From an uncultured Actinomycetota bacterium (GTDB lineage Bacteria; Actinomycetota; Actinomycetes; Actinomycetales; CAWJMD01): a stretch of 64,000 bases of DNA. Position 1 is the stretch's first letter. The number at the start of each line of letters is the position of its first letter. The stretch is taken from the NCBI GenBank assembly GCA_963843835.1, contig CAWJMD010000008.1, forward strand, positions 388,043 to 452,042. The letters are read 5' to 3'. A program made the translations under genes and the position numbers. Below the pieces are notes generated by a model. The model was not told where the DNA came from and ran no database searches. It worked only from the letters and a program-made list of their open reading frames with translations. Positions 1 through 64,000 of the stretch are shown piece after piece.

Positions 1-501
1 GGACCACCTGGCCCTGGCGGACCTGTCGGGCCCCGAGGTGAGACGGGTCCTCCAGGGCGACGCGGAGAGCCGGGGCCTTCTGGTCCTCGTGGTCCGTCGG
101 GCGCGCAGGGTCCTCCGGGGTCGGTTGCCGGACTCCCCGTGGTGCATGAGCTCGTGCGTGACCACCCGCCGACCTGGGTGACGACGGGGACGTGGATCAC
201 GCTCGCTGAGATCGATGTCACTGAAGGTTCGTATGTCGTCACGGTCTCCTTCTCAGCGACGGCTCACGGTGACACGGCAGAGGTGCGGATGACCGCGAAC
301 AGCGACGTGCTCCTGCACGTTGTGGTGGGCTCGGCCGGGGGCGAGGAGCACCGGGTGGAGAGGGCCACAACCATGCGGAGCGATGGCTGGATCCGCTTGC
401 AGGGTAGAGGCTTTCACGGAGAATCCGCCACGCGGGGTGGGGTAGGGGTGGGTGGGATGCGGATGCTCGTGGCTCCGGTTGGGGCAGTGCGTACATTGTG
501 A
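1..501 (+). CDS. collagen-like (Gly-X-Y)n repeat protein, 5'-truncated by window edge, with ~120-aa non-collagenous C-terminal domain
   Basis: Frame 1 is open from nt 1. Nt 1-126 give 14 uninterrupted G-X-Y triplets ([42 protein letters not shown]), in frame with track ORF 139..501. Third codon positions are A/T-rich, unlike the rest of the window. Confidence 0.75.
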
Positions 502-626
502 ATCGGGTGCATGCCTGAGCCAGGAGGCCACCGGCGGTCCGCCTCGGCGCCGTCGACATGTCGAGATCGGTGTCGACGAACAGCCTTGCAGGCCCGACCC
601 GGCCCGACGCGACGTATGCTCGGGGG

Positions 627-944
627 ATGGGCACGATCGACCGCGTCCTGGGTCGCTCACCGACCACGCACGCCGCAGCGCAGGCACAGGCGGCGGACGG
701 CGTCGTGATCTACTTCCGCGAGGGCTGTCCCTACTGCCTGACGCTGTCGGTAAGCGTGCGTCGGTACGCATCTCGCGCCGCCTGGGTGAACATCTGGGCC
801 GATCCGGAGGCCGCGGCGTTCGTGCGGAGCGTCAACGACGGCGACGAGACCGTGCCCACCGTGGTGATCGGCGGCGTCGCGCACACGAATCCTCGTCCCG
901 GCCTGGTCGCCGACGCCTTGCGGCGTCTCCAGCGCGTCGGGTGA
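627..944 (+). CDS. glutaredoxin-like protein / mycoredoxin (CPYC active site)
   Basis: Track ORF 558..944. VVIYFREGCPYC plus TVPTVVIGG is the thioredoxin-fold NrdH/mycoredoxin pattern. ATG 627 preferred by length; ATG 558 is also possible. Confidence 0.75.
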   Translation: MGTIDRVLGRSPTTHAAAQAQAADGVVIYFREGCPYCLTLSVSVRRYASRAAWVNIWADPEAAAFVRSVNDGDETVPTVVIGGVAHTNPRPGLVADALRRLQRVG

Positions 945-985
945 CCCCGTGTCGCGGGGAGACCTCCTCCCTGCGACACGCACTC

Positions 986-1414
986 CTACACGGGCCAGCT
1001 CGGATTGCTGCTGACGTAGGCGGAGTAGGGGCCGGAGATGTAGTTGTAGTCGTTCGTCTGGGCGTCGTAGGTGTAGTGGCGCCAGGTCACGCGGTTGGGA
1101 GTCCCGTTCGCGTTGGACTCGTGCATGTCGAAGGTGCACTCGTGCCAGGTGCCGTAACCGTGGCTGTTCCTGCACGAGCCCGAGCCCCCGCGCGACGTGG
1201 TGAAGGAGATGTACGCCGAACGACCGTCCTTCTCTGCGTCGTACACCCAGAAGTCGTCGCCGTTCTGCTCGAAGCACGACTTCACGTAGTTGTCCGTGGC
1301 ACACACCAGGGGTTCGCCGCCGGGCGGACCGCCGGAGTGCGCGGAGGCGGCGGGCGCCGCAACGAGGGGGAGGAGGAGGACACAGGCTCCAGCGGCGAGG
1401 AGTGGTGTGCGCAT
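986..1414 (-). CDS. secreted hypothetical protein (signal peptide, 4 Cys)
   Basis: Track ORF, 142 aa. N-terminus MRTPLLAAGACVLLLPLVAAPAASA looks like a Sec signal peptide with an ASA cleavage site. The mature part is Tyr/Asn/Ser-rich with 4 Cys. No family recognised. Confidence 0.6.
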   Translation of the reverse strand: MRTPLLAAGACVLLLPLVAAPAASAHSGGPPGGEPLVCATDNYVKSCFEQNGDDFWVYDAEKDGRSAYISFTTSRGGSGSCRNSHGYGTWHECTFDMHESNANGTPNRVTWRHYTYDAQTNDYNYISGPYSAYVSSNPSWPV

Positions 1415-1547
1415 CGACGGACCGTCCGTTCCGGATGAGGGTGCCCGAACGCTAGTGCGAGATGCGGGACATGTCCATCATTCCGGAAATACTGGATTCG
1501 TTCGGCCGGCCGACGGGTGCCCCGGCCGCCTTCGGCTTCCTGGCGGC

Positions 1548-2117
1548 CTACGCGCCGCCCGTCCTCGACCCGGCCTCGGCCGGCGCGGACGTCGCGAGGT
1601 CGAGCAGGGTCTCGCCCTCGAACGTGCCGAGGTCCTCGCGGTACAGCTCGATGCCGGACGCCGTTGGGGTCGCGGAAGTACATGCTCTCCTCGATCGCCG
1701 GCGTCGGGACCCGAGTACGCCATGCCCTGCTCGTCCAGGCGTGCGCGCAGCATGTCGTACTGCTCGCGCGGCACGCGAGATCGCGAGGTGCTGGATGCTG
1801 CCGACCGTCTCGGTGAACTCGGGATGGTCGTGCCCGGGAAAGTCGAAGAACCCCAACAGGTTGCCGTTGCCGAGGTCGAAGAAGAAGTGGCTGGAGCCGG
1901 CATAGTCGCGGTTCTCGACCAGCTCGACGAGGGGGAAGCCGAGCACCTCGGTGTAGAAGCGGATCGTCTCCTCGACGTCCTTGGCGATGAACGCGGCGTG
2001 GTGGATCCCGGCGGCGGTGGTGGTCGGGCGGTCCTCGCGTGGCCGCAGGTACCGCTCACGGATCTCGTCACGGCGGGTCCTGACGGCGTCCAGGTCGGCT
2101 CCAGTGGGCTGGGGCAT
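1548..2117 (-). pseudogene. VOC (glyoxalase/bleomycin-resistance/dioxygenase) family gene with three compensating frame shifts
   Basis: The 189-aa ORF has a VOC N-terminus (GIHHAAFIAKDVEETIRFYTEVLGFPLV, HFFFDLGNG) and C-terminus (GIELYREDLGTFEGE). The ~40 residues between them are Arg/Ala-rich nonsense. The expected motifs VPREQYDMLRARLDEQGMAYSGP and MYFRDPNG lie in the other two minus frames (ORFs 1478..2323 and 1282..1683). Shifts are near 1775, 1698 and 1655. Confidence 0.65.
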
Positions 2118-2118
2118 G

Positions 2119-3697
2119 TCAGGTGCTCCTCGCGGGGCTCGGCGGACGGCCGGCGCGGCCGGGGTCCCAGTCTGGCAGGGGCCCGTCGCGCCGCGACCTC
2201 AGGCGACGTGCGCCGGCGGCGGCCACGACGACGAGAGCAGCCACCGCCCAGCCCTGCCGGGCGGTGGTCAGGTCGTCGTGCAGCACGTACGCCCACCCCG
2301 CGGCGACGGGCACGGCGAGCCACTCAGGACGGCGTGCGAGGACCAGCAGCCCGACGAGGGGCAGCGAGTACCAGGGGTAGGCCGGGGTGGCCACGAGCAG
2401 TGCGGTCCCGAGCAGCCAGGTGGCGGTGTCCCACGGCCGCCGGGCGTCTGCCGTGCGCAGCGCGAGCGCCACAGCGACGGCTGCGACGACGAGCGCGATC
2501 GGCCACCGCGCAGCCAGCGGCACCGGCAGCAGCGCGATCACCCCGAACCGCGACCGGCCGTCGTCGAAGCCTTCCTCCACGACGTACGACGGCAGGTAGC
2601 CGAGCACAAGGGACCCGGCGACCAGCACGTGGGGCAGGTACGTGGCCGCCGCCGCCCCGACCGTGCCCAGCGGCACGAACAGCTGGCGCCGCGCGCCACC
2701 CGGAGCAGCGCGTCGCAGCACCGCGAGCGCCGGCAGCAGCAGCAGCGGCACCACCTTCGTCGCGACGGCCAGCCCGAGCAGGACGCCACCCACCACGCGG
2801 CCGCGCACCCGCTGGTCGAGCGCGAGCACGGCGCAGGCGCCGACGACCAGCGCGGTGGTCAGCACGTCGACGTGGGCGTTGTTGCCCGCCTCCACCGCGA
2901 CGACCGGCGACCAGCCCCACAGGGCGGCCCACCGCAGGTCCCGTCCGGTCCGCAGCAGCACACGACCGAGCAGGCCGGTCACTGCCACCGCGAGCGCCGC
3001 GGCTCCCAGCTGCAGCCCTGCCGTTCCGGCGCTCCACGGCGTCACCAGAGCGACCGCCGCGAACCAGGCCTGCGCGACCGGCGGGTAGATCGTGGGCACC
3101 TGCGGGCGGTTGACCGCGATCCGGTCGTCGTTGCGCGTCACCTGGCGCAGGGCCTTCGGGTCGGTGGGCAGGGGCCGGACGGTCCCGAGACCGCTGCTCT
3201 CGTCGGGACCCAGCCCGGGGAAGAGCAGCCGGGTCGCGGAGGGCGGCCAGCCGGTCGTCCGCCGGGGCGTAGCGGTACGGGGAGGTGCCGGAGAGCTGGA
3301 CCCTCCCGTCCCACACGTACCGGTAGGCGTCGGTGGACGTGAGGGGCGGCTGGGTGAGCCCGGGCACCTGGCAGGCGGCGGCGCCGAGCACCAGCACGGC
3401 CACGGCCAGCCCGCGGTGGCCGGCCGAGGGCCGCCTGCCCGACAGGCCCAGCGCCGCGGCGGCGGCGAACACCGCCCACGCGACGAGCCACCCGTAGGCC
3501 CACCCGCGAGGGTCGTCGGCCGCACTCCCCAGACGTGAGAGTCCGACCGACACCGTGACGCAGACCAGTCCGGCCGCGCCCCACCGCACGAGGGCACCCG
3601 TGTCTCGGCGGGTCGGGTCGCGGTCCGGCACGGCACCACCCTGCCTGCTCGCGGCAGCGGCGACGAGCGGGGGAGGCTCCGGACGGCGAGGCGTCAC
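2119..3697 (-). pseudogene. GT87/DUF2029-type polytopic membrane glycosyl(mannosyl)transferase, one apparent frameshift near 3229
   Basis: The N-terminal half is in ORF 2324..3871 (TDAYRYVWDGRVQLSGTSPYRYAPADDRLAALRDP). The C-terminal half is in ORF 2119..3639 (LLFPGLGP...NRPQVPTIYPPVAQAWF plus many TM segments). The join is cgc gac ccg [g] ctg ctc ttc. GTG 3697 is the proposed start. Confidence 0.65.
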
Positions 3698-3750
3698 GGT
3701 TTCGTCACCGCGGGCCCGGCCGGGAACCGCCTCGGTCTGCCTACGGTCGG

Positions 3751-5016
3751 GTGGTGTCGTCGATCCCGAAGCCCCTGGCGACCCTCGACCGCGAGGTCGG
3801 GCGTCGTGTCGACCGCCTGCGGAGCAGCCAGGCGCTGTCGTCACCGGTCCACGACGAGCGGGTGGCCGCACGCATCGGGGCGGTGCTGGGCCTGTGCTTC
3901 GTCATCTGCTTCGTCACCGGTGTCGTCAGCCACCTCCACCAGCACCCTGTCGCGTGGCTGCCGCTCGGCCCGAACCCGTCCTGGGGCTACCGGCTGAACC
4001 AGGGCCTGCACGTGGCCACAGGCCTTGCCTGCGTGCCGCTGCTGCTCGCGAAGCTCTTCGCCGTGTACCCGAACCTGCTCGCGTGGCCCCCGGTCCGGGG
4101 AGCGCTGCACGCCCTCGAGCGCACCTCGGTCGGGCTGCTGGTGGGCGCCGCGTTGTTCCAGGTGAGCACCGGCGTGATGAACATCTTCCAGTGGTACCCC
4201 TGGGGTTTCGGGTTCACCACCGTCCACTGGATCGTGGCGTGGGTGGCCATCGGGTCCGTGGTCCTGCACGTCGCGGTGCACCTGCCCGCGATCCGGCGGG
4301 GGCTCGCCACGCGCACGGACGCCGGACCGGTACGCCGGTCGTCGGCGGTCACCGAGTCCACCGAGTCCACCGAGACCGCCGGTCCGCGGTCGCCTGCTGC
4401 GATCGCCGACGCGGGGCGCACCCGTCGCGGCTTCCTCGTCGGCACCGGGCTGACGGTCGTCGCGGTCACGGTCGGCACGATCGGGCAGACCGTCGCGCCC
4501 TTGGGCTCCCTGGCCGTGCTGGCTCCCCGGCGCCCGGACATCGGCCCGCAAGGGCTTCCCGTCAACCGCTCCTCGGCCCAGGCAGGGGTCGGCACGTCGG
4601 CACTCGACCCCACCTGGTCGCTGGAGCTGGTCGGCCCCGACGGCAGCACGAGGCGCCTGGCCCGCGCCGCGCTGCTCGCGCTGCCGCAGCACCAGGCCGT
4701 GCTGCCCGTCGCGTGCGTCGAGGGCTGGAGCGCCAGCGCACGCTGGGGCGGGGTGCGCATCGCCGACCTGGTGGCGCTGTCGGGTGGTGGCACCGGCACC
4801 GCCGTCTCGGTCACGTCACTGGAGCAGCGGGGTGCCTACCGCCGGACGGAGCTGCCGGCCGCGTATGCCGCCCACCCCGACAGCCTGCTGGCGCTGCGCC
4901 TCGGCGACGAGGACCTCGACCTCGAGCACGGCTTCCCTGCGCGGATCATCGCGCCGAACCGTCCAGGGGTGCTGCAGACGAAGTGGGTCGCACGGCTCGA
5001 GGTAAGCCGTGGCTGA
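3751..5016 (+). CDS. molybdopterin-dependent oxidoreductase (sulfite-oxidase-like catalytic domain fused to N-terminal membrane domain)
   Basis: Intact 421-aa ORF. Has N-terminal TM helices with conserved His residues. The C-terminal part (VACVEGWSASARWGGVRIADL ... GFPARIIAPNRPGVLQTKWV) matches the oxidoreductase molybdopterin-binding fold. Confidence 0.8.
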   Translation: MVSSIPKPLATLDREVGRRVDRLRSSQALSSPVHDERVAARIGAVLGLCFVICFVTGVVSHLHQHPVAWLPLGPNPSWGYRLNQGLHVATGLACVPLLLAKLFAVYPNLLAWPPVRGALHALERTSVGLLVGAALFQVSTGVMNIFQWYPWGFGFTTVHWIVAWVAIGSVVLHVAVHLPAIRRGLATRTDAGPVRRSSAVTESTESTETAGPRSPAAIADAGRTRRGFLVGTGLTVVAVTVGTIGQTVAPLGSLAVLAPRRPDIGPQGLPVNRSSAQAGVGTSALDPTWSLELVGPDGSTRRLARAALLALPQHQAVLPVACVEGWSASARWGGVRIADLVALSGGGTGTAVSVTSLEQRGAYRRTELPAAYAAHPDSLLALRLGDEDLDLEHGFPARIIAPNRPGVLQTKWVARLEVSRG

Positions 5017-5482
5017 CGCACCGGTGGAGGGGGCCGCGCGGGCCGGCCGCGGAGCACGCCTGGCACGGCTGACGATCGGGGCGATCGGGCTGGCTGCGAT
5101 CACGGTGGGCCTGGTCCTGGCCGTGGTCGAGGTGCCGTCCGGCAGCAGGTTCGCGGTCGCGACGTGGCTCGTCGGCGGTCTCGTGGTGCACGATGCCGTG
5201 CTCGCTCCGGCGGCGCTGGTGCTGGGCGTCGTCGTTCTCGACCGCGTGCCTGCCGGCTGGCGTCCCGCCCTGCGGGCCGGGCTGCTGGGCGTCGGGTCGC
5301 TGGGGTTCCTGCTGGTCTGCCTCGTCGTGGCGACGGGGCTGAGGCGCAACCCCACGGTCCTGCCGCTCGACCCCGTCGTCGGGATGCTGGGTGCGCTCGC
5401 GCTGCTGTCCACGCTCGTGCTGCTGACGGCGGTGTGGACGGTTGACCGACGCCGGCACCGCGGCTCAGGCCGACTGGAGTGA
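5009..5482 (+). CDS. hypothetical integral membrane protein
   Basis: 157-aa ORF overlapping the upstream gene by 8 nt (coupled). Four or more hydrophobic segments. No family recognised. Confidence 0.6.
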   Translation: MADAPVEGAARAGRGARLARLTIGAIGLAAITVGLVLAVVEVPSGSRFAVATWLVGGLVVHDAVLAPAALVLGVVVLDRVPAGWRPALRAGLLGVGSLGFLLVCLVVATGLRRNPTVLPLDPVVGMLGALALLSTLVLLTAVWTVDRRRHRGSGRLE

Positions 5483-6716
5483 CCGCGCCGCGAGCAGCAC
5501 ACGCTGCGCGGCCCGCCACTCCTCGACGACGCTGAAGTCGTGGCGGACCAGCAGGTCCGTGAGGGCGCGGGCGCCCAGCCGCGCCCACGGGATCGGGGTG
5601 CTGGTCCGGCCGTCCTCGGCGCGCAGGACGACCCGGTCCCTGCTGTCGGCGTCGTCGTCGGGGTCGGCCTCGACGAGCAGCAGGCCACCGGGCCGCAGCA
5701 GGTCACGGCAGCGGTCCAGGATCGCATGGGGATCGCCGCCGATGCCGATGTTCCCGTCGGCGAGAAGTACCGTTCCCCAACGGCCTTCACCGGGCAGCCG
5801 GTCCTGGACGCGGCGCCTCAGCACGCAGGCACCGCGACGCGTCGTCAGCTCGACCGCGACCGACGACACGTCCACGCCGAGGGCGGCCAGGCCTCGTTCC
5901 GATGCCGCGGACACCAGACGCCCTGGGCCGCAACCGATGTCGATGACCGGTGTTTCGCAGCGACTGATCATCAGGTCGTCCACGTCGTCGGTGGGACCGG
6001 CCCACCGTGCCGCGTCGAGGGGCGTGTGGCGGCCCTGGTCGTCGACGAGCACCTGCTGTCCGGCGAGTGCCTCGTCGAACAGCACGAGCGGGTGCACGCG
6101 GCGAGCCGTCGTCTGCACCAGCCGTCGGTGGGTCGCCGCGAACCGGGTGCCGGGGTTGGCCCGCGCGACCTCGTCGGCGTCCTCCGGGGTGTCGACGTCG
6201 AGCAGCTCGGGCAGCAGCCGTACCCGCAGTCCGAGCCGCCGCAGTCGGTCGAGCTGGTCGGCTCCCGTGTGCGCGGTCGACATCGGCACGCCAACCATGG
6301 CGTCGGCCACCGGCCGGCGGAAGCCGATCGCCCAGTACCCCCCGTCGGCGCTGAGACCGAGCACCGCGTCGGCGCCCTCCCAGTCGACGTCCAGCAACGC
6401 CGGGGTGAGCTGGGGGGTGTCCATGCCGACGAGCAGCATCGGGCCGTGGCCCTCGACCGCGGCCGCGTCCTCGAACGCGGCCGCGAGCCGCTCGTCGAGC
6501 CCGTCCCCGCGCTGGGTCAGCACCTCGAAGCCCGCCGGCACCCAAGGGCCCGCGGACCCGTCCAGCACCAGGACCCGGCGGACGACGGGGAGCGATGCGA
6601 CGACGTCGAGGGTGTCGCCCAGGGCGGCAGCCGCGAGCTCACCGGCCTGGTCCGGGGTGAACCGTGCTCTGCAGCCGCGTCTTGACACGTCCGGGCAGCG
6701 GCTCCTTGGCGATCAC
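5465..6716 (-). pseudogene. DUF2064 (TIGR04282-like) domain fused to class I SAM-dependent methyltransferase; apparent frameshift near 6665
   Basis: ORF 5465..6688 has the DUF2064 core (LLVGMDTPQLTP, GLSADGGYWAIGF) followed by a methyltransferase (VIDIGCGPGRL, LLRPGGLLLV). The family N-terminus LLVIAKEPLPGRVKTRLQ sits in another frame, at the end of ORF 6639..7550. GTG 6716 is the tentative start. Confidence 0.6.
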
Positions 6717-6784
6717 CAGCAGCGTGCCCGTCCGTTCGGGCGGGCGACCGGCCGAGCGGTGGGCCGGCCGCCAGAGACGTCGCC

Positions 6785-7509
6785 TCACGACGCCAGCACC
6801 CGGCTCATGTCGCGCACGGCCCGGGCCGCGCCGAGCAGGGGTGCCGGTGACCTTCGACCGTCCCGAACGGGGCAGGTAGGCGACGTCGACCTCGCCGCAC
6901 GCGCCAGCCCGCGTCGGCGGCGGCGACGAGCATCTCCAGCGGGTAGCCCGACCGCCGGTCGGACAGGCCGCAGTCCGACCAGGGCATCGCGCCGGGCCGC
7001 GCGCATCGGGCCGAGGTCGTGCACCCGCACGCCCGGTGCGGCGGTGGATCCGACGGCACAGCTCGCGGTTCGCCAGCCGCAGGTGCCACGGCCACGCGCT
7101 GCGGCGTCGTCGGACGACGACGGCCCAGCACCAGGTCGGCCGTCCCTGTCGACCACGGGGTCGACGACCGCGCCCGAGGTGGCGGCGGGTCGAGTGAGCC
7201 GTCCGCGTCCATGAAGGCCACCACGTCGGCCGTCGCGGCCTCGAGACCGCGCGCGCACGCGGAGCCGAACCCCCGGACGGGAGCGACCACCACGGTGGCA
7301 CCCAGCCCGGCGGCGACGTCCGCCGAGCCGTCGACCGACCCGTTGTCCACGACGATCGCCCGATAGCCCTCGGGTATCCGTCCGAGCACCCACGGCAGGG
7401 CCTCGGCCTCGTCGAGGCACGGCAGCACCACGTCGACCGGCGCCTGCCGCTCCCCGTCCGGTCCGCCTGGCACGGGCCAGACGCTAGGCCCGGTCGGGGC
7501 ACCGGGCAC
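6785..7509 (-). pseudogene. family 2 glycosyltransferase (TIGR04283-like), about 8 frame shifts in its 3' half
   Basis: The N-terminal part is intact in ORF 6805..7824 (VDVVLPCLDEAEALP...AIVVDNGSVDGS...VAFMDADGSLDP). After that, recognisable segments hop between the three minus frames in this order: RHLG, AVVDPVV, TGTADLVLGRRRPTTPQR, SAWPWHLRLANRELCRRIHRRTG, VRVHDLGPMRAARRDALVGL, GLSDRRSGYPLEMLVAAADAGWRV, GEVDVAYLPRSGRSKVTGT, LLGAARAVRDMSRVLAS. The start (GTG 7509 or 7473) is uncertain. Confidence 0.65.
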
Positions 7510-7594
7510 CTCGAAGCGACGATGACGGTTCGTTGACGTGACCGGTCCACCGCCGGCAGAGCGGGCCGGCGGGGCCACCGGCGTCCGTAGGGTG

Positions 7595-8317
7595 ATGAGC
7601 GTGAGCGCCCGCGTGCTGATCGTCGAGGACGACCGCACGGTGTCCGACGTCGTGCAGGCGTACCTCAGCCACGCCGGCCTCGAACCGCGGGTGGTCGACG
7701 ACGGGATGGACGGTCTCGACGCCTGGCGCACGTGGAAGCCCGACCTCGTGGTCCTCGACCTCATGCTCCCGACCCTGGACGGGCTGGAGGTGCTGCGCCG
7801 CGTCCGGGCGGACGGTGACCGCACGCCCGTCGTGGTGCTGTCAGCGCGCGGCGACAGCGAGGACCGTGTGATCGGGCTCGAGGTCGGCGCGGACGACTAC
7901 CTGGCCAAGCCCTTCAGCCCGCGTGAGCTGCTGCTGCGCGTGCAAGGGCTGCTGCGCCGCGACGAGCGGCTGCGGCGCGCCGACCTGCTGCCCCGCCAGC
8001 TCGCGCGGGGCCCGCTCGCGATCGACACGGTCGCGCGGGCCGTGACGCTGCGCGGCGAGCCGCTGTCGCTGACGCAGCGCGAGTTCGACCTGCTCGTGTT
8101 CCTGGTGGACCACCCGGGTGAGGCCTTCGGCAAGCGCGACCTGCTGCGCCGTGTGTGGGGATGGGACTTCGGGGACACCTCGACCGTCGCCGTGCACGTG
8201 CGGCGGGTCAGGGAGAAGGTGGAACGGGACGCCTCGGACCCGCGCCTCGTGGTGACGGTCCGCGGCACGGGGTACAGGTTCGCCACCGACGCCGAGCTCG
8301 AGGGAGGGAGCACATGA
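7595..8317 (+). CDS. OmpR/PhoB-family response regulator
   Basis: Receiver domain (RVLIVEDD, DLVVLDLMLP, KPF) plus winged-helix DNA-binding domain (LTQREFDLLVFL, TVRGTGYRF). ATG 7595 preferred over the ORF start at 7538. Confidence 0.9.
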   Translation: MSVSARVLIVEDDRTVSDVVQAYLSHAGLEPRVVDDGMDGLDAWRTWKPDLVVLDLMLPTLDGLEVLRRVRADGDRTPVVVLSARGDSEDRVIGLEVGADDYLAKPFSPRELLLRVQGLLRRDERLRRADLLPRQLARGPLAIDTVARAVTLRGEPLSLTQREFDLLVFLVDHPGEAFGKRDLLRRVWGWDFGDTSTVAVHVRRVREKVERDASDPRLVVTVRGTGYRFATDAELEGGST

Positions 8318-9487
8318 CCGGGGCTCTGCTGACGGTGCTGGTGCTGACCATCGCCTCGTGCCTGGCCACGGGGCTGGTCGGCGTCGTGGTCCTCCGGGCG
8401 ATGCGCCGCCGCCCGATCACGGTCGTCCTCGTGATGGCCGTGCTCGTGCCGGTCGTCGCCGTCGCCGTGTCGGTCGTCGTCAACGTGCAGGCGATGTTCA
8501 TCTCGGTGCACGACTCGCAGGTCATGCTCGCCGCACTCGGTGCGGCACTCGTGACCGCGGTCGTGCTCGCCGTCGTCGTCGGTCGCTGGCTGGTCGCCGG
8601 GTCCCGGGCGGTAGGACGGGGACTGCAGGTGCTGGGCGCCGAGGAGGGAGCCGTCGTCGTCGAGGGCGGACCGTGACGACCTCTCGCCGAACCTGGCCCT
8701 CCCCGCCGAGCTGGCCGCCCTGGACCACGAGCTGAGGGCCACGAGGCAGCGGCTGGACGCGGCTCGGGCGCGGGAACGAGGTCTGGAGGCGAGCCGGCGC
8801 GAGCTGGTCGCGTTCCTCTCGCACGACCTGCGGACCCCGCTCGCCGGTCTGCGGGCGCTGGCCGAGGGGCTCGAGGACGGGGTCGTCGACGACGTGCCCG
8901 CGGCGCTCGCCCAGGTGCGCTCGTCCGTCGACCGGATGAACGGTCTGGTCGACGACCTCTTCGAGCTCTCCCGGCTGAGGGCCGACGGCGGACCGAGCGT
9001 GCGCTCGCTGGTCAGCCTGCGCGAGGTGGCCGAGGACATGGCCCGGGAGTGCGAGGAGCAGGCGCGCGCCTCGGGAGTGAGCCTGTGCGTCGAGGCGGAC
9101 GACAGGCTAGCGGTGCACGGCGTGCCCGAGGATCTGGCGCGGGCCCTCTCGAACCTCATCTCGAACGCGCTCCGCCACACCCGCTCCGGTGGTGAGGTGC
9201 TCGTGCGAGGTGCCCGGGACGCCGACGGCCGCGTCGTGCTGGCCGTGGTCGACGGCTGCGGGGGCATTCCCGCGCAGGACCTCGACCGCGTCTTCGACAC
9301 GGGCTGGCGCGGGGACCCGGAGCGGACACCCGGCGACGGGCGGGCGGGCCTCGGGCTGGCGATCGCCCGCGGTGTCGCGGAGTCGCACGCGGGCTCGCTC
9401 GAGGTGGCCAACACCAGTGAGGGGTGCCGCTTCGAGCTGGTGCTGCCCGCCGCGCCGGCCACGGACCGGCGCCTGGTCACCGGCTGA
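8314..9487 (+). pseudogene. sensor histidine kinase, reading frame broken at 8674
   Basis: ATG 8314 overlaps the regulator's stop (ATGA). The TM/sensor part ends at TGA 8674-8676. The next frame continues directly with DDLSPNLALPAELAALDHEL...LVAFLSHDLRTPL (H-box) and the HATPase domain of ORF 8894..9487 (NLISNALRHT, DGCGGIP, GLGLAIA). Removing T8674 restores one ORF. Confidence 0.7.
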
Positions 9488-10553
9488 CCGGGCGCCCTAC
9501 GAGGTCGGCGAGCCCGTCGGGGAGCGCCACGCGCGCCTGCCACCCGAGCTCGTCGGCGATGCGTCGCGAGGACGCGGTGACGTGCCTGACGTCGCCGAGC
9601 CGGTACTCACCGGTCCTGACGGGCGTCGGGCCGCCGATCACGTCGGCCAGCGCGGAGGCCACCTCCCCGATGGTGGTCACGCGACCGGACCCCACGTTGT
9701 AGGCGCGCAGCGCCCCCTCGTCCGGCCCCGAGGCGGTCAGCGCGGTGACCACCGCGCGCGCCACGTCGTCGACGTGCACGAAATCGCGGCGCTGCCGCCC
9801 GTCCTCGAAGACCCTGGGTGCCCGTCGCGCCTCGAGCGCGGCACGGAACACCGCGGCCACGCCTGCGTAGGGCGTGTCCCGGGGCATGCCCGGGCCGTAG
9901 ACGTTGTGGAACCGCAGGGCCACCGCGCCGCCGCCGGTCTCGCGGGCCCAGGTCGCGCACAGGTGCTCGCCGTGCACCTTCGTCGCGGCGTACACGTTGC
10001 GAGGGTCGAAGGGTGCGGTCTCGTCGACCAGCGCCGGGGTCAGCGTCCGCCCGCAGTCGGGGCACCCGGGGTCGAACCGGCCCTGCTCGAGGTCGGCCCG
10101 CCGCCGCGGTGCGGGCGCCACCCGGCCGTGCTCGGTGCAGTCGTACGCGCCCTCGCCGTAGACGACCATCGACGACGCCAGGACCAGCCGCCCGACCCCG
10201 GCCCGCCGCATCTGGCGAAGCAGCACCGCGGTGCCCAGGTCGTTGCTCGACACGTAGTCGTCCACGTCGTCGAGATCGACACCGAGCCCGACCTTGGCGG
10301 CCAGGTGGGCGACCGCGTCGACCCCGTCGAGGGCCCGGTCGACCGTCGGACGGTCGCGCACGTCCCCGTGCACGAGGTCTGCGTGCACCGTGGGGTGCGG
10401 GCCCGGCACGTGGACGTCAGGACGCAGGCTGTCGAGGACGACGACGTCGTGGCCCGCGTCGTTCAGCCGGCTGACGACCTGGGACCCGATGAAACCGGCT
10501 CCGCCGGTGACGAGGACGCGCACGGCCTCACTGTGCCACCGCCGGACCGTCAC
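9477..10553 (-). CDS. NAD-dependent epimerase/dehydratase (extended SDR)
   Basis: VLVTGGAGFIGS Rossmann motif and YAATK catalytic motif. Contains an inserted CxxC...CPDC segment. The real start may be GTG 10523. Confidence 0.85.
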   Translation of the reverse strand: MTVRRWHSEAVRVLVTGGAGFIGSQVVSRLNDAGHDVVVLDSLRPDVHVPGPHPTVHADLVHGDVRDRPTVDRALDGVDAVAHLAAKVGLGVDLDDVDDYVSSNDLGTAVLLRQMRRAGVGRLVLASSMVVYGEGAYDCTEHGRVAPAPRRRADLEQGRFDPGCPDCGRTLTPALVDETAPFDPRNVYAATKVHGEHLCATWARETGGGAVALRFHNVYGPGMPRDTPYAGVAAVFRAALEARRAPRVFEDGRQRRDFVHVDDVARAVVTALTASGPDEGALRAYNVGSGRVTTIGEVASALADVIGGPTPVRTGEYRLGDVRHVTASSRRIADELGWQARVALPDGLADLVGRPVSR

Positions 10554-10562
10554 GGCGTGACA

Positions 10563-10593
10563 AGGCCCCTCGAGCTCATACCTCGAGGGGCCT
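10563..10593. other. perfect 12-bp stem / 7-nt loop hairpin (AGGCCCCTCGAG ctcatac CTCGAGGGGCCT)
   Basis: Read directly from the sequence. It lies at the end of a 300-nt gene-free interval, just upstream of the epimerase start on the minus strand. Confidence 0.5.
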
Positions 10594-10859
10594 GGGACCT
10601 GTCTACGCCAGGGACGCGGCTCGGCGGGGGAGGCGCGCCGGGGACCATGCGCGCGTCGGGTCGGGTGCCGGGGAGAGGAGTTGTGCGTCGGGCCGGGAGC
10701 GCCTCTCGGCGCGGGGCCGCTCGAAGCGGCTTCAGGTGGAGCCCGGGGCTACCGCGGCCCGACGCACGTCGAGCCTAACGTGACCTGCCGCGCCGGTGTT
10801 CCCTTTCGCCGAGCCTCCCGGGCGTGTCCCGCGACGGGCTGTGACGGCACTCACGCGCC

Positions 10860-11519
10860 TCAGTGCAGCTCGTCCGAGCGCCAGTGCCGCGCCGCCGTCT
10901 CGAGCTGTTCCGCGGTGCGGACCAGGCGCGCGGCGGAGTGCACGCCCGCGTGCTCGTCCTCGGCCGGGCCGTCCTCGGTCTGGCGCGTGAACGCGTCCTC
11001 CGGCTCGTGGGCCCGGCCGACGGCCACGATGCGGGCGAAGGCGGCCGCGCGCTCCAGCGCCACGGCGAAGTCGCCCTGGTAGACGCCGGTCAGCACCGCG
11101 TCCACGAGGTCCTTGACCTGCCCGGGACCCGGCGGGTCGGCCACGCCGGCAACGACCTCGAGGACCGGGGTCAGCCGGCGTCCGAGGTCGAACTCGCGGG
11201 AGGCCGAGGTGGGGTCACGGTGCACCCAGGCGCGCAGGGCGTAGAGGCGCCACAGGGCACCGGCGAGCGACTCTGCGGGCGCGTCGGACCACAGATGGGC
11301 CAGCAGCTCGATGCCGTGCTCGTCGGTCAGCTCGACGAGGCGGCGGACGGTCTGCGGGTTGTCCTGCTCCCGTGCGCCCTGGACGAGCAGGCGGGCGGTG
11401 GCGTGGGCGGCCTGCTCGCGCTCGGCGGGGTCCATCCCACCGGGGCGCGTGTCCATCGCCGCCGGCCCCAACAGCGTGGGGCGGCGTGGGCGGGGTGCCT
11501 CAGGACCAGGGGCCACCAC
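10860..11519 (-). CDS. conserved hypothetical protein
   Basis: 219-aa ORF with protein-like composition (HLWSDAPAESLAGALWRLYALRAWVHRD...). No family recognised. Internal ATG starts are possible. Confidence 0.6.
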   Translation of the reverse strand: MVAPGPEAPRPRRPTLLGPAAMDTRPGGMDPAEREQAAHATARLLVQGAREQDNPQTVRRLVELTDEHGIELLAHLWSDAPAESLAGALWRLYALRAWVHRDPTSASREFDLGRRLTPVLEVVAGVADPPGPGQVKDLVDAVLTGVYQGDFAVALERAAAFARIVAVGRAHEPEDAFTRQTEDGPAEDEHAGVHSAARLVRTAEQLETAARHWRSDELH

Positions 11520-11546
11520 ACCATGGTGCCAGGCGCTGGGCGGCGG

Positions 11547-11951
11547 TCAGATCCTGACGACGGGCGGGGGTGTCGTGAGCTTGGCCCGGGGGCACTGGTC
11601 CAGCGAGAGGCGGCCGAAGGACAGGGCCTCGTCGCACAGGGTCGCGACCGACCAGCCGTGCTCGGAGCCGAACTTGGTGACCGTGACGCGGTAAAGGGTG
11701 ATCTCGTAGCGGCTGGGGGTGCCGTACGCGAGCTGGATGCTGCCGATCAGCTCGGCCCCGGTCGCGTTCGTGCTGCCGCTCCAGGGACGGTCGTAGCGGC
11801 TCCACAGGCTGGGCTTGGACTCCCAGAGCCCGCTGTTGCGCACGTCGCGCATCGCGAGCTCGACCAGGATCGCGCGCGCGGCGTCCTCGGGCACGATCGC
11901 CGCCGGACGGATGACCTCGGTGACGGTGCCCTCGCTGTACGCCTCGGACAT
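11547..11951 (-). CDS. conserved hypothetical protein (134 aa)
   Basis: This is the C-terminal part of track ORF 11547..12776, starting at ATG 11951 (MSEAYSEGTVTEVIRPAAIV...). The upstream part of that ORF is low-complexity and antisense to the DUF3145 gene. Confidence 0.6.
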   Translation of the reverse strand: MSEAYSEGTVTEVIRPAAIVPEDAARAILVELAMRDVRNSGLWESKPSLWSRYDRPWSGSTNATGAELIGSIQLAYGTPSRYEITLYRVTVTKFGSEHGWSVATLCDEALSFGRLSLDQCPRAKLTTPPPVVRI

Positions 11952-12203
11952 GAGCAGTTCGGCGTCGTCCACGGTTCCCTCGCCTGCCGTCGGGTGCGGG
12001 GCGGCATGCCCCGTGCGGGTGCATCGGCAGGGTCTCGCGTGCCCTTGAGCGTGCTGGAGGGCCTGTACTGGCGTGGTGGGTGGTGCGCAGGAGGCTGGTG
12101 AGGCAGACTGTGCCTCGCGAGCACGCCGCCGCACCGGGCGACGCCCGTGGTGAGCACCGAGGTCCGTGGGGAAGACGTACCTCAAGCCACCAGGGAGGTC
12201 GGT

Positions 12204-12707
12204 ATGTCTGGTTCCATCACGCGGGGCGTGGTGTTCGTGCACTCCGCGCCGCGCGCACTGTGCCCTCACGTCGAGTGGGCCGCGGGCGGAGTCCTCGACG
12301 TCCGCGTCTCCATGGACTGGACGGCGCAGCCCGTAGCCCCCGGCATGTTCCGCGCCGAGCTGTCGTGGCAGGCGCCGGCCGGTACCGGTGCGCGCCTCAC
12401 GTCGGCCCTGCGCGGCTGGGCGCACCTGCGCTACGAGGTCACCGAGGAGCCCAGCGCGGGCGTCGACGGCGGCCGCTGGAGCCACACCCCGGAGCTCGGC
12501 ATCTTCCACGCCGTCACCGACGTCCACGGCAACGTCGTCGTCCCCGAGGACCGGATCCGGTCCGCCCTGGCCGTCGGAGCCGGCGACCCGTCCCGGCTGC
12601 AGCGCGAGATGGACCTGGCGCTGGGCCAGGCGTGGGACGACGAGCTGGAGCCGTTCCGGTACGCCGGCGACGGCGCCCCCGTCCGGTGGCTGCACCGCGT
12701 GGGGTGA
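12204..12707 (+). CDS. DUF3145 domain-containing protein
   Basis: MSGSITRGVVFVHSAPRALCPHVEWA...SWQAPAGTGARL matches my memory of the DUF3145 family. GGGAGG lies upstream of ATG 12204. Confidence 0.7.
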   Translation: MSGSITRGVVFVHSAPRALCPHVEWAAGGVLDVRVSMDWTAQPVAPGMFRAELSWQAPAGTGARLTSALRGWAHLRYEVTEEPSAGVDGGRWSHTPELGIFHAVTDVHGNVVVPEDRIRSALAVGAGDPSRLQREMDLALGQAWDDELEPFRYAGDGAPVRWLHRVG

Positions 12708-12721
12708 GCCGCGCTCCCCCT

Positions 12722-12787
12722 GCGTCCTCTGAGTGCAGATGGCTGCTATCCAGGGTCGCGTAGGGACGTTCTGCACTCAGAGGACGC
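12722..12787. repeat. 18-bp perfect inverted repeat with 30-nt spacer (GCGTCCTCTGAGTGCAGA ... TCTGCACTCAGAGGACGC)
   Basis: Read directly. It sits between convergent genes, and the right arm covers the stop codon (12777-12779) of the minus-strand gene. Locally AT-richer than its surroundings. Confidence 0.8.
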
Positions 12788-13412
12788 GGGCCGAGGGGTG
12801 CAGCAGGGGGACGAACCCGTGTCGCAGGGCCAACACCGAGGTCGGCGGCGTCAGCACGTGCACGGCTCCGACCGGGCGGGGCGTGGGGGAGTGCCAGCCG
12901 GCGAAGCCGAACCTGAGCGCGCGGTCGGCCAGGAGCAGGAGGGCGTCATCGCCGACGCCGACGACGGTGCCGGACGGCAGGTCCGCGGCGGGTGCGGGCC
13001 AGACGAGCCGGTCCGCCGCCCGCACCATCCCGCGACCGGGGCGCAGCCGCTCGCCGGCGAGCCGGCGGTCGAGCTCGGCGGCGCTCACCGGTGAGGAGGA
13101 GCCGCTCCCCGACGTCACGGCGCGCTGGTAGCCCAGGTGGTCGTCACGGCGACAGAAGCCGCACGGACGGTGTCCGGCGGCCAGGACGACGGCGTCGTCG
13201 AGGAAGAACACCGGGGTCCACCGCCCCGAACGTGCGAGCCCGACGCGCCGACCCCGGAGGTCGAGCACGCAGGCGATCCACAGGCGGCCTGCGTGGTGAC
13301 GCACCATGTGCTCGTCGTCGTCCACGAGGCAGCCGCGGTTGCCGGTGAGCAGCCCTCGGTCGGGCACGGCGTGCAGGTCGCCCCACGGGTCGACGCGGTT
13401 GCGTCGCGCCAC
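12777..13412 (-). CDS. conserved hypothetical protein with Cys cluster (HRPCGFCRR)
   Basis: GTG 13412 within track ORF 12777..13562. The sequence VARRNRVDPWGDLHAVPDRGLLTGNRGCLVDD...FFLDDAVVLAAGHRPCGFCRRDD looks protein-like. Function unknown. Confidence 0.6.
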   Translation of the reverse strand: MARRNRVDPWGDLHAVPDRGLLTGNRGCLVDDDEHMVRHHAGRLWIACVLDLRGRRVGLARSGRWTPVFFLDDAVVLAAGHRPCGFCRRDDHLGYQRAVTSGSGSSSPVSAAELDRRLAGERLRPGRGMVRAADRLVWPAPAADLPSGTVVGVGDDALLLLADRALRFGFAGWHSPTPRPVGAVHVLTPPTSVLALRHGFVPLLHPSARVL

Positions 13413-13428
13413 CGCGGGGCTCCGGCGA

Positions 13429-14886
13429 CTACAGCGGGATGTTGCCGTGGGCGCCCCGCCGCGCGGGAGCGTCGGCGATGGCACGTGCGAGGGCCGTGCG
13501 GGTCTCCTGGGGTGTGACCACCTCGTCGACCACGCCGATCTGGACGGCGCGGTCCAGCCCACCGGCCATGCGCTCGTGCTCGACGGCCAGCTCGGACTCG
13601 ACCTGCGCCCTGGCGTCGTCGGGCACCTCGGCCAGCTTGCGGCGGTGCAGGATCCGCACGGCGGCGACCGCGCCCATCACCGCGACCTCGGCGCCCGGCC
13701 ACGCGAAGACACGGGTCGCCCCGAGCGAGCGCGAGTTCATCGCGATGTACGCGCCGCCGTAGGTCTTGCGCGTCACCAGGGTCACCCGCGGCACGGTCGC
13801 CTCGGCGAAGGCGTGCAGGAGCTTGGCGCCGCGGCGCACGACGCCGTCCCACTCCTGGCCGACGCCGGGCAGGTAGCCGGGGACGTCGACGAGGACGACA
13901 AGCGGCACGCCGAACGCGTCGCACATGCGCACGAAGCGCGCGGCCTTCTCGGCCGACGACGAGTCCAGGCACCCGCCCAGTCGCAGCGGGTTGTTGGCGA
14001 CGACGCCCACGGTGCGCCCACCCAGGCGCCCCAGGGCGGTGACGATGTTCGGCGCCCACTTGGGGTGCAGCTCGATGGCGCCACCCGCCTCGGTCGAGCC
14101 GAGGGGGGCGTCGAGCAGCTCGTCGATGATCGGGTGGACGTCGTACGCCCGCTTGAACGACTCCGGCATGTGGGCCGCGAGGTCGCGGTCCGGCAGGCCG
14201 GGGTCGATCTCGCCCTGGCCGCCGAGCAGCACCGTGATCGCGCGGGCGCGGTCGTAGGCGGCGTCGGTGGACTCGGTCACCACGTGCACGACGCCCGAGC
14301 GGCGGCCGTGCGGCTCGGGACCGCCGAGACGCAGGGCGTCGACGGCCTCGCCGGTGACCGACCGGACCACGTCCGGGCCCGTGACGAAGATGCGGCCGTC
14401 GGGACCGAGGATGACGATGTCGGTGAGCGCCGGCCCGTAGGCGGCGCCACCGGCGGCGGGGCCGATCACGACCGAGATCTGCGGGATCTTGCCGGAGGCC
14501 CGGGTCATGATCGCGAAGACCTCGCCGACGGCGTGCAGCGACACGACGCCCTCACGCAGCCGGGCGCCGCCGGAGTGCCAGAGGCCGACCACGGGGACGC
14601 CGTCGGCCAGCGCACGCTCGTAGGCGACGAGGATGACCTTGCACCCGTCCACGCCCATCGCGCCGCCCTGGATGGTGGCGTCGGAGGCGAAGGCGACGGC
14701 GGCCACCCCGTCGACCGTGCCGGCCGCGGCGAGCATGCCCGAGTCGTCCTGCTCGGTGAGGAGCTCGACGGTGCCGTCGTCGAAGAAGTGCTCGAGGCGC
14801 AGCAGGGGGTTGCGCGGGTCGGTCGCGGGGTCCACCGGCGTACGGCCGGCGGACACGGCCGCCGCACCCTGCCCGGCGGGACTCAT
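13429..14886 (-). CDS. acyl-CoA carboxylase carboxyltransferase (beta) subunit, AccD6-like by context
   Basis: 485-aa ORF with carboxyltransferase motifs (GGAMGVDGCKVI, VVGLWHSGGARLREG, SVVIGPAAGGAAYGPALTD, GGAYIAMNS). It is the last gene of the fab operon. Confidence 0.9.
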   Translation of the reverse strand: MSPAGQGAAAVSAGRTPVDPATDPRNPLLRLEHFFDDGTVELLTEQDDSGMLAAAGTVDGVAAVAFASDATIQGGAMGVDGCKVILVAYERALADGVPVVGLWHSGGARLREGVVSLHAVGEVFAIMTRASGKIPQISVVIGPAAGGAAYGPALTDIVILGPDGRIFVTGPDVVRSVTGEAVDALRLGGPEPHGRRSGVVHVVTESTDAAYDRARAITVLLGGQGEIDPGLPDRDLAAHMPESFKRAYDVHPIIDELLDAPLGSTEAGGAIELHPKWAPNIVTALGRLGGRTVGVVANNPLRLGGCLDSSSAEKAARFVRMCDAFGVPLVVLVDVPGYLPGVGQEWDGVVRRGAKLLHAFAEATVPRVTLVTRKTYGGAYIAMNSRSLGATRVFAWPGAEVAVMGAVAAVRILHRRKLAEVPDDARAQVESELAVEHERMAGGLDRAVQIGVVDEVVTPQETRTALARAIADAPARRGAHGNIPL

Positions 14887-16133
14887 CGGACGCTCCGGAA
14901 CGCGACGGCCACGTTGTGCCCGCCGAAGCCGAACGAGTTGTTCAGCGCGACACCCGGCCCGATGTCGCGCGGCTTGTCGGAGACGACGTCGAGGGTGATG
15001 GCGGGGTCCTTGTCGGTGATGTTGGTGGTGGGCGGCGCCTGGCCGTGGTGCAGCGCGAGGATCGACAGGATCCCCTCGACGGCGCCGGCGGCACCGAGCA
15101 GGTGGCCGGTCATCGACTTCGTCGCGGAGACGGCGACCCGGTCGACGTGCTCGCCGAGCACAGCCGAGATCGCTGCGGACTCCGCGATGTCGCCGGCCGG
15201 AGTGGACGTGGCGTGGGCATTGATGTGCACGAGCTCATCGAGGCCGATGCCGCCCTTCTCGAGCGCCGAGCGCATCGCCCGGGTCGCCCCCAGGCCCTCC
15301 GGGTCGGGGGCGGCGATGTGGTGGGCGTCCGAGGTCAGGCCGGCGGACACCAGCTCCGCGTAGATCCGGGCGCCGCGAGCCTCCGCGTGCTCGGCCGACT
15401 CCAGCACGACCACGCCGGCGCCCTCGCCGAGCACGAAGCCGTCGCGGCTCGTGTCGTACGGGCGCGAGGCCGTCTCGGGGCTGTCGTTGCGGGTCGACAG
15501 GGCGCGCATCGAGGCGAACCCGGCGATCGGCAGCGGGTGGATGGCCGCCTCGGTCCCGCCGGCCATCACGACGTCGGCGCGGCCGGTGCGGATCATGTCG
15601 AGCGCGTACGCCATGGCCTCGGCGCCGGACGCGCACGCCGACACGGGGGAGTGGGCGCCGGCACGGGCACCGAACTCGATGGCCAGGGCACCGGCGGCAC
15701 CGTTGGGCATGAGCATCGGCACGGTCATCGGCAGGACGCGGCGCGGGCCCGACTCCTTGAGCACGTCGTAGGCGTCGAGGAGCGTCCACACGCCGCCGAT
15801 GCCGGTGGCGATGACCATGCCGAGCCGCAGCGGGTCGACGTCCGGGCTGCCGGCGTCGGCCCAGGCCTCGCGGCCGGCGACCATCGCGTACTGGCCCGAG
15901 GGGTCGAGCTTCTTGGCCTCGTGGCGTGGCATCACGTCGGCCGTGGGCACCTCGAGCCGGCACGCGAAGTGCACGGACAGGTCGTAGCGCTCGAGCCACT
16001 CCGCAGGGAGCGCCTTCGCGCCCGACCGGCCGGCCAGGGCCGCCTCCCAGGTGCTGGGCACGTCCCCGCCCAGAGGGGTGGTCGCCCCCATTCCGGTGAC
16101 GACGACGCGACGGTCGGTGGACGGGCTGCTCAT
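14883..16133 (-). CDS. fabF: beta-ketoacyl-ACP synthase II (KasA/FabF type)
   Basis: 416 aa. Active-site context SACASGAEAM, HATSTPAGD and GHLLGAAG. A 4-nt overlap couples it to the carboxyltransferase gene. Confidence 0.9.
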   Translation of the reverse strand: MSSPSTDRRVVVTGMGATTPLGGDVPSTWEAALAGRSGAKALPAEWLERYDLSVHFACRLEVPTADVMPRHEAKKLDPSGQYAMVAGREAWADAGSPDVDPLRLGMVIATGIGGVWTLLDAYDVLKESGPRRVLPMTVPMLMPNGAAGALAIEFGARAGAHSPVSACASGAEAMAYALDMIRTGRADVVMAGGTEAAIHPLPIAGFASMRALSTRNDSPETASRPYDTSRDGFVLGEGAGVVVLESAEHAEARGARIYAELVSAGLTSDAHHIAAPDPEGLGATRAMRSALEKGGIGLDELVHINAHATSTPAGDIAESAAISAVLGEHVDRVAVSATKSMTGHLLGAAGAVEGILSILALHHGQAPPTTNITDKDPAITLDVVSDKPRDIGPGVALNNSFGFGGHNVAVAFRSVR

Positions 16134-16163
16134 CGCGGTGGCCTCCAGGTGCCGGGGTGGTGC

Positions 16164-16200
16164 GGGTGACCCGACCGGCCGGTGGGCCGGCGGGTCACCC
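16164..16200 (-). other. intercistronic stem-loop between ACP and KAS genes (GGGTGACCC ... GGGTCACCC with nested CCGGCC/GGCCGG)
   Basis: Inverted repeat read directly from the sequence, within the 127-nt acp-kas spacer. Confidence 0.55.
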
Positions 16201-16217
16201 GGTTGGTGCTGGGTACA

Positions 16218-16244
16218 GCGGGTGGTGCGGGTGGTGCGGGTGGT
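16218..16244. repeat. 3 tandem copies of the 9-nt unit GCGGGTGGT
   Basis: Read directly: gcgggtggt gcgggtggt gcgggtggt gca. It lies in the non-coding spacer downstream of the ACP gene. Confidence 0.8.
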
Positions 16245-16260
16245 GCAAGAGCCTGTGTGG

Positions 16261-16509
16261 TCAGCCCTGCGCCTGCTGGACGTAGGCGACGACGTCGCGG
16301 ACGGTCGAGAGGTTCTTGATGTCCTCGTCCGGGATCTTCACGCCGAACTTGTCCTCGGCCTGCACGACGATCGAGGTCATCGACAGCGAGTCGATGTCGA
16401 GGTCCTCGGTGAAGGACTTGTCGAGCTCGACGGACTCGGTCGGCAGACCGGTCTCCTCGTTGACCAGCTCGGCGATGCCCTGGAGGATCTCCTGCTCGCT
16501 CTGCGCCAT
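16261..16509 (-). CDS. acpP: acyl carrier protein
   Basis: 82 aa with the phosphopantetheine attachment motif LDIDSLSM. Confidence 0.95.
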   Translation of the reverse strand: MAQSEQEILQGIAELVNEETGLPTESVELDKSFTEDLDIDSLSMTSIVVQAEDKFGVKIPDEDIKNLSTVRDVVAYVQQAQG

Positions 16510-16628
16510 GGTTGGAACTCCTTCTGCTGTCGGTGTCCTCGGTGAGAACCCTGCGTGGTGACTACTCGGTGGACGATCGGACGGTGGTGCGTCCCGCCGG
16601 GGCGGGAGTCAGTGGGGCGGTCGCGACC

Positions 16629-17630
16629 CTAGGGCAGCTCGACCACCTGGGCGGCGTACGCGAGGCCGGCGCCGAACCCGATCAGCAGGGCGAGGCCTCC
16701 GTGCGGCGCGCTGCCGTCGGCGAGCATGCGGTGCATCGCGAGCGGGATCGACGCCGCCGAGGTGTTGCCGGTCTCGGCGATGTCGCGGGCGACCGGCACG
16801 TGCTCGGGCAGACCGAGCTGCTTGACCATCGCGTCGATGATGCGGACGTTGGCCTGGTGGGGGATGAACGCCGCCAGGTCGTCCGGCGTGATGCCCGCCG
16901 CCTCGATGGCCTTGCGGGCCACCGGCGCCATCTGCCAGACCGCCCAGCGGAAGACGCTCTGTCCCGCCATGCGCAGGGTGGGCCACTCGAGCTCAGGGTC
17001 GTCGCGCAGCTGGTCCCACGACTGGTTCTGGGTGATGACGTCCCACATGTTGCCGTCGCTGCCCCAGAGCGTGGGGCCGATGCCCGGGGTGTCGGACGCG
17101 CTGACGACGACGGCGCCCGCGCCGTCGCCGAAGATGAACGCGCTGGAGCGGTCGCGGGGGTCGGTGATCTCCGAGAGCTTCTCCACGCCGATGACGAGCA
17201 CGTGGCGGGCCGAGCCACCGCGGACCATGTCGCTGGCCAGGCCGACGCCGTGGCAGAAGCCCGCGCAGGCCGCTGAGATGTCGAACGCGGCGGCCGGGGT
17301 GGCGCCGAGCCGGTGGGCGACCAGTGGTGCGGCAGCGGGGGTCTGGTACAGGTGCGTCACGGTCGCGACGAGGACGACGTCGATGTCGGCCCCGGTCAGC
17401 CCGGCGTTCGCGATCGCCTCGGCACCGGCGGCCTCGCCCATGTCGACGACGGTCTGGCCGGGCGCGGCCCAGCGACGCGTCACGATACCGGAGCGCTCGC
17501 GGATCCACTCGTCGGAGGAGTCGATGTACTGGCAGATCTCCTCGTTGGTGACGACGCGCTCGGGGCGGTAGGCGCCGACGCCGGTCAGCCGGGCGTGAGC
17601 AGCGCCCGTGGGCGTGACGAGGCCGGTCAT
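16629..17630 (-). CDS. fabH: beta-ketoacyl-ACP synthase III
   Basis: ATG 17630 within track ORF 16629..18065. Motifs DISAACAGF (Cys), IPHQANVRI (His) and GNTSAASIP (Asn). The ATGA overlaps the fabD stop. Confidence 0.9.
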   Translation of the reverse strand: MTGLVTPTGAAHARLTGVGAYRPERVVTNEEICQYIDSSDEWIRERSGIVTRRWAAPGQTVVDMGEAAGAEAIANAGLTGADIDVVLVATVTHLYQTPAAAPLVAHRLGATPAAAFDISAACAGFCHGVGLASDMVRGGSARHVLVIGVEKLSEITDPRDRSSAFIFGDGAGAVVVSASDTPGIGPTLWGSDGNMWDVITQNQSWDQLRDDPELEWPTLRMAGQSVFRWAVWQMAPVARKAIEAAGITPDDLAAFIPHQANVRIIDAMVKQLGLPEHVPVARDIAETGNTSAASIPLAMHRMLADGSAPHGGLALLIGFGAGLAYAAQVVELP

Positions 17631-18814
17631 GACGAGCTCCCGGCGGGGTGGAGCCGCAGCAGGGGCTGGCCGGGGGAGACGGGGTCGCCCTCCTCCACCA
17701 GCCACTCCACGACCGTGCCGCCGTGCTGGGCGCGCACGTCGTGCCCGTCGCGCAGGCCCTCGACGCGGGCTACCACGCTGCCTGCCACGACGTCGTCGCC
17801 GGCGCCGGCGGCGGTCAGGAGCCGGACGGCACCCTTGGCGGGCGCCACGACCAGACGCCACGTCGGCGAGCTCTGCAGAGGACTGCCGACGCCGTGGCGC
17901 TCGACCATGTCGCGCGCCGTGTCGAGGTCGGCCGGCGTCTTGAGCGCGAGCGTCTCGACCCCGGGCAGCGCCCGCTTGGCGAGGTTGGTCAGCGTTCCGG
18001 CCGGCGGGATCTCGATCAGGCCGGTCACGCCGAGCTCGGCGAAGGTCTGCATGCAGAGGTCCCAACGCACCGGGTTGCTCACCTGGGTGACGAGGCGCTT
18101 GAGGACGTCGCGACCGTCGTGGACGACGGTGCCGTCGGCGTTGGACAGCAGCAGGGCCCGCGGGTCGTGGGTCGACATCGCCCGCGCGTGGCGGCCGAGC
18201 ACGTCGACGGCCGGCGACATGTGCCGGGTGTGGAAGGCGCCGGCGACCTGGAGCGGGATGACGCGGGCCTTGGCCGGCGGCTCGTCCGCCAGCGCGGCCA
18301 GCTCGTCCATGGTGCCGGCGGCGACGACCTGGCCGGCCCCGTTGACGTTGGCCGGGGTGAGTCCGTGCTTGTCGAGGGCCGCGAGCACCTCGTCCGGGTC
18401 GCCGCCCACGACGGCGCTCATGCCGGTCGGCGTGACCGCGCTGGCCCCGGCCATCGCCCGTCCGCGCTCGCGCACGAAGACCATGGCCTGCTCGGCGCTG
18501 ATCACGCCGGCCGCCGACGCGGCCGTGATCTCACCGACGCTGTGACCGGCTCCGCCCGCGATCACCGCGAAGGCGTCGGCGGGGTGGGGGAACAGGGCGA
18601 GGAGCGACACGAGGCCGGCGCCCACGATGAGGGGCTGCGCCACGGCGGTGTCGCGGATGGTGTCGGCGTCGGAGGTGGTGCCGTGCGCGACGAGGTCGAG
18701 ACCGGCGACGGTCCCGAGCCAGTCGAGACGCTCACGGAAGCCCGGTACCTCCAGCCACGGGGAGAGGAAGCCGGGGCTCTGGGACCCCTGGCCGGGGCAG
18801 ACGATGACGAGCAC
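17627..18814 (-). CDS. fabD: malonyl-CoA:ACP transacylase with ~85-aa C-terminal biotinyl/lipoyl-like domain
   Basis: GTG 18814 preceded by GGAAGGTGGAG. FabD motifs CPGQGSQ, GHSVGE and the AGAFHT region. An extra C-terminus follows: WRLVVAPAKGAVRLL...VVARVEGLRDGHDVRAQHGGTVVEWLVEEGDPVSPGQPLLRLHP. Confidence 0.85.
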   Translation of the reverse strand: MLVIVCPGQGSQSPGFLSPWLEVPGFRERLDWLGTVAGLDLVAHGTTSDADTIRDTAVAQPLIVGAGLVSLLALFPHPADAFAVIAGGAGHSVGEITAASAAGVISAEQAMVFVRERGRAMAGASAVTPTGMSAVVGGDPDEVLAALDKHGLTPANVNGAGQVVAAGTMDELAALADEPPAKARVIPLQVAGAFHTRHMSPAVDVLGRHARAMSTHDPRALLLSNADGTVVHDGRDVLKRLVTQVSNPVRWDLCMQTFAELGVTGLIEIPPAGTLTNLAKRALPGVETLALKTPADLDTARDMVERHGVGSPLQSSPTWRLVVAPAKGAVRLLTAAGAGDDVVAGSVVARVEGLRDGHDVRAQHGGTVVEWLVEEGDPVSPGQPLLRLHPAGSSS

Positions 18815-18891
18815 GTCTCCACCTTCCCCTGCGAGGTGGGCGCGATCGGGCTCCGAACCGGACAAGGATCTCTCGGAAACTTGGAGGGTTC

Positions 18892-20115
18892 CTACAAGAC
18901 GGTGCGTGGGCCGGCCAGCAACCCGATGGCCAGGGCGACCTGGAGGACGTAGCCGTCGCGCGGGCGGGTCGCGTCCCACCCGGTGACCTCGGCGACCCGG
19001 CGCAGCCGGTAGCGGACCGTGTTCGGGTGCACGAAGAGCGTGCGCGCGGTGCCCTCGAGCGAGCGGCCCCCTTCGAGGTAGGCCGCCACGGTCTCCGCCA
19101 GCACCGGGCCGGCGGCCTGCAGCGGGTGGTACACGCGGTCCAGCAGGGCGCGCCGGGCCGACACGTCGCCGGAGAGCACGCGCTCGGGCAGCAGGTCGTC
19201 CGCGTCGACCGGGCGGGGTGCGGACGGCCAGGCCCGGGCCGCGACGAGCCCGGCGAGCGCCACCCGCGCCGAGTGGCCGGCACCGGGAAGGTCGGTGACC
19301 GTCGGCCCGACCACGACGGGACCCGGCCCGAAGCGGGGGGCGAGGTTGGTGGCTGCGGCCGCCGGGTCCGAGCTGGTCCCGAGCACGACCACGACGCGGT
19401 CGCCCTGCACGCCGACGAGCGCGTCGTCCGCCGCCGTCCGTGCCGCGCGGCGCAGGTCGTCGACCACCTGCTCGGGCGGTCCTGGACGGTTGGCGCCCAC
19501 CACGACGGTGACCGCTGCGTGCTCGTGCCACCCGAGCGCGGCGACGCGCGACTGCAGCGCGTCGTCCGTGTCGCCCCTCAGCAGGGCGTCCACGACGAGG
19601 GCCTCGAGCCGGGCGTCCCAGGCGCCGCGCGTCTCGGCCGCCTGCGCGTAGACCTCGGCCGCCGCGAACGCGACCTCCCGCGAGTACCGCAGCACCGCCT
19701 CCTTCACGGCGGCGAGCTGGCGGGGGTCGTCCGGGTCGTCGGTGAGCGCTTCGACATGGTCCTCGACGACGTCGACGACGGCCCGCACCAGCTCGAGGGT
19801 CTGACGCAGGCTGATCGACCGGGTGAGCTCGCGGGGCGCCGTCCCGAACACGTCGGCCGTGATCGTCAGCGGCCCGGAAGGCTCGGCGAACCACGTGGTG
19901 AAGGCGCGGATGCCCGCCTGCGCGACGAGCCCGACCCACGACCTGTCCTCGGGCTCCATCGCCCGGTACCAGGGCAGCGTCTCGTCGAGCCGGCGCAGCG
20001 CGGCCGTCGACAGTCCGGCGACGGCGCGGCGCTGGCGCGTCGACGTGCCGGACGGCCTGACGGCCCTCGACGCGCGGACGCGCCCCGTCCGCGTCCCCGC
20101 GTCCGCCCTCGACAT
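18892..20115 (-). CDS. PucR-family transcriptional regulator (fab-operon-associated type)
   Basis: 407 aa. C-terminal PucR HTH (LFVHPNTVRYRLRRVAEVTGWD). Located between aceE and fabD, as in other actinobacteria. Confidence 0.8.
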   Translation of the reverse strand: MSRADAGTRTGRVRASRAVRPSGTSTRQRRAVAGLSTAALRRLDETLPWYRAMEPEDRSWVGLVAQAGIRAFTTWFAEPSGPLTITADVFGTAPRELTRSISLRQTLELVRAVVDVVEDHVEALTDDPDDPRQLAAVKEAVLRYSREVAFAAAEVYAQAAETRGAWDARLEALVVDALLRGDTDDALQSRVAALGWHEHAAVTVVVGANRPGPPEQVVDDLRRAARTAADDALVGVQGDRVVVVLGTSSDPAAAATNLAPRFGPGPVVVGPTVTDLPGAGHSARVALAGLVAARAWPSAPRPVDADDLLPERVLSGDVSARRALLDRVYHPLQAAGPVLAETVAAYLEGGRSLEGTARTLFVHPNTVRYRLRRVAEVTGWDATRPRDGYVLQVALAIGLLAGPRTVL

Positions 20116-20198
20116 GGGCTCAGGATAGGGCGCCGTGTTGCGGAATCACACAATCGGCACGACGGCCCCCGATACTCAGGGGGGCGGGGGGTGGTGGG

Positions 20199-23000
20199 TC
20201 AGGCATCCCCGCCGGCGGTGCCGGAGGAGCCCGCGGTGATGTCGTTCAGCTTGTACAGCTCGTAGGCCATCGACGGGGCCAGCCGGTCGACCTGGCCGCG
20301 CAGTGCGAGCATGCGCAGCGCCTGGTAGGCCACCGACGGGCCGTCGATGTGGAAGTAGCGGCGCACGGCCGCGCGGGTGTCGGACAGCCCGAACCCGTCG
20401 GCGCCCAGGGACCGGAACTCGTTCGGCACGAACTGGCGCACCTGGTCCGGTACGGCCCGCATGTAGTCGCTGACCGCCACCACCGGGCCCTCGCGACCCT
20501 CGAGCTGGCGGGCCAGGAACGGCACCGGCGTCTCCTCGCCGGGCCGGTCGAACGCCCACGCGTCGCAGGACATGCCGTCGCGGCGCAGCTCGCTCCACGA
20601 CGTCACGCTCCACACGTCCGCCGCCACGCCGAAGTCCTTGGCGAGCAGCTCCTGCGCCTCGAGCGCCCACGCCACCCCGACGCCCGACGCCATCAGCTGA
20701 GCACGTCGCCCGACCGCGTTGTGCTCGCCGTTGGCGGCGACCTCGTCGTCCGCGGCGCGCAGCAGGTAGGCGCCACGCAGCAGCCCCTCGACGTCGAGCC
20801 CCTCGGGCTCGGCCGGCTGCACGGCCGGCTCGTTGTAGACCGTGAGGTAGTACATGACGTCGCGGTCCCGCTGTCCGTGCTGACCGTCGGCGAGGGGGTC
20901 GGGCCCCTCACCGAACATGCGCTGCAGCCCGTCGCGGACGATGTGACCCAGCTCGTACCCGAAGGCGGGGTCGTACGAGACGACCGCCGGGTTCGTGGAC
21001 GCGAGCAGCGGCGAGTGGCCGTCCGCGTGCTGCAGACCCTCACCGGTCAGGGTCGTGCGGCCGGCCGTGGCGCCGATCATGAACCCGCGGGTCATCTGGT
21101 CGCCGGCCGCCCAGATGCCGTCGCCGGTGCGCTGGAACCCGAACATCGAGTAGAAGACGTAGACCGGGATCATCGGCTCGCCGTGCGTGGCGTACGACGT
21201 GCCCGCCGCGGTCATCGCCGCGATCGCGCCCGCCTCGTTGATGCCGACGTGCAGGATCTGGCCCTGGGCCGACTCCTTGTACGCGAGCATCAGCTCGCGG
21301 TCCACGGACGTGTAGTTCTGGCCGTGCGGGTTGTAGATCTTGATCGTCGGGAAGAACGAGTCCATCCCGAACGTGCGCGCCTCGTCAGGGATGATCGGCA
21401 CGACGCGCGGCCCGAACTCCTTGTCGCGCATCAGGTCCTTGAGCAGCCGGACGAACGCCATCGTGGTGGCGATCTGCTGCTTGCCCGAGCCCTTCTTCGA
21501 GCCGGCGTAGGCCTCGTCACCCGGCAGCTTCACGGCCGTGGTCGGTACGCGGCGCTGCGGCAGGTGCCCCCCGAGCGCGCGGCGGCGCTCCTGCAGGTAC
21601 TGGATCTCGGGGCTGTCCGGGCCGGGGGTGTAGTACGGCGGCAGGTACGGGTCGGCCTCGAGCTGCTCGTCGGTGACCGGGATGCGCAGGCCGTCGCGGA
21701 ACGTCTTGAGGTCGTCCAGCGTCAGCTTCTTCATCTGGTGGGTCGCGTTGCGCCCGGCGAAGTTGGCACCCAGGCCGTAGCCCTTGATGGTCTTGGCGAG
21801 GATGACCGTCGGCTGCCCGGTGTGCTCCGTCGCGGCCGCGTAGGCGGCGAACACCTTGCGGTAGTCGTGCCCGCCGCGCTTGAGGGACCAGATCTGGTCG
21901 TCCGTCATGTCCTGGACCATCGAGCGCGTCCGAGGGTCGCGCCCGAAGAAGTGCTCGCGGATGAACGCGCCGTTCTCGGCGCGGTAGGTCTGGTAGTCGC
22001 CGTCCGGGGTCGAGTTCATCAGGTGGACGAGCGCCCCGTGCGAGTCCTTGGCCAGCAACGTGTCCCACTCGCGGCCCCACACGACCTTGATGACGTTCCA
22101 GCCGGCGCCACGGAAGTAGGACTCGAGCTCCTGGATGATCTTGCCGTTGCCGCGCACCGGGCCGTCGAGGCGCTGGAGGTTGCAGTTGATGACGAACGTC
22201 AGGTTGTCGAGCTCCTCGTTCGCCGCGACCTGGAGGAGGCCACGGCTCTCCGGCTCGTCCATCTCGCCGTCGCCGAGGAACGCCCACACCCGCTGGCCGG
22301 ACGTGTCCTTGATCCCGCGGTTCTGCAGGTACTTGTTGAACTGCGCCTGGTAGATGGCGTTCATCGGGCCGAGGCCCATCGACACGGTGGGGAACTGCCA
22401 GAAGTCGGGGGCCAGCCGAGGGTGCGGGTAGGACGGCAGGCCGCCGCCCGGGTGCGACAGCTCCTGCCGGAACCCGTCGAGCTGCTGCTCGGACAGCCGC
22501 CCCTCGAGGTAGGCCCGCGCGTACACGCCGGGGGATGCGTGCCCCTGGATGTAGACCTGGTCGCCGCCGCCCGGGTCGTCCGGACCGCGGAAGAAGTGGT
22601 TGAAGCCCACTTCGTAGAGCGTGGACGACGAGGCGTACGAGGAGATGTGGCCACCGACGGAGATCCCGGGCCGCTGTGCCCGGTGCACGACCATCGCCGA
22701 GTTCCAGCGCAGCAGCGCACGGTAGCGACGCTCCACGTCCTCGTCACCGGGGAACCAGGGCTCGCGCTCGGGCGGGATCGTGTTGACGTAGTCGGTGGCC
22801 GTGAGTGAGGGGACGCCGACACCCAGCTGGCGCGACCGCTGCAGCAGCTCGAGCATCAGGTACCGGGCGCGGCGGCGCCCGGCGGTCTCGGCGACACCGT
22901 CGAGCGACTCGATCCACTCCGAGGTCTCTTCCGGGTCGATGTCCGGCATGTTCGTCGGCAGCCCGTTGAGGATGGGTCCGGCTTCGTCGCGTCCAGCCAC
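20199..23000 (-). CDS. aceE: pyruvate dehydrogenase E1 component (homodimeric type)
   Basis: Intact 933-aa ORF. N-terminus [16 protein letters not shown] and the ThDP-binding region [10 protein letters not shown] are typical of AceE. Confidence 0.95.
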
Positions 23001-23125
23001 GTCAGGTGTTCCTTCCCTCAGCGCCCTTCACCGACCCGGCCGGGCGAGGGCTAGAGACCATCCTGTCCCTCACCCGGGCCGGCGTCACATCCGGGTGGGC
23101 GCTACCCGGGCGTAGGGTCCGTGCC

Positions 23126-23593
23126 GTGCTGGAGCCGATCGCCCGTGAGGCCGCTCGCGTCGTCCTCGTCGACCCCTCCGACAAAGTGCTGCTGTTCGAG
23201 GCCCACGTCCCCGAGGCACCCGTCGTGCGCCGGTGGTGGTTCACGCCGGGAGGTGGTCTCGACCCCGGCGAGGACGCCCGGTCGGGCGGCTGCCGCGAGG
23301 TGCTCGAGGAGACCGGTCTGCTGCTGGAGCCCGCACGGCTGGGCGAGGCCCGCTACGAGCAGACGATCGACTTCCCCTTCGAGGGACGCACGTACCGCCA
23401 GCACGAGGTCTTCTTCGTCGTGCGCGTGGACGCGTTCGAGGTGGACGTCTCGCGCTGGACCGCGGTCGAGCGTCGCGACATCGTCGGCCACCGGTGGTGG
23501 CCCCTGGACGAGCTTCCGCACGCCGAGGTGCCGGTCTACCCGGAGACGCTCACCTCGCTGGTGGAGAAGGCGATCCGCTCGGGGTGGGCGTAG
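23126..23593 (+). CDS. NUDIX hydrolase
   Basis: Nudix box GGGLDPGEDARSGGCREVLEETGL. The start is uncertain: the ORF opens at 23006, and GTG 23126 was chosen. Confidence 0.75.
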   Translation: MLEPIAREAARVVLVDPSDKVLLFEAHVPEAPVVRRWWFTPGGGLDPGEDARSGGCREVLEETGLLLEPARLGEARYEQTIDFPFEGRTYRQHEVFFVVRVDAFEVDVSRWTAVERRDIVGHRWWPLDELPHAEVPVYPETLTSLVEKAIRSGWA

Positions 23594-24408
23594 CCGTTCA
23601 TCGTCCGCCCTCGCACGAACCCGACGAGGGTCATCCCCGCCTCGGTCGCCAGCTCGACCGCCAGAGAGGAGGGGGCAGAGACGGCCGCGAGCACCGGGAC
23701 ACCTGCAGCCCAGGCCTTCTGGGCCAGCTCGAAGGACGCGCGACCGCTCACGACGAGGACGGTGCCCCTCAGCGGCCAACCCTGCTCGCGGGCGGCCCAC
23801 CCCAGCACCTTGTCGACCGCGTTGTGGCGGCCCACGTCCTCGCGCACGACCAGCAGCTCCGCCTCGCGGCCGCTGTCGACCACACGGAACAGTCCGGCCG
23901 CGTGCAGGCCTCCGGTGCGGTCGAAGACACGCTGCGCGTCACGCAGCCGCCCGGGCAACGACGCCAGCAGGGACGCGTCGACCGCGACCGGGTCCTGCGT
24001 CAGGTCGGCGCCGCCGCGTGCACGGACCGCGTCGATGCTGGCCGACCCGCACACCCCGCACGCCGAGGTCATGCCGAAGGTGCGACGTCCCTCGAGGTCG
24101 GGCGCCGTGACGCCGGGCGCGAGGGAGACCTCCATGACGTTGAAGGTGGGCCGGCCGTCCTCGCCGACGTCGGTGCAGTGCACGGCGGCGCGGACGTCGC
24201 CCACGGCGCCCAGCAGCCCCTCGGTCAGCAGGAAGCCCATCGCGAGGTCGAGGTCGTCGCCCGGCGTGCGCATCGTCACGACGACGGGATCGCCCCCGAC
24301 GCGGATCTCGAACGGCTCCTCGACCGCCAGCGCGTCGGGTCGGCGGAGGACACGACCGGTGTGCAGGTCCCAACGTGTGGTCGGCGCTCTCGTGCTCGCG
24401 GTGCCCAT
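23536..24408 (-). CDS. fdhD: formate dehydrogenase accessory sulfurtransferase FdhD
   Basis: Motifs SACGVCG and GRHNAVDKVLG; the C-terminus has SGRASFELAQKA. ATG 24408 chosen within ORF 23536..24507. Confidence 0.85.
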   Translation of the reverse strand: MGTASTRAPTTRWDLHTGRVLRRPDALAVEEPFEIRVGGDPVVVTMRTPGDDLDLAMGFLLTEGLLGAVGDVRAAVHCTDVGEDGRPTFNVMEVSLAPGVTAPDLEGRRTFGMTSACGVCGSASIDAVRARGGADLTQDPVAVDASLLASLPGRLRDAQRVFDRTGGLHAAGLFRVVDSGREAELLVVREDVGRHNAVDKVLGWAAREQGWPLRGTVLVVSGRASFELAQKAWAAGVPVLAAVSAPSSLAVELATEAGMTLVGFVRGRTMNGYAHPERIAFSTSEVSVSG

Positions 24409-24524
24409 CGCTCGATCGTACGTAGCCCGCGTCGCCGCGCGTGGTCTACCGTCGTGCCCACGCCCGGTCAGCCGGGTGACGGCGGGACGCAACAGGCGGC
24501 TGCCCATGGCGAAGGAGATCAGCA

Positions 24525-24956
24525 GTGGGGACGACCGCGGACGCCGCGGAGGAGTCGGGCCTGGGGGCTCGGCTGGGATTCCAGTCGGGGCAAGTCGTGC
24601 AGGAGTTCGGGTACGACGACGACGTCGACCACGAGCTGAGGGATGCCGTCGAGCTGGTCACCGGCAACGAGCTGGCCGACGAGGACGCCGACGAGGTCGT
24701 CGACGCGGTGCTGCTGTGGTGGCGCGAGGACGACGGCGACCTGGTTGACGCCCTGGTCGACGTGCTCGGTGCCCTCGTCGAGGGTGGGCCGATCTGGCTG
24801 CTCACGCCGAAGAGCGGGCGAGACGGCCACGTGGAGCCCTCCGACATCGAGGAGGCCGCGCCGACCGCCGGCCTGCACAACACCCGCACGACCAGCGTCG
24901 GGACCGACTGGAGTGGGACGCGGCTCGTCACCCCTCGTCCCGGCCGCAAGGGCTGA
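24525..24956 (+). CDS. DUF3052 domain-containing protein
   Basis: GFQSGQVVQEFGYDDDVD...VLLWWREDDGDL matches my memory of the DUF3052 family. GAAGGAG lies 7 nt upstream of GTG 24525. Confidence 0.75.
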   Translation: MGTTADAAEESGLGARLGFQSGQVVQEFGYDDDVDHELRDAVELVTGNELADEDADEVVDAVLLWWREDDGDLVDALVDVLGALVEGGPIWLLTPKSGRDGHVEPSDIEEAAPTAGLHNTRTTSVGTDWSGTRLVTPRPGRKG

Positions 24957-24961
24957 GCACG

Positions 24962-25450
24962 GTGGGGGACACGATGACCGATGCCGCCACGCGCCTGCCG
25001 GCGCTGGGCAGCGAGGCGCCGGACTTCACGCTCACGGACCAGTTCGGCGAGGACCTGTCCCTGTCCGACCTGCGCGGTGACCGCGCCACGCTCCTCGTCT
25101 TCTACCCCTTCGCCTTCTCGGGCCTGTGCACGAACGAGCTGTGCACCCTGCGCGACGACCTGTCGGTCTTCGCCGAGGCGGGCGTGCAGGTGGTCGCCGT
25201 CTCGTGCGACCCGATGTACACGCTGCGCGCCTTCGGTGAGCAGGAGGGCTACGACTTCCCGCTCCTGTCGGACTTCTGGCCGCACGGCGAGGTCGCGCGC
25301 CGCTACGGGGCGTTCGACGAGCGCGAGGGCAAGGCGATGCGCGCCTCGTTCCTGGTCGATCCGGCCGGCGTGCTGAGGTGGTCCGTCGTGAACCACCCGG
25401 GCGAGGCCCGCGAGATGGCGGCCTACCGCGAGGCCCTGGCCACCCTCTGA
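24962..25450 (+). CDS. peroxiredoxin (AhpE-like 1-Cys Prx)
   Basis: FYPFAFSGLCTNELC peroxidatic-Cys motif. An alternative start is ATG 24974. Confidence 0.85.
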   Translation: MGDTMTDAATRLPALGSEAPDFTLTDQFGEDLSLSDLRGDRATLLVFYPFAFSGLCTNELCTLRDDLSVFAEAGVQVVAVSCDPMYTLRAFGEQEGYDFPLLSDFWPHGEVARRYGAFDEREGKAMRASFLVDPAGVLRWSVVNHPGEAREMAAYREALATL

Positions 25451-25595
25451 CACCCCGGACGGGGGAACGGCGGAGCCGAACCGGAGGGCCCCTTCCCGTC
25501 CGAGCGGTCGTTGCGGTTTCATTGACCCCGGCTGCGGCCGTCGTCGACCCGAGACCTCGGCGGCCGCAGTCCTTCACCGGCTACCCTCGCGCCCG

Positions 25596-25668
25596 GGGCC
25601 TGTAGCTCAGTTGGTAGAGCACCGCGTTTACACCGCGGGCGTCGTCGGTTCGAGCCCGGCCGGGCCCA
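25596..25668 (+). tRNA. tRNA-Val (anticodon TAC)
   Basis: Folded by hand as a cloverleaf: acceptor GGGCCTG/CGGGCCC, D arm GCTC-AGTTGGTA-GAGC, anticodon stem CCGCG/CGCGG with loop TTTACAC, T arm GTCGG-TTCGAGC-CCGGC. CCA is not encoded. Confidence 0.9.
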
Positions 25669-25699
25669 CTCACCCCCTGCGCGTCGATAGGGTCGTCCG

Positions 25700-26872
25700 G
25701 TGGCAGCCGAGGATGTTCCGACGGTCGGCGAGGTCCTGACGCTCCTCGACTCCGCGTACCCCGAGCGCACCGCCCTCGGCTGGGACGCGGTCGGCCTGGT
25801 CTGCGGCCGCCGGGACGCCCCGGCCCGCCGCGTGCTGCTGGCCGTCGATCCCGTGTCCGCGGTCGTCGACGAGGCCGTCGAGACCGGTGCGGACCTCCTC
25901 GTCGTGCACCACCCGCTGCTGCTGCGCGGGGTGCACTCCCTCTCCGCGGACACCCCCAAGGGAGCGCTGCTGCACCGGCTGATCGAGGCCGGGTGCGCCC
26001 TGTACGTCGCCCACACGAACGCCGACGCCGCCCGTGACGGGGTCAACGAGGCGTTGGCGTCCGCGCTCGGGCTGGTCGACCTGAGACCGCTCGAGCCCGC
26101 GCCCTCCGCGGCCGGGGCCACGATGGTGACCTTCGTGCCCGCGGACGCCGTCGACGCCGTCGTCGACGCGGCCGCCGCCGCCGGCGCCGGGCGCCACGGG
26201 GAGTACGACCGCTGCGCTTTCACCTCCACCGGCTCGGGCACGTTCACCGGCTCGAACTCCGCCAGGCCAGCGGTCGGGTCCCCCGGGCGACGCGAGGTCG
26301 TCGACGAGGTGCGCGTCGAGATGGCCGTCCCGGCCGGCGCCGGTCCCCACGTCGTGCGGGCCGTCCGTGCGGCCCACCCGTACGAGGAGCCCGTCGTGCA
26401 CCTGCTGGTGACAACCGGCGGGCCAGCCGACGTGGGCATCGGCCGCGTGGGCCGACTGGCGTCGCCGATGACCCTGGAGGCCTTCGCCGGCCGCGTCGCC
26501 GAGGTCCTGCCCGCGACGGCCCAGGGCGTACGCGTCGCAGGCGACCTGCGAGCCGAGGTCTCCACCGTGGCGCTCTGCGGTGGCAGCGGTGACAGCCTGT
26601 TCGACGCGGTCCGCGCCAGCCGGGCCGACGTCTTCCTCACGGCCGACCTGCGTCACCACCCGGCGTCCGAGGCGCGCGAGGAGGCCGAGGTGGCGGGCCA
26701 GGGGCGCCCCTTCCTCATCGACGTGGCGCACTGGGCCAGCGAGTGGCCGTGGCTGAAGTCCTGCGCCCGCCTCGTCCGGACACTGGACGGGGTTACCGTG
26801 ACCGTCAGCGAGCGGTCCACCGACCCGTGGAACGTGAGCATCCCCAGCACCCCCAGCGTCCCCGCACCCTAG
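25700..26872 (+). CDS. Nif3-like dinuclear metal centre protein (with inserted PII-like domain)
   Basis: GWDAVGLVCG, LLVVHHPLL and AHTNADA motifs, plus a C-terminal DLRHH. Confidence 0.85.
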   Translation: MAAEDVPTVGEVLTLLDSAYPERTALGWDAVGLVCGRRDAPARRVLLAVDPVSAVVDEAVETGADLLVVHHPLLLRGVHSLSADTPKGALLHRLIEAGCALYVAHTNADAARDGVNEALASALGLVDLRPLEPAPSAAGATMVTFVPADAVDAVVDAAAAAGAGRHGEYDRCAFTSTGSGTFTGSNSARPAVGSPGRREVVDEVRVEMAVPAGAGPHVVRAVRAAHPYEEPVVHLLVTTGGPADVGIGRVGRLASPMTLEAFAGRVAEVLPATAQGVRVAGDLRAEVSTVALCGGSGDSLFDAVRASRADVFLTADLRHHPASEAREEAEVAGQGRPFLIDVAHWASEWPWLKSCARLVRTLDGVTVTVSERSTDPWNVSIPSTPSVPAP

Positions 26873-26900
26873 GCACCCCCAGCACCGGAGGCCCCCGCAC

Positions 26901-27644
26901 GTGACCACCGCGAACCCGCTCGACCAGGTCCGTCTGCTCGACGTGCAGGCGCTCGACACGCGCCTGCGCCAGCTCTCGCACAAGGGCACGTCCCTGCCTG
27001 AGCACGCGCGCCTCACCGCGCTGGAGGCCGAGGTGGCCGCCCTGCGGGACCGGGTCGTGGTGGCCCGGACGACTGTCAGCGACATCCAGCGCGAGCTGCG
27101 AAAGTCCGAGACCGACGTCGAGCAGGTGCGTTCGCGGGCCCAGCGCGACCAGTCCCGCCTCGACGCCGGCCAGGGCTCGGCGAAGGACCTGCAGGCGATC
27201 CAGCACGAGCTGGGTTCGCTGGCACGACGCCAGGCCGAGCTGGAGGACGTCGAGCTCGAGGTGATGGAACGGCTGGAGACGGCCCAGAACGAGGCGGAGG
27301 CGCTCGCCGAGCAGCTCGAGCGGCGCCAGGCCGAGGTCGCCGAGGTGACGGCCTCCCGCGACGCCACCCTGGCGGAGATCGGCGACGAGGCGGCCAAGGT
27401 CACGGCCGAACGTGACGGCGTCGCCGCAGGACTCGACCCTGCGCTGGTGGCCCTCTACGAGAAGATCCGCGCCGGTTCGGGCGGCGTCGCCGCCGCCGCG
27501 CTCAAGGCGAAGCGCTGCGAGGGCTGCCGGATGGAGCTCACGGCCAGCGACCTCGGGCGCATCCGGTCCGCCCCCGACGACGAGGTGCTGCGGTGTGACG
27601 AGTGCCGCTGCATCCTCGTGCGCACGTCGGAGTCGGGGCTGTGA
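26901..27644 (+). CDS. zinc-ribbon/coiled-coil protein (DUF164-type, C4 zinc ribbon)
   Basis: Long coiled-coil, then CEGCRMEL...LRCDECRCIL. It follows Nif3, as in many bacteria. Confidence 0.8.
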   Translation: MTTANPLDQVRLLDVQALDTRLRQLSHKGTSLPEHARLTALEAEVAALRDRVVVARTTVSDIQRELRKSETDVEQVRSRAQRDQSRLDAGQGSAKDLQAIQHELGSLARRQAELEDVELEVMERLETAQNEAEALAEQLERRQAEVAEVTASRDATLAEIGDEAAKVTAERDGVAAGLDPALVALYEKIRAGSGGVAAAALKAKRCEGCRMELTASDLGRIRSAPDDEVLRCDECRCILVRTSESGL

Positions 27645-28102
27645 GCGAGGTGGCGCGGCCCGCCGAGGGGTATGCGGGCGACCTGACCCCCGAGCAGGCG
27701 TGGACCGTCGTCTCGGGCGAGGACGAGGGCGTCCTCGTCGACGTCCGGACGGCCGCGGAGTGGACGTACGTCGGCGTACCCGACACCTCGTCGACCGGGC
27801 GACCGCTCGTGACCGTCCAGTGGCAGCGGTTCCCCGACGGTGCGCGGAACCCCGACTTCGTCGACGAGCTGCGCGTGGCGCTGGAGGCGATCGAGCCGGG
27901 TTCGGAGTCGATGCCCAGCCGGCCGCTCGTGTTCATCTGCCGGTCGGGTGGACGGTCGATCGCGGCGGCCAAGGAAGCGACCGCCGCCGGTCTCGGCCCG
28001 TCGTTCAACGTCCTCGCAGGCTTCGAGGGGGATCTCGACCCCGACGACCACCGCGGCGGGAGCGGGTGGCGGGCGGCGGGGCTGCCCTGGCGGCAGTCGT
28101 GA
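27641..28102 (+). CDS. rhodanese-like domain protein
   Basis: Active-site loop FICRSGGRS. GTG 27641 overlaps the upstream stop (GTGA). Confidence 0.8.
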   Translation: MSEVARPAEGYAGDLTPEQAWTVVSGEDEGVLVDVRTAAEWTYVGVPDTSSTGRPLVTVQWQRFPDGARNPDFVDELRVALEAIEPGSESMPSRPLVFICRSGGRSIAAAKEATAAGLGPSFNVLAGFEGDLDPDDHRGGSGWRAAGLPWRQS

Positions 28103-29301
28103 CGGGCGAGCGCGCAGATCCCGGCGGTGGGTCGCCCTGGCGCCCCGACACCGTTGCCGTGCGCGGTGGTCTCAGCCGCTCCGGGTTCGACGAGACCGCG
28201 GAGGCCCTGTACCTGACCTCGGGGTACGTCTACCCGTCCGCGGCCGACGCGGAGGCGGCGTTCGCCGGCGACGTCGACCGCTTCATCTACTCGCGCTACG
28301 GCAACCCGACCGTCGAGATGTTCGCCGAGCGGCTGCGGCTGCTGGAGGGGGCGGAGGCGTGCTTCCCGACGGCCTCCGGCATGGCGGCGGTGTTCACCGG
28401 CCTCGGTGCGCTGCTGGCGGCGGGGGACCGGGTGGTGGCGGCACGGAGCCTGTTCGGTTCGTGCTTCGTCATCCTCGACGAGATCCTGCCGCGCTGGGGC
28501 GTCACCACGGAGTTCGTCGACGGAGCCGACACGGCGCAGTGGGAGAAGGCCCTGTCGACGCCCGCGGCCGCGGTGTTCTTCGAGTCACCGTCCAACCCCA
28601 TGCAGGAGATCGTGGACGTGCGTGCCGTCTGCGACATGGCCCACGCGGCCGGTGCCCAGGTGGTCGTCGACAACGTGTTCGCGACGCCGGTGCTCCAGCG
28701 TCCGCTGGAGCTGGGCGCCGACATCGTCATCTACTCGGCGACCAAGCACATCGACGGGCAGGGGCGCACGCTCGGCGGCGCGATCCTCGGCCCGAAGGAG
28801 TTCGTGCGCGGCCCCGTCGAGAACCTCATGCGGCACACCGGGCCGTCGATGAGCCCGTTCAACGCGTGGGTGCTGGTGAAGGGCCTGGAGACGCTCGCCA
28901 TGCGCGTGCGCCACGCCCAGGCGTCGGCGCTGCGGATCGGGGAGTTCCTGGAGCGGCACCAGCGGGTCGAGTGGGTCCGCTACCCGTTCCTGCCGTCGCA
29001 CCCGCAGTACGACCTGGCCCGGTCCCAGATGGACGGGGGCGGCACGGTGCTGACGTTCGAGGTCTCGGGCGGCAAGGACGCGGCGTTCGCCGTGCTCGAC
29101 GCACTCCGGATCGTCGACATCTCCAACAACCTCGGTGACTCCAAGTCCCTGGTGACCCACCCCGCGACCACCACGCACCGTCGGCTGGGCGTCGAGGGGC
29201 GGCGCGCCGTCGGCATCACCGACGGCGTCGTCCGGGTCTCCGTGGGCCTGGAGGACGTGGACGACCTGCTCGACGACCTCGACCAGGCTCTGGCCCGGTG
29301 A
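28099..29301 (+). CDS. metZ: O-succinylhomoserine sulfhydrylase / Cys-Met-metabolism PLP enzyme
   Basis: PLP-lysine context YSATKHIDGQGR, plus SRYGNPTV and FESPSNP. GTG 28099 overlaps the rhodanese stop (GTGA). Confidence 0.85.
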   Translation: MTGERADPGGGSPWRPDTVAVRGGLSRSGFDETAEALYLTSGYVYPSAADAEAAFAGDVDRFIYSRYGNPTVEMFAERLRLLEGAEACFPTASGMAAVFTGLGALLAAGDRVVAARSLFGSCFVILDEILPRWGVTTEFVDGADTAQWEKALSTPAAAVFFESPSNPMQEIVDVRAVCDMAHAAGAQVVVDNVFATPVLQRPLELGADIVIYSATKHIDGQGRTLGGAILGPKEFVRGPVENLMRHTGPSMSPFNAWVLVKGLETLAMRVRHAQASALRIGEFLERHQRVEWVRYPFLPSHPQYDLARSQMDGGGTVLTFEVSGGKDAAFAVLDALRIVDISNNLGDSKSLVTHPATTTHRRLGVEGRRAVGITDGVVRVSVGLEDVDDLLDDLDQALAR

Positions 29302-29458
29302 CCGCCGGTCCCGCCTCGTCCAGCCGCTGCCGCAGGCGGTCGCGGACGTCGTCGGGGCTGAGCGCGCGCCGACGCCGCTCGTCCCGGGCGATCACGGCTC
29401 CGGTCGCGGCCACCCCGGCCAGGCCCGCGAGCCCGAGGAGCTTCCACCTGTTCATCAT
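29216..29458 (-). CDS. possible small membrane protein (80 aa)
   Basis: ATGATG start; MMNRWKLLGLAGLAGVAATGAVIA forms one TM helix. However, the Arg/Pro-rich tail overlaps the 3' end of metZ by 85 nt. Weak call. Confidence 0.3.
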   Translation of the reverse strand: MMNRWKLLGLAGLAGVAATGAVIARDERRRRALSPDDVRDRLRQRLDEAGPAVTGPEPGRGRRAGRPRPPGPRRPGRRRR

Positions 29459-29476
29459 CGCCCTCCCCTCGCCGTC

Positions 29477-30115
29477 ATGTCGCTGACCCTCGACGAGGCC
29501 GTCGACCTGACGCGGACCGGCGACCTCTGGCTGTTCCGGGGACGCAGCCCCGCCGACCACGCTATCCGCACGCTGACCAACGCCCCGGTCAACCACGTCG
29601 GGATGGCCGTGGTGCTCGAGGACCTCCCACCGCTGATGTGGCACGCCGAGCTCGGCCGGTCGCTGCCCGACGTCTGGAGCGGGTCGCACCACCGCGGCGT
29701 GCAGCTGCACGACCTGCGTGACGCGGTGCTCGTGTGGTCGGACCGGTACGGGCAGAAGGCCTGGGTGCGGCAGCTGCTCACACCCGTGACACCGGCGATG
29801 GAGGACGACGTGCTGCGCGTGGTCGCGAGGATGGACGGCACGCCGTTCCCCAGCACCCTCTCGCTGGCGGGCCGGTGGGCGAGGGGCCGCGTCCGGCGGC
29901 CCGCCCCGGTGGAGACGACGTACTGCGCCGAGGTCGTCGCTGCCACCTACCAGGCGATGGGCCTGCTGCCGCCCGACCGTCCGACCAACTCCTACGACCC
30001 CGGCAGCTTCTGGAGCGGGGACGGCCTCGAGCTCGCCGGCGGCGGCCGGCTCGGAGACGAGATCGCCGTGGACGTCCGCGCCGCCGGGCCTGCCCCGGAT
30101 GACCGCCTCACCTGA
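29477..30115 (+). CDS. permuted papain-like (NlpC/P60 superfamily, YiiX/C92-like) protein
   Basis: His precedes Cys: GDLWLFRGRS...NHVGMAVV ... TTYCAEVVAATYQ. This order matches the permuted C92 arrangement. Confidence 0.6.
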   Translation: MSLTLDEAVDLTRTGDLWLFRGRSPADHAIRTLTNAPVNHVGMAVVLEDLPPLMWHAELGRSLPDVWSGSHHRGVQLHDLRDAVLVWSDRYGQKAWVRQLLTPVTPAMEDDVLRVVARMDGTPFPSTLSLAGRWARGRVRRPAPVETTYCAEVVAATYQAMGLLPPDRPTNSYDPGSFWSGDGLELAGGGRLGDEIAVDVRAAGPAPDDRLT

Positions 30116-30881
30116 CGACCACGTCCAGCCGGTGGCTCCCGTCCCGACCGGGGCGCGAGAGCTCGACCTCGAACGCCTCGCCCACCGCCGACGCGAGCGC
30201 GGACGCGGTGCGCGGGTCGCGACCGGCACGGGAGACGAGGTGCCGGGCGACGAGCCCGCGCGTGTGCTTGGCCATGTGGGAGACCACGGTGCGTCGGCCG
30301 CCCTCGTCGCGCAGCACCCTGACGGTGACGGTGCGCTCGGCCACCGGACCCTCGGGCTTCCACGCGGCCGCGTAGGTGGACGACCGGCAGTCGACCACCA
30401 GGCCGGTCGCCAGCGGCGGAAGTGCCGCGGCCAGCCGGGGCCGCCAGAAGGCCGCGAGGGCACCCAGCCCCGGCAGTGAGGTCCCCATCGACAGCCGGTA
30501 CGGCGGCACGCGGTCGTCCGGCCGCAGGGCGCCCCAGGCTGCCGAGACGACCAGCAGTCGTGCCGTCGCGCGACGCCGGGCTCCTGCCGGGAGGGCGGCC
30601 AGGCCGAGGGCGTCGTAGAGGACGCCGCTGTAGAGGGCCGCGACCGGGACGGCGGGCTCGGTGGCCCAGCGGGTGTTGCGCACCAGCTCGGGGGCGAGCG
30701 CGTCGCTCACGCCGAGGACCCGGTGCCCGTCCGCGGTCGCGGAGACCCTCGCCAGCACCTCGAGCACGCGGGAGCGGGCTGTGGTCAGCTCGGGGAGGTG
30801 CAGCGCGCCGAGGTCGACGGGCCGACCCCGGACGCGACCGGACTTGCCCTCCGAGGGCGGCAGCAGCACGAGCACGCGCAC
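30108..30881 (-). CDS. yaaA: YaaA-family peroxide stress protein (DUF328)
   Basis: N-terminus LLPPSEGK, YSGVLYDAL, and the C-terminal VSHMAKHTRG motif. Confidence 0.85.
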   Translation of the reverse strand: MRVLVLLPPSEGKSGRVRGRPVDLGALHLPELTTARSRVLEVLARVSATADGHRVLGVSDALAPELVRNTRWATEPAVPVAALYSGVLYDALGLAALPAGARRRATARLLVVSAAWGALRPDDRVPPYRLSMGTSLPGLGALAAFWRPRLAAALPPLATGLVVDCRSSTYAAAWKPEGPVAERTVTVRVLRDEGGRRTVVSHMAKHTRGLVARHLVSRAGRDPRTASALASAVGEAFEVELSRPGRDGSHRLDVVVR

Positions 30882-30943
30882 AGCGTAGGCACGCCGTCAC
30901 GGACCTCCTGCCGCGGACCGCCGCCGTGCGTAGGGTGTCGCGC

Positions 30944-32383
30944 ATGACACACCCCCAGACGATCCTTCCGGCGAGGCTCGAGGCGCCGCTGGAGGCTCTG
31001 ATGACCGAGCTGGGGACGCCGGGGGAGTTCGCACCCGACGTCGTCGCCGACGCCGAGCGGTCGGTGGCCGAGCCCGACCTGCCCGACACGGACTGGACCG
31101 ACGTCCCCTTCGTGACGATCGACCCTCCGGAGTCGATGGACCTCGACCAGGCCCTGCACCTGGAGCGCCGGGAGAACGGCTTCAGGGTCAGGTACGCGAT
31201 CGCCGACGTCGCCGCGTTCGTCCGGCCCGGCTCGCCGGTCGACGAGGAGGCACGCCGCCGCGGGCAGACCCTCTACGCGCCGCACCGGCGGATCCCGCTG
31301 CACCCACCGGTGCTGAGCGAGGGGTCCGCCAGCCTGCTGCCCGGCGAGGTGCGTCCCGCCTACGTGTGGGTGATCGACCTCGACGCCGACGCGGAGACGG
31401 TGGCCGTCGACGTGCGGCGCGCGATGGTGCGCAGCCGCGAGCGCTACTCGTACCAGATGGTGCAGGCGGACCACGACGCCGGAGAGATGCCCGAGCCCTT
31501 CGCCCTGCTCCCGGAGGTCGGCCGCGCACTGGTCGCCCAGGAGCAGTCGCGCGGCGGCGCGGCCCTCGAGATCCCCGACCAGGAGGTGCGAGAGCTCGAC
31601 GGTGGCTTCGAGCTGCGGTACCGCCCGAAGTCCGACGTCGAGGACTGGAACGCGCACCTCTCCCTGCTGACCGGGATGGCTGCGGCGGACCTGATGCTGG
31701 CCGGCGGCGTCGGCATCCTGCGGACGATGCCCGCGCCCGACGAGCGGACCACTGCCAGGTTCCGACGCCAGGCCAAGGCCCTCGGCGCTCCGTGGGTCGC
31801 GGAGCAGTCCCTGGGTGACTTCCTCCGGTCCCTCGACCCCGGGGACCCGCAGCAGCTGGCGGTGCTGCACGAGTCGGCGGCACTGTTCCGCGGCGCCGGC
31901 TACACCCCGTTCGAGGGGGCGGTGCCCGAGCAGGTGGTGCAGTCGGCCGTCGCGGCCGAGTACGCGCACGTCACCGCGCCGTTGCGTCGGCTCGTGGACC
32001 GCTTCGGCCTGGTGGTCTGCGACGCCATGTGCCGCGACACCGAGGTGCCCGACTGGGTGCGCCAGGCGCTGCCCCAGCTGCCGGAGATCATGGCCGCCTC
32101 GGACCGGCTCGCCGGGACGCTGGAGCGCCAGACCGTGGGCATGGTCGAGGCGGCCGTGCTGGAGACCAGGGTCGGCGAGGTCTTCGACGCGGTCGTCGTC
32201 GACCTGGACGAGAAGCGTCAGGGCGACGGCCCGAACGGGAACGGCGGCGGGGAGGTGCAGCTGCAGGACCCGGCGGTGACGGCCCCGTGCTCGGGCGACC
32301 TGCGCCTGGGTGCGCAGGTGCGCGTGCGCCTGGAGGAGGCCGACGTCGCGAGCCGCCGGGTGCGCTTCACCGTGGTCGGCTGA
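30944..32383 (+). CDS. RNB domain-containing ribonuclease (RNase II/R family)
   Basis: ATG 30944 within ORF 30422..32383. Motifs IDPPESMDLDQAL, YAIADVAAFV and HVTAPLRRLVD. Confidence 0.8.
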   Translation: MTHPQTILPARLEAPLEALMTELGTPGEFAPDVVADAERSVAEPDLPDTDWTDVPFVTIDPPESMDLDQALHLERRENGFRVRYAIADVAAFVRPGSPVDEEARRRGQTLYAPHRRIPLHPPVLSEGSASLLPGEVRPAYVWVIDLDADAETVAVDVRRAMVRSRERYSYQMVQADHDAGEMPEPFALLPEVGRALVAQEQSRGGAALEIPDQEVRELDGGFELRYRPKSDVEDWNAHLSLLTGMAAADLMLAGGVGILRTMPAPDERTTARFRRQAKALGAPWVAEQSLGDFLRSLDPGDPQQLAVLHESAALFRGAGYTPFEGAVPEQVVQSAVAAEYAHVTAPLRRLVDRFGLVVCDAMCRDTEVPDWVRQALPQLPEIMAASDRLAGTLERQTVGMVEAAVLETRVGEVFDAVVVDLDEKRQGDGPNGNGGGEVQLQDPAVTAPCSGDLRLGAQVRVRLEEADVASRRVRFTVVG

Positions 32384-32411
32384 CGGGCCGGGTCGGGAGT
32401 ACGCTGAGCGC

Positions 32412-32817
32412 GCGGACGAGCCAACCGGGCGGCCGCGTCGAGATCCTGGAGACAGGGGCTCGCCGAGGAACGTCCGGGCTCCGCAGGGCAGGGTGGTGGG
32501 TAACACCCACCCGGGGTGACCCGCGGGACAGTGCCACAGAGAACAGACCGCCACGGCGGGGCCGTCGAGAGGCGGCGCCGGCGCGGCAAGGGTGAAACGG
32601 TGGTGTAAGAGACCACCAGCACCTCCGGTGACGGAGGTGGCTCGGTAAACCCCACCCGGAGCAAGGTCAGACAGGAAGCGTCCGAGGGCTGCCCGCCCGA
32701 GCTTCCGGGTAGACCGCTGGAGGCGTGCGGCAACGTACGTCCTAGATGGATGGTCGCCACCCGCCACCGGGTGACCGGTGCGGGGACAGAACCCGGCGTA
32801 CAGGTTGGCTCGTCCGC
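32412..32817 (+). ncRNA. rnpB: RNase P RNA, bacterial type A
   Basis: P1 pairing GCGGACGAGCCAACC / GGTTGGCTCGTCCGC. Conserved blocks GAGGAACGTCCGGGCTCC, ACAGTGCCACAGAGAAC, GGTGAAACGG, GGTAAACCCCACC and ACAGAACCCGGCGTACAG. Confidence 0.9.
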
Positions 32818-32991
32818 ACCCCCGGGTCGCCGCTCACGAGGCAGGCGCCGGGACCGCCGAGCAGGCGGTTCGGAATCTCCCGAAGAAACTTCGCCGAGAC
32901 CCCTCAAGGTTTCCGCGAAGCGTGCCGACAACAGCCTCACGGCGCCGATCCAGGGGTGGACTGGCCAGTTGAACCGGGATGGACGGATCTG

Positions 32992-33780
32992 ATGCGACAG
33001 CGAGTGGTGCTGGCCCCGCGCAATGCGGGTGAGGCGGTGGCAGTGGCGGTCTCCGCCGTGCTGATCGCCGGCAGCGTCGTCGCCGTCATCCAGCGCGACA
33101 CCCCGCAGCCCCAGCCCGTGCCCGCGTCGGTCGTCGCCACCCGTGACGTCCGCACCGTCTCCACGCCCGGGCAGATGGATCGGGTCGAGATCGGCGTGGA
33201 CGGATCCCGCCTGCCTCGCGTCCCCGTCTTCGTCGAGGAGGCCCCCAAGGTCCTCGCGAACCCCATCACCCGGCAGGTCGGCCCGCGCACGCAGCAGCGG
33301 TCCACGAACCCCTCGGCGAGCGCGCCCCTGCTGGAGGGCCTCGGGCCGTCCCAGCCGGTACCGACCCCGAGCGGCGTGAGCATCGTGCAGGACTTCCCGG
33401 TGCCGCTCCCGCCCGCGTCGACCGCGACCCCCTCGGAAACGCCCTCGAGCAGCCCGACGACGACCACGCCGACGACCGCGCCGACGTCGCCCGCGTCGAC
33501 CACATCGGCCTCCCCCGCGGCGACCACGCCGCCACCGGCCCCGTCTCCCAGCGGGACTCCTGCGTCCTCGCCGACGACCAACGCCTCGCCGGCGCCGGAG
33601 GGGACTCCGGCGACGGGTTCGTCCTCGGTGCTGCAGACCCCGCCGGCGACGGCGGTGCCGCCGCCGAGCGCGTCGCCCACGCCGGCGCCGCCGCCGGGAA
33701 CGGCTCCGACTCCCCAGGGCGGGGCGCCGTCCGGTGGAGGGATGGGCGAGCCGACGCCCCAGTCGTCGTCCGGCAACTGA
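32992..33780 (+). CDS. membrane-anchored Pro/Thr/Ser-rich protein
   Basis: ATG 32992. One N-terminal TM segment (AVAVAVSAVLIAGSVVAVI) and a long low-complexity PTS-rich C-terminus. Confidence 0.6.
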   Translation: MRQRVVLAPRNAGEAVAVAVSAVLIAGSVVAVIQRDTPQPQPVPASVVATRDVRTVSTPGQMDRVEIGVDGSRLPRVPVFVEEAPKVLANPITRQVGPRTQQRSTNPSASAPLLEGLGPSQPVPTPSGVSIVQDFPVPLPPASTATPSETPSSSPTTTTPTTAPTSPASTTSASPAATTPPPAPSPSGTPASSPTTNASPAPEGTPATGSSSVLQTPPATAVPPPSASPTPAPPPGTAPTPQGGAPSGGGMGEPTPQSSSGN

Positions 33781-33810
33781 GGCCGTCGGGACCGCAGGCT
33801 GCCGCGTAGG

Positions 33811-34725
33811 TCAGGGCAGGGTCAGGATCTCCGGGCCGGACTCGGTCACCAGGATCGTGTGCTCGAACTGCGCCGTGCGCAGGCGGTCCTTCGTCACCAC
33901 CGTCCAGCCGTCGTCCCACATGTCCCACTCGCGGGTCCCGAGGGTGAGCATCGGCTCGACGGTGAACGTCATGCCCACCTCGATCACGTCGGAGTGCCGG
34001 GGTGCGGCGTCGAAGTGGGGGATGATCAGGCCGGAGTGGAACGCCGTGCCGATGCCGTGTCCGGTGAAGTCGTGGACGGTGTCGAGCCCGTTCCTGCGCG
34101 CGTAGGACTCGATCACCTTGCCGATGACGTTGACCTGGCGCCCCGGCAGGGCAGCACGGATGCCGCGCATCGTCGCCGCCTCCGCGTGCTCGACCAGCGC
34201 CCGGGTCTGGGGGTCGGGCTCGCCCGCGAAGAAGGTCGCGTTCGTGTCCCCGTGCACCCCGCCGATGTAGGCCGTGATGTCGATGTTGCAGAGGTCGCCG
34301 TCCACGAGGACGGTCGAGTCCGGGATGCCGTGGCAGACGACCTCGTTCACCGAGGAGCACAGGGACTTCGGGAAGCCCTTGTAGCCCAGGGTGGACGGGT
34401 AGGCGCCGTGGTCGAGCAGGAACTCGTGACCGATGCGGTCGAGCTCGTCGGTGGTCACGCCCGGGACGATGTGGCGACCGACCTCAGCGAGGGCCTGCGC
34501 CGCGATGCGACCCGCGATCCGCATCCGCTCGATGGTCTCGTCGTCCTTGACGTCCGGCCCCGGGTCGGCCGACGGTGCGGGCCGGTCGACGTACTCGGGC
34601 CGGGGGATCGAGGCGGGCACCGGACGTCGGGGGCTCACCCGTCCGGGCGTCAGGGTGCCGACGGGTGCGGTCTCGGAGAAGGAACCGACGTGCGGGGGCG
34701 TGCCGGTGCTGGTGCTGGACGACAT
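33811..34725 (-). CDS. map: type I methionyl aminopeptidase (with N-terminal extension)
   Basis: [26 protein letters not shown] and FTVEP metal-ligand motifs. Confidence 0.95.
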
Positions 34726-34816
34726 GCCCCGAGTCTAGGTGTGCGTCGGCAGGGCGGATGGGGCAGCATCGGGTCCGTCCGGGGGTTCCCCGGGGCGGAC
34801 CACCACGGAGGCTGAC

Positions 34817-35014
34817 GTGACCGAGTACTGGTTCAACACGCGCACGCGGCAGGTCGAGGAGGGCCACCAGAGCGACTGGGCGAACCTGATGGGTCCGTAC
34901 CCGACGCGTGCCGACGCGGAGCGCGCGCTCGACAAGGCCCGGGAGAATACCGAGCGCTGGGACCGCGAGGACAAGGAGTGGCAGGACCGCACCTGGGACG
35001 ACTCGGAGGACTGA
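34817..35014 (+). CDS. small conserved hypothetical protein (65 aa)
   Basis: GTG 34817 follows GGAGG. VTEYWFNTRTRQVEEGHQSDWANLMGPYPTRADAERAL... Confidence 0.55.
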   Translation: MTEYWFNTRTRQVEEGHQSDWANLMGPYPTRADAERALDKARENTERWDREDKEWQDRTWDDSED

Positions 35015-35015
35015 C

Positions 35016-36614
35016 TCAGCGACCGAGGACCGCCATCGCCGCGTTGCGGCCCGGAACGGCACTCACGCCGCCACCCCGGCGGGCGCCGGCTCCGCACAGG
35101 AGCACGCGGGCGTGGTCGGTGGCGACCCCCCACCGCGCCGCGGGACCGGCGGAGCGCCCGATCTCGGCGGGGTCGTCGACGAAAGGCCACTGCAGAGGAC
35201 GCTGGAAGATGTTGCCGCCGGGCAGCCCGACGTCGGCCTGCACGTCGAGGGGGGTGCGGACCTCGAGGCAGGGCCTACCGTCGGGGTCGGTGAGCAGCAC
35301 GTCGGTGAGCGGCTCGGCCAGCACGCTGTCGAGCGACGCGAGGGTCGCCTTGAGGGCACGCTCGCGCGCCCCGTCGTTGTCGGCCTCGAAGAGCCGGGAC
35401 GGCATGTGCAGGCCGAACAGCGTGAGCGTGGCCGCGCCGCTGGCGCGCAGGTCGGGGCCGAGGATCGTGTCGTCCGAGAGCGAGTGGCAGTAGATCTCGC
35501 ACGGGGGGACGTCGGGGATCTGACCCGCCTCGGCCTGCTCGTAGGCGCGCTGCAGCTGGGTCGCGGTCTCGTTGATGTGGAAGGTGCCCGAGAACGCCGC
35601 CACGGGGTCGACGTTCTCGCGCAGGCGGGGGAGCCGGCGCAGCAGCATGTTGATCTTGAGCTGGGCGCCCTCGACCGGGTCGCCGGGCGGGTCGCCCAGC
35701 AGCCGGGCGAGGGTGGACGGGGCGCAGCCGGCCAGCACCCGCTCGGCGCCCACGCGGTGCTCGGCGCCGTCGGCGCCGCTCCACGTCACCTCGGCAGGGC
35801 TCGACGCCGAGCCGGGGTCGACGGCGGTCACGCGGGCGTCGGTGAGCAGGGTCGCCCCGGCGTCGCGGGCAGCCCGCTCCAGCGCGCCGCTGACGGCGCC
35901 CATGCCCCCGACGGGGACGTCCCAGTCGCCTGTGCCGCCGCCGATCACGTGGTAGAGGAAGCAGATGTTCTGCTGCAGGGAGGCGTCGTCACCGGCCGCG
36001 AAGGTGCCGATGAGCGCGTCGGTCAGCACGACGCCGCGCACGGTGTCGTTGCCGAACCGCTCGGTGACGACCTCGCCCAGCGGACGGGTGAACAGGTCGC
36101 GCCAGGCCGTCTCGTCGTCGACCACGGCCTTCAGCTGGTCGGCGGTGCGGAGCGGCTCGGTCATCGTGGGGAAGACGCGCTTCGCGACGCGTCCGGTCAT
36201 CTCGTAGAAGTCGTTCCAGGCGTGGTGGTCGGTGTCGGAGCCGGTGATCGAACGGAACGAGGCTGCCGTGGCGGCGTCGTCGCCGTTGTCCACCAGCAGT
36301 CCGAGGCCCTCCGGGTGCCCGGGGACGGGCGTGTACGAGGAGTACCGGCGCCGCTTCAGCCGCACCGTCAGTCCGAGCTCCTCGACGATCGTGCGGGGGA
36401 GCAGCGACACCAGGTACGAGTAGCGCGACAGGCGGGCGTCGACGCCGTCGAAGACCTGGGCCGACACCGCCGCGCCGCCGACGTGGTCGAGCGCCTCGAG
36501 CAGCAGGACGCTCTTGCCTGCGCGCGCCAGGTACGCGGACGCGGCCAGGCCGTTGTGGCCGCCCCCGACGACGACGGCGTCGTAGCTCGGCGGCAGATCC
36601 TGTGCGGCACTCAT
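35016..36614 (-). CDS. NAD(P)/FAD-dependent oxidoreductase (phytoene-desaturase family)
   Basis: N-terminal dinucleotide fold YDAVVVGGGHNGLAASAYLARAG. 532 aa. Confidence 0.8.
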   Translation of the reverse strand: MSAAQDLPPSYDAVVVGGGHNGLAASAYLARAGKSVLLLEALDHVGGAAVSAQVFDGVDARLSRYSYLVSLLPRTIVEELGLTVRLKRRRYSSYTPVPGHPEGLGLLVDNGDDAATAASFRSITGSDTDHHAWNDFYEMTGRVAKRVFPTMTEPLRTADQLKAVVDDETAWRDLFTRPLGEVVTERFGNDTVRGVVLTDALIGTFAAGDDASLQQNICFLYHVIGGGTGDWDVPVGGMGAVSGALERAARDAGATLLTDARVTAVDPGSASSPAEVTWSGADGAEHRVGAERVLAGCAPSTLARLLGDPPGDPVEGAQLKINMLLRRLPRLRENVDPVAAFSGTFHINETATQLQRAYEQAEAGQIPDVPPCEIYCHSLSDDTILGPDLRASGAATLTLFGLHMPSRLFEADNDGARERALKATLASLDSVLAEPLTDVLLTDPDGRPCLEVRTPLDVQADVGLPGGNIFQRPLQWPFVDDPAEIGRSAGPAARWGVATDHARVLLCGAGARRGGGVSAVPGRNAAMAVLGR

Positions 36615-37612
36615 CGGGTCACCTTCGGCAGCACGTCACGTCCGAAGACCTCGATCCACTCGGCCTGGTTGCGGCCGACGTTGTGGAGGTAGATCCGGTC
36701 GAACCCGAGGTCGGCGAACTTCTGGATCGCGGAACGGTGCACGTCGGGGTCGGAGGAGATCACCATGCGTCCCTCGAAGTCCTCCGGCCGCACGAGAGCC
36801 GCCATCGCCGCGAAGTCGTGAGGACTGCGGATGTCGGCCTTGCCGAACTTCATCCCGCCATTGGGCCACTGGTCCAGCGCGTTCGCAAGGGCCTGTTCGT
36901 CCGTCTCCGCCCACGACATGTGCAGCTGCAGGACCTTCGGCATGGCGTCCGGGTCCTTGCCGGCCTTGCGGGCTCCCTCGGCGAACCTGCCGAAGAGCAT
37001 GTCGATCTTCTCCAGCGGAGCCCCGACGGTGATCATCCCGTCGGCGAACTGGCCGGTCTTGCGTGCGTTGACGGGGCCGGCGGTGGCGACCAGGATCGGC
37101 GGCGCCTTCTCCGGCATCGTCCAGAGCCGTGCCGTCTCGTGCTTGAAGAAGTCGCCCGAGAACTTCGTGTCCTTGCCCTCCAGCGAGGCGTCGAACAGCT
37201 GCCGGATGAGCCGGATCGCCTCCCACATCCGCGACGACCGCTCGCCGGCCTCGGGCCAGTAGCCGGGCACGACGTGCTCGTTGAGAGCCTCGCCGGTGCC
37301 GAGACCGAGCCAGCTGCGGCCGGGGTACATCGCCTCCAGCGTCGCGGCGGCCTGGGCCACGATCACGGGGTGGAAGCGGAAGCTCGGGCAGGTGACGCCC
37401 GGACCGAGGTCACCCTTGGTGCGCTCGCCGACCGCCGTGAGGACGTTCCAGACGAACGACGCCTGCCCTTGGGCCGGTACCCAGGGCTGGAAGTGGTCGG
37501 CCGCCATGCACCCCGAGAACCCGTGCTGCTCGGCCAGAGCCGTCAGCTGCACGCACTCGGTGGGGTGGAACTGCTCCAGCATCGCCGCGTACCCGAAGGC
37601 CTGGGAACCCAT
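36611..37612 (-). CDS. LLM-class F420-dependent oxidoreductase (G6PDH-family type)
   Basis: 333 aa. FGYAAMLEQFHP...DHFQPW...LGLGTGEALNE matches the luciferase-like F420 G6PDH-family pattern. A 4-nt overlap links it to the downstream gene. Confidence 0.8.
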   Translation of the reverse strand: MGSQAFGYAAMLEQFHPTECVQLTALAEQHGFSGCMAADHFQPWVPAQGQASFVWNVLTAVGERTKGDLGPGVTCPSFRFHPVIVAQAAATLEAMYPGRSWLGLGTGEALNEHVVPGYWPEAGERSSRMWEAIRLIRQLFDASLEGKDTKFSGDFFKHETARLWTMPEKAPPILVATAGPVNARKTGQFADGMITVGAPLEKIDMLFGRFAEGARKAGKDPDAMPKVLQLHMSWAETDEQALANALDQWPNGGMKFGKADIRSPHDFAAMAALVRPEDFEGRMVISSDPDVHRSAIQKFADLGFDRIYLHNVGRNQAEWIEVFGRDVLPKVTR

Positions 37613-37825
37613 GGGGCGACCCTAGTGCGGGCGGGAGTGGCGGCGGCTGACAGGTCCTCCCGCGTGCTCCCCTCGTCGCCGTGAGTCAGCCGGGGTGGGA
37701 CCTGGGTGGGCTTGCCGATCCCGGTGCCACCGCTGGCGAACCGACGAACGTTCGGCTCTTCCGCGATGAACCACGGACGGGCACCATGATCGGGAGGGCC
37801 TGAGGTCCTCTCATCGAGGTGTCGC

Positions 37826-38644
37826 GTGAGCAGTCAGGACGATCGGGTCGAGGCCTTCCGGCGGTTGCACTCCTCCGGCTGCTTCGTCATGCCGAACCCG
37901 TGGGACGTCGGGAGCGCGCGTGCCTTGGAGCAGCTCGGCTTCTCGGCGCTCGCCACCACGAGTGCCGGCTTCGCCTGGACGCTGGGTCGTCCAGACCAGC
38001 ACGTCACGCTCGAGGAGATGCTCGAGCACCTCCGTGCCGTCGTCGACGCGGTGGGCTTGCCGGTCAACGCAGACTTCGAAGGCGGCTTCGCGGTCGATCC
38101 GCAGCAGGTTCACGCGAACGTGGAGCTCGCCGCGCACACGGGGGTCGCCGGGCTGTCGATCGAGGACTCGACAGGGGACGAGGCGCATCCGCTCCACGAC
38201 CTTGACCAGGCGGTCGAGCGGATTCGGGCCGCACGCGACGCGATCGATGGCAGCGGTACGGGCGTCGTCCTGACCGGTCGGTCCGAGGGGTTCGTCGTCG
38301 GACGACCCGACATCGACGAGACGATCCGCAGGCTGCGCGCCTACGCGGAGGCCGGCGCCGACTGCCTGTACGCGCCGCGGATCGGAACCGTCGAGCAGGT
38401 CGCGGCGATCGTCGACGCCGTGTCACCCAAGCCGGTGAACCTGCTGATCAACGCGCCGTTCATCACGGTCGCGCAGGCGGCCGCACTCGGAGTACGGCGG
38501 ATCAGCGTGGGCGGAACGCTCGCGCGCACCGCGTGGGCCGGCTTCCTCCAGGCGGCGCAGGAGATCGCCGGCGCCGGGACGTTCTCCCGGTTCGAGAACC
38601 TGCCGGACGTCGACGGACTCCTCAGCCCGGACGCGGAGGCATAG
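37826..38644 (+). CDS. isocitrate lyase / PEP mutase family protein
   Basis: PNPWDVGSARALE...NADFEGGF...GLSIEDS. Confidence 0.8.
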   Translation: MSSQDDRVEAFRRLHSSGCFVMPNPWDVGSARALEQLGFSALATTSAGFAWTLGRPDQHVTLEEMLEHLRAVVDAVGLPVNADFEGGFAVDPQQVHANVELAAHTGVAGLSIEDSTGDEAHPLHDLDQAVERIRAARDAIDGSGTGVVLTGRSEGFVVGRPDIDETIRRLRAYAEAGADCLYAPRIGTVEQVAAIVDAVSPKPVNLLINAPFITVAQAAALGVRRISVGGTLARTAWAGFLQAAQEIAGAGTFSRFENLPDVDGLLSPDAEA

Positions 38645-38739
38645 GAGGGGGCGTTCGAGCGACCGGGAGGGCCGGTCCGAGGTGCGATCCCCGGGAACCC
38701 TGCCCGGGCGACCTTCTCGACCCCAGTCCTTCGTCGCCT

Positions 38740-38803
38740 CAACGAGATGCGACCAGTCGGGCCGGGACGACGCCCCTGCTGCCATACTTCTCGCATCTCG
38801 TTG
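38740..38803. repeat. 13-bp perfect inverted repeat (CAACGAGATGCGA ... TCGCATCTCGTTG), 38-nt spacer
   Basis: Read directly. It lies in the 300-nt spacer between convergent genes. Confidence 0.75.
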
Positions 38804-38868
38804 CCCCGTGTGATCAGCCGTCCTGACCAACGGGGTCGATGGCCCCGACTCAGGGCCTGCGCTCGACC

Positions 38869-38943
38869 CCGATTCTCCCGAGATCGGGGGTCGGGAGGGC
38901 ACGCGGCGGACCGATTCTCCCGAGAATGGGGCTGGGACGACGG
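38869..38943. repeat. two direct copies (period 42 nt) of CCGATTCTCCCGAGA(A)T(C)GGGG, each an imperfect palindrome
   Basis: The 15-nt identical cores are at 38869-38883 and 38911-38925. The flanks are similar (tcgggggtcggga / atggggctggga). Arms are CCGATTCTC / GAGAATgGG. Confidence 0.75.
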
Positions 38944-39165
38944 TCAGCCGCCCCCGCCGGACTTGCGGCGGAACGTCTTCTGCGGCTTCGCCGGCGCCGA
39001 GTGCGGGTGCTGGGCCGCCGGGTTGTGGGCGATGCCCTCGCCGCGGTGGCCGTACTTCTTGCGGTCGAGCGCCTCGCGGAACTTGCGGCGAGCCGCGTCC
39101 TGCGGCGTCTCGGTGCCCTCCGGGACGTCCGGCGGCGTGCTCTCGTCGTTCGTCGGCTCGCTCAT
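38944..39165 (-). CDS. DUF5302-like small basic protein (73 aa)
   Basis: ATG 39165 within ORF 38944..39546. ...AARRKFREALDRKKYGHRGEG...KTFRRKSGGGG. Confidence 0.6.
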   Translation of the reverse strand: MSEPTNDESTPPDVPEGTETPQDAARRKFREALDRKKYGHRGEGIAHNPAAQHPHSAPAKPQKTFRRKSGGGG

Positions 39166-39214
39166 GCGTCCATCCTGTCGGTGCGAGGGGCTGCTGACCA
39201 ATGCGTTTGCCGGC

Positions 39215-40090
39215 TCAGTCCTCGAACGAGTGCTCCGGGGCGGGGAACTGGCCCGACCTGACGTCCTCGGCGTAGGCGCGGGCGGCCTGCGACAACGTGC
39301 CACGCAGGTCCGCGTACTTGCGCACGAACCGGGGTGCCTTGCCCCCACGCAGGCCCGCCATGTCCTGCCAGACGAGAACCTGTGCGTCACAGGCGGACCC
39401 GGCGCCGATCCCGATCGTCGGGATGGCCAGCACCTCGGTGGTCCGGGCGGCGACGGGTGCCGGCACCATCTCCAGCACCAGCGAGAAGGCACCCGCCGCC
39501 TGCAGGTCGCAGGCGTCCTGGACGAGCTGGTCCGCCGCGTCCCCACGTCCCTGCACGCGGTACCCGCCGAGGGCGTGCTCGCTCTGCGGGGTGAACCCGA
39601 GGTGGGCCATCACCGGGATGCCGGCCTCGACCAGCGCCGCCACGGTCGGCACGACGCGGGCGCCGCCCTCGAGCTTCACCGCGTGGCAGCGTCCCTCCTT
39701 CATGAAGCGGGTCGCCGTCGCCAGGGCCTGCTGCGGCCCCTCCTGGTACGAGCCGAACGGCAGGTCGGCCACGACGAGGGCGCGGCGCACGCTGCGGGTC
39801 ACCGCCCGCACCAGCGCCAGCATCTCCTCGACCGTGACCGGCAGGGACGTGTCGTAGCCGTAGACGTTGTTGGCGGCGGAGTCGCCGACCAGCAGCACGG
39901 GGATGCCTGCCTCGTCGAAGATCTCGGCCGCGTACTGCTCGTACGCCGTGAGCATCGCCCAGCGCTCGCCCCGCTCCTTCATCTGCTGAAGGTGGTGGAT
40001 GCGGACCTTCGAGGTTCCGGACGCGGTCGGCGACGCGCCCGGTGCCGACGCCGCCGGCCCGTTGCCGTACGGCGCGCTCTGCTCACTCAT
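39215..40090 (-). CDS. panB: 3-methyl-2-oxobutanoate hydroxymethyltransferase
   Basis: [33 protein letters not shown] and VKLEGG motifs. Confidence 0.95.
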
Positions 40091-40127
40091 GGGGGACCTT
40101 CCTGTGGGACGTCGGCGGCGGCGGGAG

Positions 40128-41907
40128 TCAGCTGTCCTGCTCGCGCCAGCGGCTGGTGACGGGGAGCCGGCGGTCGCGTCCGAACGCGATGCGGCTGATC
40201 TTCGGGCCCGGGGCGAACTGCCGCCGCTTCCACTCGGCGCGGTCGACCAGGCCGACGACGCGGTCGACCACGTCGGCGTCGAAACCGGCCTCGAGCAGCT
40301 CCGACCGGCCCTCGGCGCCGACGACGTACCGCTCGAGCACGGCGTCGAGCAGCTCGTAGGGCGGGAGCGAGTCCTGGTCGACCTGGCCCGGGGCCAGCTC
40401 GGCTGACGGGGGTTTGGTGATGGAGCTCTCCGGGATCGGCGGCTTCTCGCCGGACTTCTCGGCCCGGGCGTTGCGCCACCGCGCCAGCTCCCAGACCAGC
40501 GTCTTCGGCACGTCCTTCAGCGGTGCGAAGCCGCCGACGGAGTCGCCGTAGATCGTCGAGTACCCGACCGCCAGCTCGCTCTTGTTGCCCGTCGCCAGGA
40601 CGAGGTGGCTCTCCTGGTTCGAGATGCCCATCAGGATCGCGCCGCGCACGCGGGCCTGGAGGTTCTCCTCCGCGACCCCGGTCAGCTTCAGCTCGTCGAG
40701 GTAGGTCGCCACCACGGCGCCGATCGGCTGCACCCGGTAGTCGACGTCCAGCCCGCTCCGCCAGGTCGGCGGCGTCGTCCCTGGAGTGCTCGGACGAGTA
40801 CTTGCTCGGCATCGACACCCCGACGACGTTCGGGCCGCCGACCGCGTCGGCGGCGACCGCCGCGACCAGCGCCGAGTCGATGCCGCCGGAGAGCCCGAGG
40901 ATCACCGACGAGAAGCCGTTCTTGCGCACGTACTAGCGCAGACCGACGACGAGCGCCTGGTAGACCTCCTCGACGGGGTCCAGGCGCGGTGCGCACGGTG
41001 CGGGCATGCGGGTCGTAGGCGGCCACCGGCTCGTCGGAGACCACGGTCAGCTCGACCGACCCCGTCGCCGCGTCGGTGTCCAGGCGCGACTCCGGCAGGT
41101 CGAGGTCGACCACGATCAGCTCCTCGGCGAACTGCGCGCCGCGCGCCAGCACCTCGCCGTCCGGCGACGACGACGACCGAGTCGCCGTCGAAGACGAGGT
41201 CGTCCTGCCCGCCCACGAGGTTGAGATACGCCAGCGTGGCCTCCGCCTCGGCCGCGCGGCGGCGCACCAGCGCGAGCCGGGCGTCGTCCTTGTCCTGCTC
41301 GTAGGGGGAGCCGTTGAGCACCAGCAGCAGCTCCGCGCCGGCCTCGCGGGTCATCGCCACCGGGCCGCCGTCCTGCCAGAGGTCCTCGCAGATCCCGAGG
41401 GCGACGTCGACCCCGGCGACGCGCACCACGTGCAGCCGCTGCCCGGGCACGAAGATGCGGAACTCGTCGAAGACGCCGTAGTTGGGCAGGTGGTGCTTCG
41501 CGTAGCGCGTCGCCATCTCGCCCCGGTGCAGCACCGCGGCGCAGTTCTGCGGCATGCCCTTCGGGATGCCGGTCTCCCCGTCCTCGCTCACGCCGTCGCC
41601 GTCGAGGTCCGCGTCGGTCCCCTCCGCGCGGTCGAGGTAGCCGACCACGACGGGGGTCCCGCCGAAGCCCGTCCGCCGCCAGGTCGCGCGCCAGCTCGGC
41701 GATCGCGGCCCGTGAGGCGTCGACGAAGGAACGGCGCAGGGCGAGGTCCTCGACCGGGTAGCCGGTCAGCACCATCTCGGGGAAGGCGACCAGGTGCGCA
41801 CCGGCCTCGACGGCCTTGGCCGTCCAGGTCCTGACCAGTGCTGCGTTGGCCGCCAGGTCACCCACCGTGGGGTCGACCTGGGCCAGGGCGAGTCGCAGCT
41901 GCGGCAT
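40128..41907 (-). pseudogene. nadE: glutamine-dependent NAD+ synthetase, 4 frame shifts plus in-frame TAG
   Basis: Recognisable segments are spread over track ORFs 41116..41907 (CN-hydrolase N-terminus), 40902..41648, 40688..41152, 40087..40929 (SGGIDS PP-loop) and 40128..40733. Shifts are near 41669, 41163, 41008 and 40753. TAG at 40933-40935 interrupts EEVYQALVVGLR*YVRKNGF. Confidence 0.75.
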
Positions 41908-41983
41908 GCCCGGAGCCTAGTGCCGCCCTCCTGCTGGCAGACTTCGGGCAGGACGGGACGACCACCAGGACCGAAGGGGTGCC

Positions 41984-43330
41984 ATGGACCGCCAGGAGGA
42001 GTTCGTGCTCCGCTCGATCGAGGAGCGCGACATCCGGTTCGTCAGGCTCTGGTTCACGGACGTGCTCGGCTTCCTCAAGTCCGTGGCGGTGGCGCCCGCC
42101 GAGCTGGAGGGCGCCTTCAGCGAGGGCATCGGCTTCGACGGCAGCGCGATCGAGGGTCTCGCCCGCGTGTCGGAGGCCGACATGCTGCTTCGTCCCGACC
42201 CGTCGACGTTCCAGGTCCTCCCGTGGCGGTCCGAGGAGAGCGGCAGCCAGGGCACCGCCCGCATGTTCTGCGACGTGCTCAACCCCGACGGCGAGCCGGC
42301 GTCGGCCGACCCACGCAACGTCCTCAAGCGCGCCCTCGCGAAGGCCGGCGAGCAGGGCTTCACCTTCTACACGCACCCCGAGATCGAGTTCTACCTGCTG
42401 CACCCCGGGTCCGAACCGGGCGCCGAGCCGGTGCCGGTCGACGACGGCGGGTTCTTCGACCACGTACCCGGCGGGCCAGCCCACGACTTCCGCCGTGCCG
42501 CGATCACCGTGCTCGAGAACATGGGCATCTCGGTGGAGTTCAGCCACCACGAGGGCGGCCCGGGCCAGAACGAGATCGACCTGCGCTACGCCGACGCCCT
42601 GGCAACCGCCGACAACATCATGACGTTCCGGACGGTGATCAAGGAGGTCGCCATGGAACAGGGCGTCTACGCCACCTTCATGCCCAAGCCGCTGTCGGGA
42701 CAGCCCGGTTCGGGCATGCACACCCACATGTCGCTGTTCGAGGGCGACCGCAACGCCTTCCACGAGGCCGGGGCCCAGTACCAGCTCAGCCGCACCGCCC
42801 GGCAGTTCATCGCCGGTCTGCTCAAGCACGGCGCCGAGATCAGCCTCATCACGAACCAGTTCGTCAACTCGTACAAGCGGCTGTGGGGCGGGGGAGAGGC
42901 GCCCTCGCACCTGTGCTGGGGACACAACAACAGGTCCGCGCTCGTGCGGGTGCCGATGTACAAGCCGGGCAAGGAGCAGTCGGTGCGCGTCGAGCACCGC
43001 GCGCTCGACGCCGCCTGCAACCCCTACCTCGCCTACGCCGTGATGCTCGCGGCGGGGCTGAAGGGCATCGAGGAGGGCTACGAGCTGCCCGAGGGCGCCG
43101 AGGACGACGTCTGGACGCTGACCGACGGGGAGCGGCGCGCGCTGGGCATCGAGCCGATGCCGGCGAGCCTGGACCACGCGATCGCCGCGATGGAGGGCTC
43201 CGAGCTGGTGGCGGAGACCCTCGGCGAGCGCGTGTTCGACTTCGTCCTGCGCAACAAGCGCCAGGAGTGGAACGACTACCGCCTCCAGGTCACCCCCTTC
43301 GAGCTACGCCGCTTCCTGCCCATCCTGTGA
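41984..43330 (+). CDS. glnA2: type I glutamine synthetase paralogue (GlnA2-like)
   Basis: 448 aa. IRFVRLWFTDVLG, FDGSAIEG, and the MPKPL..GSGMH.H.SLF pattern. Confidence 0.85.
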   Translation: MDRQEEFVLRSIEERDIRFVRLWFTDVLGFLKSVAVAPAELEGAFSEGIGFDGSAIEGLARVSEADMLLRPDPSTFQVLPWRSEESGSQGTARMFCDVLNPDGEPASADPRNVLKRALAKAGEQGFTFYTHPEIEFYLLHPGSEPGAEPVPVDDGGFFDHVPGGPAHDFRRAAITVLENMGISVEFSHHEGGPGQNEIDLRYADALATADNIMTFRTVIKEVAMEQGVYATFMPKPLSGQPGSGMHTHMSLFEGDRNAFHEAGAQYQLSRTARQFIAGLLKHGAEISLITNQFVNSYKRLWGGGEAPSHLCWGHNNRSALVRVPMYKPGKEQSVRVEHRALDAACNPYLAYAVMLAAGLKGIEEGYELPEGAEDDVWTLTDGERRALGIEPMPASLDHAIAAMEGSELVAETLGERVFDFVLRNKRQEWNDYRLQVTPFELRRFLPIL

Positions 43331-44088
43331 CCGAGACCGTGGAACCACTGTCGGCGCCCCGCGTCCTCGTCATCGAGCACCACCGCGAGTGCGGCCTCGG
43401 CCGGCTCACGCCCCTCCCGGGGTGCGAGGTGGTCCTGGTGCGGGCCGGGGAGGGCGAGGAGCTCCCCGCCGACCTCGACGGGTGGGACGGACTGCTGGTC
43501 CTGGGCGGCCCGACCGCGGCCTGGGAGGACGACGTCGCCCCGTGGCTGCCCGCCACCCGGGCACTCCTCGCGGACGCGGTCGAGCGCAGGGTGCCGACCC
43601 TGGGCGTGTGCCTCGGCGCCCAGCTGCTGGCCATGGCCACCGGCGGCACGGTGGAGCGCGGCCCCGACGGTCCCGAGCTGGGCGTGCTCGGGGTGCTGCT
43701 GGCGCCAGAGGCGGGCTCGGACGAGTTCACCGCTGCCCTGGCCGCATCGCTCGGGGCGGGCATCCCGGCGCCGCAGGGGCACCACGACGCGGTGACGGCC
43801 CTGCCGCCGGGCGCCGTCCTGCTGGCCTCGTCGCCGAGGTACCCGCACCAGATCTTCCGGGTCGGCGAGCGGGCCTGGGGCGTGCAGTACCACCCGGAGG
43901 TCCTGCCGGAGGACTTCGAGAGCTGGCTGGTCGAGGACGCGGAGCACCTCGCGGCTGCCGGCACCAGCGTCGAGCAGCAGATGGAGGTCTTCGCTGCCGC
44001 GCGCGACTCCTTGCAGCACAGCGCAGGCGCGCATGCCGAGGCGTTCGCCGGCGTCGTCCTCCGGCACGCGGCCGCGCCGGTCGCATGA
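43327..44088 (+). CDS. class I glutamine amidotransferase-like protein
   Basis: GVCLGAQLLA nucleophile elbow and YHPE near the C-terminus. GTG 43327 overlaps the glnA2 stop, and its own stop overlaps the glnE ATG. Confidence 0.75.
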   Translation: MTETVEPLSAPRVLVIEHHRECGLGRLTPLPGCEVVLVRAGEGEELPADLDGWDGLLVLGGPTAAWEDDVAPWLPATRALLADAVERRVPTLGVCLGAQLLAMATGGTVERGPDGPELGVLGVLLAPEAGSDEFTAALAASLGAGIPAPQGHHDAVTALPPGAVLLASSPRYPHQIFRVGERAWGVQYHPEVLPEDFESWLVEDAEHLAAAGTSVEQQMEVFAAARDSLQHSAGAHAEAFAGVVLRHAAAPVA

Positions 44089-47000
44089 CGCGGTCGGGGA
44101 CCGGTGGCGCCAGCAACCGGCAGGCCAGCCCCACCGGCACGCTCGCCCGTCTCGGCTTCGCCGAGCCCGACCGCGCGCTGACCCTGCTGCAGGACGAGGC
44201 GCTCGCCGGGCTCGTGGACCCGTTCGACGACGTCTTCGACGACGGCCTGATGCGAGCCCTGTCGGACACGGCCGACCCCGACCAGGCGCTGCTCGCGCTG
44301 GTGCGCGTGCTCACCGAGGCACACCGGCAGCAGGCCGGCAGCGCCCGACGCGGTGACGACGACGACGGCCTGGCCCCGGGCAGGCTGCACGCCCTCGTGC
44401 GGACGCCGGGGGAGGGACGCGACCGGCTGCTGGCCGTCCTCGGCGCCTCCGCCGCCCTCGGCGACCACCTCGTGCGCCACCCCGGCCACTGGCAGGCGCT
44501 GACCGCCCCCGAGCCCGAGCTGCCGGAGGAGCTGCGGCGCGACCTGCTCTCGGCCGTCGGGGCCGACCCCGACGCGGCGGTGCCGGTGGCGACGCTGCCC
44601 GTCCCCGACGCGCTCGGCACGCTGAGGGTCGCCTACCGGCGGCGGCTGCTCGCGCTGGCGGGGCGCGACCTCGCGTCGCCGGAGCCGGCTCTCGTCGTCG
44701 ACCGCGTCACCCTCGAGCTGGCCGACCTCGCCGCCGCCGCCCTGGAGGCCGCCCTCGCCGTGGCCCGCAGCGAGCTCGACGACCACGGGAAGGGCTGCCG
44801 GCTGGCGGTCATCGCCATGGGGAAGACGGGCGGCCGCGAGCTGAACTACGTGAGCGACGTCGACGTGGTCTACGTGGCCGAGCCCGCCGACGGCACCGAC
44901 GAGGAGGCGGCGCTCGCGACCGGCGCGCGCCTCGCCTCGTCCCTCGCGCGGGTCTGCTCCGCCAGCACGTCCGAGGGCACCCTCTGGCCCGTCGACGCCG
45001 CGCTGCGGCCTGAGGGAAAGGACGGGCCGCTGGTCCGCACCGTGGCCAGCCACCGCGCGTACTACGAGCGCTGGGCCGCCACCTGGGAGTTCCAGGCGCT
45101 GCTGAAGGCGCGACCGGTGGCGGGCGACGCCCAGGTCGGGCGGCAGTACGTCGAGGCGATCACGCCCCTGGTGTGGGAGGCGGCCGGACGCGAGAACTTC
45201 GTGCGCGACGTGCAGGCGATGCGCCGCAGGGTCGAGGCGCACGTGCCCAGCCGTGAGAGCGAGCGCCAGCTCAAGCTCGGCCCCGGCGGGCTCCGCGACG
45301 TGGAGTTCAGCGTGCAGCTCCTGCAGATGGTGCACGGGCGCGCAGAGGATCGGCTGCGCACCCCGAACACGCTCGAGGCGCTCGAGCTGCTGTCCACCTA
45401 CGGCTACGTCGGTCGCGACGACGCGGGGGCCCTCGACACCGCGTACCGGGACCTGCGCGTGCTCGAGCACCGCCTCCAGCTGGCCAGGTTGCGGCGCACC
45501 CACGTGATGCCCGAGAACGACGAGGACCGGCGGCGGCTCGCCCGTGCCGCCCGGCTGGGCGGTCTCGAGGGGCTGGACAAGATGTGGAGGTCGACGCGCG
45601 CTGTCGTCCGTCCACTGCACGAAAGGCTCTTCTACCGACCGATTCTCGCCGCAGCGGCCCGCCTCACCGCTGACGAGGCACGCCTCACTCCCGACGCGGC
45701 CAGGGCCCGCCTCCAGGCGCTCGGGTACACCGACCCGGCCGGAGCGATGCGCCACCTCGAGGCGCTGACCGAGGGGGTGAGCCGGCGGGCCGCGATCCAG
45801 CGTCAGCTGCTGCCCGTGCTGCTCGGCTGGTTCGCCGAGGGCGCCGACCCCGACGCCGGCCTGCTCGCCTTCCGGAAGGTCAGCGATGCCCTCGGTACGA
45901 CCCACTGGTACCTGAAGATGCTGCGCGACTCCGGTGCCGGTGCGGAGCGGATCGCCAGCGTGCTCTCGGGCGGCCAGTACGCCTCCTCCCTGCTGGCCCG
46001 TCTGCCCGAGGCGACCCGGTGGCTCGGTTCGGACGAGGACCTGGCGCCGCGGGCTCCGTCCGCGCTGTCGGCGGAGGTGGCCACGGCCGTGGCACGCCAC
46101 CGCGACCCGGCCGACGCCGTCGCCGCCGCGAGGTCGGTGCGGGCGCGCGAGATGCTGCGCACGGCGCTCGGTGACCTGGCCGGCGTGGTCGACCTGACCC
46201 AAGTGGGTGCGGCCCTCTCCGCAGCCACGGTCGCTGCTCTCGAGGGCGCTCTCACGGTCGCGTGCCGGACGGTCGCGCTGGAGCGGTCGGTCGACGAGCT
46301 GCCCACCCGCGTCGCGGTGATCGGGATGGGGCGGCTCGGTGGGCTGGAGCTGGGGTACGGCAGCGACGCCGACGTGGTGTTCGTCCACGATCCGCGGGAC
46401 GGGGCCGACGAGCAGGAGGCCCAGTCCGTCGCGATCGCCGTGGTCACCGAGCTGCAGAAGCTGCTGCGCACCCAGGGGTCGAGTCCGACGGTCGACATCG
46501 ACACCAGCCTGCGCCCGGAGGGCCGGGACGGGCCGCCGGTGCGGTCGCTCGACTCCTACGCGGAGTACTACCGACGCTGGTCCTCGGGGTGGGAGGCGCA
46601 GGCGCTGCTGCGCGCCGAGCCGATGGCCGGTGACGACGAGCTGGGTCAGGCCTTCCGTGAGCTGGTCGACCCGCTGAGGTACCCCCGGTCCGGCCTCGGC
46701 GCGGGGGACGTGCGAGAGCTGCGCCGCATCAAGGCGCGCGTCGAGTCCGAACGCCTTCCCCGCGGCGTGAGCCCCGGTCGCCACCTCAAGCTCGGCCCGG
46801 GCGGCCTGGCCGACGTCGAGTGGACCGTGCAGCTCCTCCAGCTGCAGCACGGGGCCGAGCACGCCGAGCTGCGGACGACGTCGACCCTCGGCGCGCTCAG
46901 GGCGGCGATGCACCTCGGGCTGGTCGCCACGGCCGACGCGGAGACGCTGGAGCACGCGTGGGCGACGGCGTCACGGCTGCGGAACGCGTTGGTGCTGTGG

Positions 47001-47162
47001 CGAGGACGAGGAACGGACGTGATGCCGACGATCCGGCGCGACCTCGACGGTGCCGCGCGGCTGCTCGGCTACGCCCCGGCGCACGTGGGCGCGCTGGAGG
47101 ACGACGTCCTGCGCGCGATGCGGCACGCCCGCTCGGTCGTGGAGCGGCTCTTCTACGGCTGA
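44085..47162 (+). CDS. glnE: bifunctional glutamine synthetase adenylyltransferase / adenylyl-removing enzyme
   Basis: About 1025 aa starting at ATG 44085. Duplicated nucleotidyltransferase modules (MGKTGGRELNYVSDVDVV and MGRLGGLELGYGSDADVV). Confidence 0.9.
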   Translation: MTRSGTGGASNRQASPTGTLARLGFAEPDRALTLLQDEALAGLVDPFDDVFDDGLMRALSDTADPDQALLALVRVLTEAHRQQAGSARRGDDDDGLAPGRLHALVRTPGEGRDRLLAVLGASAALGDHLVRHPGHWQALTAPEPELPEELRRDLLSAVGADPDAAVPVATLPVPDALGTLRVAYRRRLLALAGRDLASPEPALVVDRVTLELADLAAAALEAALAVARSELDDHGKGCRLAVIAMGKTGGRELNYVSDVDVVYVAEPADGTDEEAALATGARLASSLARVCSASTSEGTLWPVDAALRPEGKDGPLVRTVASHRAYYERWAATWEFQALLKARPVAGDAQVGRQYVEAITPLVWEAAGRENFVRDVQAMRRRVEAHVPSRESERQLKLGPGGLRDVEFSVQLLQMVHGRAEDRLRTPNTLEALELLSTYGYVGRDDAGALDTAYRDLRVLEHRLQLARLRRTHVMPENDEDRRRLARAARLGGLEGLDKMWRSTRAVVRPLHERLFYRPILAAAARLTADEARLTPDAARARLQALGYTDPAGAMRHLEALTEGVSRRAAIQRQLLPVLLGWFAEGADPDAGLLAFRKVSDALGTTHWYLKMLRDSGAGAERIASVLSGGQYASSLLARLPEATRWLGSDEDLAPRAPSALSAEVATAVARHRDPADAVAAARSVRAREMLRTALGDLAGVVDLTQVGAALSAATVAALEGALTVACRTVALERSVDELPTRVAVIGMGRLGGLELGYGSDADVVFVHDPRDGADEQEAQSVAIAVVTELQKLLRTQGSSPTVDIDTSLRPEGRDGPPVRSLDSYAEYYRRWSSGWEAQALLRAEPMAGDDELGQAFRELVDPLRYPRSGLGAGDVRELRRIKARVESERLPRGVSPGRHLKLGPGGLADVEWTVQLLQLQHGAEHAELRTTSTLGALRAAMHLGLVATADAETLEHAWATASRLRNALVLWRGRGTDVMPTIRRDLDGAARLLGYAPAHVGALEDDVLRAMRHARSVVERLFYG

Positions 47163-47182
47163 AGCGGGCCGTTGCGGGGGGA

Positions 47183-48484
47183 CTACTGGCCCACGATGAC
47201 GTTCACGTTGCGGGGCCAGTTCAGGTACCGCACAGCGAGGTTGGTGATCACCGCGAAGCGGTTGCGGTTGCTCAGGAGGACCATGACGTGCAGCGCCAGC
47301 CACGCGAGCCACGCGAGCGTGCCCTTGAACGTGATGCCGACCGGCAGCTCGGCCACAGCCGCACGGCGGCCGATCGTCGCCATGATCCCCTTGTCCTTGT
47401 ACGAGAAGGGGGTCGACGGCAGGCCGGCGATCGTGCGACGGATCTGCTCGGCGACGTGCGAGCCCTGCTGGAGTGCAGGCTGGGCGAGCTGCGGCTGCGG
47501 GTCGTCGACGTCCGCGCTCACGTCGCCGATCGCGAAGACGTTGGCCAGGCCGACCACGCGCTGGTCCGGGCCGACCTGGATCCGTCCGCCGCGACCCTGG
47601 GGCAGTCCCCACTCGGAGACGACGGGGTGGGCGGTGACGCCGGTCGCCCAGATCACGGTGCGCGTCGGGATGACCTCGCCGTCGCTGAGCCGCACCTCGG
47701 TGTCGGTCACCTCGGCCACCGTGGCGCCGAGCCGCAGGTCGACGCCGCGCTTGCGCAGCATCTTGGCCGCGTAGGTGCGCAGGCCCTTCTTGAAGGGCGC
47801 GAGGACGTCGTCGCCCATCTCGACGAGGATCACCTTCATCGCGCCCGCGTCGAGCTCGGGGTAGGCGTAGGGGAGCGCTCCGCGCACCATCTCGGCCAGC
47901 GTCCCGGCCATCTCGACGCCGGTCGCGCCACCGCCGACCACGACGATCGTGCCGCGGCCACGGGTGTCCTGCTTGCGGGAGAGCTGGTCGAGCTGGGCGA
48001 ACAGGTGGTCGCGGGTCTCGATGGCCTCGGACCGCGTGTAGATCGTGAGCGAGTGCTCCTCGGCGCCGGGGATGCCGAAGAAGTTGGCCCGCACGCCGGT
48101 GCCGATCACGAGGTAGTCGTAGTCGACGTGCTCACCCTCGGCGAGCCGGACCTGCTGCGCGGCGGTGTCGATGCCGACGACGGTGCCGCGCAGGTACCGG
48201 GCGTTGGGGTGCTTCACCGCGAACGCCCGCAGCGCGTACGTGACGTCCCCGGGGTTCAGGCCGCCGGTGGCCACCTGGTAGAGCAGCGGCTGGAAGGTGT
48301 TGAAGCCGTTCCGGTCGATGAGCGTCACGTCGACGTCGGCCCAGCGCAGCGACTGCACGGCGGCCATGCCCCCGAAGCCCGCCCCCACGACCACCACGCG
48401 CGGTCGCTGGCGGCGGCTCACCTTCTTGTGGCGCACGGACGTCGTCGCCTGGGTTCCTTCGTGGTCGACCGTCGTCTCGGCCAT
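47183..48484 (-). CDS. ndh: type II NADH dehydrogenase (NAD(P)/FAD-dependent oxidoreductase)
   Basis: VVVVGAGFGGMAAV and IVVVGGGATGVE dinucleotide folds. ATG 48484 chosen within ORF 47183..48595. Confidence 0.85.
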   Translation of the reverse strand: MAETTVDHEGTQATTSVRHKKVSRRQRPRVVVVGAGFGGMAAVQSLRWADVDVTLIDRNGFNTFQPLLYQVATGGLNPGDVTYALRAFAVKHPNARYLRGTVVGIDTAAQQVRLAEGEHVDYDYLVIGTGVRANFFGIPGAEEHSLTIYTRSEAIETRDHLFAQLDQLSRKQDTRGRGTIVVVGGGATGVEMAGTLAEMVRGALPYAYPELDAGAMKVILVEMGDDVLAPFKKGLRTYAAKMLRKRGVDLRLGATVAEVTDTEVRLSDGEVIPTRTVIWATGVTAHPVVSEWGLPQGRGGRIQVGPDQRVVGLANVFAIGDVSADVDDPQPQLAQPALQQGSHVAEQIRRTIAGLPSTPFSYKDKGIMATIGRRAAVAELPVGITFKGTLAWLAWLALHVMVLLSNRNRFAVITNLAVRYLNWPRNVNVIVGQ

Positions 48485-48650
48485 CGCGCTCGGTCTCCTG
48501 GGGGGTCGGGGTCGGGTCCGGCTCTCACTCCATGGAACACCCGCCGTCAGCGTGGCATGTCCCCAGATGGTCCCGACAGGGGTGAGGTCGCTCACTCTCG
48601 GAACCCACCGGCCCCGGTCTCGCCGATCCGCGGATCGGGGGCCGACGTAC

Positions 48651-48685
48651 CGACGGCGGCCGACCCGTAGGGGCGGCCGCCGTCG
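48651..48685 (-). terminator. stem-loop downstream of glnA (12-bp perfect stem CGACGGCGGCCG / CGGCCGCCGTCG, 11-nt loop)
   Basis: Read directly. It starts 16 nt after the glnA stop on the minus strand. No U-tract, as is common in actinobacteria. Confidence 0.6.
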
Positions 48686-48700
48686 GGCGTCGGGGCGTGC

Positions 48701-50125
48701 TCAGCAGTCGTAGTACATCTCGAACTCGTGCGGGTGCGGCCGGAAGCGCACGGGGTCGATCTCCTTGGTGCGCTTGTACTCGATCCACGTCTCGATCAGG
48801 TCGGGGGCGAACACGTCGCCCTCGGTGAGGTAGTCGTGGTCCTCCTCGAGCGCGTCGAGCACGGCTCCGAGCGAGCCGGGGACCTGCGCGATGGAGGCGT
48901 GCTCCTCGGGAGGCAGCTCGTAGAGGTCCTTGTCGACGGGGTCGGCCGGCTCGATGCGGTTCTTGATGCCGTCGAGGCCGGCCATCAGCATCGCCGAGAA
49001 CGCGAGGTACGGGTTCGACGACGGGTCGGGCACGCGGAACTCGATGCGCTTGGCCTTCGGGTTCGACCCCGTGATCGGGATGCGGACGCAGGCCGAGCGG
49101 TTGCGGGCCGAGTACACCAGGTTGACGGGGGCCTCGTAGCCGGGCACGAGCCGGTGGTACGAGTTCAGCGTCGGGTTGGTGAACGCGAGCAGCGACGGGG
49201 CGTGCTTGAGCAGGCCACCGATGTACCAGCGGGCCATGTCGGACAGGCCGCCGTAGCCGCGCTCGTCGTAGAAGAGCGGCGAGCCGTCCTTCCACAGCGA
49301 CTGGTGGACGTGCATGCCGGACCCGTTGTCACCGAACAGCGGCTTGGGCATGAACGTCGCGGTCTTGCCGTGCGCGTGCGCGACGTTCTTCACCACGTAC
49401 TTGAACAGCATCACCTTGTCGGCCGACTTGGCGAGGCTGTCGAAGCGGTAGTTGATCTCGGCCTGGCCCGCGGTGCCGACCTCGTGGTGGCTGCGCTCGA
49501 CCTCCAGGCCCAGCTTGTCGAGCTCGAGGCAGATCGCGTCACGCAGGTCGGCGAAGTGGTCGACCGGCGGCACGGGGAAGTACCCGCCCTTGTAGGGGGT
49601 CTTGTGCCCGAGGTTTCCGCCTTCCTCCTTGCGACCGGTGTTCCAGGCGCCCTCGATCGAGTCGATGTAGTAGTACCCGGCGTTCGACTTCGTCTCGAAC
49701 CGGACGTCGTCGAAGATGTAGAACTCGGCCTCCGGGGCGAAGAACGCCGTGTCGGCGATGCCGGTCGACTGCAGGTACGCCTCCGCCTTCGCGGCGACCT
49801 GACGGGGGTCGCGGCTGTAGGGCTCGTCGGTGAGGGGGTCGACGATGCGGAAGTTGAGGTTGAGGGTCTTCTCCGTGCGGAACGGGTCGATGTACGCCGT
49901 CGTCACGTCCGGGATCAGCTTCATGTCCGACTCGTGGATGGCCTGGAAGCCGCGGATCGACGACCCGTCGAACATCTGTCCCTCGGTGAAGAAGTCCTCG
50001 CCGACCGAGGCGGCGGGCACGTTGAAGTGCTGCATCACGCCGGGCAGGTCGCAGAACCGCACATCGACGAACTTGACGTCTTCGTCCCTGAGGTACGAGA
50101 CGACCTCTTCGGAGTCCTTGAACAT
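48701..50125 (-). CDS. glnA: type I glutamine synthetase
   Basis: 474 aa. [42 protein letters not shown], and the adenylylation-loop context NLYELPPEE. Confidence 0.95.
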
Positions 50126-50179
50126 CCATCCTCCTCATGCCGGACCGGGTGTCCGCTGCGTCGACCCTAGTGAGGGGCA

Positions 50180-50217
50180 GTTACTCGGCCGTGTCCCGGA
50201 TGTTTCCGTGGAGTTAC
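50180..50217 (-). promoter_or_regulatory. GlnR-type operator: four 5-nt half-sites with exact 11-nt periodicity
   Basis: The minus strand reads GTAAC-n6-GAAAC-n6-GACAC-n6-GTAAC, 55-92 nt upstream of the glnA start. This matches the actinobacterial GlnR box consensus gTnAc-n6-GaAAc. Confidence 0.7.
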
Positions 50218-50279
50218 GCAGCCGGCCGCCCCGAACCCGCGGCTGAGCGACCCCGACGGTCGCGGGCTAGCCTGGCACG

Positions 50280-50723
50280 GTGGTGGAGCGAAGAGACGTC
50301 GGCGCGTGGCTGGAGGGTCCTCCGTCCGCGCGCGAGAGGGGTCTTGGTCACCCCGGCGAGCGGCTGGGCCTGCCCGACACCGGGCCGCGGTCCGTCGCCC
50401 GCGTCGGCCGCCGGCTGGTCGCGGTCAGCATCGACTGGCTCGCCTGCCTCCTGATCTCCACGGCCTTCTTCGGTGGCGACCCCTGGGCGACGCTCGGCGT
50501 GTTCGCCGCGCTCCAGGTGCTGACGGTGGGAACCGTCGGATCCAGCCCCGGGCACGCCCTGCTGGGCCTGCGGCTGCAGCGCGTCACCGGTGGGTGGGCC
50601 GGCCCGGCGCCGGCGGCGGTGCGCACCGTGCTTCTCTGCCTCGTGCTGCCGGCCGTGGTGTTCGACCGCGACCAGCGGGGTCTGCACGACCGGGCGGCGG
50701 GAACGGTGCTGGTGCGACGTTGA
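50280..50723 (+). CDS. RDD family membrane protein
   Basis: 147 aa. RRLVAVSIDWL, TM segments, and a C-terminal RGLHDRAAGTVLV motif. Confidence 0.8.
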   Translation: MVERRDVGAWLEGPPSARERGLGHPGERLGLPDTGPRSVARVGRRLVAVSIDWLACLLISTAFFGGDPWATLGVFAALQVLTVGTVGSSPGHALLGLRLQRVTGGWAGPAPAAVRTVLLCLVLPAVVFDRDQRGLHDRAAGTVLVRR

Positions 50724-50729
50724 GACGTG

Positions 50730-50754
50730 GCGGCCCCGGGACCGCCGGGGCCGC
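50730..50754 (+). terminator. stem-loop after RDD gene (GCGGCCCCGG gaccg CCGGGGCCGC)
   Basis: 10-bp perfect stem and 5-nt loop, 7 nt after the stop codon. Confidence 0.55.
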
Positions 50755-50776
50755 ATGGACGGACGACGAACCGGCG

Positions 50777-51166
50777 GTGGCGCCGGAGAACTGGGGTGCG
50801 TGGACGGTGGCCGCAACGTGGCGTAGGTGTGAGACCTGCCGGAAGGTCCTCTCGGTGAACGACTTCGACGGCGACGCGGGCACCTGTGACGGTTGCCTGA
50901 CCAAGCCTGAGAAGCCCGCCCCGCGCAGCGCGGGGGCCGCCAAGGTGACGACCCGCCGCGTGGCCCCGGCCGCGGGTGCCGCGACGGCCCAGGCAGTCGG
51001 CACGGACGAACGCCGGCGCGCGGCGCCCGTGGGCGTCGTCGGCCGCGGTGACCGGGAGGTCCGGGCCCGTCGTGCGCGGTCCACGGCGCTCGAACGGCTC
51101 GTGGAGATGCACGAGGAGGACTACGAGCGGCTCCTCGCCGAGGCGCGCCGGGCCGAAGGCGTCTAG
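50777..51166 (+). CDS. hypothetical zinc-ribbon protein (CxxC-n16-CxxC)
   Basis: C-terminal part of ORF 50306..51166 starting at GTG 50777. CETCRKVLSVNDFDGDAGTCDGC, then a basic region and an acidic helix (LERLVEMHEEDYERLLAEARRAEG). Confidence 0.45.
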   Translation: MAPENWGAWTVAATWRRCETCRKVLSVNDFDGDAGTCDGCLTKPEKPAPRSAGAAKVTTRRVAPAAGAATAQAVGTDERRRAAPVGVVGRGDREVRARRARSTALERLVEMHEEDYERLLAEARRAEGV

Positions 51167-52632
51167 GTCTTCGGGACGGCCTCCGCCAGCGCCGCCATCG
51201 CGGCGGTGAAGCAGTCCTCGGGCGGCGTCACCAGGCCGGCACCGACCTGGCCCACCCCGGCCTGCTTGCCGGCCATGCCGGTGTTGATCTGCGGAAGGAT
51301 CCGCGTCCGCGCGACGGCCGTCACGTCGATGCCCACCGGGCTGCCCCGGAAGCCCATCGCCGCGATCTGGAACGCGGGGTGCTCGGCCAGGGTGATCTCG
51401 TACATCCGCAGCGTGGTCGAGACCGCGGTGGTCGAGTCGCCGCCCACGAACGCCACGATCGCCGGCGCCGCTGCCATCGAGAAGCCGCCGATGCCGGCCG
51501 TCTCGGTGATCGACGAGTCGCCGATGTCGGGGTTGGCGTCGTCCGGACCGTAGTCGCCGAGGAACAGCCCGTCGGCGAGCTGCGCCGGACCGGTGAACCA
51601 CCGGTCCCCGGTGCCCGAGACCTGGATGCCGAACTCGGTTCCGTTCCGTGCCATCGCGACCACGAGGGTCGAACCGGGCACGTCACGGCCGGCGTCGAGG
51701 GCGACCTTGCAGGCGGGCATCACCAGGTTGAGGAAGAAGTGGTCGTTGCCGTTGCAGAACCGCACGACCTCGGCCACCTGCGCGGGCTCGGGGGCGTCGG
51801 CGCCCGTCAGGTCCAGCAGCTCCGGGACCAGCTCGCGGACGAGCATCATCGTGCCGGCGCGGTTACGGTTGTGCCCCTCGTCACCCATCTGCAGCATCTG
51901 GGCGATGATCGAGCGGATGTCGATCGGCCCGGCGGCCGACTCCACCCGTCGGCGGACGGCGGTCTGCAGCAGCGGGCCGAGCACGTCCGACATCCACTGG
52001 AGCCTCTCGACGACGTCGGACGAGTAGGCGCCGTACCGCAGCACCTTGCCGAGGCCCTCGTTGAGGGAGCAGAAGGCGCTGCGTCCCGAGCCGGGGTCAC
52101 GCACCTCGAAGACCCACATGCTGGGGCTGACCACGCCGGCCATCGGACCGACCGCGCGGTGGTGGTGGCAGGGCGACAGCGTGATCGGTGAGCCGTCGCG
52201 CAGACGCCCCTCGGTCAGCAGGCGCTCGGCCTCGCCGGCGTCGTCGGCCAGGTTCTCGTACAGCATCGCGCCCACCAGTGCCCCACGCATCGGCCCGGAC
52301 GCGTCGGCGAAGTCGAGCGGGGGACCTGCGTGCAGGAAGGTGCCCGGTTCCAGGTCGAGGGCGTCGGAGGCAGGCCGCACGTCGACCAGCTCGGCGCCTG
52401 CCGCCAGCACGCGCCGCACGGCCTCCTCGTTCGCCGCCTGCCGTCGCGGGTCGGCCAGCACTCGACGCAACGCAGCCTCCGTGCCGGTCAGGGGCGGCCG
52501 CCAGTCGACGCGGTGCGCGGTGACCGCCTGGGCCTCCAGCGCGTCCGCGAACAGGTCGACGCCGACCGTGGTCACGTCCGTCGGGCCGGCGAGGAGGCGG
52601 GCGGCGGGGCTGTTCTCGTCCGTCGTGGTCAT
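51163..52632 (-). CDS. allG: DUF1116 protein, YlbE/AllG-like (oxamate carbamoyltransferase subunit family)
   Basis: 489 aa. PCHHHRAVGPMAG, FCNGNDHFFLN and ITETAGIGGF match my memory of the DUF1116/YlbE family. A 4-nt overlap links it to the fdrA-like gene. Confidence 0.7.
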   Translation of the reverse strand: MTTTDENSPAARLLAGPTDVTTVGVDLFADALEAQAVTAHRVDWRPPLTGTEAALRRVLADPRRQAANEEAVRRVLAAGAELVDVRPASDALDLEPGTFLHAGPPLDFADASGPMRGALVGAMLYENLADDAGEAERLLTEGRLRDGSPITLSPCHHHRAVGPMAGVVSPSMWVFEVRDPGSGRSAFCSLNEGLGKVLRYGAYSSDVVERLQWMSDVLGPLLQTAVRRRVESAAGPIDIRSIIAQMLQMGDEGHNRNRAGTMMLVRELVPELLDLTGADAPEPAQVAEVVRFCNGNDHFFLNLVMPACKVALDAGRDVPGSTLVVAMARNGTEFGIQVSGTGDRWFTGPAQLADGLFLGDYGPDDANPDIGDSSITETAGIGGFSMAAAPAIVAFVGGDSTTAVSTTLRMYEITLAEHPAFQIAAMGFRGSPVGIDVTAVARTRILPQINTGMAGKQAGVGQVGAGLVTPPEDCFTAAMAALAEAVPKT

Positions 52633-54185
52633 CGGGTGGCTCCTGCGGGGACGTGGGGGAGGAGGTCGGTGGCCGCGGCCGTGGCCTGGGCGTTGGAGAG
52701 GTAGACGTGGGCCCCCGAGGCCGCGAGGGCCTCGGCCTGGACGTCACGACCCTGCGGGTCGTCCGCTGTGGCCACCAGGGTGACCAGGACGTCCAGCTCG
52801 CGGCCCTGGTCGCGCGCCGTCGCCAGTGCCTGCTCGATCGCCGGCGCGTGCGCCCCTGCCGGGTCGGCGTGGGCGCCGTGGCCGAGGACGACGTCGAGCA
52901 GGAGCACGCGGACGCGGGGGTCGGCGGCGGCGTCGGCGATGGCCTCGAGACGCAGCGTCGGGTCGATCATGGGGTGCGCCCGGCCCACCGTGAGCGTGTC
53001 GTCGCCGAGGTCGACGACGGCGTGACCCGCCTGGCTGAGCGACGCCGTGAGAGCGCCGGGCCCGGACGCATCCAGGGCCGGCGCCCCCTCGAGGGGGACG
53101 TTCGAGGCGATCGCGCCCAGGGTGCGGGAGGCGAGGACCATCGCTTCGTCGCAGAGCGTCCCTCCGGCGAAAAGACCTCGCAGCAGGCTGTTCTCGGGGG
53201 AGGCCGGCTGGTCGAACGTCACCGGCTGGTCCACGGGGACCGGCCGGCCCCAGGCGGGCCAGAGGGGGAACTCGTTGCCAAGCCGTGCGCAGACCTGTTC
53301 GGCGGCCACGGTGAGGCCCTCGGACTCGGGACCGAGCACCGCCCAGACGAGGTCGAGGCCGAGCTCCTCGGCCAGGTGCTCGAGCCTGGTCACGACGTCG
53401 GCGTCGGCAGGCTTCGAGACCAGAACCACCAGCTCAGTCGCCTCATCCACCGCGAGCATGCGCAGTGCCTGCTCGGCTGCAAGGCCTCCGACCCGCGCCC
53501 CGAGATCACGGCCACCGAGGCCGAGGCAGTGCCTGACCCCGATCCCTTGCGCGTCAAGCAGCGACATCAGGTGCTGCGCACCGGTTCCCGACGCGGCCAC
53601 GATCGACACCAGTCCGGGTCGCACGGCGTTGGCGAAGCCGAGGCCGACGCCACCGACAACGGCCGTGCCGCAGTCGGGGCCCATCACGAGGAGACCGCGC
53701 TCTGCGGCGGCCCGCTTGAGCGCGACCTCGTCGTCGAGGTCGACGTTGTCGCTGAACAGCATCACGTGGGCTCCGGCGTCGAGCGCGTCCCAGGCCTCGA
53801 CGGCAGCCGAGGCTCCGGGAACGGAGATGAGCACCAACGGCGTGGGATCGGCCTTGAGCGCGGTGGCCGTGGTCGCCGGCGGCACCTGGGCGGCCTCGCC
53901 GGACTGCCGGCGGGGTGCCAGCGCCTGCAGCAGCGCCTCGAGCGCCGCCTCGCGGGTGGCGTCCGCGTCGTCCGCGTCCAGGCGCAGGGCGACCACCAGG
54001 TCGTCCGGGCTGGTGGGTGGCAGGTCGAAGCCCATCTGCGCCAGCACGTCGAGGTTGAGGGGGGTGGCCATCGCCACCTGGGCCGCGGCCACTCCGGGAA
54101 CCTGTGCGACCGTGCGGCTCACCCCCAGCAGGGTCACCGAGTCGTGGTACTGGCCGTGCCGTACCTCGACGTGCATGTGGCTCAC
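52629..54185 (-). CDS. fdrA: FdrA/AllF-like acyl-CoA-synthetase (succinyl-CoA synthetase alpha-like) protein
   Basis: HVEVRHGQYHDSVTLLGVSR N-terminus and CoA-ligase-like Gly-rich regions. GTG 54185 follows AGGAGGA and overlaps the upstream stop. Confidence 0.75.
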   Translation of the reverse strand: MSHMHVEVRHGQYHDSVTLLGVSRTVAQVPGVAAAQVAMATPLNLDVLAQMGFDLPPTSPDDLVVALRLDADDADATREAALEALLQALAPRRQSGEAAQVPPATTATALKADPTPLVLISVPGASAAVEAWDALDAGAHVMLFSDNVDLDDEVALKRAAAERGLLVMGPDCGTAVVGGVGLGFANAVRPGLVSIVAASGTGAQHLMSLLDAQGIGVRHCLGLGGRDLGARVGGLAAEQALRMLAVDEATELVVLVSKPADADVVTRLEHLAEELGLDLVWAVLGPESEGLTVAAEQVCARLGNEFPLWPAWGRPVPVDQPVTFDQPASPENSLLRGLFAGGTLCDEAMVLASRTLGAIASNVPLEGAPALDASGPGALTASLSQAGHAVVDLGDDTLTVGRAHPMIDPTLRLEAIADAAADPRVRVLLLDVVLGHGAHADPAGAHAPAIEQALATARDQGRELDVLVTLVATADDPQGRDVQAEALAASGAHVYLSNAQATAAATDLLPHVPAGATR

Positions 54186-55141
54186 GCGATCCTCCTGGTG
54201 GTGGTGTGAGAACGGGGCGATGGGACGTGCTGCGGGGTGGCCCCGTCGAGGGCCGTCGTCAGCACGGCGAGCAACCCGGTCGCCAGGTCGGCGCCGGAGT
54301 GGTGCCCGAGGTCGAGGAGGCCGTCGAGGCGTCGCGCCACGTCGCCGGGGTCGGTCGACGGCGGGCCCGCTGCGGGGGCGAGGACGGCGAGTGCGAGGGC
54401 GACGGGCCGGGGGCACCGGCCCTCCGCCACGTCGGCGAGCAGCGCGGTCGAGACGGCCGTCGTGCAGCCGGCCGCGCCGTCGGCCACCGCCCTCGCGACG
54501 GCCTCGACGCGCGTCCGCGCCGGTTCGCCGGGCGCGAGGGCGAGGGCGGCGAGCAGCACGCCCGCGGCCACGTCGTCGCCGCTCGGGGTGGCACCGGGGC
54601 CGAGTCCCAGACGGGACACGAGCAGGTGCGTGGCCTCGGCGTCGCGTCCTTCGGCGAGTGCCCTGGCCGCGTCCACGGCCCCGGAGCGCGCCGACTCCAC
54701 CTCAGGGGGCGGCGAGGGGCGTGCCGTCACGCGAGCCGCCAGCAACCGCGTGGCGTTCGGGTCGGGCCGCCCGTGCGGGATGCTGTCGGCGTCGAACCAC
54801 CGCGCGACCCGCAGCACGTGGTCCCCGAGGTCCGAGGTGAGACGGCCCCCGCCGAGGACCAGACGGCTCCCGTCCGGCAGCACGACGTCGGGACGGGCGC
54901 CGCGCGGGAGCACGAGCGAGCCGGCGGGCACCACGGCACCGGGCGCCACGACGGCCACGACGCGGGGTTCGGCCGCGTCGACCGCGAGGTAGGCCGCCAG
55001 GCGTCCGCTGGTGAGCACGCGCACGGGCCTCGACGGGCCCAGCAGCAGCCCACGGAGGTGGCCTGCCGCCGCGACGGGGAGGGCACCGGACACCAGGCGT
55101 GCGTCCACGGTTCCTCCTCGGGCCACGGGGCGGGTGGTCAC
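54182..55141 (-). CDS. allH: DUF2877 protein, YlbF/AllH-like
   Basis: GLGPGATPSGDDVAAGVLLA and GHHSGADL motifs, typical of DUF2877. It is the first gene of the trio. Confidence 0.65.
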   Translation of the reverse strand: MTTRPVARGGTVDARLVSGALPVAAAGHLRGLLLGPSRPVRVLTSGRLAAYLAVDAAEPRVVAVVAPGAVVPAGSLVLPRGARPDVVLPDGSRLVLGGGRLTSDLGDHVLRVARWFDADSIPHGRPDPNATRLLAARVTARPSPPPEVESARSGAVDAARALAEGRDAEATHLLVSRLGLGPGATPSGDDVAAGVLLAALALAPGEPARTRVEAVARAVADGAAGCTTAVSTALLADVAEGRCPRPVALALAVLAPAAGPPSTDPGDVARRLDGLLDLGHHSGADLATGLLAVLTTALDGATPQHVPSPRSHTTTRRIA

Positions 55142-55289
55142 GGCGCTCGACCGGGGTGCGCCGAGTGGGTGTTGTCGACGCTAGGTGCACGCACTACCGT
55201 CGCCACATGGGAAATGTTGCCAACGATCCTCTGCTCCGGCACCACATGGTGACGACGCGGGGCGTGGGCCGCGTGAGGGCGACGACCAC

Positions 55290-57017
55290 ATGAGCGAGCC
55301 GAGGTCGGCCGACGTCGCCGAGCCCGGGGCCGGTGCCGGTTTCGAGGAGACCGGCGGCGTGCCGCTCGACCAGGTGCTGCGCACTCCGGTGCTGAGCGGA
55401 TCCCGCGTGCTGGCCGGAGCCCAGGGTCTCTCCCGCCCGGTCACGCGGCTCAACGTGATGGAGGTCCCCGACATCCAGCCCTGGGTTCGCCCGGGCGAGC
55501 TGCTGCTCACCGTGGGCTACCCGGTGCGGGACGACCCGGACTCGCTCGGAGAGCTCGTCGAGGGGTTGCACGCGCGGGGTGTCACCGCGCTGGCGATCAA
55601 GCTGGGGCGCTACCTCGACGCCGTCCCCGACAGCGTGCTCGCCATCGCGGACCGGCTCGGCTTCCCCGTCGTCTCCCTGCCCGCCCACGTGTCCTTCGAC
55701 GACGTCCTGACCGACGTGCTCGGCGAGCTTGTGAACCGCCAGGCCAAGGCGCTGGCACGGGCCGAGCGCGTCCACCGTCGCCTGGTCGACGTGGTCCTCA
55801 CCGGCGGGAGCATGGTCGACGTCGCCGAGTCGCTGTCGGACGTGCTGCCCGCCGTCGTCGTGGTGACGACGCCGGACGGCCGTGAGATCGCCTCTGCCGG
55901 ACCGGACGACCTGCAGCGGGTCGTCCGTGGGCAGCCCTGCTTCGACACCACCGGGCGCCTGCGCACCGAGGACCAGTGCGCAGCCCTCGGTCTGCACGCC
56001 GCGGAGCCCGGAGCGGGCACGAGCCCGCTCGTGTCGACCGCGGTGGCGACGGTCTCGGCCGGCGCCCTCGAGCACGGACGGATCGCCGCCTTCGGCGTCG
56101 GGCGTGAGCTGGGCCCGGACGACCTGCACGCCCTGCAGCGGGCTGCCACCGTCTGCGCCCTCGTCGTCACCCGTGACCTCGCCGTCGCCGCGGTCGAGGA
56201 CAAGTACCGCACCGACTACCTGCGGGACCTGCTGCTCGGACGCGCCGGCCGCCCGGAGGACGCCGTCGCCCACGCCCGTGCCTTCGGCTGGGACGTCAGC
56301 CGCCCGCTCGTCGTCGTCGTGCTCGAACCCGACCCCGCGCCACTCGAACCCGATGCCGCCGAGGTCGACGCGGCCCGCCGCCCGACCGTCGACCGGCAGG
56401 CGGCCGCCCTGGCCGGCGCCCTTCGTGCGCGGGAGGGCCAGGCCGCGGTCGCCGGCCTGCGGACCGAGACCGTCGCCCTCGTCGGCGTGCCCTCGGACGG
56501 CGACGTGCGCCGTACCGTGCGCGAGCTCGTCGCCATCGTCCGCGGCGAGGGCGGGGGAGGGCGCCGCGCCTTCGGCGTCGGCGTCAGCCGGGTGTGCGAG
56601 GGCGTCGACCAGATCCCGTTCGGCTACGAGCAGGCGCGGACCGCGGTGCGGGTCGGGCGACAGGTGCACGGGGAGTCGTCCCTGACCCACTTCGACGAGC
56701 TGGGTGTGTACCGGCTCCTCAGCCTGGTCAGCGACGAGGGGGAGCTGCGGTCGTTCGCGGCGGAGACGCTGGGCGAGCTCGCCGGGACCGATCCCGAGGC
56801 CGAGGACCTGCGACGCACCCTCGAGGTGCTGCTGGAGACCAACATCAACGTGGCCGAGACGGCTCGGCGGCTCCACTTCCACTACAACACCCTGCGCTAC
56901 CGCATCGGCAAGCTCGAACGGCTCCTCGGTCCCTTCACCTCCGAGTCGACGCTGCGTCTCGACCTGTCGCTCGCCCTCAAGGTGGTCGCGATGCGTGGTT
57001 TGTCCAACAGCGCGTGA
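55290..57017 (+). CDS. PucR-family transcriptional regulator (purine catabolism regulator-like)
   Basis: N-terminal PucR domain (RLNVMEVPDIQPWVRPGELLLT) and C-terminal HTH (NINVAETARRLHFHYNTLRYRIGKLERL). Transcribed divergently from the allH-like operon. Confidence 0.85.
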   Translation: MSEPRSADVAEPGAGAGFEETGGVPLDQVLRTPVLSGSRVLAGAQGLSRPVTRLNVMEVPDIQPWVRPGELLLTVGYPVRDDPDSLGELVEGLHARGVTALAIKLGRYLDAVPDSVLAIADRLGFPVVSLPAHVSFDDVLTDVLGELVNRQAKALARAERVHRRLVDVVLTGGSMVDVAESLSDVLPAVVVVTTPDGREIASAGPDDLQRVVRGQPCFDTTGRLRTEDQCAALGLHAAEPGAGTSPLVSTAVATVSAGALEHGRIAAFGVGRELGPDDLHALQRAATVCALVVTRDLAVAAVEDKYRTDYLRDLLLGRAGRPEDAVAHARAFGWDVSRPLVVVVLEPDPAPLEPDAAEVDAARRPTVDRQAAALAGALRAREGQAAVAGLRTETVALVGVPSDGDVRRTVRELVAIVRGEGGGGRRAFGVGVSRVCEGVDQIPFGYEQARTAVRVGRQVHGESSLTHFDELGVYRLLSLVSDEGELRSFAAETLGELAGTDPEAEDLRRTLEVLLETNINVAETARRLHFHYNTLRYRIGKLERLLGPFTSESTLRLDLSLALKVVAMRGLSNSA

Positions 57018-57191
57018 CGGCGCTGGAACTCGTTGCCGTCGAGCGGCCTTGAGGGCTGGCAAGACTCGCCCATCCCGCCTGCCTGACACGGACGTAACGT
57101 TCCGTCATCCTGACCGCACGTGCGCTGCGTCACACCTGTCGTGGCGCCAGGGCTCGGTCACCAGCGGGTCCCCTCAGCGAGAGGAACGGGC

Positions 57192-58652
57192 ATGGCCATC
57201 GGATGGAAGCTGCACGGAGACGGGAAGACTCTCGCACCGGGCGAGGTCGTCGCTCCTGACGAGCGACTCACCTGGGGACGGACGGCGGGGCTCGGGGCCC
57301 AGCACGTGGTCGCGATGTTCGGCGCCACCTTCGTCTTCCCCCTGATCATGGGTCTGAACCCCCAGCTCGCGATCATGATGAGCGGCATCGCGACGATCGC
57401 GTTCCTGCTGATCGTGCAGGGCAAGGTGCCCAGCTACCTCGGCACGTCGGCGTCCTTCGTCGGTGGCGTGGCCGCGATCTACGCCCAGGAGGGGACGCCG
57501 CAGCAGGTCACCGGCGCGATCCTCGTGGCCGGCGTGATCCTCGCCCTGGTCGGCGTCCTCATCCACTTCGTCGGTGCCCGGCTGATCTACAGCGTCCTCC
57601 CGCCGGTCGTGACCGGGGCCGTCGTGATGCTGATCGGCTTCAACCTGGCCCCCGTCGTCGCGAACATCTACTGGCCCCAGGACCAGTGGGTCGCCCTGCT
57701 GGTGATGCTCGCCGTCATCCTGATGAGCGTCGGGCTGCGCGGCTTCATCGGCCGCATCTCGATCTTCCTCGGTCTCGTCTTCGGCTACGCGCTCTCGTGG
57801 GTGTTCGACCGGGTCTTCGGGCAGATCACGAGCTACGACGCGGCCGCCGACGACATCACCACCCACTTCCGGGTGAACTGGGCCAACGTCGAGTCGGCGC
57901 CGTGGTTCGGCTTCCCGCCGGCCACCGACACGGCGGCAGGGATCGTCGGCTACCACCTGCCCGAGTTCAAGTGGGTGTTCGTGCTGCTGGTGATCCCCGC
58001 CGTGATCGCCCTGATCGCCGAGAACACCGGGCACGTCAAGGCGGTCGCCGAGATGACCGGCGCCGACCTCGACCCGGTGATGGGCCGTGCGATCGCCGCC
58101 GACGGCGTCGGCACCGTCCTCGCCTCCGCCGTGGGCGGTTCGCCCACCACCACCTACGCCGAGAACATCGGCGTCATGGCCGCCACCCGGGTGTACTCGA
58201 CCGCGGCCTACTTCGTCGCTGCCGGCGTAGCGATCGCCTTCGGCTTCTCGCCGAAGTTCGGCGCGATCATCTCCGCCACCCCGGGCGGCGTCCTCGGCGG
58301 CATCACCGTGGTGCTCTACGGGATGATCGGCCTGCTGGGCGCGAAGATCTGGAAGGAGAACAACGTCGACTTCGGCAACCCGATCAACCTGGTTCCGGTC
58401 GCCGCGGGCATCATCATCGCCATCGGCAACACGTCGCTGGTGTTCACCGACACCTTCTCGCTGGCGGGCATCGCGCTCGGCACGATCGTCACCGTGGGCG
58501 CCTACCACCTGGCCCGGGCGGTGGCACCGCCGCACCTTCGCGCCGCCGCCGACTCCCCGAGCCTCGTGCTCGGCGAACCGGGGATGTACACCCAGGAGGA
58601 GACGGACGGCACGCACACCAGGCTGACCAAGCGGGTGGACCGGCCCGAGTAG
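57192..58652 (+). CDS. NCS2-family nucleobase (uracil/xanthine-type) permease
   Basis: ATG 57192 after GAGAGGA. GAQHVVAMFGATFVFPLIMG and TTTYAENIGVMAATRVYS motifs, with about 12-13 TM segments. Confidence 0.85.
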   Translation: MAIGWKLHGDGKTLAPGEVVAPDERLTWGRTAGLGAQHVVAMFGATFVFPLIMGLNPQLAIMMSGIATIAFLLIVQGKVPSYLGTSASFVGGVAAIYAQEGTPQQVTGAILVAGVILALVGVLIHFVGARLIYSVLPPVVTGAVVMLIGFNLAPVVANIYWPQDQWVALLVMLAVILMSVGLRGFIGRISIFLGLVFGYALSWVFDRVFGQITSYDAAADDITTHFRVNWANVESAPWFGFPPATDTAAGIVGYHLPEFKWVFVLLVIPAVIALIAENTGHVKAVAEMTGADLDPVMGRAIAADGVGTVLASAVGGSPTTTYAENIGVMAATRVYSTAAYFVAAGVAIAFGFSPKFGAIISATPGGVLGGITVVLYGMIGLLGAKIWKENNVDFGNPINLVPVAAGIIIAIGNTSLVFTDTFSLAGIALGTIVTVGAYHLARAVAPPHLRAAADSPSLVLGEPGMYTQEETDGTHTRLTKRVDRPE

Positions 58653-58678
58653 GGCTCGCCCACGAGCTCGACGGCCAC

Positions 58679-58715
58679 GTCGGGCCGGGGCTGCTCCCGC
58701 GTACCCCGGCCCGAC
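58679..58715 (+). terminator. stem-loop after permease gene (GTCGGGCCGGGG ... CCCCGGCCCGAC, 13-nt loop)
   Basis: 12-bp perfect inverted repeat, 27 nt after the stop codon. Confidence 0.55.
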
Positions 58716-58830
58716 GCCTGCCGCCCGGTGACCCGGCCGTCCGCACGGCACCGCGACCCGCGGCGGTGTTGACTGGGCAGGAGCCGACCCGACCATGCCA
58801 CGACGACCGAAGGGCAGGCGCGATCCGTCG

Positions 58831-59724
58831 ATGAAGCCGTCCCCGCTGCGCTTCCACCGCCCCGCCACGCTGGACGAGGCGCTGGCGCTCCTGGCCGACC
58901 TCGGCGCGGACGCCAAGGTCCTGGCCGGCGGGCAGAGCCTCGTGCCGATGCTCTCGATGAGGCTGGCCGCCCCGGCGAACATCGTCGACATCACCGCGAT
59001 CCCCGGGATCGACGAGGTGACGGCCGGACCGGACGGCGTGACCTTCGGGGCCCTGGTGACCCACACGGCCCTGCTGTCGCACGACGGGGCCGCCGGTCAC
59101 CAGCCGCTGCTGCGCCGGGCGCTCCGCAATGTCGCGCACCCCACCATCCGCAACCGCGGCACGACGCTGGGCTCGATCGTCCACGCGGACCCCTCGGCCG
59201 AGATGCCCGCCGTGATGGTCCTTCTCGGGGGGACCGTGACGGTCGCCTCCGCCGCCGGCGGCGAGCGGCTGATCGCCGCGTCCGACCTCTTCCTCGGCCC
59301 GCTGGAGTCGTCTCTGGAGCCGACCGAGATCGCCCTGCAGGGCTCCGTGCCGGCTCGCCGGGGCGGTGTGGGCACCGCCGTCGAGGAGCTCGCCCGCAGG
59401 CACGGCGACTACGCGATGGCCGGCGTGGTCGCCCTGGTCGAGGCGACGGAGGGGGTCGTGCGCGCCGCACGGGCCACGTTCGTCTCCGCCGGTGAGCTGG
59501 GGGAGGTGGTCGACCTCGACGCCGCCACCGGGCTGCCGGTCGACGCCCCGCCGGACGCGTGGGCGGTCGTCGCCGACCAGGCGCGCGACCTCGTCCTCAC
59601 CGACGACGACGTCCACGCGACCGCCGCCTACCGCAGCCACCTGGTCGGTGTGCTGACCGCACGGGCCGTGGCCCGTGCCGCGGTCGACGCCACCGACCCC
59701 ACGACCCAGGAGCGTGCAGCGTGA
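58831..59724 (+). CDS. xanthine dehydrogenase family FAD-binding (medium, CoxM/CutM-like) subunit
   Basis: AGGQSLVPMLSMRL, RNRGTTLGSI and the CO-dehydrogenase flavoprotein C-terminal region (ATAAYRSHL). Confidence 0.85.
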   Translation: MKPSPLRFHRPATLDEALALLADLGADAKVLAGGQSLVPMLSMRLAAPANIVDITAIPGIDEVTAGPDGVTFGALVTHTALLSHDGAAGHQPLLRRALRNVAHPTIRNRGTTLGSIVHADPSAEMPAVMVLLGGTVTVASAAGGERLIAASDLFLGPLESSLEPTEIALQGSVPARRGGVGTAVEELARRHGDYAMAGVVALVEATEGVVRAARATFVSAGELGEVVDLDAATGLPVDAPPDAWAVVADQARDLVLTDDDVHATAAYRSHLVGVLTARAVARAAVDATDPTTQERAA

Positions 59725-60254
59725 GCGACGACGACGTGGACGTGCGCGTCAAGGTCAACGGGGTGTGGCGCGAGGTCACCGTCCCCGGGCGTCGCCTGCT
59801 CTCCGACGTGCTGCGGCACGACCTGCGCCTCACCGGTACGCACGTCGGCTGCGAGCACGGTGTCTGTGGTGCCTGCACGGTCCTCGTCGACGGGCAACCC
59901 GCCCGGTCGTGCCTGATGCTGGCGGGCTCCGCCGACGGGCGCGAGGTGACGACCGTCGAGGGGCTCAGTCCCGAGGGCGGCGGCCTGCACCCCGTCCAGC
60001 AGGCGTTCGTCGACTGCCACGGACTCCAGTGCGGCTTCTGCACACCGGGTTTCGTGACGACGATCGCCGCCTACCTGGAAGAGAACCCCGACCCGACGCC
60101 GGAGGAGGCGACCGAGGCCATCGGCGGCAACCTGTGCCGGTGCACGGGCTACCAGAACATCAAGGCAGCCGTGCTGCGGGCGGCCGAGCTCCAGCGCGAC
60201 GCCGCGGCGGCGTCCGGCCCCGCCGGCACCGTGCAGGGCGGTGAGAACGCTTGA
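59721..60254 (+). CDS. (2Fe-2S)-binding small subunit (CoxS/CutS-like)
   Basis: CEHGVCGACTV and CGFCTPG...CRCTGY cluster motifs. GTG 59721 overlaps the upstream stop. Confidence 0.9.
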   Translation: MSDDDVDVRVKVNGVWREVTVPGRRLLSDVLRHDLRLTGTHVGCEHGVCGACTVLVDGQPARSCLMLAGSADGREVTTVEGLSPEGGGLHPVQQAFVDCHGLQCGFCTPGFVTTIAAYLEENPDPTPEEATEAIGGNLCRCTGYQNIKAAVLRAAELQRDAAAASGPAGTVQGGENA

Positions 60255-62701
60255 CCACCAAGATGTTCGGCGCGCCGATCCGTCGCAAGGAGGACCCGCG
60301 CCTGTTGCGTGGAGAGGGGCGCTTCCTCGACGACCTCGGCCACGACGCCCTCGCGGCCGCCTTCGTGCGCAGCCCGCACGCGCACGCGCGCATCCTGGAC
60401 ATCGACGTGTCGGGGGCTCTCGACGTCGAAGGTGTCGTCGCGGTCTACACGTACGACGACCTGGCCGAGGACCCCGACGCCCCGGTGGCGCAGCCCCTGC
60501 CGCTGCTGATCCCCCATCCCGCCCTGACCTCCCCGCGCACGGGCTACGTGCTGGCGAAGCACGAGGTGAACCACGTCGGGGAGCCGATCGTCCTGGTCGT
60601 GGCGACCGACCGGTACATCGCGGAGGACGCCTGCGAGCGGATCAGGATCTCCTACGACTACCTCCCCGTCGTCGTCGGCGTCGAGGCCGCACGTGCGGCG
60701 GAGCACGCCGTGCACGAGGACGTGCCCGACAACGTGGCCGCGCACCTGGTCCAGGAGGTGGGCGACGTCGAGGCGGTCCTGGCCTCGTCGCCCCACACGC
60801 TGACGCTGGACCTGGAGATCGAGCGCTCCGCCTGCATGCCGATGGAGGGCAAGGGCGTCTACGCCATCTGGAACTCCGACGAGGACTCGATCCGCGTCTA
60901 CACCTCGACGCAGGCGGCGACGTCCGTGCGCATGGCGGTGGCGGCGAAGCTCGGGATGGCCCAGAACAAGGTGGAGTGCATCGCGCCCGACGTGGGGGGC
61001 GGCTTCGGGGTCAAGATCATGCACCCCTGGCCGGAGGAGGTCGTGGTCCCATGGGCGGCCCGCAACCTGGCCCGCGCCGGGATCGCCCGTGAGGTGAAGT
61101 GGACCGAGGACCGCCGCGAGCACTTCACGTCCTCGGCCCATGAGCGGGGCCAGCTGCAGACGGTCACCGTGGGGTTCGACGACGACGGGCGGCTGCTCGC
61201 GCTCGACTTCACCTTCTGGCACGACAACGGTGCCTACACCCCGTACGGGATCATCGTTCCGATCATCACGTCGACCCAGGTGCTCGGCCCGTACAAGCCG
61301 AAGGCCTATCGCTGCAACGCCTTCTCGCTCTACACCAACACCGTCATCGTCACCCCGTACCGGGGAGCCGGACGGCCCCAGGGCGTGTTCGCGATGGAAC
61401 GTGCGATGGACGCCATCGCCAGGTCCCTGGGCAAGGACCGTGCCGACGTGCGGGCCCTCAACCTGATCACTCCGGACGAGATGCCCTACGACCACCAGCT
61501 GCTCTTCCAGGACGGGCGGCCGCTCGTCTACGACTCCGGCGACTACCCGGCGGGACTGGACAAGATCAAGAAGCTCGTGGGCTGGGACGAGTTCGAGGAG
61601 TACCGCGACGCCGCTCGGGCCGAGGGGCGCCGTGTGGGCATCGGCCTCGCCGCCTACGTGGAGGGCACCGGCCCCGGACCGTACGAGGGCGCGCACGTCG
61701 TCGTCGAGTCGTCCGGGAAGGTCAAGGTCGCCACGGGCCTGACCACCCAGGGCCAGGGGCACCAGACCTCGTTCGCGCAGATCGTCGCCGACCAGCTGGG
61801 CGTACCGGTCGACGACGTCGAGGTCGTCACCGGTGACACCCGCCGGTTCCGGTACGCGGTGGGTACGTTCGCCTCCCGTGCAGCGGTGATGAGCGGCTCG
61901 GCGATGCACGTCGCGGCGGGCAAGGTGCGCGACAAGGCCCTGAGGATCGCCGCGGAGGCGCTCGAGGTGGACGCCGCCGACCTCGAGCTGGTGGACGGGG
62001 TGGCTCGGGTCAAGGGGACGCCGGTCGGCACCTCGGGGGCCGAGCTGCCGCTCTCGACCATCGCGGTGCTCTCGAACCCGTTGCGCTACGCGTTCGACGA
62101 GGCGTCGAAGGCGGCCACCCAGTTCAGCGTCGGCGACACCTCCAAGCCCCCGGTGGCCGAGGGGGACGAGCCCGGCCTCGAGGCGACCGGGTACTACTCG
62201 CCCGAGCGCTCCACCTTCGCCTCCGGGATGCACGCAGCCGTCGTCGAGACCGATCCCGACACGGCCGAGGTGAGGATCCTGAGGTACTGCGTCGTCCACG
62301 ACTGCGGGACGCTGATCAACCCGATGATCGTCGAGGGGCAGATCCACGGCGGGGTGGCACAGGGTGTGGGCGGTGCCCTCTACGAGCGGATCGTCTACGA
62401 CGAGCACGGCCAGGTGCTCAACGCCTCGTACATGGACTTCCTCATGCCCTACGCGTCCGAGGTCCCGAAGAGCATCGAGATCGACCACCTCGAGACCCGG
62501 TCCCCGCTCAACCCGCTGGGCATCAAGGGTGCAGGCGAGGCGGGCGTCATCCCGGCCGCGGCGCTGTTCGCGTCCGCGATCGAGGACGCCGAGGGCATCC
62601 CGATCCGTTCCATGCCGATCTCGCCGAGCGAGCTGTTCCACCTGCGCCTCGCCCACGCGGCCGAGTCGCTTGCCACGTCGTCAACGCAGGAGGACCGATG
62701 A
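60251..62701 (+). CDS. xanthine dehydrogenase family molybdopterin-binding large subunit
   Basis: 816 aa. N-terminus RKEDPRLLRGEGRFLDD, active-site loop PYRGAGRPQG, and C-terminal GIKGAGEAG. Confidence 0.9.
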   Translation: MTTKMFGAPIRRKEDPRLLRGEGRFLDDLGHDALAAAFVRSPHAHARILDIDVSGALDVEGVVAVYTYDDLAEDPDAPVAQPLPLLIPHPALTSPRTGYVLAKHEVNHVGEPIVLVVATDRYIAEDACERIRISYDYLPVVVGVEAARAAEHAVHEDVPDNVAAHLVQEVGDVEAVLASSPHTLTLDLEIERSACMPMEGKGVYAIWNSDEDSIRVYTSTQAATSVRMAVAAKLGMAQNKVECIAPDVGGGFGVKIMHPWPEEVVVPWAARNLARAGIAREVKWTEDRREHFTSSAHERGQLQTVTVGFDDDGRLLALDFTFWHDNGAYTPYGIIVPIITSTQVLGPYKPKAYRCNAFSLYTNTVIVTPYRGAGRPQGVFAMERAMDAIARSLGKDRADVRALNLITPDEMPYDHQLLFQDGRPLVYDSGDYPAGLDKIKKLVGWDEFEEYRDAARAEGRRVGIGLAAYVEGTGPGPYEGAHVVVESSGKVKVATGLTTQGQGHQTSFAQIVADQLGVPVDDVEVVTGDTRRFRYAVGTFASRAAVMSGSAMHVAAGKVRDKALRIAAEALEVDAADLELVDGVARVKGTPVGTSGAELPLSTIAVLSNPLRYAFDEASKAATQFSVGDTSKPPVAEGDEPGLEATGYYSPERSTFASGMHAAVVETDPDTAEVRILRYCVVHDCGTLINPMIVEGQIHGGVAQGVGGALYERIVYDEHGQVLNASYMDFLMPYASEVPKSIEIDHLETRSPLNPLGIKGAGEAGVIPAAALFASAIEDAEGIPIRSMPISPSELFHLRLAHAAESLATSSTQEDR

Positions 62702-63348
62702 AGATCAGCGGCACCGCAGACCTGGCCGCACCGCCCGACAAGGTGTTCTCGGCGCTCAACGACCCGGCCGTCCTCGCGGCGACCATCCCGGGGGTCCAGG
62801 CGCTCGACCAGGTGGGCCCGGACAGGTACACGATGACCGTGACGGCCGGGGTCGCGTCGATCAAGGGCTCGTACGACGGTGAGGTGCGCCTGGCCGACCA
62901 GCAGCCACCGGACTCGTTCACCCTCCGCGCCAGCGGTTCCGGCGCACCCGGCACGGTGGACGCCACGGTGCGTGTCCGGCTCGAGGCCGCCGGCTCCGGG
63001 ACCCACCTCGCCTACGACGCGGACGCGGTCGTCGGCGGCATGATCGGCGGTGTCGGGCAGCGGATGCTGACCGGCGTGTCCCGCAAGATGGCCGGGCAGT
63101 TCTTCGGCGCGGTCGACACCGTCATCGCGCAGGGCATCCCCGTGGCACCGGCCGCGGGCGAGGCAGTGGCACCGGTGGCGGGCGAGGAGCTCGTCCCGGC
63201 GGCGGGCATCCGCGTCCCGGCCGCCGCGGTCGCCGGCGACAACCGCGTACCGTTCTGGGTGGTGCTCGCCGGTGTCGGGGCGGGCGCGTTCTGGGCACTC
63301 GCCGGCGTCGTCGTCGGCTATGCCGTGTCACGACGGAGGAGGGACTGA
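62698..63348 (+). CDS. CoxG-like SRPBCC protein with Ala/Pro/Val-rich linker and C-terminal TM anchor
   Basis: The N-terminal ~140 aa match the CoxG family (ISGTADLAAPPDKVFSALNDPAVL...). Then PVAPAAGEAVAPVAGEELVPAAG, then FWVVLAGVGAGAFWALAGVVVGYAV-SRRRRD. Confidence 0.8.
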   Translation: MKISGTADLAAPPDKVFSALNDPAVLAATIPGVQALDQVGPDRYTMTVTAGVASIKGSYDGEVRLADQQPPDSFTLRASGSGAPGTVDATVRVRLEAAGSGTHLAYDADAVVGGMIGGVGQRMLTGVSRKMAGQFFGAVDTVIAQGIPVAPAAGEAVAPVAGEELVPAAGIRVPAAAVAGDNRVPFWVVLAGVGAGAFWALAGVVVGYAVSRRRRD

Positions 63349-64000
63349 TGCGCGCGTTCACCGCAGCCGCGCTGCAGCTGGCGCCCCTGGCCGAACCGCT
63401 CTCGCAGAGCACCATCGAGCGCAACTGCGCCACGGCGGCCGACTGGGTGCGGCGGTGCGTCGACGCGACCGGCGCGGAGCTGGTGGTGCTGCCGGAGACC
63501 GCCTCCACCGGGTTCACGCCCGGCTGCCCGCCCGAGGAGCTCTGGGACCTGGTGAGCTCGCTCCCCGGGCCGGTCACCGAGACCCTGCAGGAGGCCGCCC
63601 GCGCCACCGGGGCGCACCTCGTGTGGGGCACGTACGAGCGCGGACCCGAGCGCGGCGTCGTCTACAACACCAGCGTGCTGATCGCCCCCGACGGCGAGAT
63701 CGTGTCCACGTACCGCAAGACCCACCCGTTCTGCACCGAGATCGTCACGCGCGGCGGCTGGGTCACTCCCGGTGACGAGGTCTCCGTCGTGGACACCGAC
63801 CTCGGACGGATCGGGATGGCGATCTGCTTCGACGGCGACTACCCGGAGCTCTGGCGGATCCAGGCCGTGCAGGGCGCCGAGGTGATCGCCCGTCCGTCCG
63901 CGCTGCTGCGCTCGGCCGACATCGCGGAGCTGACCAGCCGGGCCCGCGCGTACGACAACCACGTCTACGTGGTGGCGTCGAACTCCACCGGGACCGACCC
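63348..64000 (+). CDS. carbon-nitrogen hydrolase (nitrilase superfamily), 3'-truncated by window edge
   Basis: Not in the ORF track because it has no stop codon. My translation from ATG 63348 gives MRAFTAAALQLAP...VVLPETASTGF...YRKTHPF...GMAICFDGDYPE, i.e. the Glu-Lys-Cys triad contexts. The ATG overlaps the coxG-like stop (TGATG). Confidence 0.8.
   Translation, partial: MRAFTAAALQLAPLAEPLSQSTIERNCATAADWVRRCVDATGAELVVLPETASTGFTPGCPPEELWDLVSSLPGPVTETLQEAARATGAHLVWGTYERGPERGVVYNTSVLIAPDGEIVSTYRKTHPFCTEIVTRGGWVTPGDEVSVVDTDLGRIGMAICFDGDYPELWRIQAVQGAEVIARPSALLRSADIAELTSRARAYDNHVYVVASNSTGTD

Follow-up and report, generated by a model that had tools for sequence, protein, structure and literature searches.

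What is degraded by a gene cluster that joins relatives of the E. coli allFGH genes to a molybdenum hydroxylase, with no allantoin gene beside them? Such a cluster occupies the right end of the window, the whole stretch of 64,000 nt (about 73% GC) that was analysed. The original prediction placed a PucR-type regulator between two catabolic arms and suggested that they serve an N-heterocycle or ureide pathway different from the known purine-to-allantoin-to-oxamate route. Pfam and NCBIfam matches recovered all ten genes as first described. ORFs were judged by GC3, and the codon-position check gave values of 0.86–0.97 for every named ORF; a 231 aa ORF drawn around the 2Fe-2S gene takes in out-of-frame sequence upstream of that gene and reached 0.83 only for this reason. 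Pfam scans assigned only housekeeping functions to the 40 other genes of the window. As set out below, we consider the cluster to be a compact form of a widespread actinomycete oxidative pyrimidine (uracil-to-barbiturate) gene set, with a probability of about 0.6. Judged from sequence, it most likely serves the degradation of uracil and thymine via barbiturate.

The left arm is encoded on the minus strand in the order AllH-FdrA-AllG. It comprises an AllH-like subunit (DUF2877, up to 319 aa, 54182–55141; PF11392, 60 bits), an FdrA/AllF-like subunit (succinyl-CoA-synthetase-alpha-like, about 515–518 aa, 52629–54185; Ligase_CoA domain) and an AllG-like subunit (DUF1116, 489 aa, 51163–52632; PF06545, 318 bits). 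Direct reading of the sequence verified that 4 nt overlaps link the three genes: GTGA at 54182–54185, at the AllH stop, and ATGA at 52629–52632, where the ATG of the AllG-like gene overlaps the FdrA stop. The FdrA-like protein starts either at this GTG (54185) or at an ATG (54176). The AllG-like subunit shares 44% identity with E. coli YlbE/AllG, the FdrA-like subunit 40% with E. coli FdrA along the whole length, and the AllH-like subunit 36% with E. coli YlbF, in the C-terminal domain of the latter. Activity of E. coli AllFGH was published (Kim & Kim 2024, PMC11326118), and in the E. coli allFGHK genes for oxamic transcarbamylase and carbamate kinase (fdrA-ylbE-ylbF-ybcF; PMC11326118) the three families are likewise adjacent and translationally coupled. 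The window differs from E. coli, which has the order allF-allG-allH-allK, in gene order, in the lack of a carbamate kinase gene and of an allantoin gene context, and in linkage of the trio to a molybdenum hydroxylase and, in relatives, to barbiturase. The FdrA-like protein stays below the NCBIfam cut-off (NF004760, 396 bits versus 433). In relatives of the window the extended cluster includes a carbamate kinase gene, as the E. coli genes do. Association of the trio with N-acylurea-type compounds rather than allantoin has a parallel in comammox Nitrospira, where allFGHK adjoins biuret/triuret hydrolase genes (PMC12625717); these bacteria belong to a different phylum, the partners are isochorismatase-like hydrolases, and a molybdenum hydroxylase is not involved.

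Divergently from the trio, a PucR-family transcriptional regulator of 575 aa with PucR, GGDEF_2 and HTH_30 domains is encoded on the plus strand (55290–57017). Its central position was predicted correctly, while its start had to be corrected to the ATG at 55290. The TGA of a leaderless ORF of 28 codons (MGNVAND..., 55207–55293, plus strand) overlaps this ATG. The M-x-x-V-A-N-D start and a TAnnnT element 7–8 nt upstream of it are conserved in 32 loci. In 29 of these the sequence is in frame with PucR and forms the N-terminus of PucR in most relatives; in the window and in locus L002 it is a separate ORF.

The right arm, also on the plus strand, starts with an NCS2 nucleobase permease (57189–58652; Xan_ur_permease, 250 bits). 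It matches RutG best (340 bits), then UraA (242 bits) and, more weakly, PbuX (158 bits); none of these scores reaches the cut-off of its model, and by best match the permease is predicted to be of the pyrimidine type. The strong hairpin noted downstream of it was supported by folding: a G+C-rich element with a 13 bp G+C stem (58678–58716) lies in an 81 nt stretch that folds at −51.3 kcal/mol (z = −3.6). No T tail follows the hairpin, and helices of 9 bp or more occur in 24 of 59 related permease-FAD spacers. Next come the genes for an FAD-binding medium subunit (58795–59724; FAD_binding_5 and CO_deh_flav_C domains), a 2x[2Fe-2S] small subunit (59721–60254; Fer2 and Fer2_2 domains) and a molybdopterin large subunit of 816 aa (60251–62701; Ald_Xan_dh_C, MoCoBD_1 and MoCoBD_2 domains). 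They are followed by a CoxG-like SRPBCC protein that carries a membrane anchor at its C-terminus (62698–63348; PF06240, 84 bits) and a nitrilase-superfamily amidase (63348–64000; CN_hydrolase, 138 bits), which is truncated at the window edge after 217 of about 307 aa and in which the Glu-Lys-Cys motifs are visible. The predicted stop/start overlaps were found as GTGA (59721–59724, FAD and 2Fe-2S genes), TTGA (60251–60254) and ATGA (62698–62701); CoxG and amidase genes do overlap at 63348, by 1 nt (TGATG, 63346–63350) and not by 4 nt.

In order to see how far this arrangement is conserved, we compared 80 loci from a genome scan that carry relatives of the Mo subunit (68–93% identity), using a purpose-made GC3-based gene caller together with tblastn. 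The scan gave at least 593 matches, of which these are the best 80, so the counts apply to this Mo subfamily only; the genera include Terrabacter, Pedococcus, Knoellia, Embleya, Nocardioides, Actinomadura, Jiangella and Rhodococcus. The layout trio, PucR, permease-FAD-FeS-Mo-CoxG-amidase recurs in many actinomycete genera. The two arms are co-conserved, as the original prediction would require: of the 50 loci in which 9 kb or more of upstream DNA is available, 39, from many genera, contain the trio; PucR was found in 40 of the 50 loci with long upstream flanks. The permease was present in 54 of 63 loci and CoxG in 70 of 72, with the hydrophobic tail kept in 52 of 53 CoxG homologues. An amidase occurs in 55 of 68 loci; its slot is filled by a CN_hydrolase or by an amidase-signature enzyme and never by both. 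Further downstream, HyuA was detected in 41 of 53 loci, barbiturase in 7 and a CoA-transferase III in 11 of 53, with HyuA/HyuB usually next in the clusters of relatives.

The claim that the cluster runs on beyond the right edge holds in part. The operon ends at the amidase in two of the three closest relatives, and in these two (Mo identity 84–86%) neither barbiturase nor HyuAB nor carbamate kinase genes lie within 10 kb; the third has only HyuAB of these, about 6 kb downstream. In more distant relatives the operon does continue, with HyuAB and then CoA-transferase-carbamate kinase-barbiturase. Since the window itself shows no barbiturase, HyuAB or carbamate kinase gene and two close relatives lack the first two nearby, the ring-opening step of this organism is unaccounted for.

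The link to pyrimidines comes from barbiturase. Among the best 80 of at least 593 matches, eight loci end with an AtzD-family gene (true barbiturase), always at the far edge of the flank, and nine contain a carbamate kinase gene. The AtzD-family protein of Embleya reaches 598 bits against PDB 5HWE ("Barbiturase"), whereas the best-matching cyanuric acid hydrolase gives 322 bits. In a reverse test, barbiturase orthologue loci of three other genera (Streptomyces, Spinactinospora, Carbonactinospora) all had carbamate kinase directly upstream of barbiturase. The Streptomyces genes form the string CoxG-CNh-HyuA-HyuB-CoA transferase-carboxyltransferase-carbamate kinase-barbiturase, and the amidase of the window shares 67% identity with the orthologue in a Streptomyces string with carbamate kinase and barbiturase. 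Loci with carbamate kinase also have the trio if their upstream flank reaches far enough, L052 being the one doubtful case. The linkage to genuine barbiturase and to carbamate kinase points to pyrimidine and agrees with the original suggestion of a different N-heterocycle or ureide pathway.

Rhodococcus is the genus with the known hydrolytic, urea-forming ureidomalonase. A genome of the R. erythropolis group (CP025959.1) carries the string upp< bar> amidase> aminotransferase> permease> FAD> FeS> Mo> CoxG> HyuA> HyuB> NmrA>. Its bar product is 99% identical to the crystallised barbiturase, and the window has orthologues of its permease, FAD, FeS, Mo and CoxG genes (Mo subunit, 70% identity over 806 residues); a PucR regulator is common to both systems. 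Trio, CN hydrolase and carbamate kinase were absent from the Rhodococcus loci. The window differs by having the AllH-FdrA-AllG trio and a nitrilase-type amidase, and by lacking barbiturase, the amidase-signature amidase, aminotransferase, HyuAB and the NmrA gene. Barbiturase and ureidomalonase were described in R. erythropolis JCM 3132 (Soong et al., as cited in PMC3758960 and PMC3961730), and the pathway of this strain comprises uracil/thymine dehydrogenase (EC 1.17.99.4), barbiturase (EC 3.5.2.1) and ureidomalonase (EC 3.5.1.95). The published Rhodococcus route hydrolyses the ureide to urea and malonate, whereas for the window a phosphorolytic step that forms carbamoyl phosphate appears probable.

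HyuAB far outnumbers barbiturase, co-occurs with it and could mark a different main substrate. It is conceivable, if rather unlikely, that another N-heterocycle is hydroxylated and its ring opened by HyuAB with ATP, barbiturase and carbamate kinase being a separate neighbouring module. Downstream, no partner is as constant as HyuAB, and in Angustibacter, which has the full layout, HyuAB shows translational coupling to the amidase; barbiturase is distal and at times split off by unrelated genes. The best solved relatives of the Mo subunit, quinoline 2-oxidoreductase (1T3Q, 429 bits) and 6-hydroxypseudooxynicotine dehydrogenase (7DQX, 416 bits), act on quinoline and a nicotine metabolite; they share the three-subunit FAD/2Fe-2S/Mo build and a generic YRG.G-type loop, but are distant kin from other gene contexts, and the hydroxylase of the window comes with a tail-anchored CoxG. 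Against this reading, barbiturase of the R. erythropolis group precedes the permease and Mo genes, with which it forms a single co-directional string beside upp. Moreover, HyuAB is present in all three barbiturase loci of other genera (it belongs to the same string in Streptomyces and in Spinactinospora, and in Carbonactinospora it lies about 9 kb upstream, beyond intervening genes), and CoxG or Mo genes lie within the fetched flank in two of them. The permease is of the nucleobase type, and nothing else in these clusters is a candidate for the known oxidation of uracil.

The trio could also act on oxalurate or another N-acylurea, and the amidase on oxamate. A genuine oxamate carbamoyltransferase followed by an oxamate amidase, fed by a purine/ureide route or by barbiturate via dialurate/alloxan and parabanate, would fit the homology to the characterised E. 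coli enzyme (PMC11326118), the PucR regulators and NCS2 permeases typical of purine clusters, and the CoA-transferase III, which matches oxalate and formyl-CoA transferases with 185–215 bits. We regard this as improbable. Homologue searches and Pfam scans bore out the absence of allantoin-pathway and carbamate kinase genes from the window (homologues of E. coli allB, allC, allD, allE, allK, glxR and glxK), and the rejection of the purine-allantoin-oxamate route was strengthened by the 88 related loci, in which allantoinase, allantoate amidohydrolase and ureidoglycine/ureidoglycolate enzymes are missing, downstream as elsewhere; in the closest relatives no allantoin gene lies within 10 kb. The Mo subunit falls below every xanthine dehydrogenase equivalog cut-off, the permease is closer to uracil-type than to xanthine-type models, and no enzyme that oxidises barbiturate further is evident. 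The linked ring-opening enzyme is barbiturase, with ureidomalonate as product, and in Streptomyces a protein with a carboxyltransferase domain comes after the CoA transferase, as one would expect for malonyl-CoA. Because the trio is linked to the Mo hydroxylase and barbiturase, its likely substrate is ureidomalonate, a homologue of oxalurate, rather than oxalurate.

It is very improbable that the FAD/FeS/Mo genes are those of an aerobic carbon monoxide dehydrogenase among unrelated neighbours, as the public records' name, the NF040766 match (1481 bits versus a cut-off of 950) and the M-S-L order with the membrane-recruitment protein CoxG (as in CoxMSL of Oligotropha carboxidovorans and Mycobacterium smegmatis, 8UEM, and "form II" CoxL-like enzymes) would have it, since the loop PYRGAGRPQG (residues 369–378), correctly distinguished from VAYRCSFR in the original prediction, has Gly at the position of the copper-binding Cys388, the CoxL equivalog TIGR02416 gives 424 bits versus a cut-off of 991, solved CO dehydrogenases (346–370 bits) score below heterocycle hydroxylases, coxDEF-type genes are missing from the operon, and the neighbours are tightly conserved, translationally coupled genes of nucleobase catabolism. 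The best reading of this large subunit, of NCBIfam class "CODH_aero_grp5", is that of a candidate for the orphan uracil/thymine dehydrogenase that NCBIfam names a CO dehydrogenase.

In the proposed oxidative pyrimidine pathway, uracil and/or thymine would be imported by the NCS2 permease and oxidised at C6 to barbiturate (or 5-methylbarbiturate) by the hydroxylase, which the tail-anchored CoxG would keep at the membrane. Ring opening to ureidomalonate would be due to barbiturase and/or ATP-dependent HyuAB, encoded beside the cluster in relatives and not seen in the window. With phosphate, AllH-FdrA-AllG would probably cleave ureidomalonate, an N-acylurea, to carbamoyl phosphate and malonamate, by analogy to AllFGH cleavage of oxalurate, which is one carbon shorter. 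Carbamate kinase would convert carbamoyl phosphate to ATP, NH3 and CO2, and the amidase, whose nearest solved relatives are PH0642 and the omega-amidase Nit2, would release NH3 from malonamate to give malonate. Both arms would be under control of PucR. Observed are the genes present, their conserved order and orthology, and the physical link to a validated barbiturase; the substrates, the direction in which the trio works and the regulation are inferred.

In the literature searched, barbiturase is the only enzyme of this pathway with an assigned gene. If our reading is true, the cluster provides candidate genes for enzymes that have been known since the 1950s but were never linked to genes, and a carbamoyl-transfer trio of the E. 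coli type could regain ATP from the ureide product.

Profile searches against Pfam and NCBIfam gave the gene identities in the cluster. On the minus strand, AllG (DUF1116, PF06545; 51163-52632), an FdrA-like protein (Ligase_CoA; 52629-54185) and AllH (DUF2877, PF11392; 54182-55141) are encoded by adjacent genes joined by ATGA and GTGA overlaps; the FdrA-like protein scored 396 bits with NF004760, slightly below the cut-off of 433. Divergent from this trio, a PucR-family regulator (55290-57017) is encoded on the plus strand, followed on the same strand by an NCS2 permease (57189-58652; RutG and UraA were better models than PbuX), the FAD (58795-59724), 2Fe-2S (59721-60254) and Mo (60251-62701) subunits of a hydroxylase, CoxG (62698-63348) and a CN_hydrolase amidase (138 bits), whose gene starts at 63348 and is cut by the edge of the window. 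The G+C content of the window is about 73%, and GC3 was 0.86-0.97 in every ORF named in the original prediction, as is typical of real genes. The 2Fe-2S gene gave a GC3 of 0.83 solely when read as a 231-aa ORF, which is longer because it takes in upstream sequence that is out of frame. The overlapping stop and start codons that had been described were seen at all junctions except the last, where the CoxG and amidase genes share a single nucleotide (TGATG). The hairpin noted 3′ of the permease gene lies at 58678-58716 (13-bp stem, z = −3.6) and lacks a T tail; a hairpin at this place is also found in 24 of 59 related loci. The C-terminal hydrophobic anchor of CoxG is kept in 52 of 53 homologues. 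The translated amidase contains the Glu-Lys-Cys triad in the motifs LPET, YRKTHPF and AICFD, and reaches no NCBIfam equivalog cut-off.

In order to see which of these genes stay together, we scanned genomes with an alignment of Mo-subunit relatives as anchor. The best 80 loci (of at least 593 hits; 68-93% Mo identity) come from Terrabacter, Pedococcus, Phycicoccus, Knoellia, Embleya, Nocardioides, Actinomadura, Jiangella, Cryptosporangium, Rhodococcus and other genera, and from many MAGs. Their contents were determined by tblastn with the window proteins and by clustering ORFs from a purpose-built caller. The trio was present in 39 of the 50 loci whose upstream flank spans 9 kb or more, and PucR in 40 of 50, while the permease was found in 54 of 63, CoxG in 70 of 72 and an amidase after CoxG in 55 of 68. 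The latter position is occupied by a CN_hydrolase (40 loci) or by an amidase-signature enzyme (9 loci), never by both. The two arms of the cluster are thus co-conserved, as the original prediction implied. Ahead of its standard Mo operon, the MAG locus L035 (about 1-8500) has a second FAD-FeS-Mo set, which is inverted and adjoins an inverted trio; it represents either a local duplication or a hydroxylase paralogue.

The expectation that the cluster continues past the right edge held for distant relatives, in which it runs on. Two relatives, with 86% and 84% identity, have an operon that stops at the 307-aa amidase, after which come unrelated genes (AAA/VWA, LacI and a sugar ABC transporter). 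The closest relative is a MAG with 93% Mo identity; downstream of its amidase are genes for a glyoxalase, an AAA/VWA pair and a FUSC protein, and HyuA/HyuB are encoded about 6 kb beyond those genes. In the clade of the window, the pair after the amidase (L001 14599-18107, L088 14499-18022, L089 15452-18909) is conserved, one member being a degenerate AAA+ ATPase and the other a VWA protein (Rv0959-like); both loosely resemble CoxD/CoxE-type maturation factors, but are far larger. In the closest relative (L001/L002), the amidase (13101-14011) is split into ORFs of 68 and 235 aa, and FAD-FeS (8595-9992) is one call of 465 aa; both are likely frameshift-type assembly errors. HyuA was found in 41 of the 53 loci with long downstream flanks, and the genes that follow often include those for an NmrA-like reductase and a family III CoA transferase. 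Among the best 80 of at least 593 hits, 9 loci have a carbamate kinase and 8 have an AtzD-family ring-opening amidohydrolase at the distal end. Angustibacter (75% identity) shows the complete layout: trio, PucR, permease-FAD-FeS-Mo-CoxG-amidase-HyuA-HyuB, with CoA transferase and carbamate kinase farther out at the locus edge. Neither a ring-opening enzyme nor a carbamate kinase is seen near the cluster, either in the window or in two of its three closest relatives, the third having HyuAB only. Barbiturase was not found within 10 kb in L001/L002 or in the 84-86% relatives L088 and L089, and no member of its PF09663 clade is encoded in the 64-kb window, which stops within the amidase gene. The window also has no carbamate kinase (allK).

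The AtzD-family protein of the Embleya locus scored 598 bits with PDB 5HWE (deposited as 'Barbiturase') versus 322 bits with the best cyanuric acid hydrolase, and we therefore dropped the latter function for this gene. In the reverse test, started from barbiturase orthologues of other genera, the barbiturase gene directly followed carbamate kinase in three of three cases, with HyuAB in the same locus, and all three loci also hold genes of this cluster. Streptomyces sp. NBC_00829 has the order CoxG-CN_hydrolase-HyuA-HyuB-CoA transferase-carboxyltransferase-carbamate kinase-barbiturase, and its amidase is 67% identical to that of the window. Carbonactinospora has CoA transferase-carbamate kinase-barbiturase, with HyuB about 9 kb upstream past unrelated genes, and Spinactinospora has a divergent FeS-FAD-Mo set followed by HyuA-HyuB-NmrA-carbamate kinase-barbiturase. 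The most telling case for the link to barbiturate is CP025959.1 (R. erythropolis group), in which PucR and upp on one strand are followed on the other by bar, amidase, aminotransferase, permease, FAD, FeS, Mo, CoxG, HyuA, HyuB and NmrA. The Mo subunit encoded there is 70% identical to that of the window over 806 residues, and the barbiturase is 99% identical to PDB 5HWE, differing from the crystallised protein in 2 of 369 residues. R. erythropolis JCM 3132 (= CCM2595) is the source strain of the described barbiturase and ureidomalonase (Soong et al. 2001, 2002, as cited in PMC3758960 and PMC3961730).

Neither the trio nor the nitrilase-type amidase nor carbamate kinase occurs in the Rhodococcus clusters, which have an amidase-signature enzyme beside bar instead. 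This gene set agrees with the hydrolytic ureidomalonase of the literature, whose products are urea and malonate. The amidase-signature amidase is a candidate for the orphan ureidomalonase. As a check on whether it is the same enzyme, it was compared to the amidase-signature enzymes found after CoxG in other loci, and the two were just 41% identical. In the Rhodococcus loci (L087, which is CP025959.1, 3891-6633; L010, L013, L015, L020) a class III aminotransferase, which has no evident part in the textbook pathway, also lies between barbiturase and permease, and some of these loci add a second PucR gene and XdhC.

Ureidomalonate (H2N-CO-NH-CO-CH2-COO−), the product of barbiturase, is the one-carbon homologue of oxalurate. 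The trio proteins are 40%, 44% and 36% identical to AllF, AllG and AllH of E. coli, which convert oxalurate and phosphate to oxamate and carbamoyl phosphate (PMC11326118). The two systems differ in gene order (F-G-H in the E. coli operon, H-F-G in the window), and the E. coli operon includes a carbamate kinase gene and sits among allantoin genes, whereas the window trio has neither. In the related loci, carbamate kinase co-occurs with the trio wherever the flanks permit a check (with one doubtful case, L052); in 12 of 88 loci, as well as in Angustibacter, its gene closes the extended cluster at the distal end. A CoA transferase and a carboxyltransferase, which malonate as a product would call for, are encoded downstream in some loci. 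Together with the homology to AllFGH and the presence of the amidase, these observations fit a trio that would cleave ureidomalonate to malonamate and carbamoyl phosphate, by analogy to AllFGH and oxalurate. The trio could instead prefer oxalurate, the substrate of its E. coli homologues, or another N-acylurea; in comammox Nitrospira it adjoins biuret and triuret genes (PMC12625717).

For the Mo hydroxylase, we had to weigh a function as CO dehydrogenase. The M-S-L subunit genes together with CoxG correspond to the cox-type arrangement, and the large subunit scored 1481 bits with NF040766 ('CODH_aero_grp5'; cut-off 950). With the CoxL equivalog TIGR02416 it reached 424 bits, under the cut-off of 991. 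Its active-site loop is TPYRGAGRPQG, in agreement with the original prediction, and has Gly where CO dehydrogenase has the Cu-binding Cys (VAYRCSFR). Among solved structures, quinoline 2-oxidoreductase (429 bits) and 6-hydroxypseudooxynicotine dehydrogenase (416 bits) scored best, while CO dehydrogenases trailed (346-370 bits). The loop and these scores led us to drop the CO dehydrogenase reading, and since the cysteine is missing and the gene context differs, the NF040766 name is probably an over-annotation. The large subunit also missed the xanthine dehydrogenase equivalog models (XdhABC/PucCDE; 393 versus a cut-off of 780, 374 versus 916, 250 versus 850 and 249 versus 784), and the FAD and FeS subunits likewise stayed under the cut-offs of these models. 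Hydroxylation of uracil at C6 to barbiturate is a reaction type of xanthine-oxidase-family enzymes. As this suits the family, and heterocycle hydroxylases are the nearest relatives, we read the enzyme as a putative uracil/thymine dehydrogenase (EC 1.17.99.4).

A purine or allantoin pathway was dropped, since its genes are absent from the window, as had been noted before (tblastn with E. coli allB, allC, allD and allE proteins gave zero matches), and from the related loci, where the 88 loci hold no homologue of allB, allC, allD, allE, glxK or glxR. The remaining 51 kb of the window, also without purine or allantoin genes, are core actinomycete chromosome (aceE, a fasR-like regulator, fabH, acpP, kasA, accD, panB, nadE, glnA2, glnE, ndh, glnA). 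The nitrogen-assimilation block glnA2-glnE-(ndh)-glnA (41984-50125) adjoins the cluster, with only an RDD-family gene (50280-50723) between them; this RDD gene also lies ahead of AllG in the closest relative. In nadE, for glutamine-dependent NAD synthetase (40128-41648, minus strand), the CN_hydrolase N-terminus and the NAD_synthase C-terminus share one frame, but are separated by some 120 Arg/Ala/Pro-rich codons and a stop in that frame near 40902; this looks like two compensating frameshifts, caused by assembly error or present in a pseudogene. A second PucR-family regulator (HTH_30 and GGDEF_2; 18892-20115, minus strand) lies beside aceE and fabH-acpP-kasA-accD, the site of the FasR-type regulator of fatty-acid synthesis in actinomycetes, and bears no relation to the catabolic cluster.

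The spacer between AllH and PucR contains a block that is conserved in 32 loci (TAnnnT, 7-8 nt, then ATG-nnn-nnn-GTT-GCC-AAC-GAT, which is M-x-x-V-A-N-D). We rejected it as an operator, since it is the leaderless start and the N-terminus of PucR. In 29 of 32 related loci, PucR is read in the same frame as these codons. In the window they form a separate ORF of 28 codons (MGNVAND...; 55207-55293, plus strand), whose TGA overlaps the PucR ATG at 55290. The same separate ORF is present in L002, the 93%-identity relative, and the out-of-frame N-terminus is therefore probably lineage-specific and not a read error. A crude k-mer and palindrome count revealed no operator common to the three promoter regions, and scans of 55000-59000 for consensus promoters and terminators gave no matches.

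In the pathway that we propose, the FAD/FeS/Mo enzyme, tethered to the membrane by CoxG, would hydroxylate uracil at C6 to barbiturate, which barbiturase would open to ureidomalonate. The trio would use phosphate to release malonamate and carbamoyl phosphate, from which carbamate kinase would generate ATP, and the nitrilase-type amidase, whose nearest solved relatives include Nit2 omega-amidase, would hydrolyse malonamate. We infer every substrate assignment from gene context. HyuAB is far more constant than barbiturase, yet co-occurs with it, and therefore has a separate role; one speculation is ATP-dependent opening of thymine-derived 5-methylbarbiturate. That the Mo enzyme is a uracil/thymine dehydrogenase and the trio a ureidomalonate:phosphate carbamoyltransferase is a tentative view, and we put the probability that both hold at roughly 40%.

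As biochemistry, the oxidative pyrimidine pathway was already known in the 1950s. Barbiturase was its only enzyme with an assigned gene in the literature searched, which was that outside subscription journals. The same searches returned nothing relevant on genes for uracil/thymine dehydrogenase or ureidomalonase or on ureidomalonate and 5-methylbarbiturate, and no paper that connects the trio with pyrimidines. The pathway itself is known; what appears to be new is the assignment of genes and the phosphorolytic lower branch. For uracil/thymine dehydrogenase, the cluster supplies gene candidates that can be tested, and in Rhodococcus it does so for ureidomalonase as well. The Mo subunit family is probably misnamed systematically as 'aerobic CO dehydrogenase' in public records, which bears on surveys in which coxL-like genes are taken as a sign of CO oxidation. 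At present, 'aerobic CO dehydrogenase large subunit' is the label that thousands of actinomycete genes have from this NCBIfam model. The position of the cluster next to glnA fits nitrogen scavenging by soil actinomycetes. Our data suggest a broader substrate range of the recently identified AllFGH-type transcarbamylases (N-acylureas) and a pyrimidine breakdown that yields ATP. If true, the oxidative pyrimidine pathway would have an energy-conserving variant, in which an ATP-yielding route takes the place of the urea-forming ureidomalonase of Rhodococcus.
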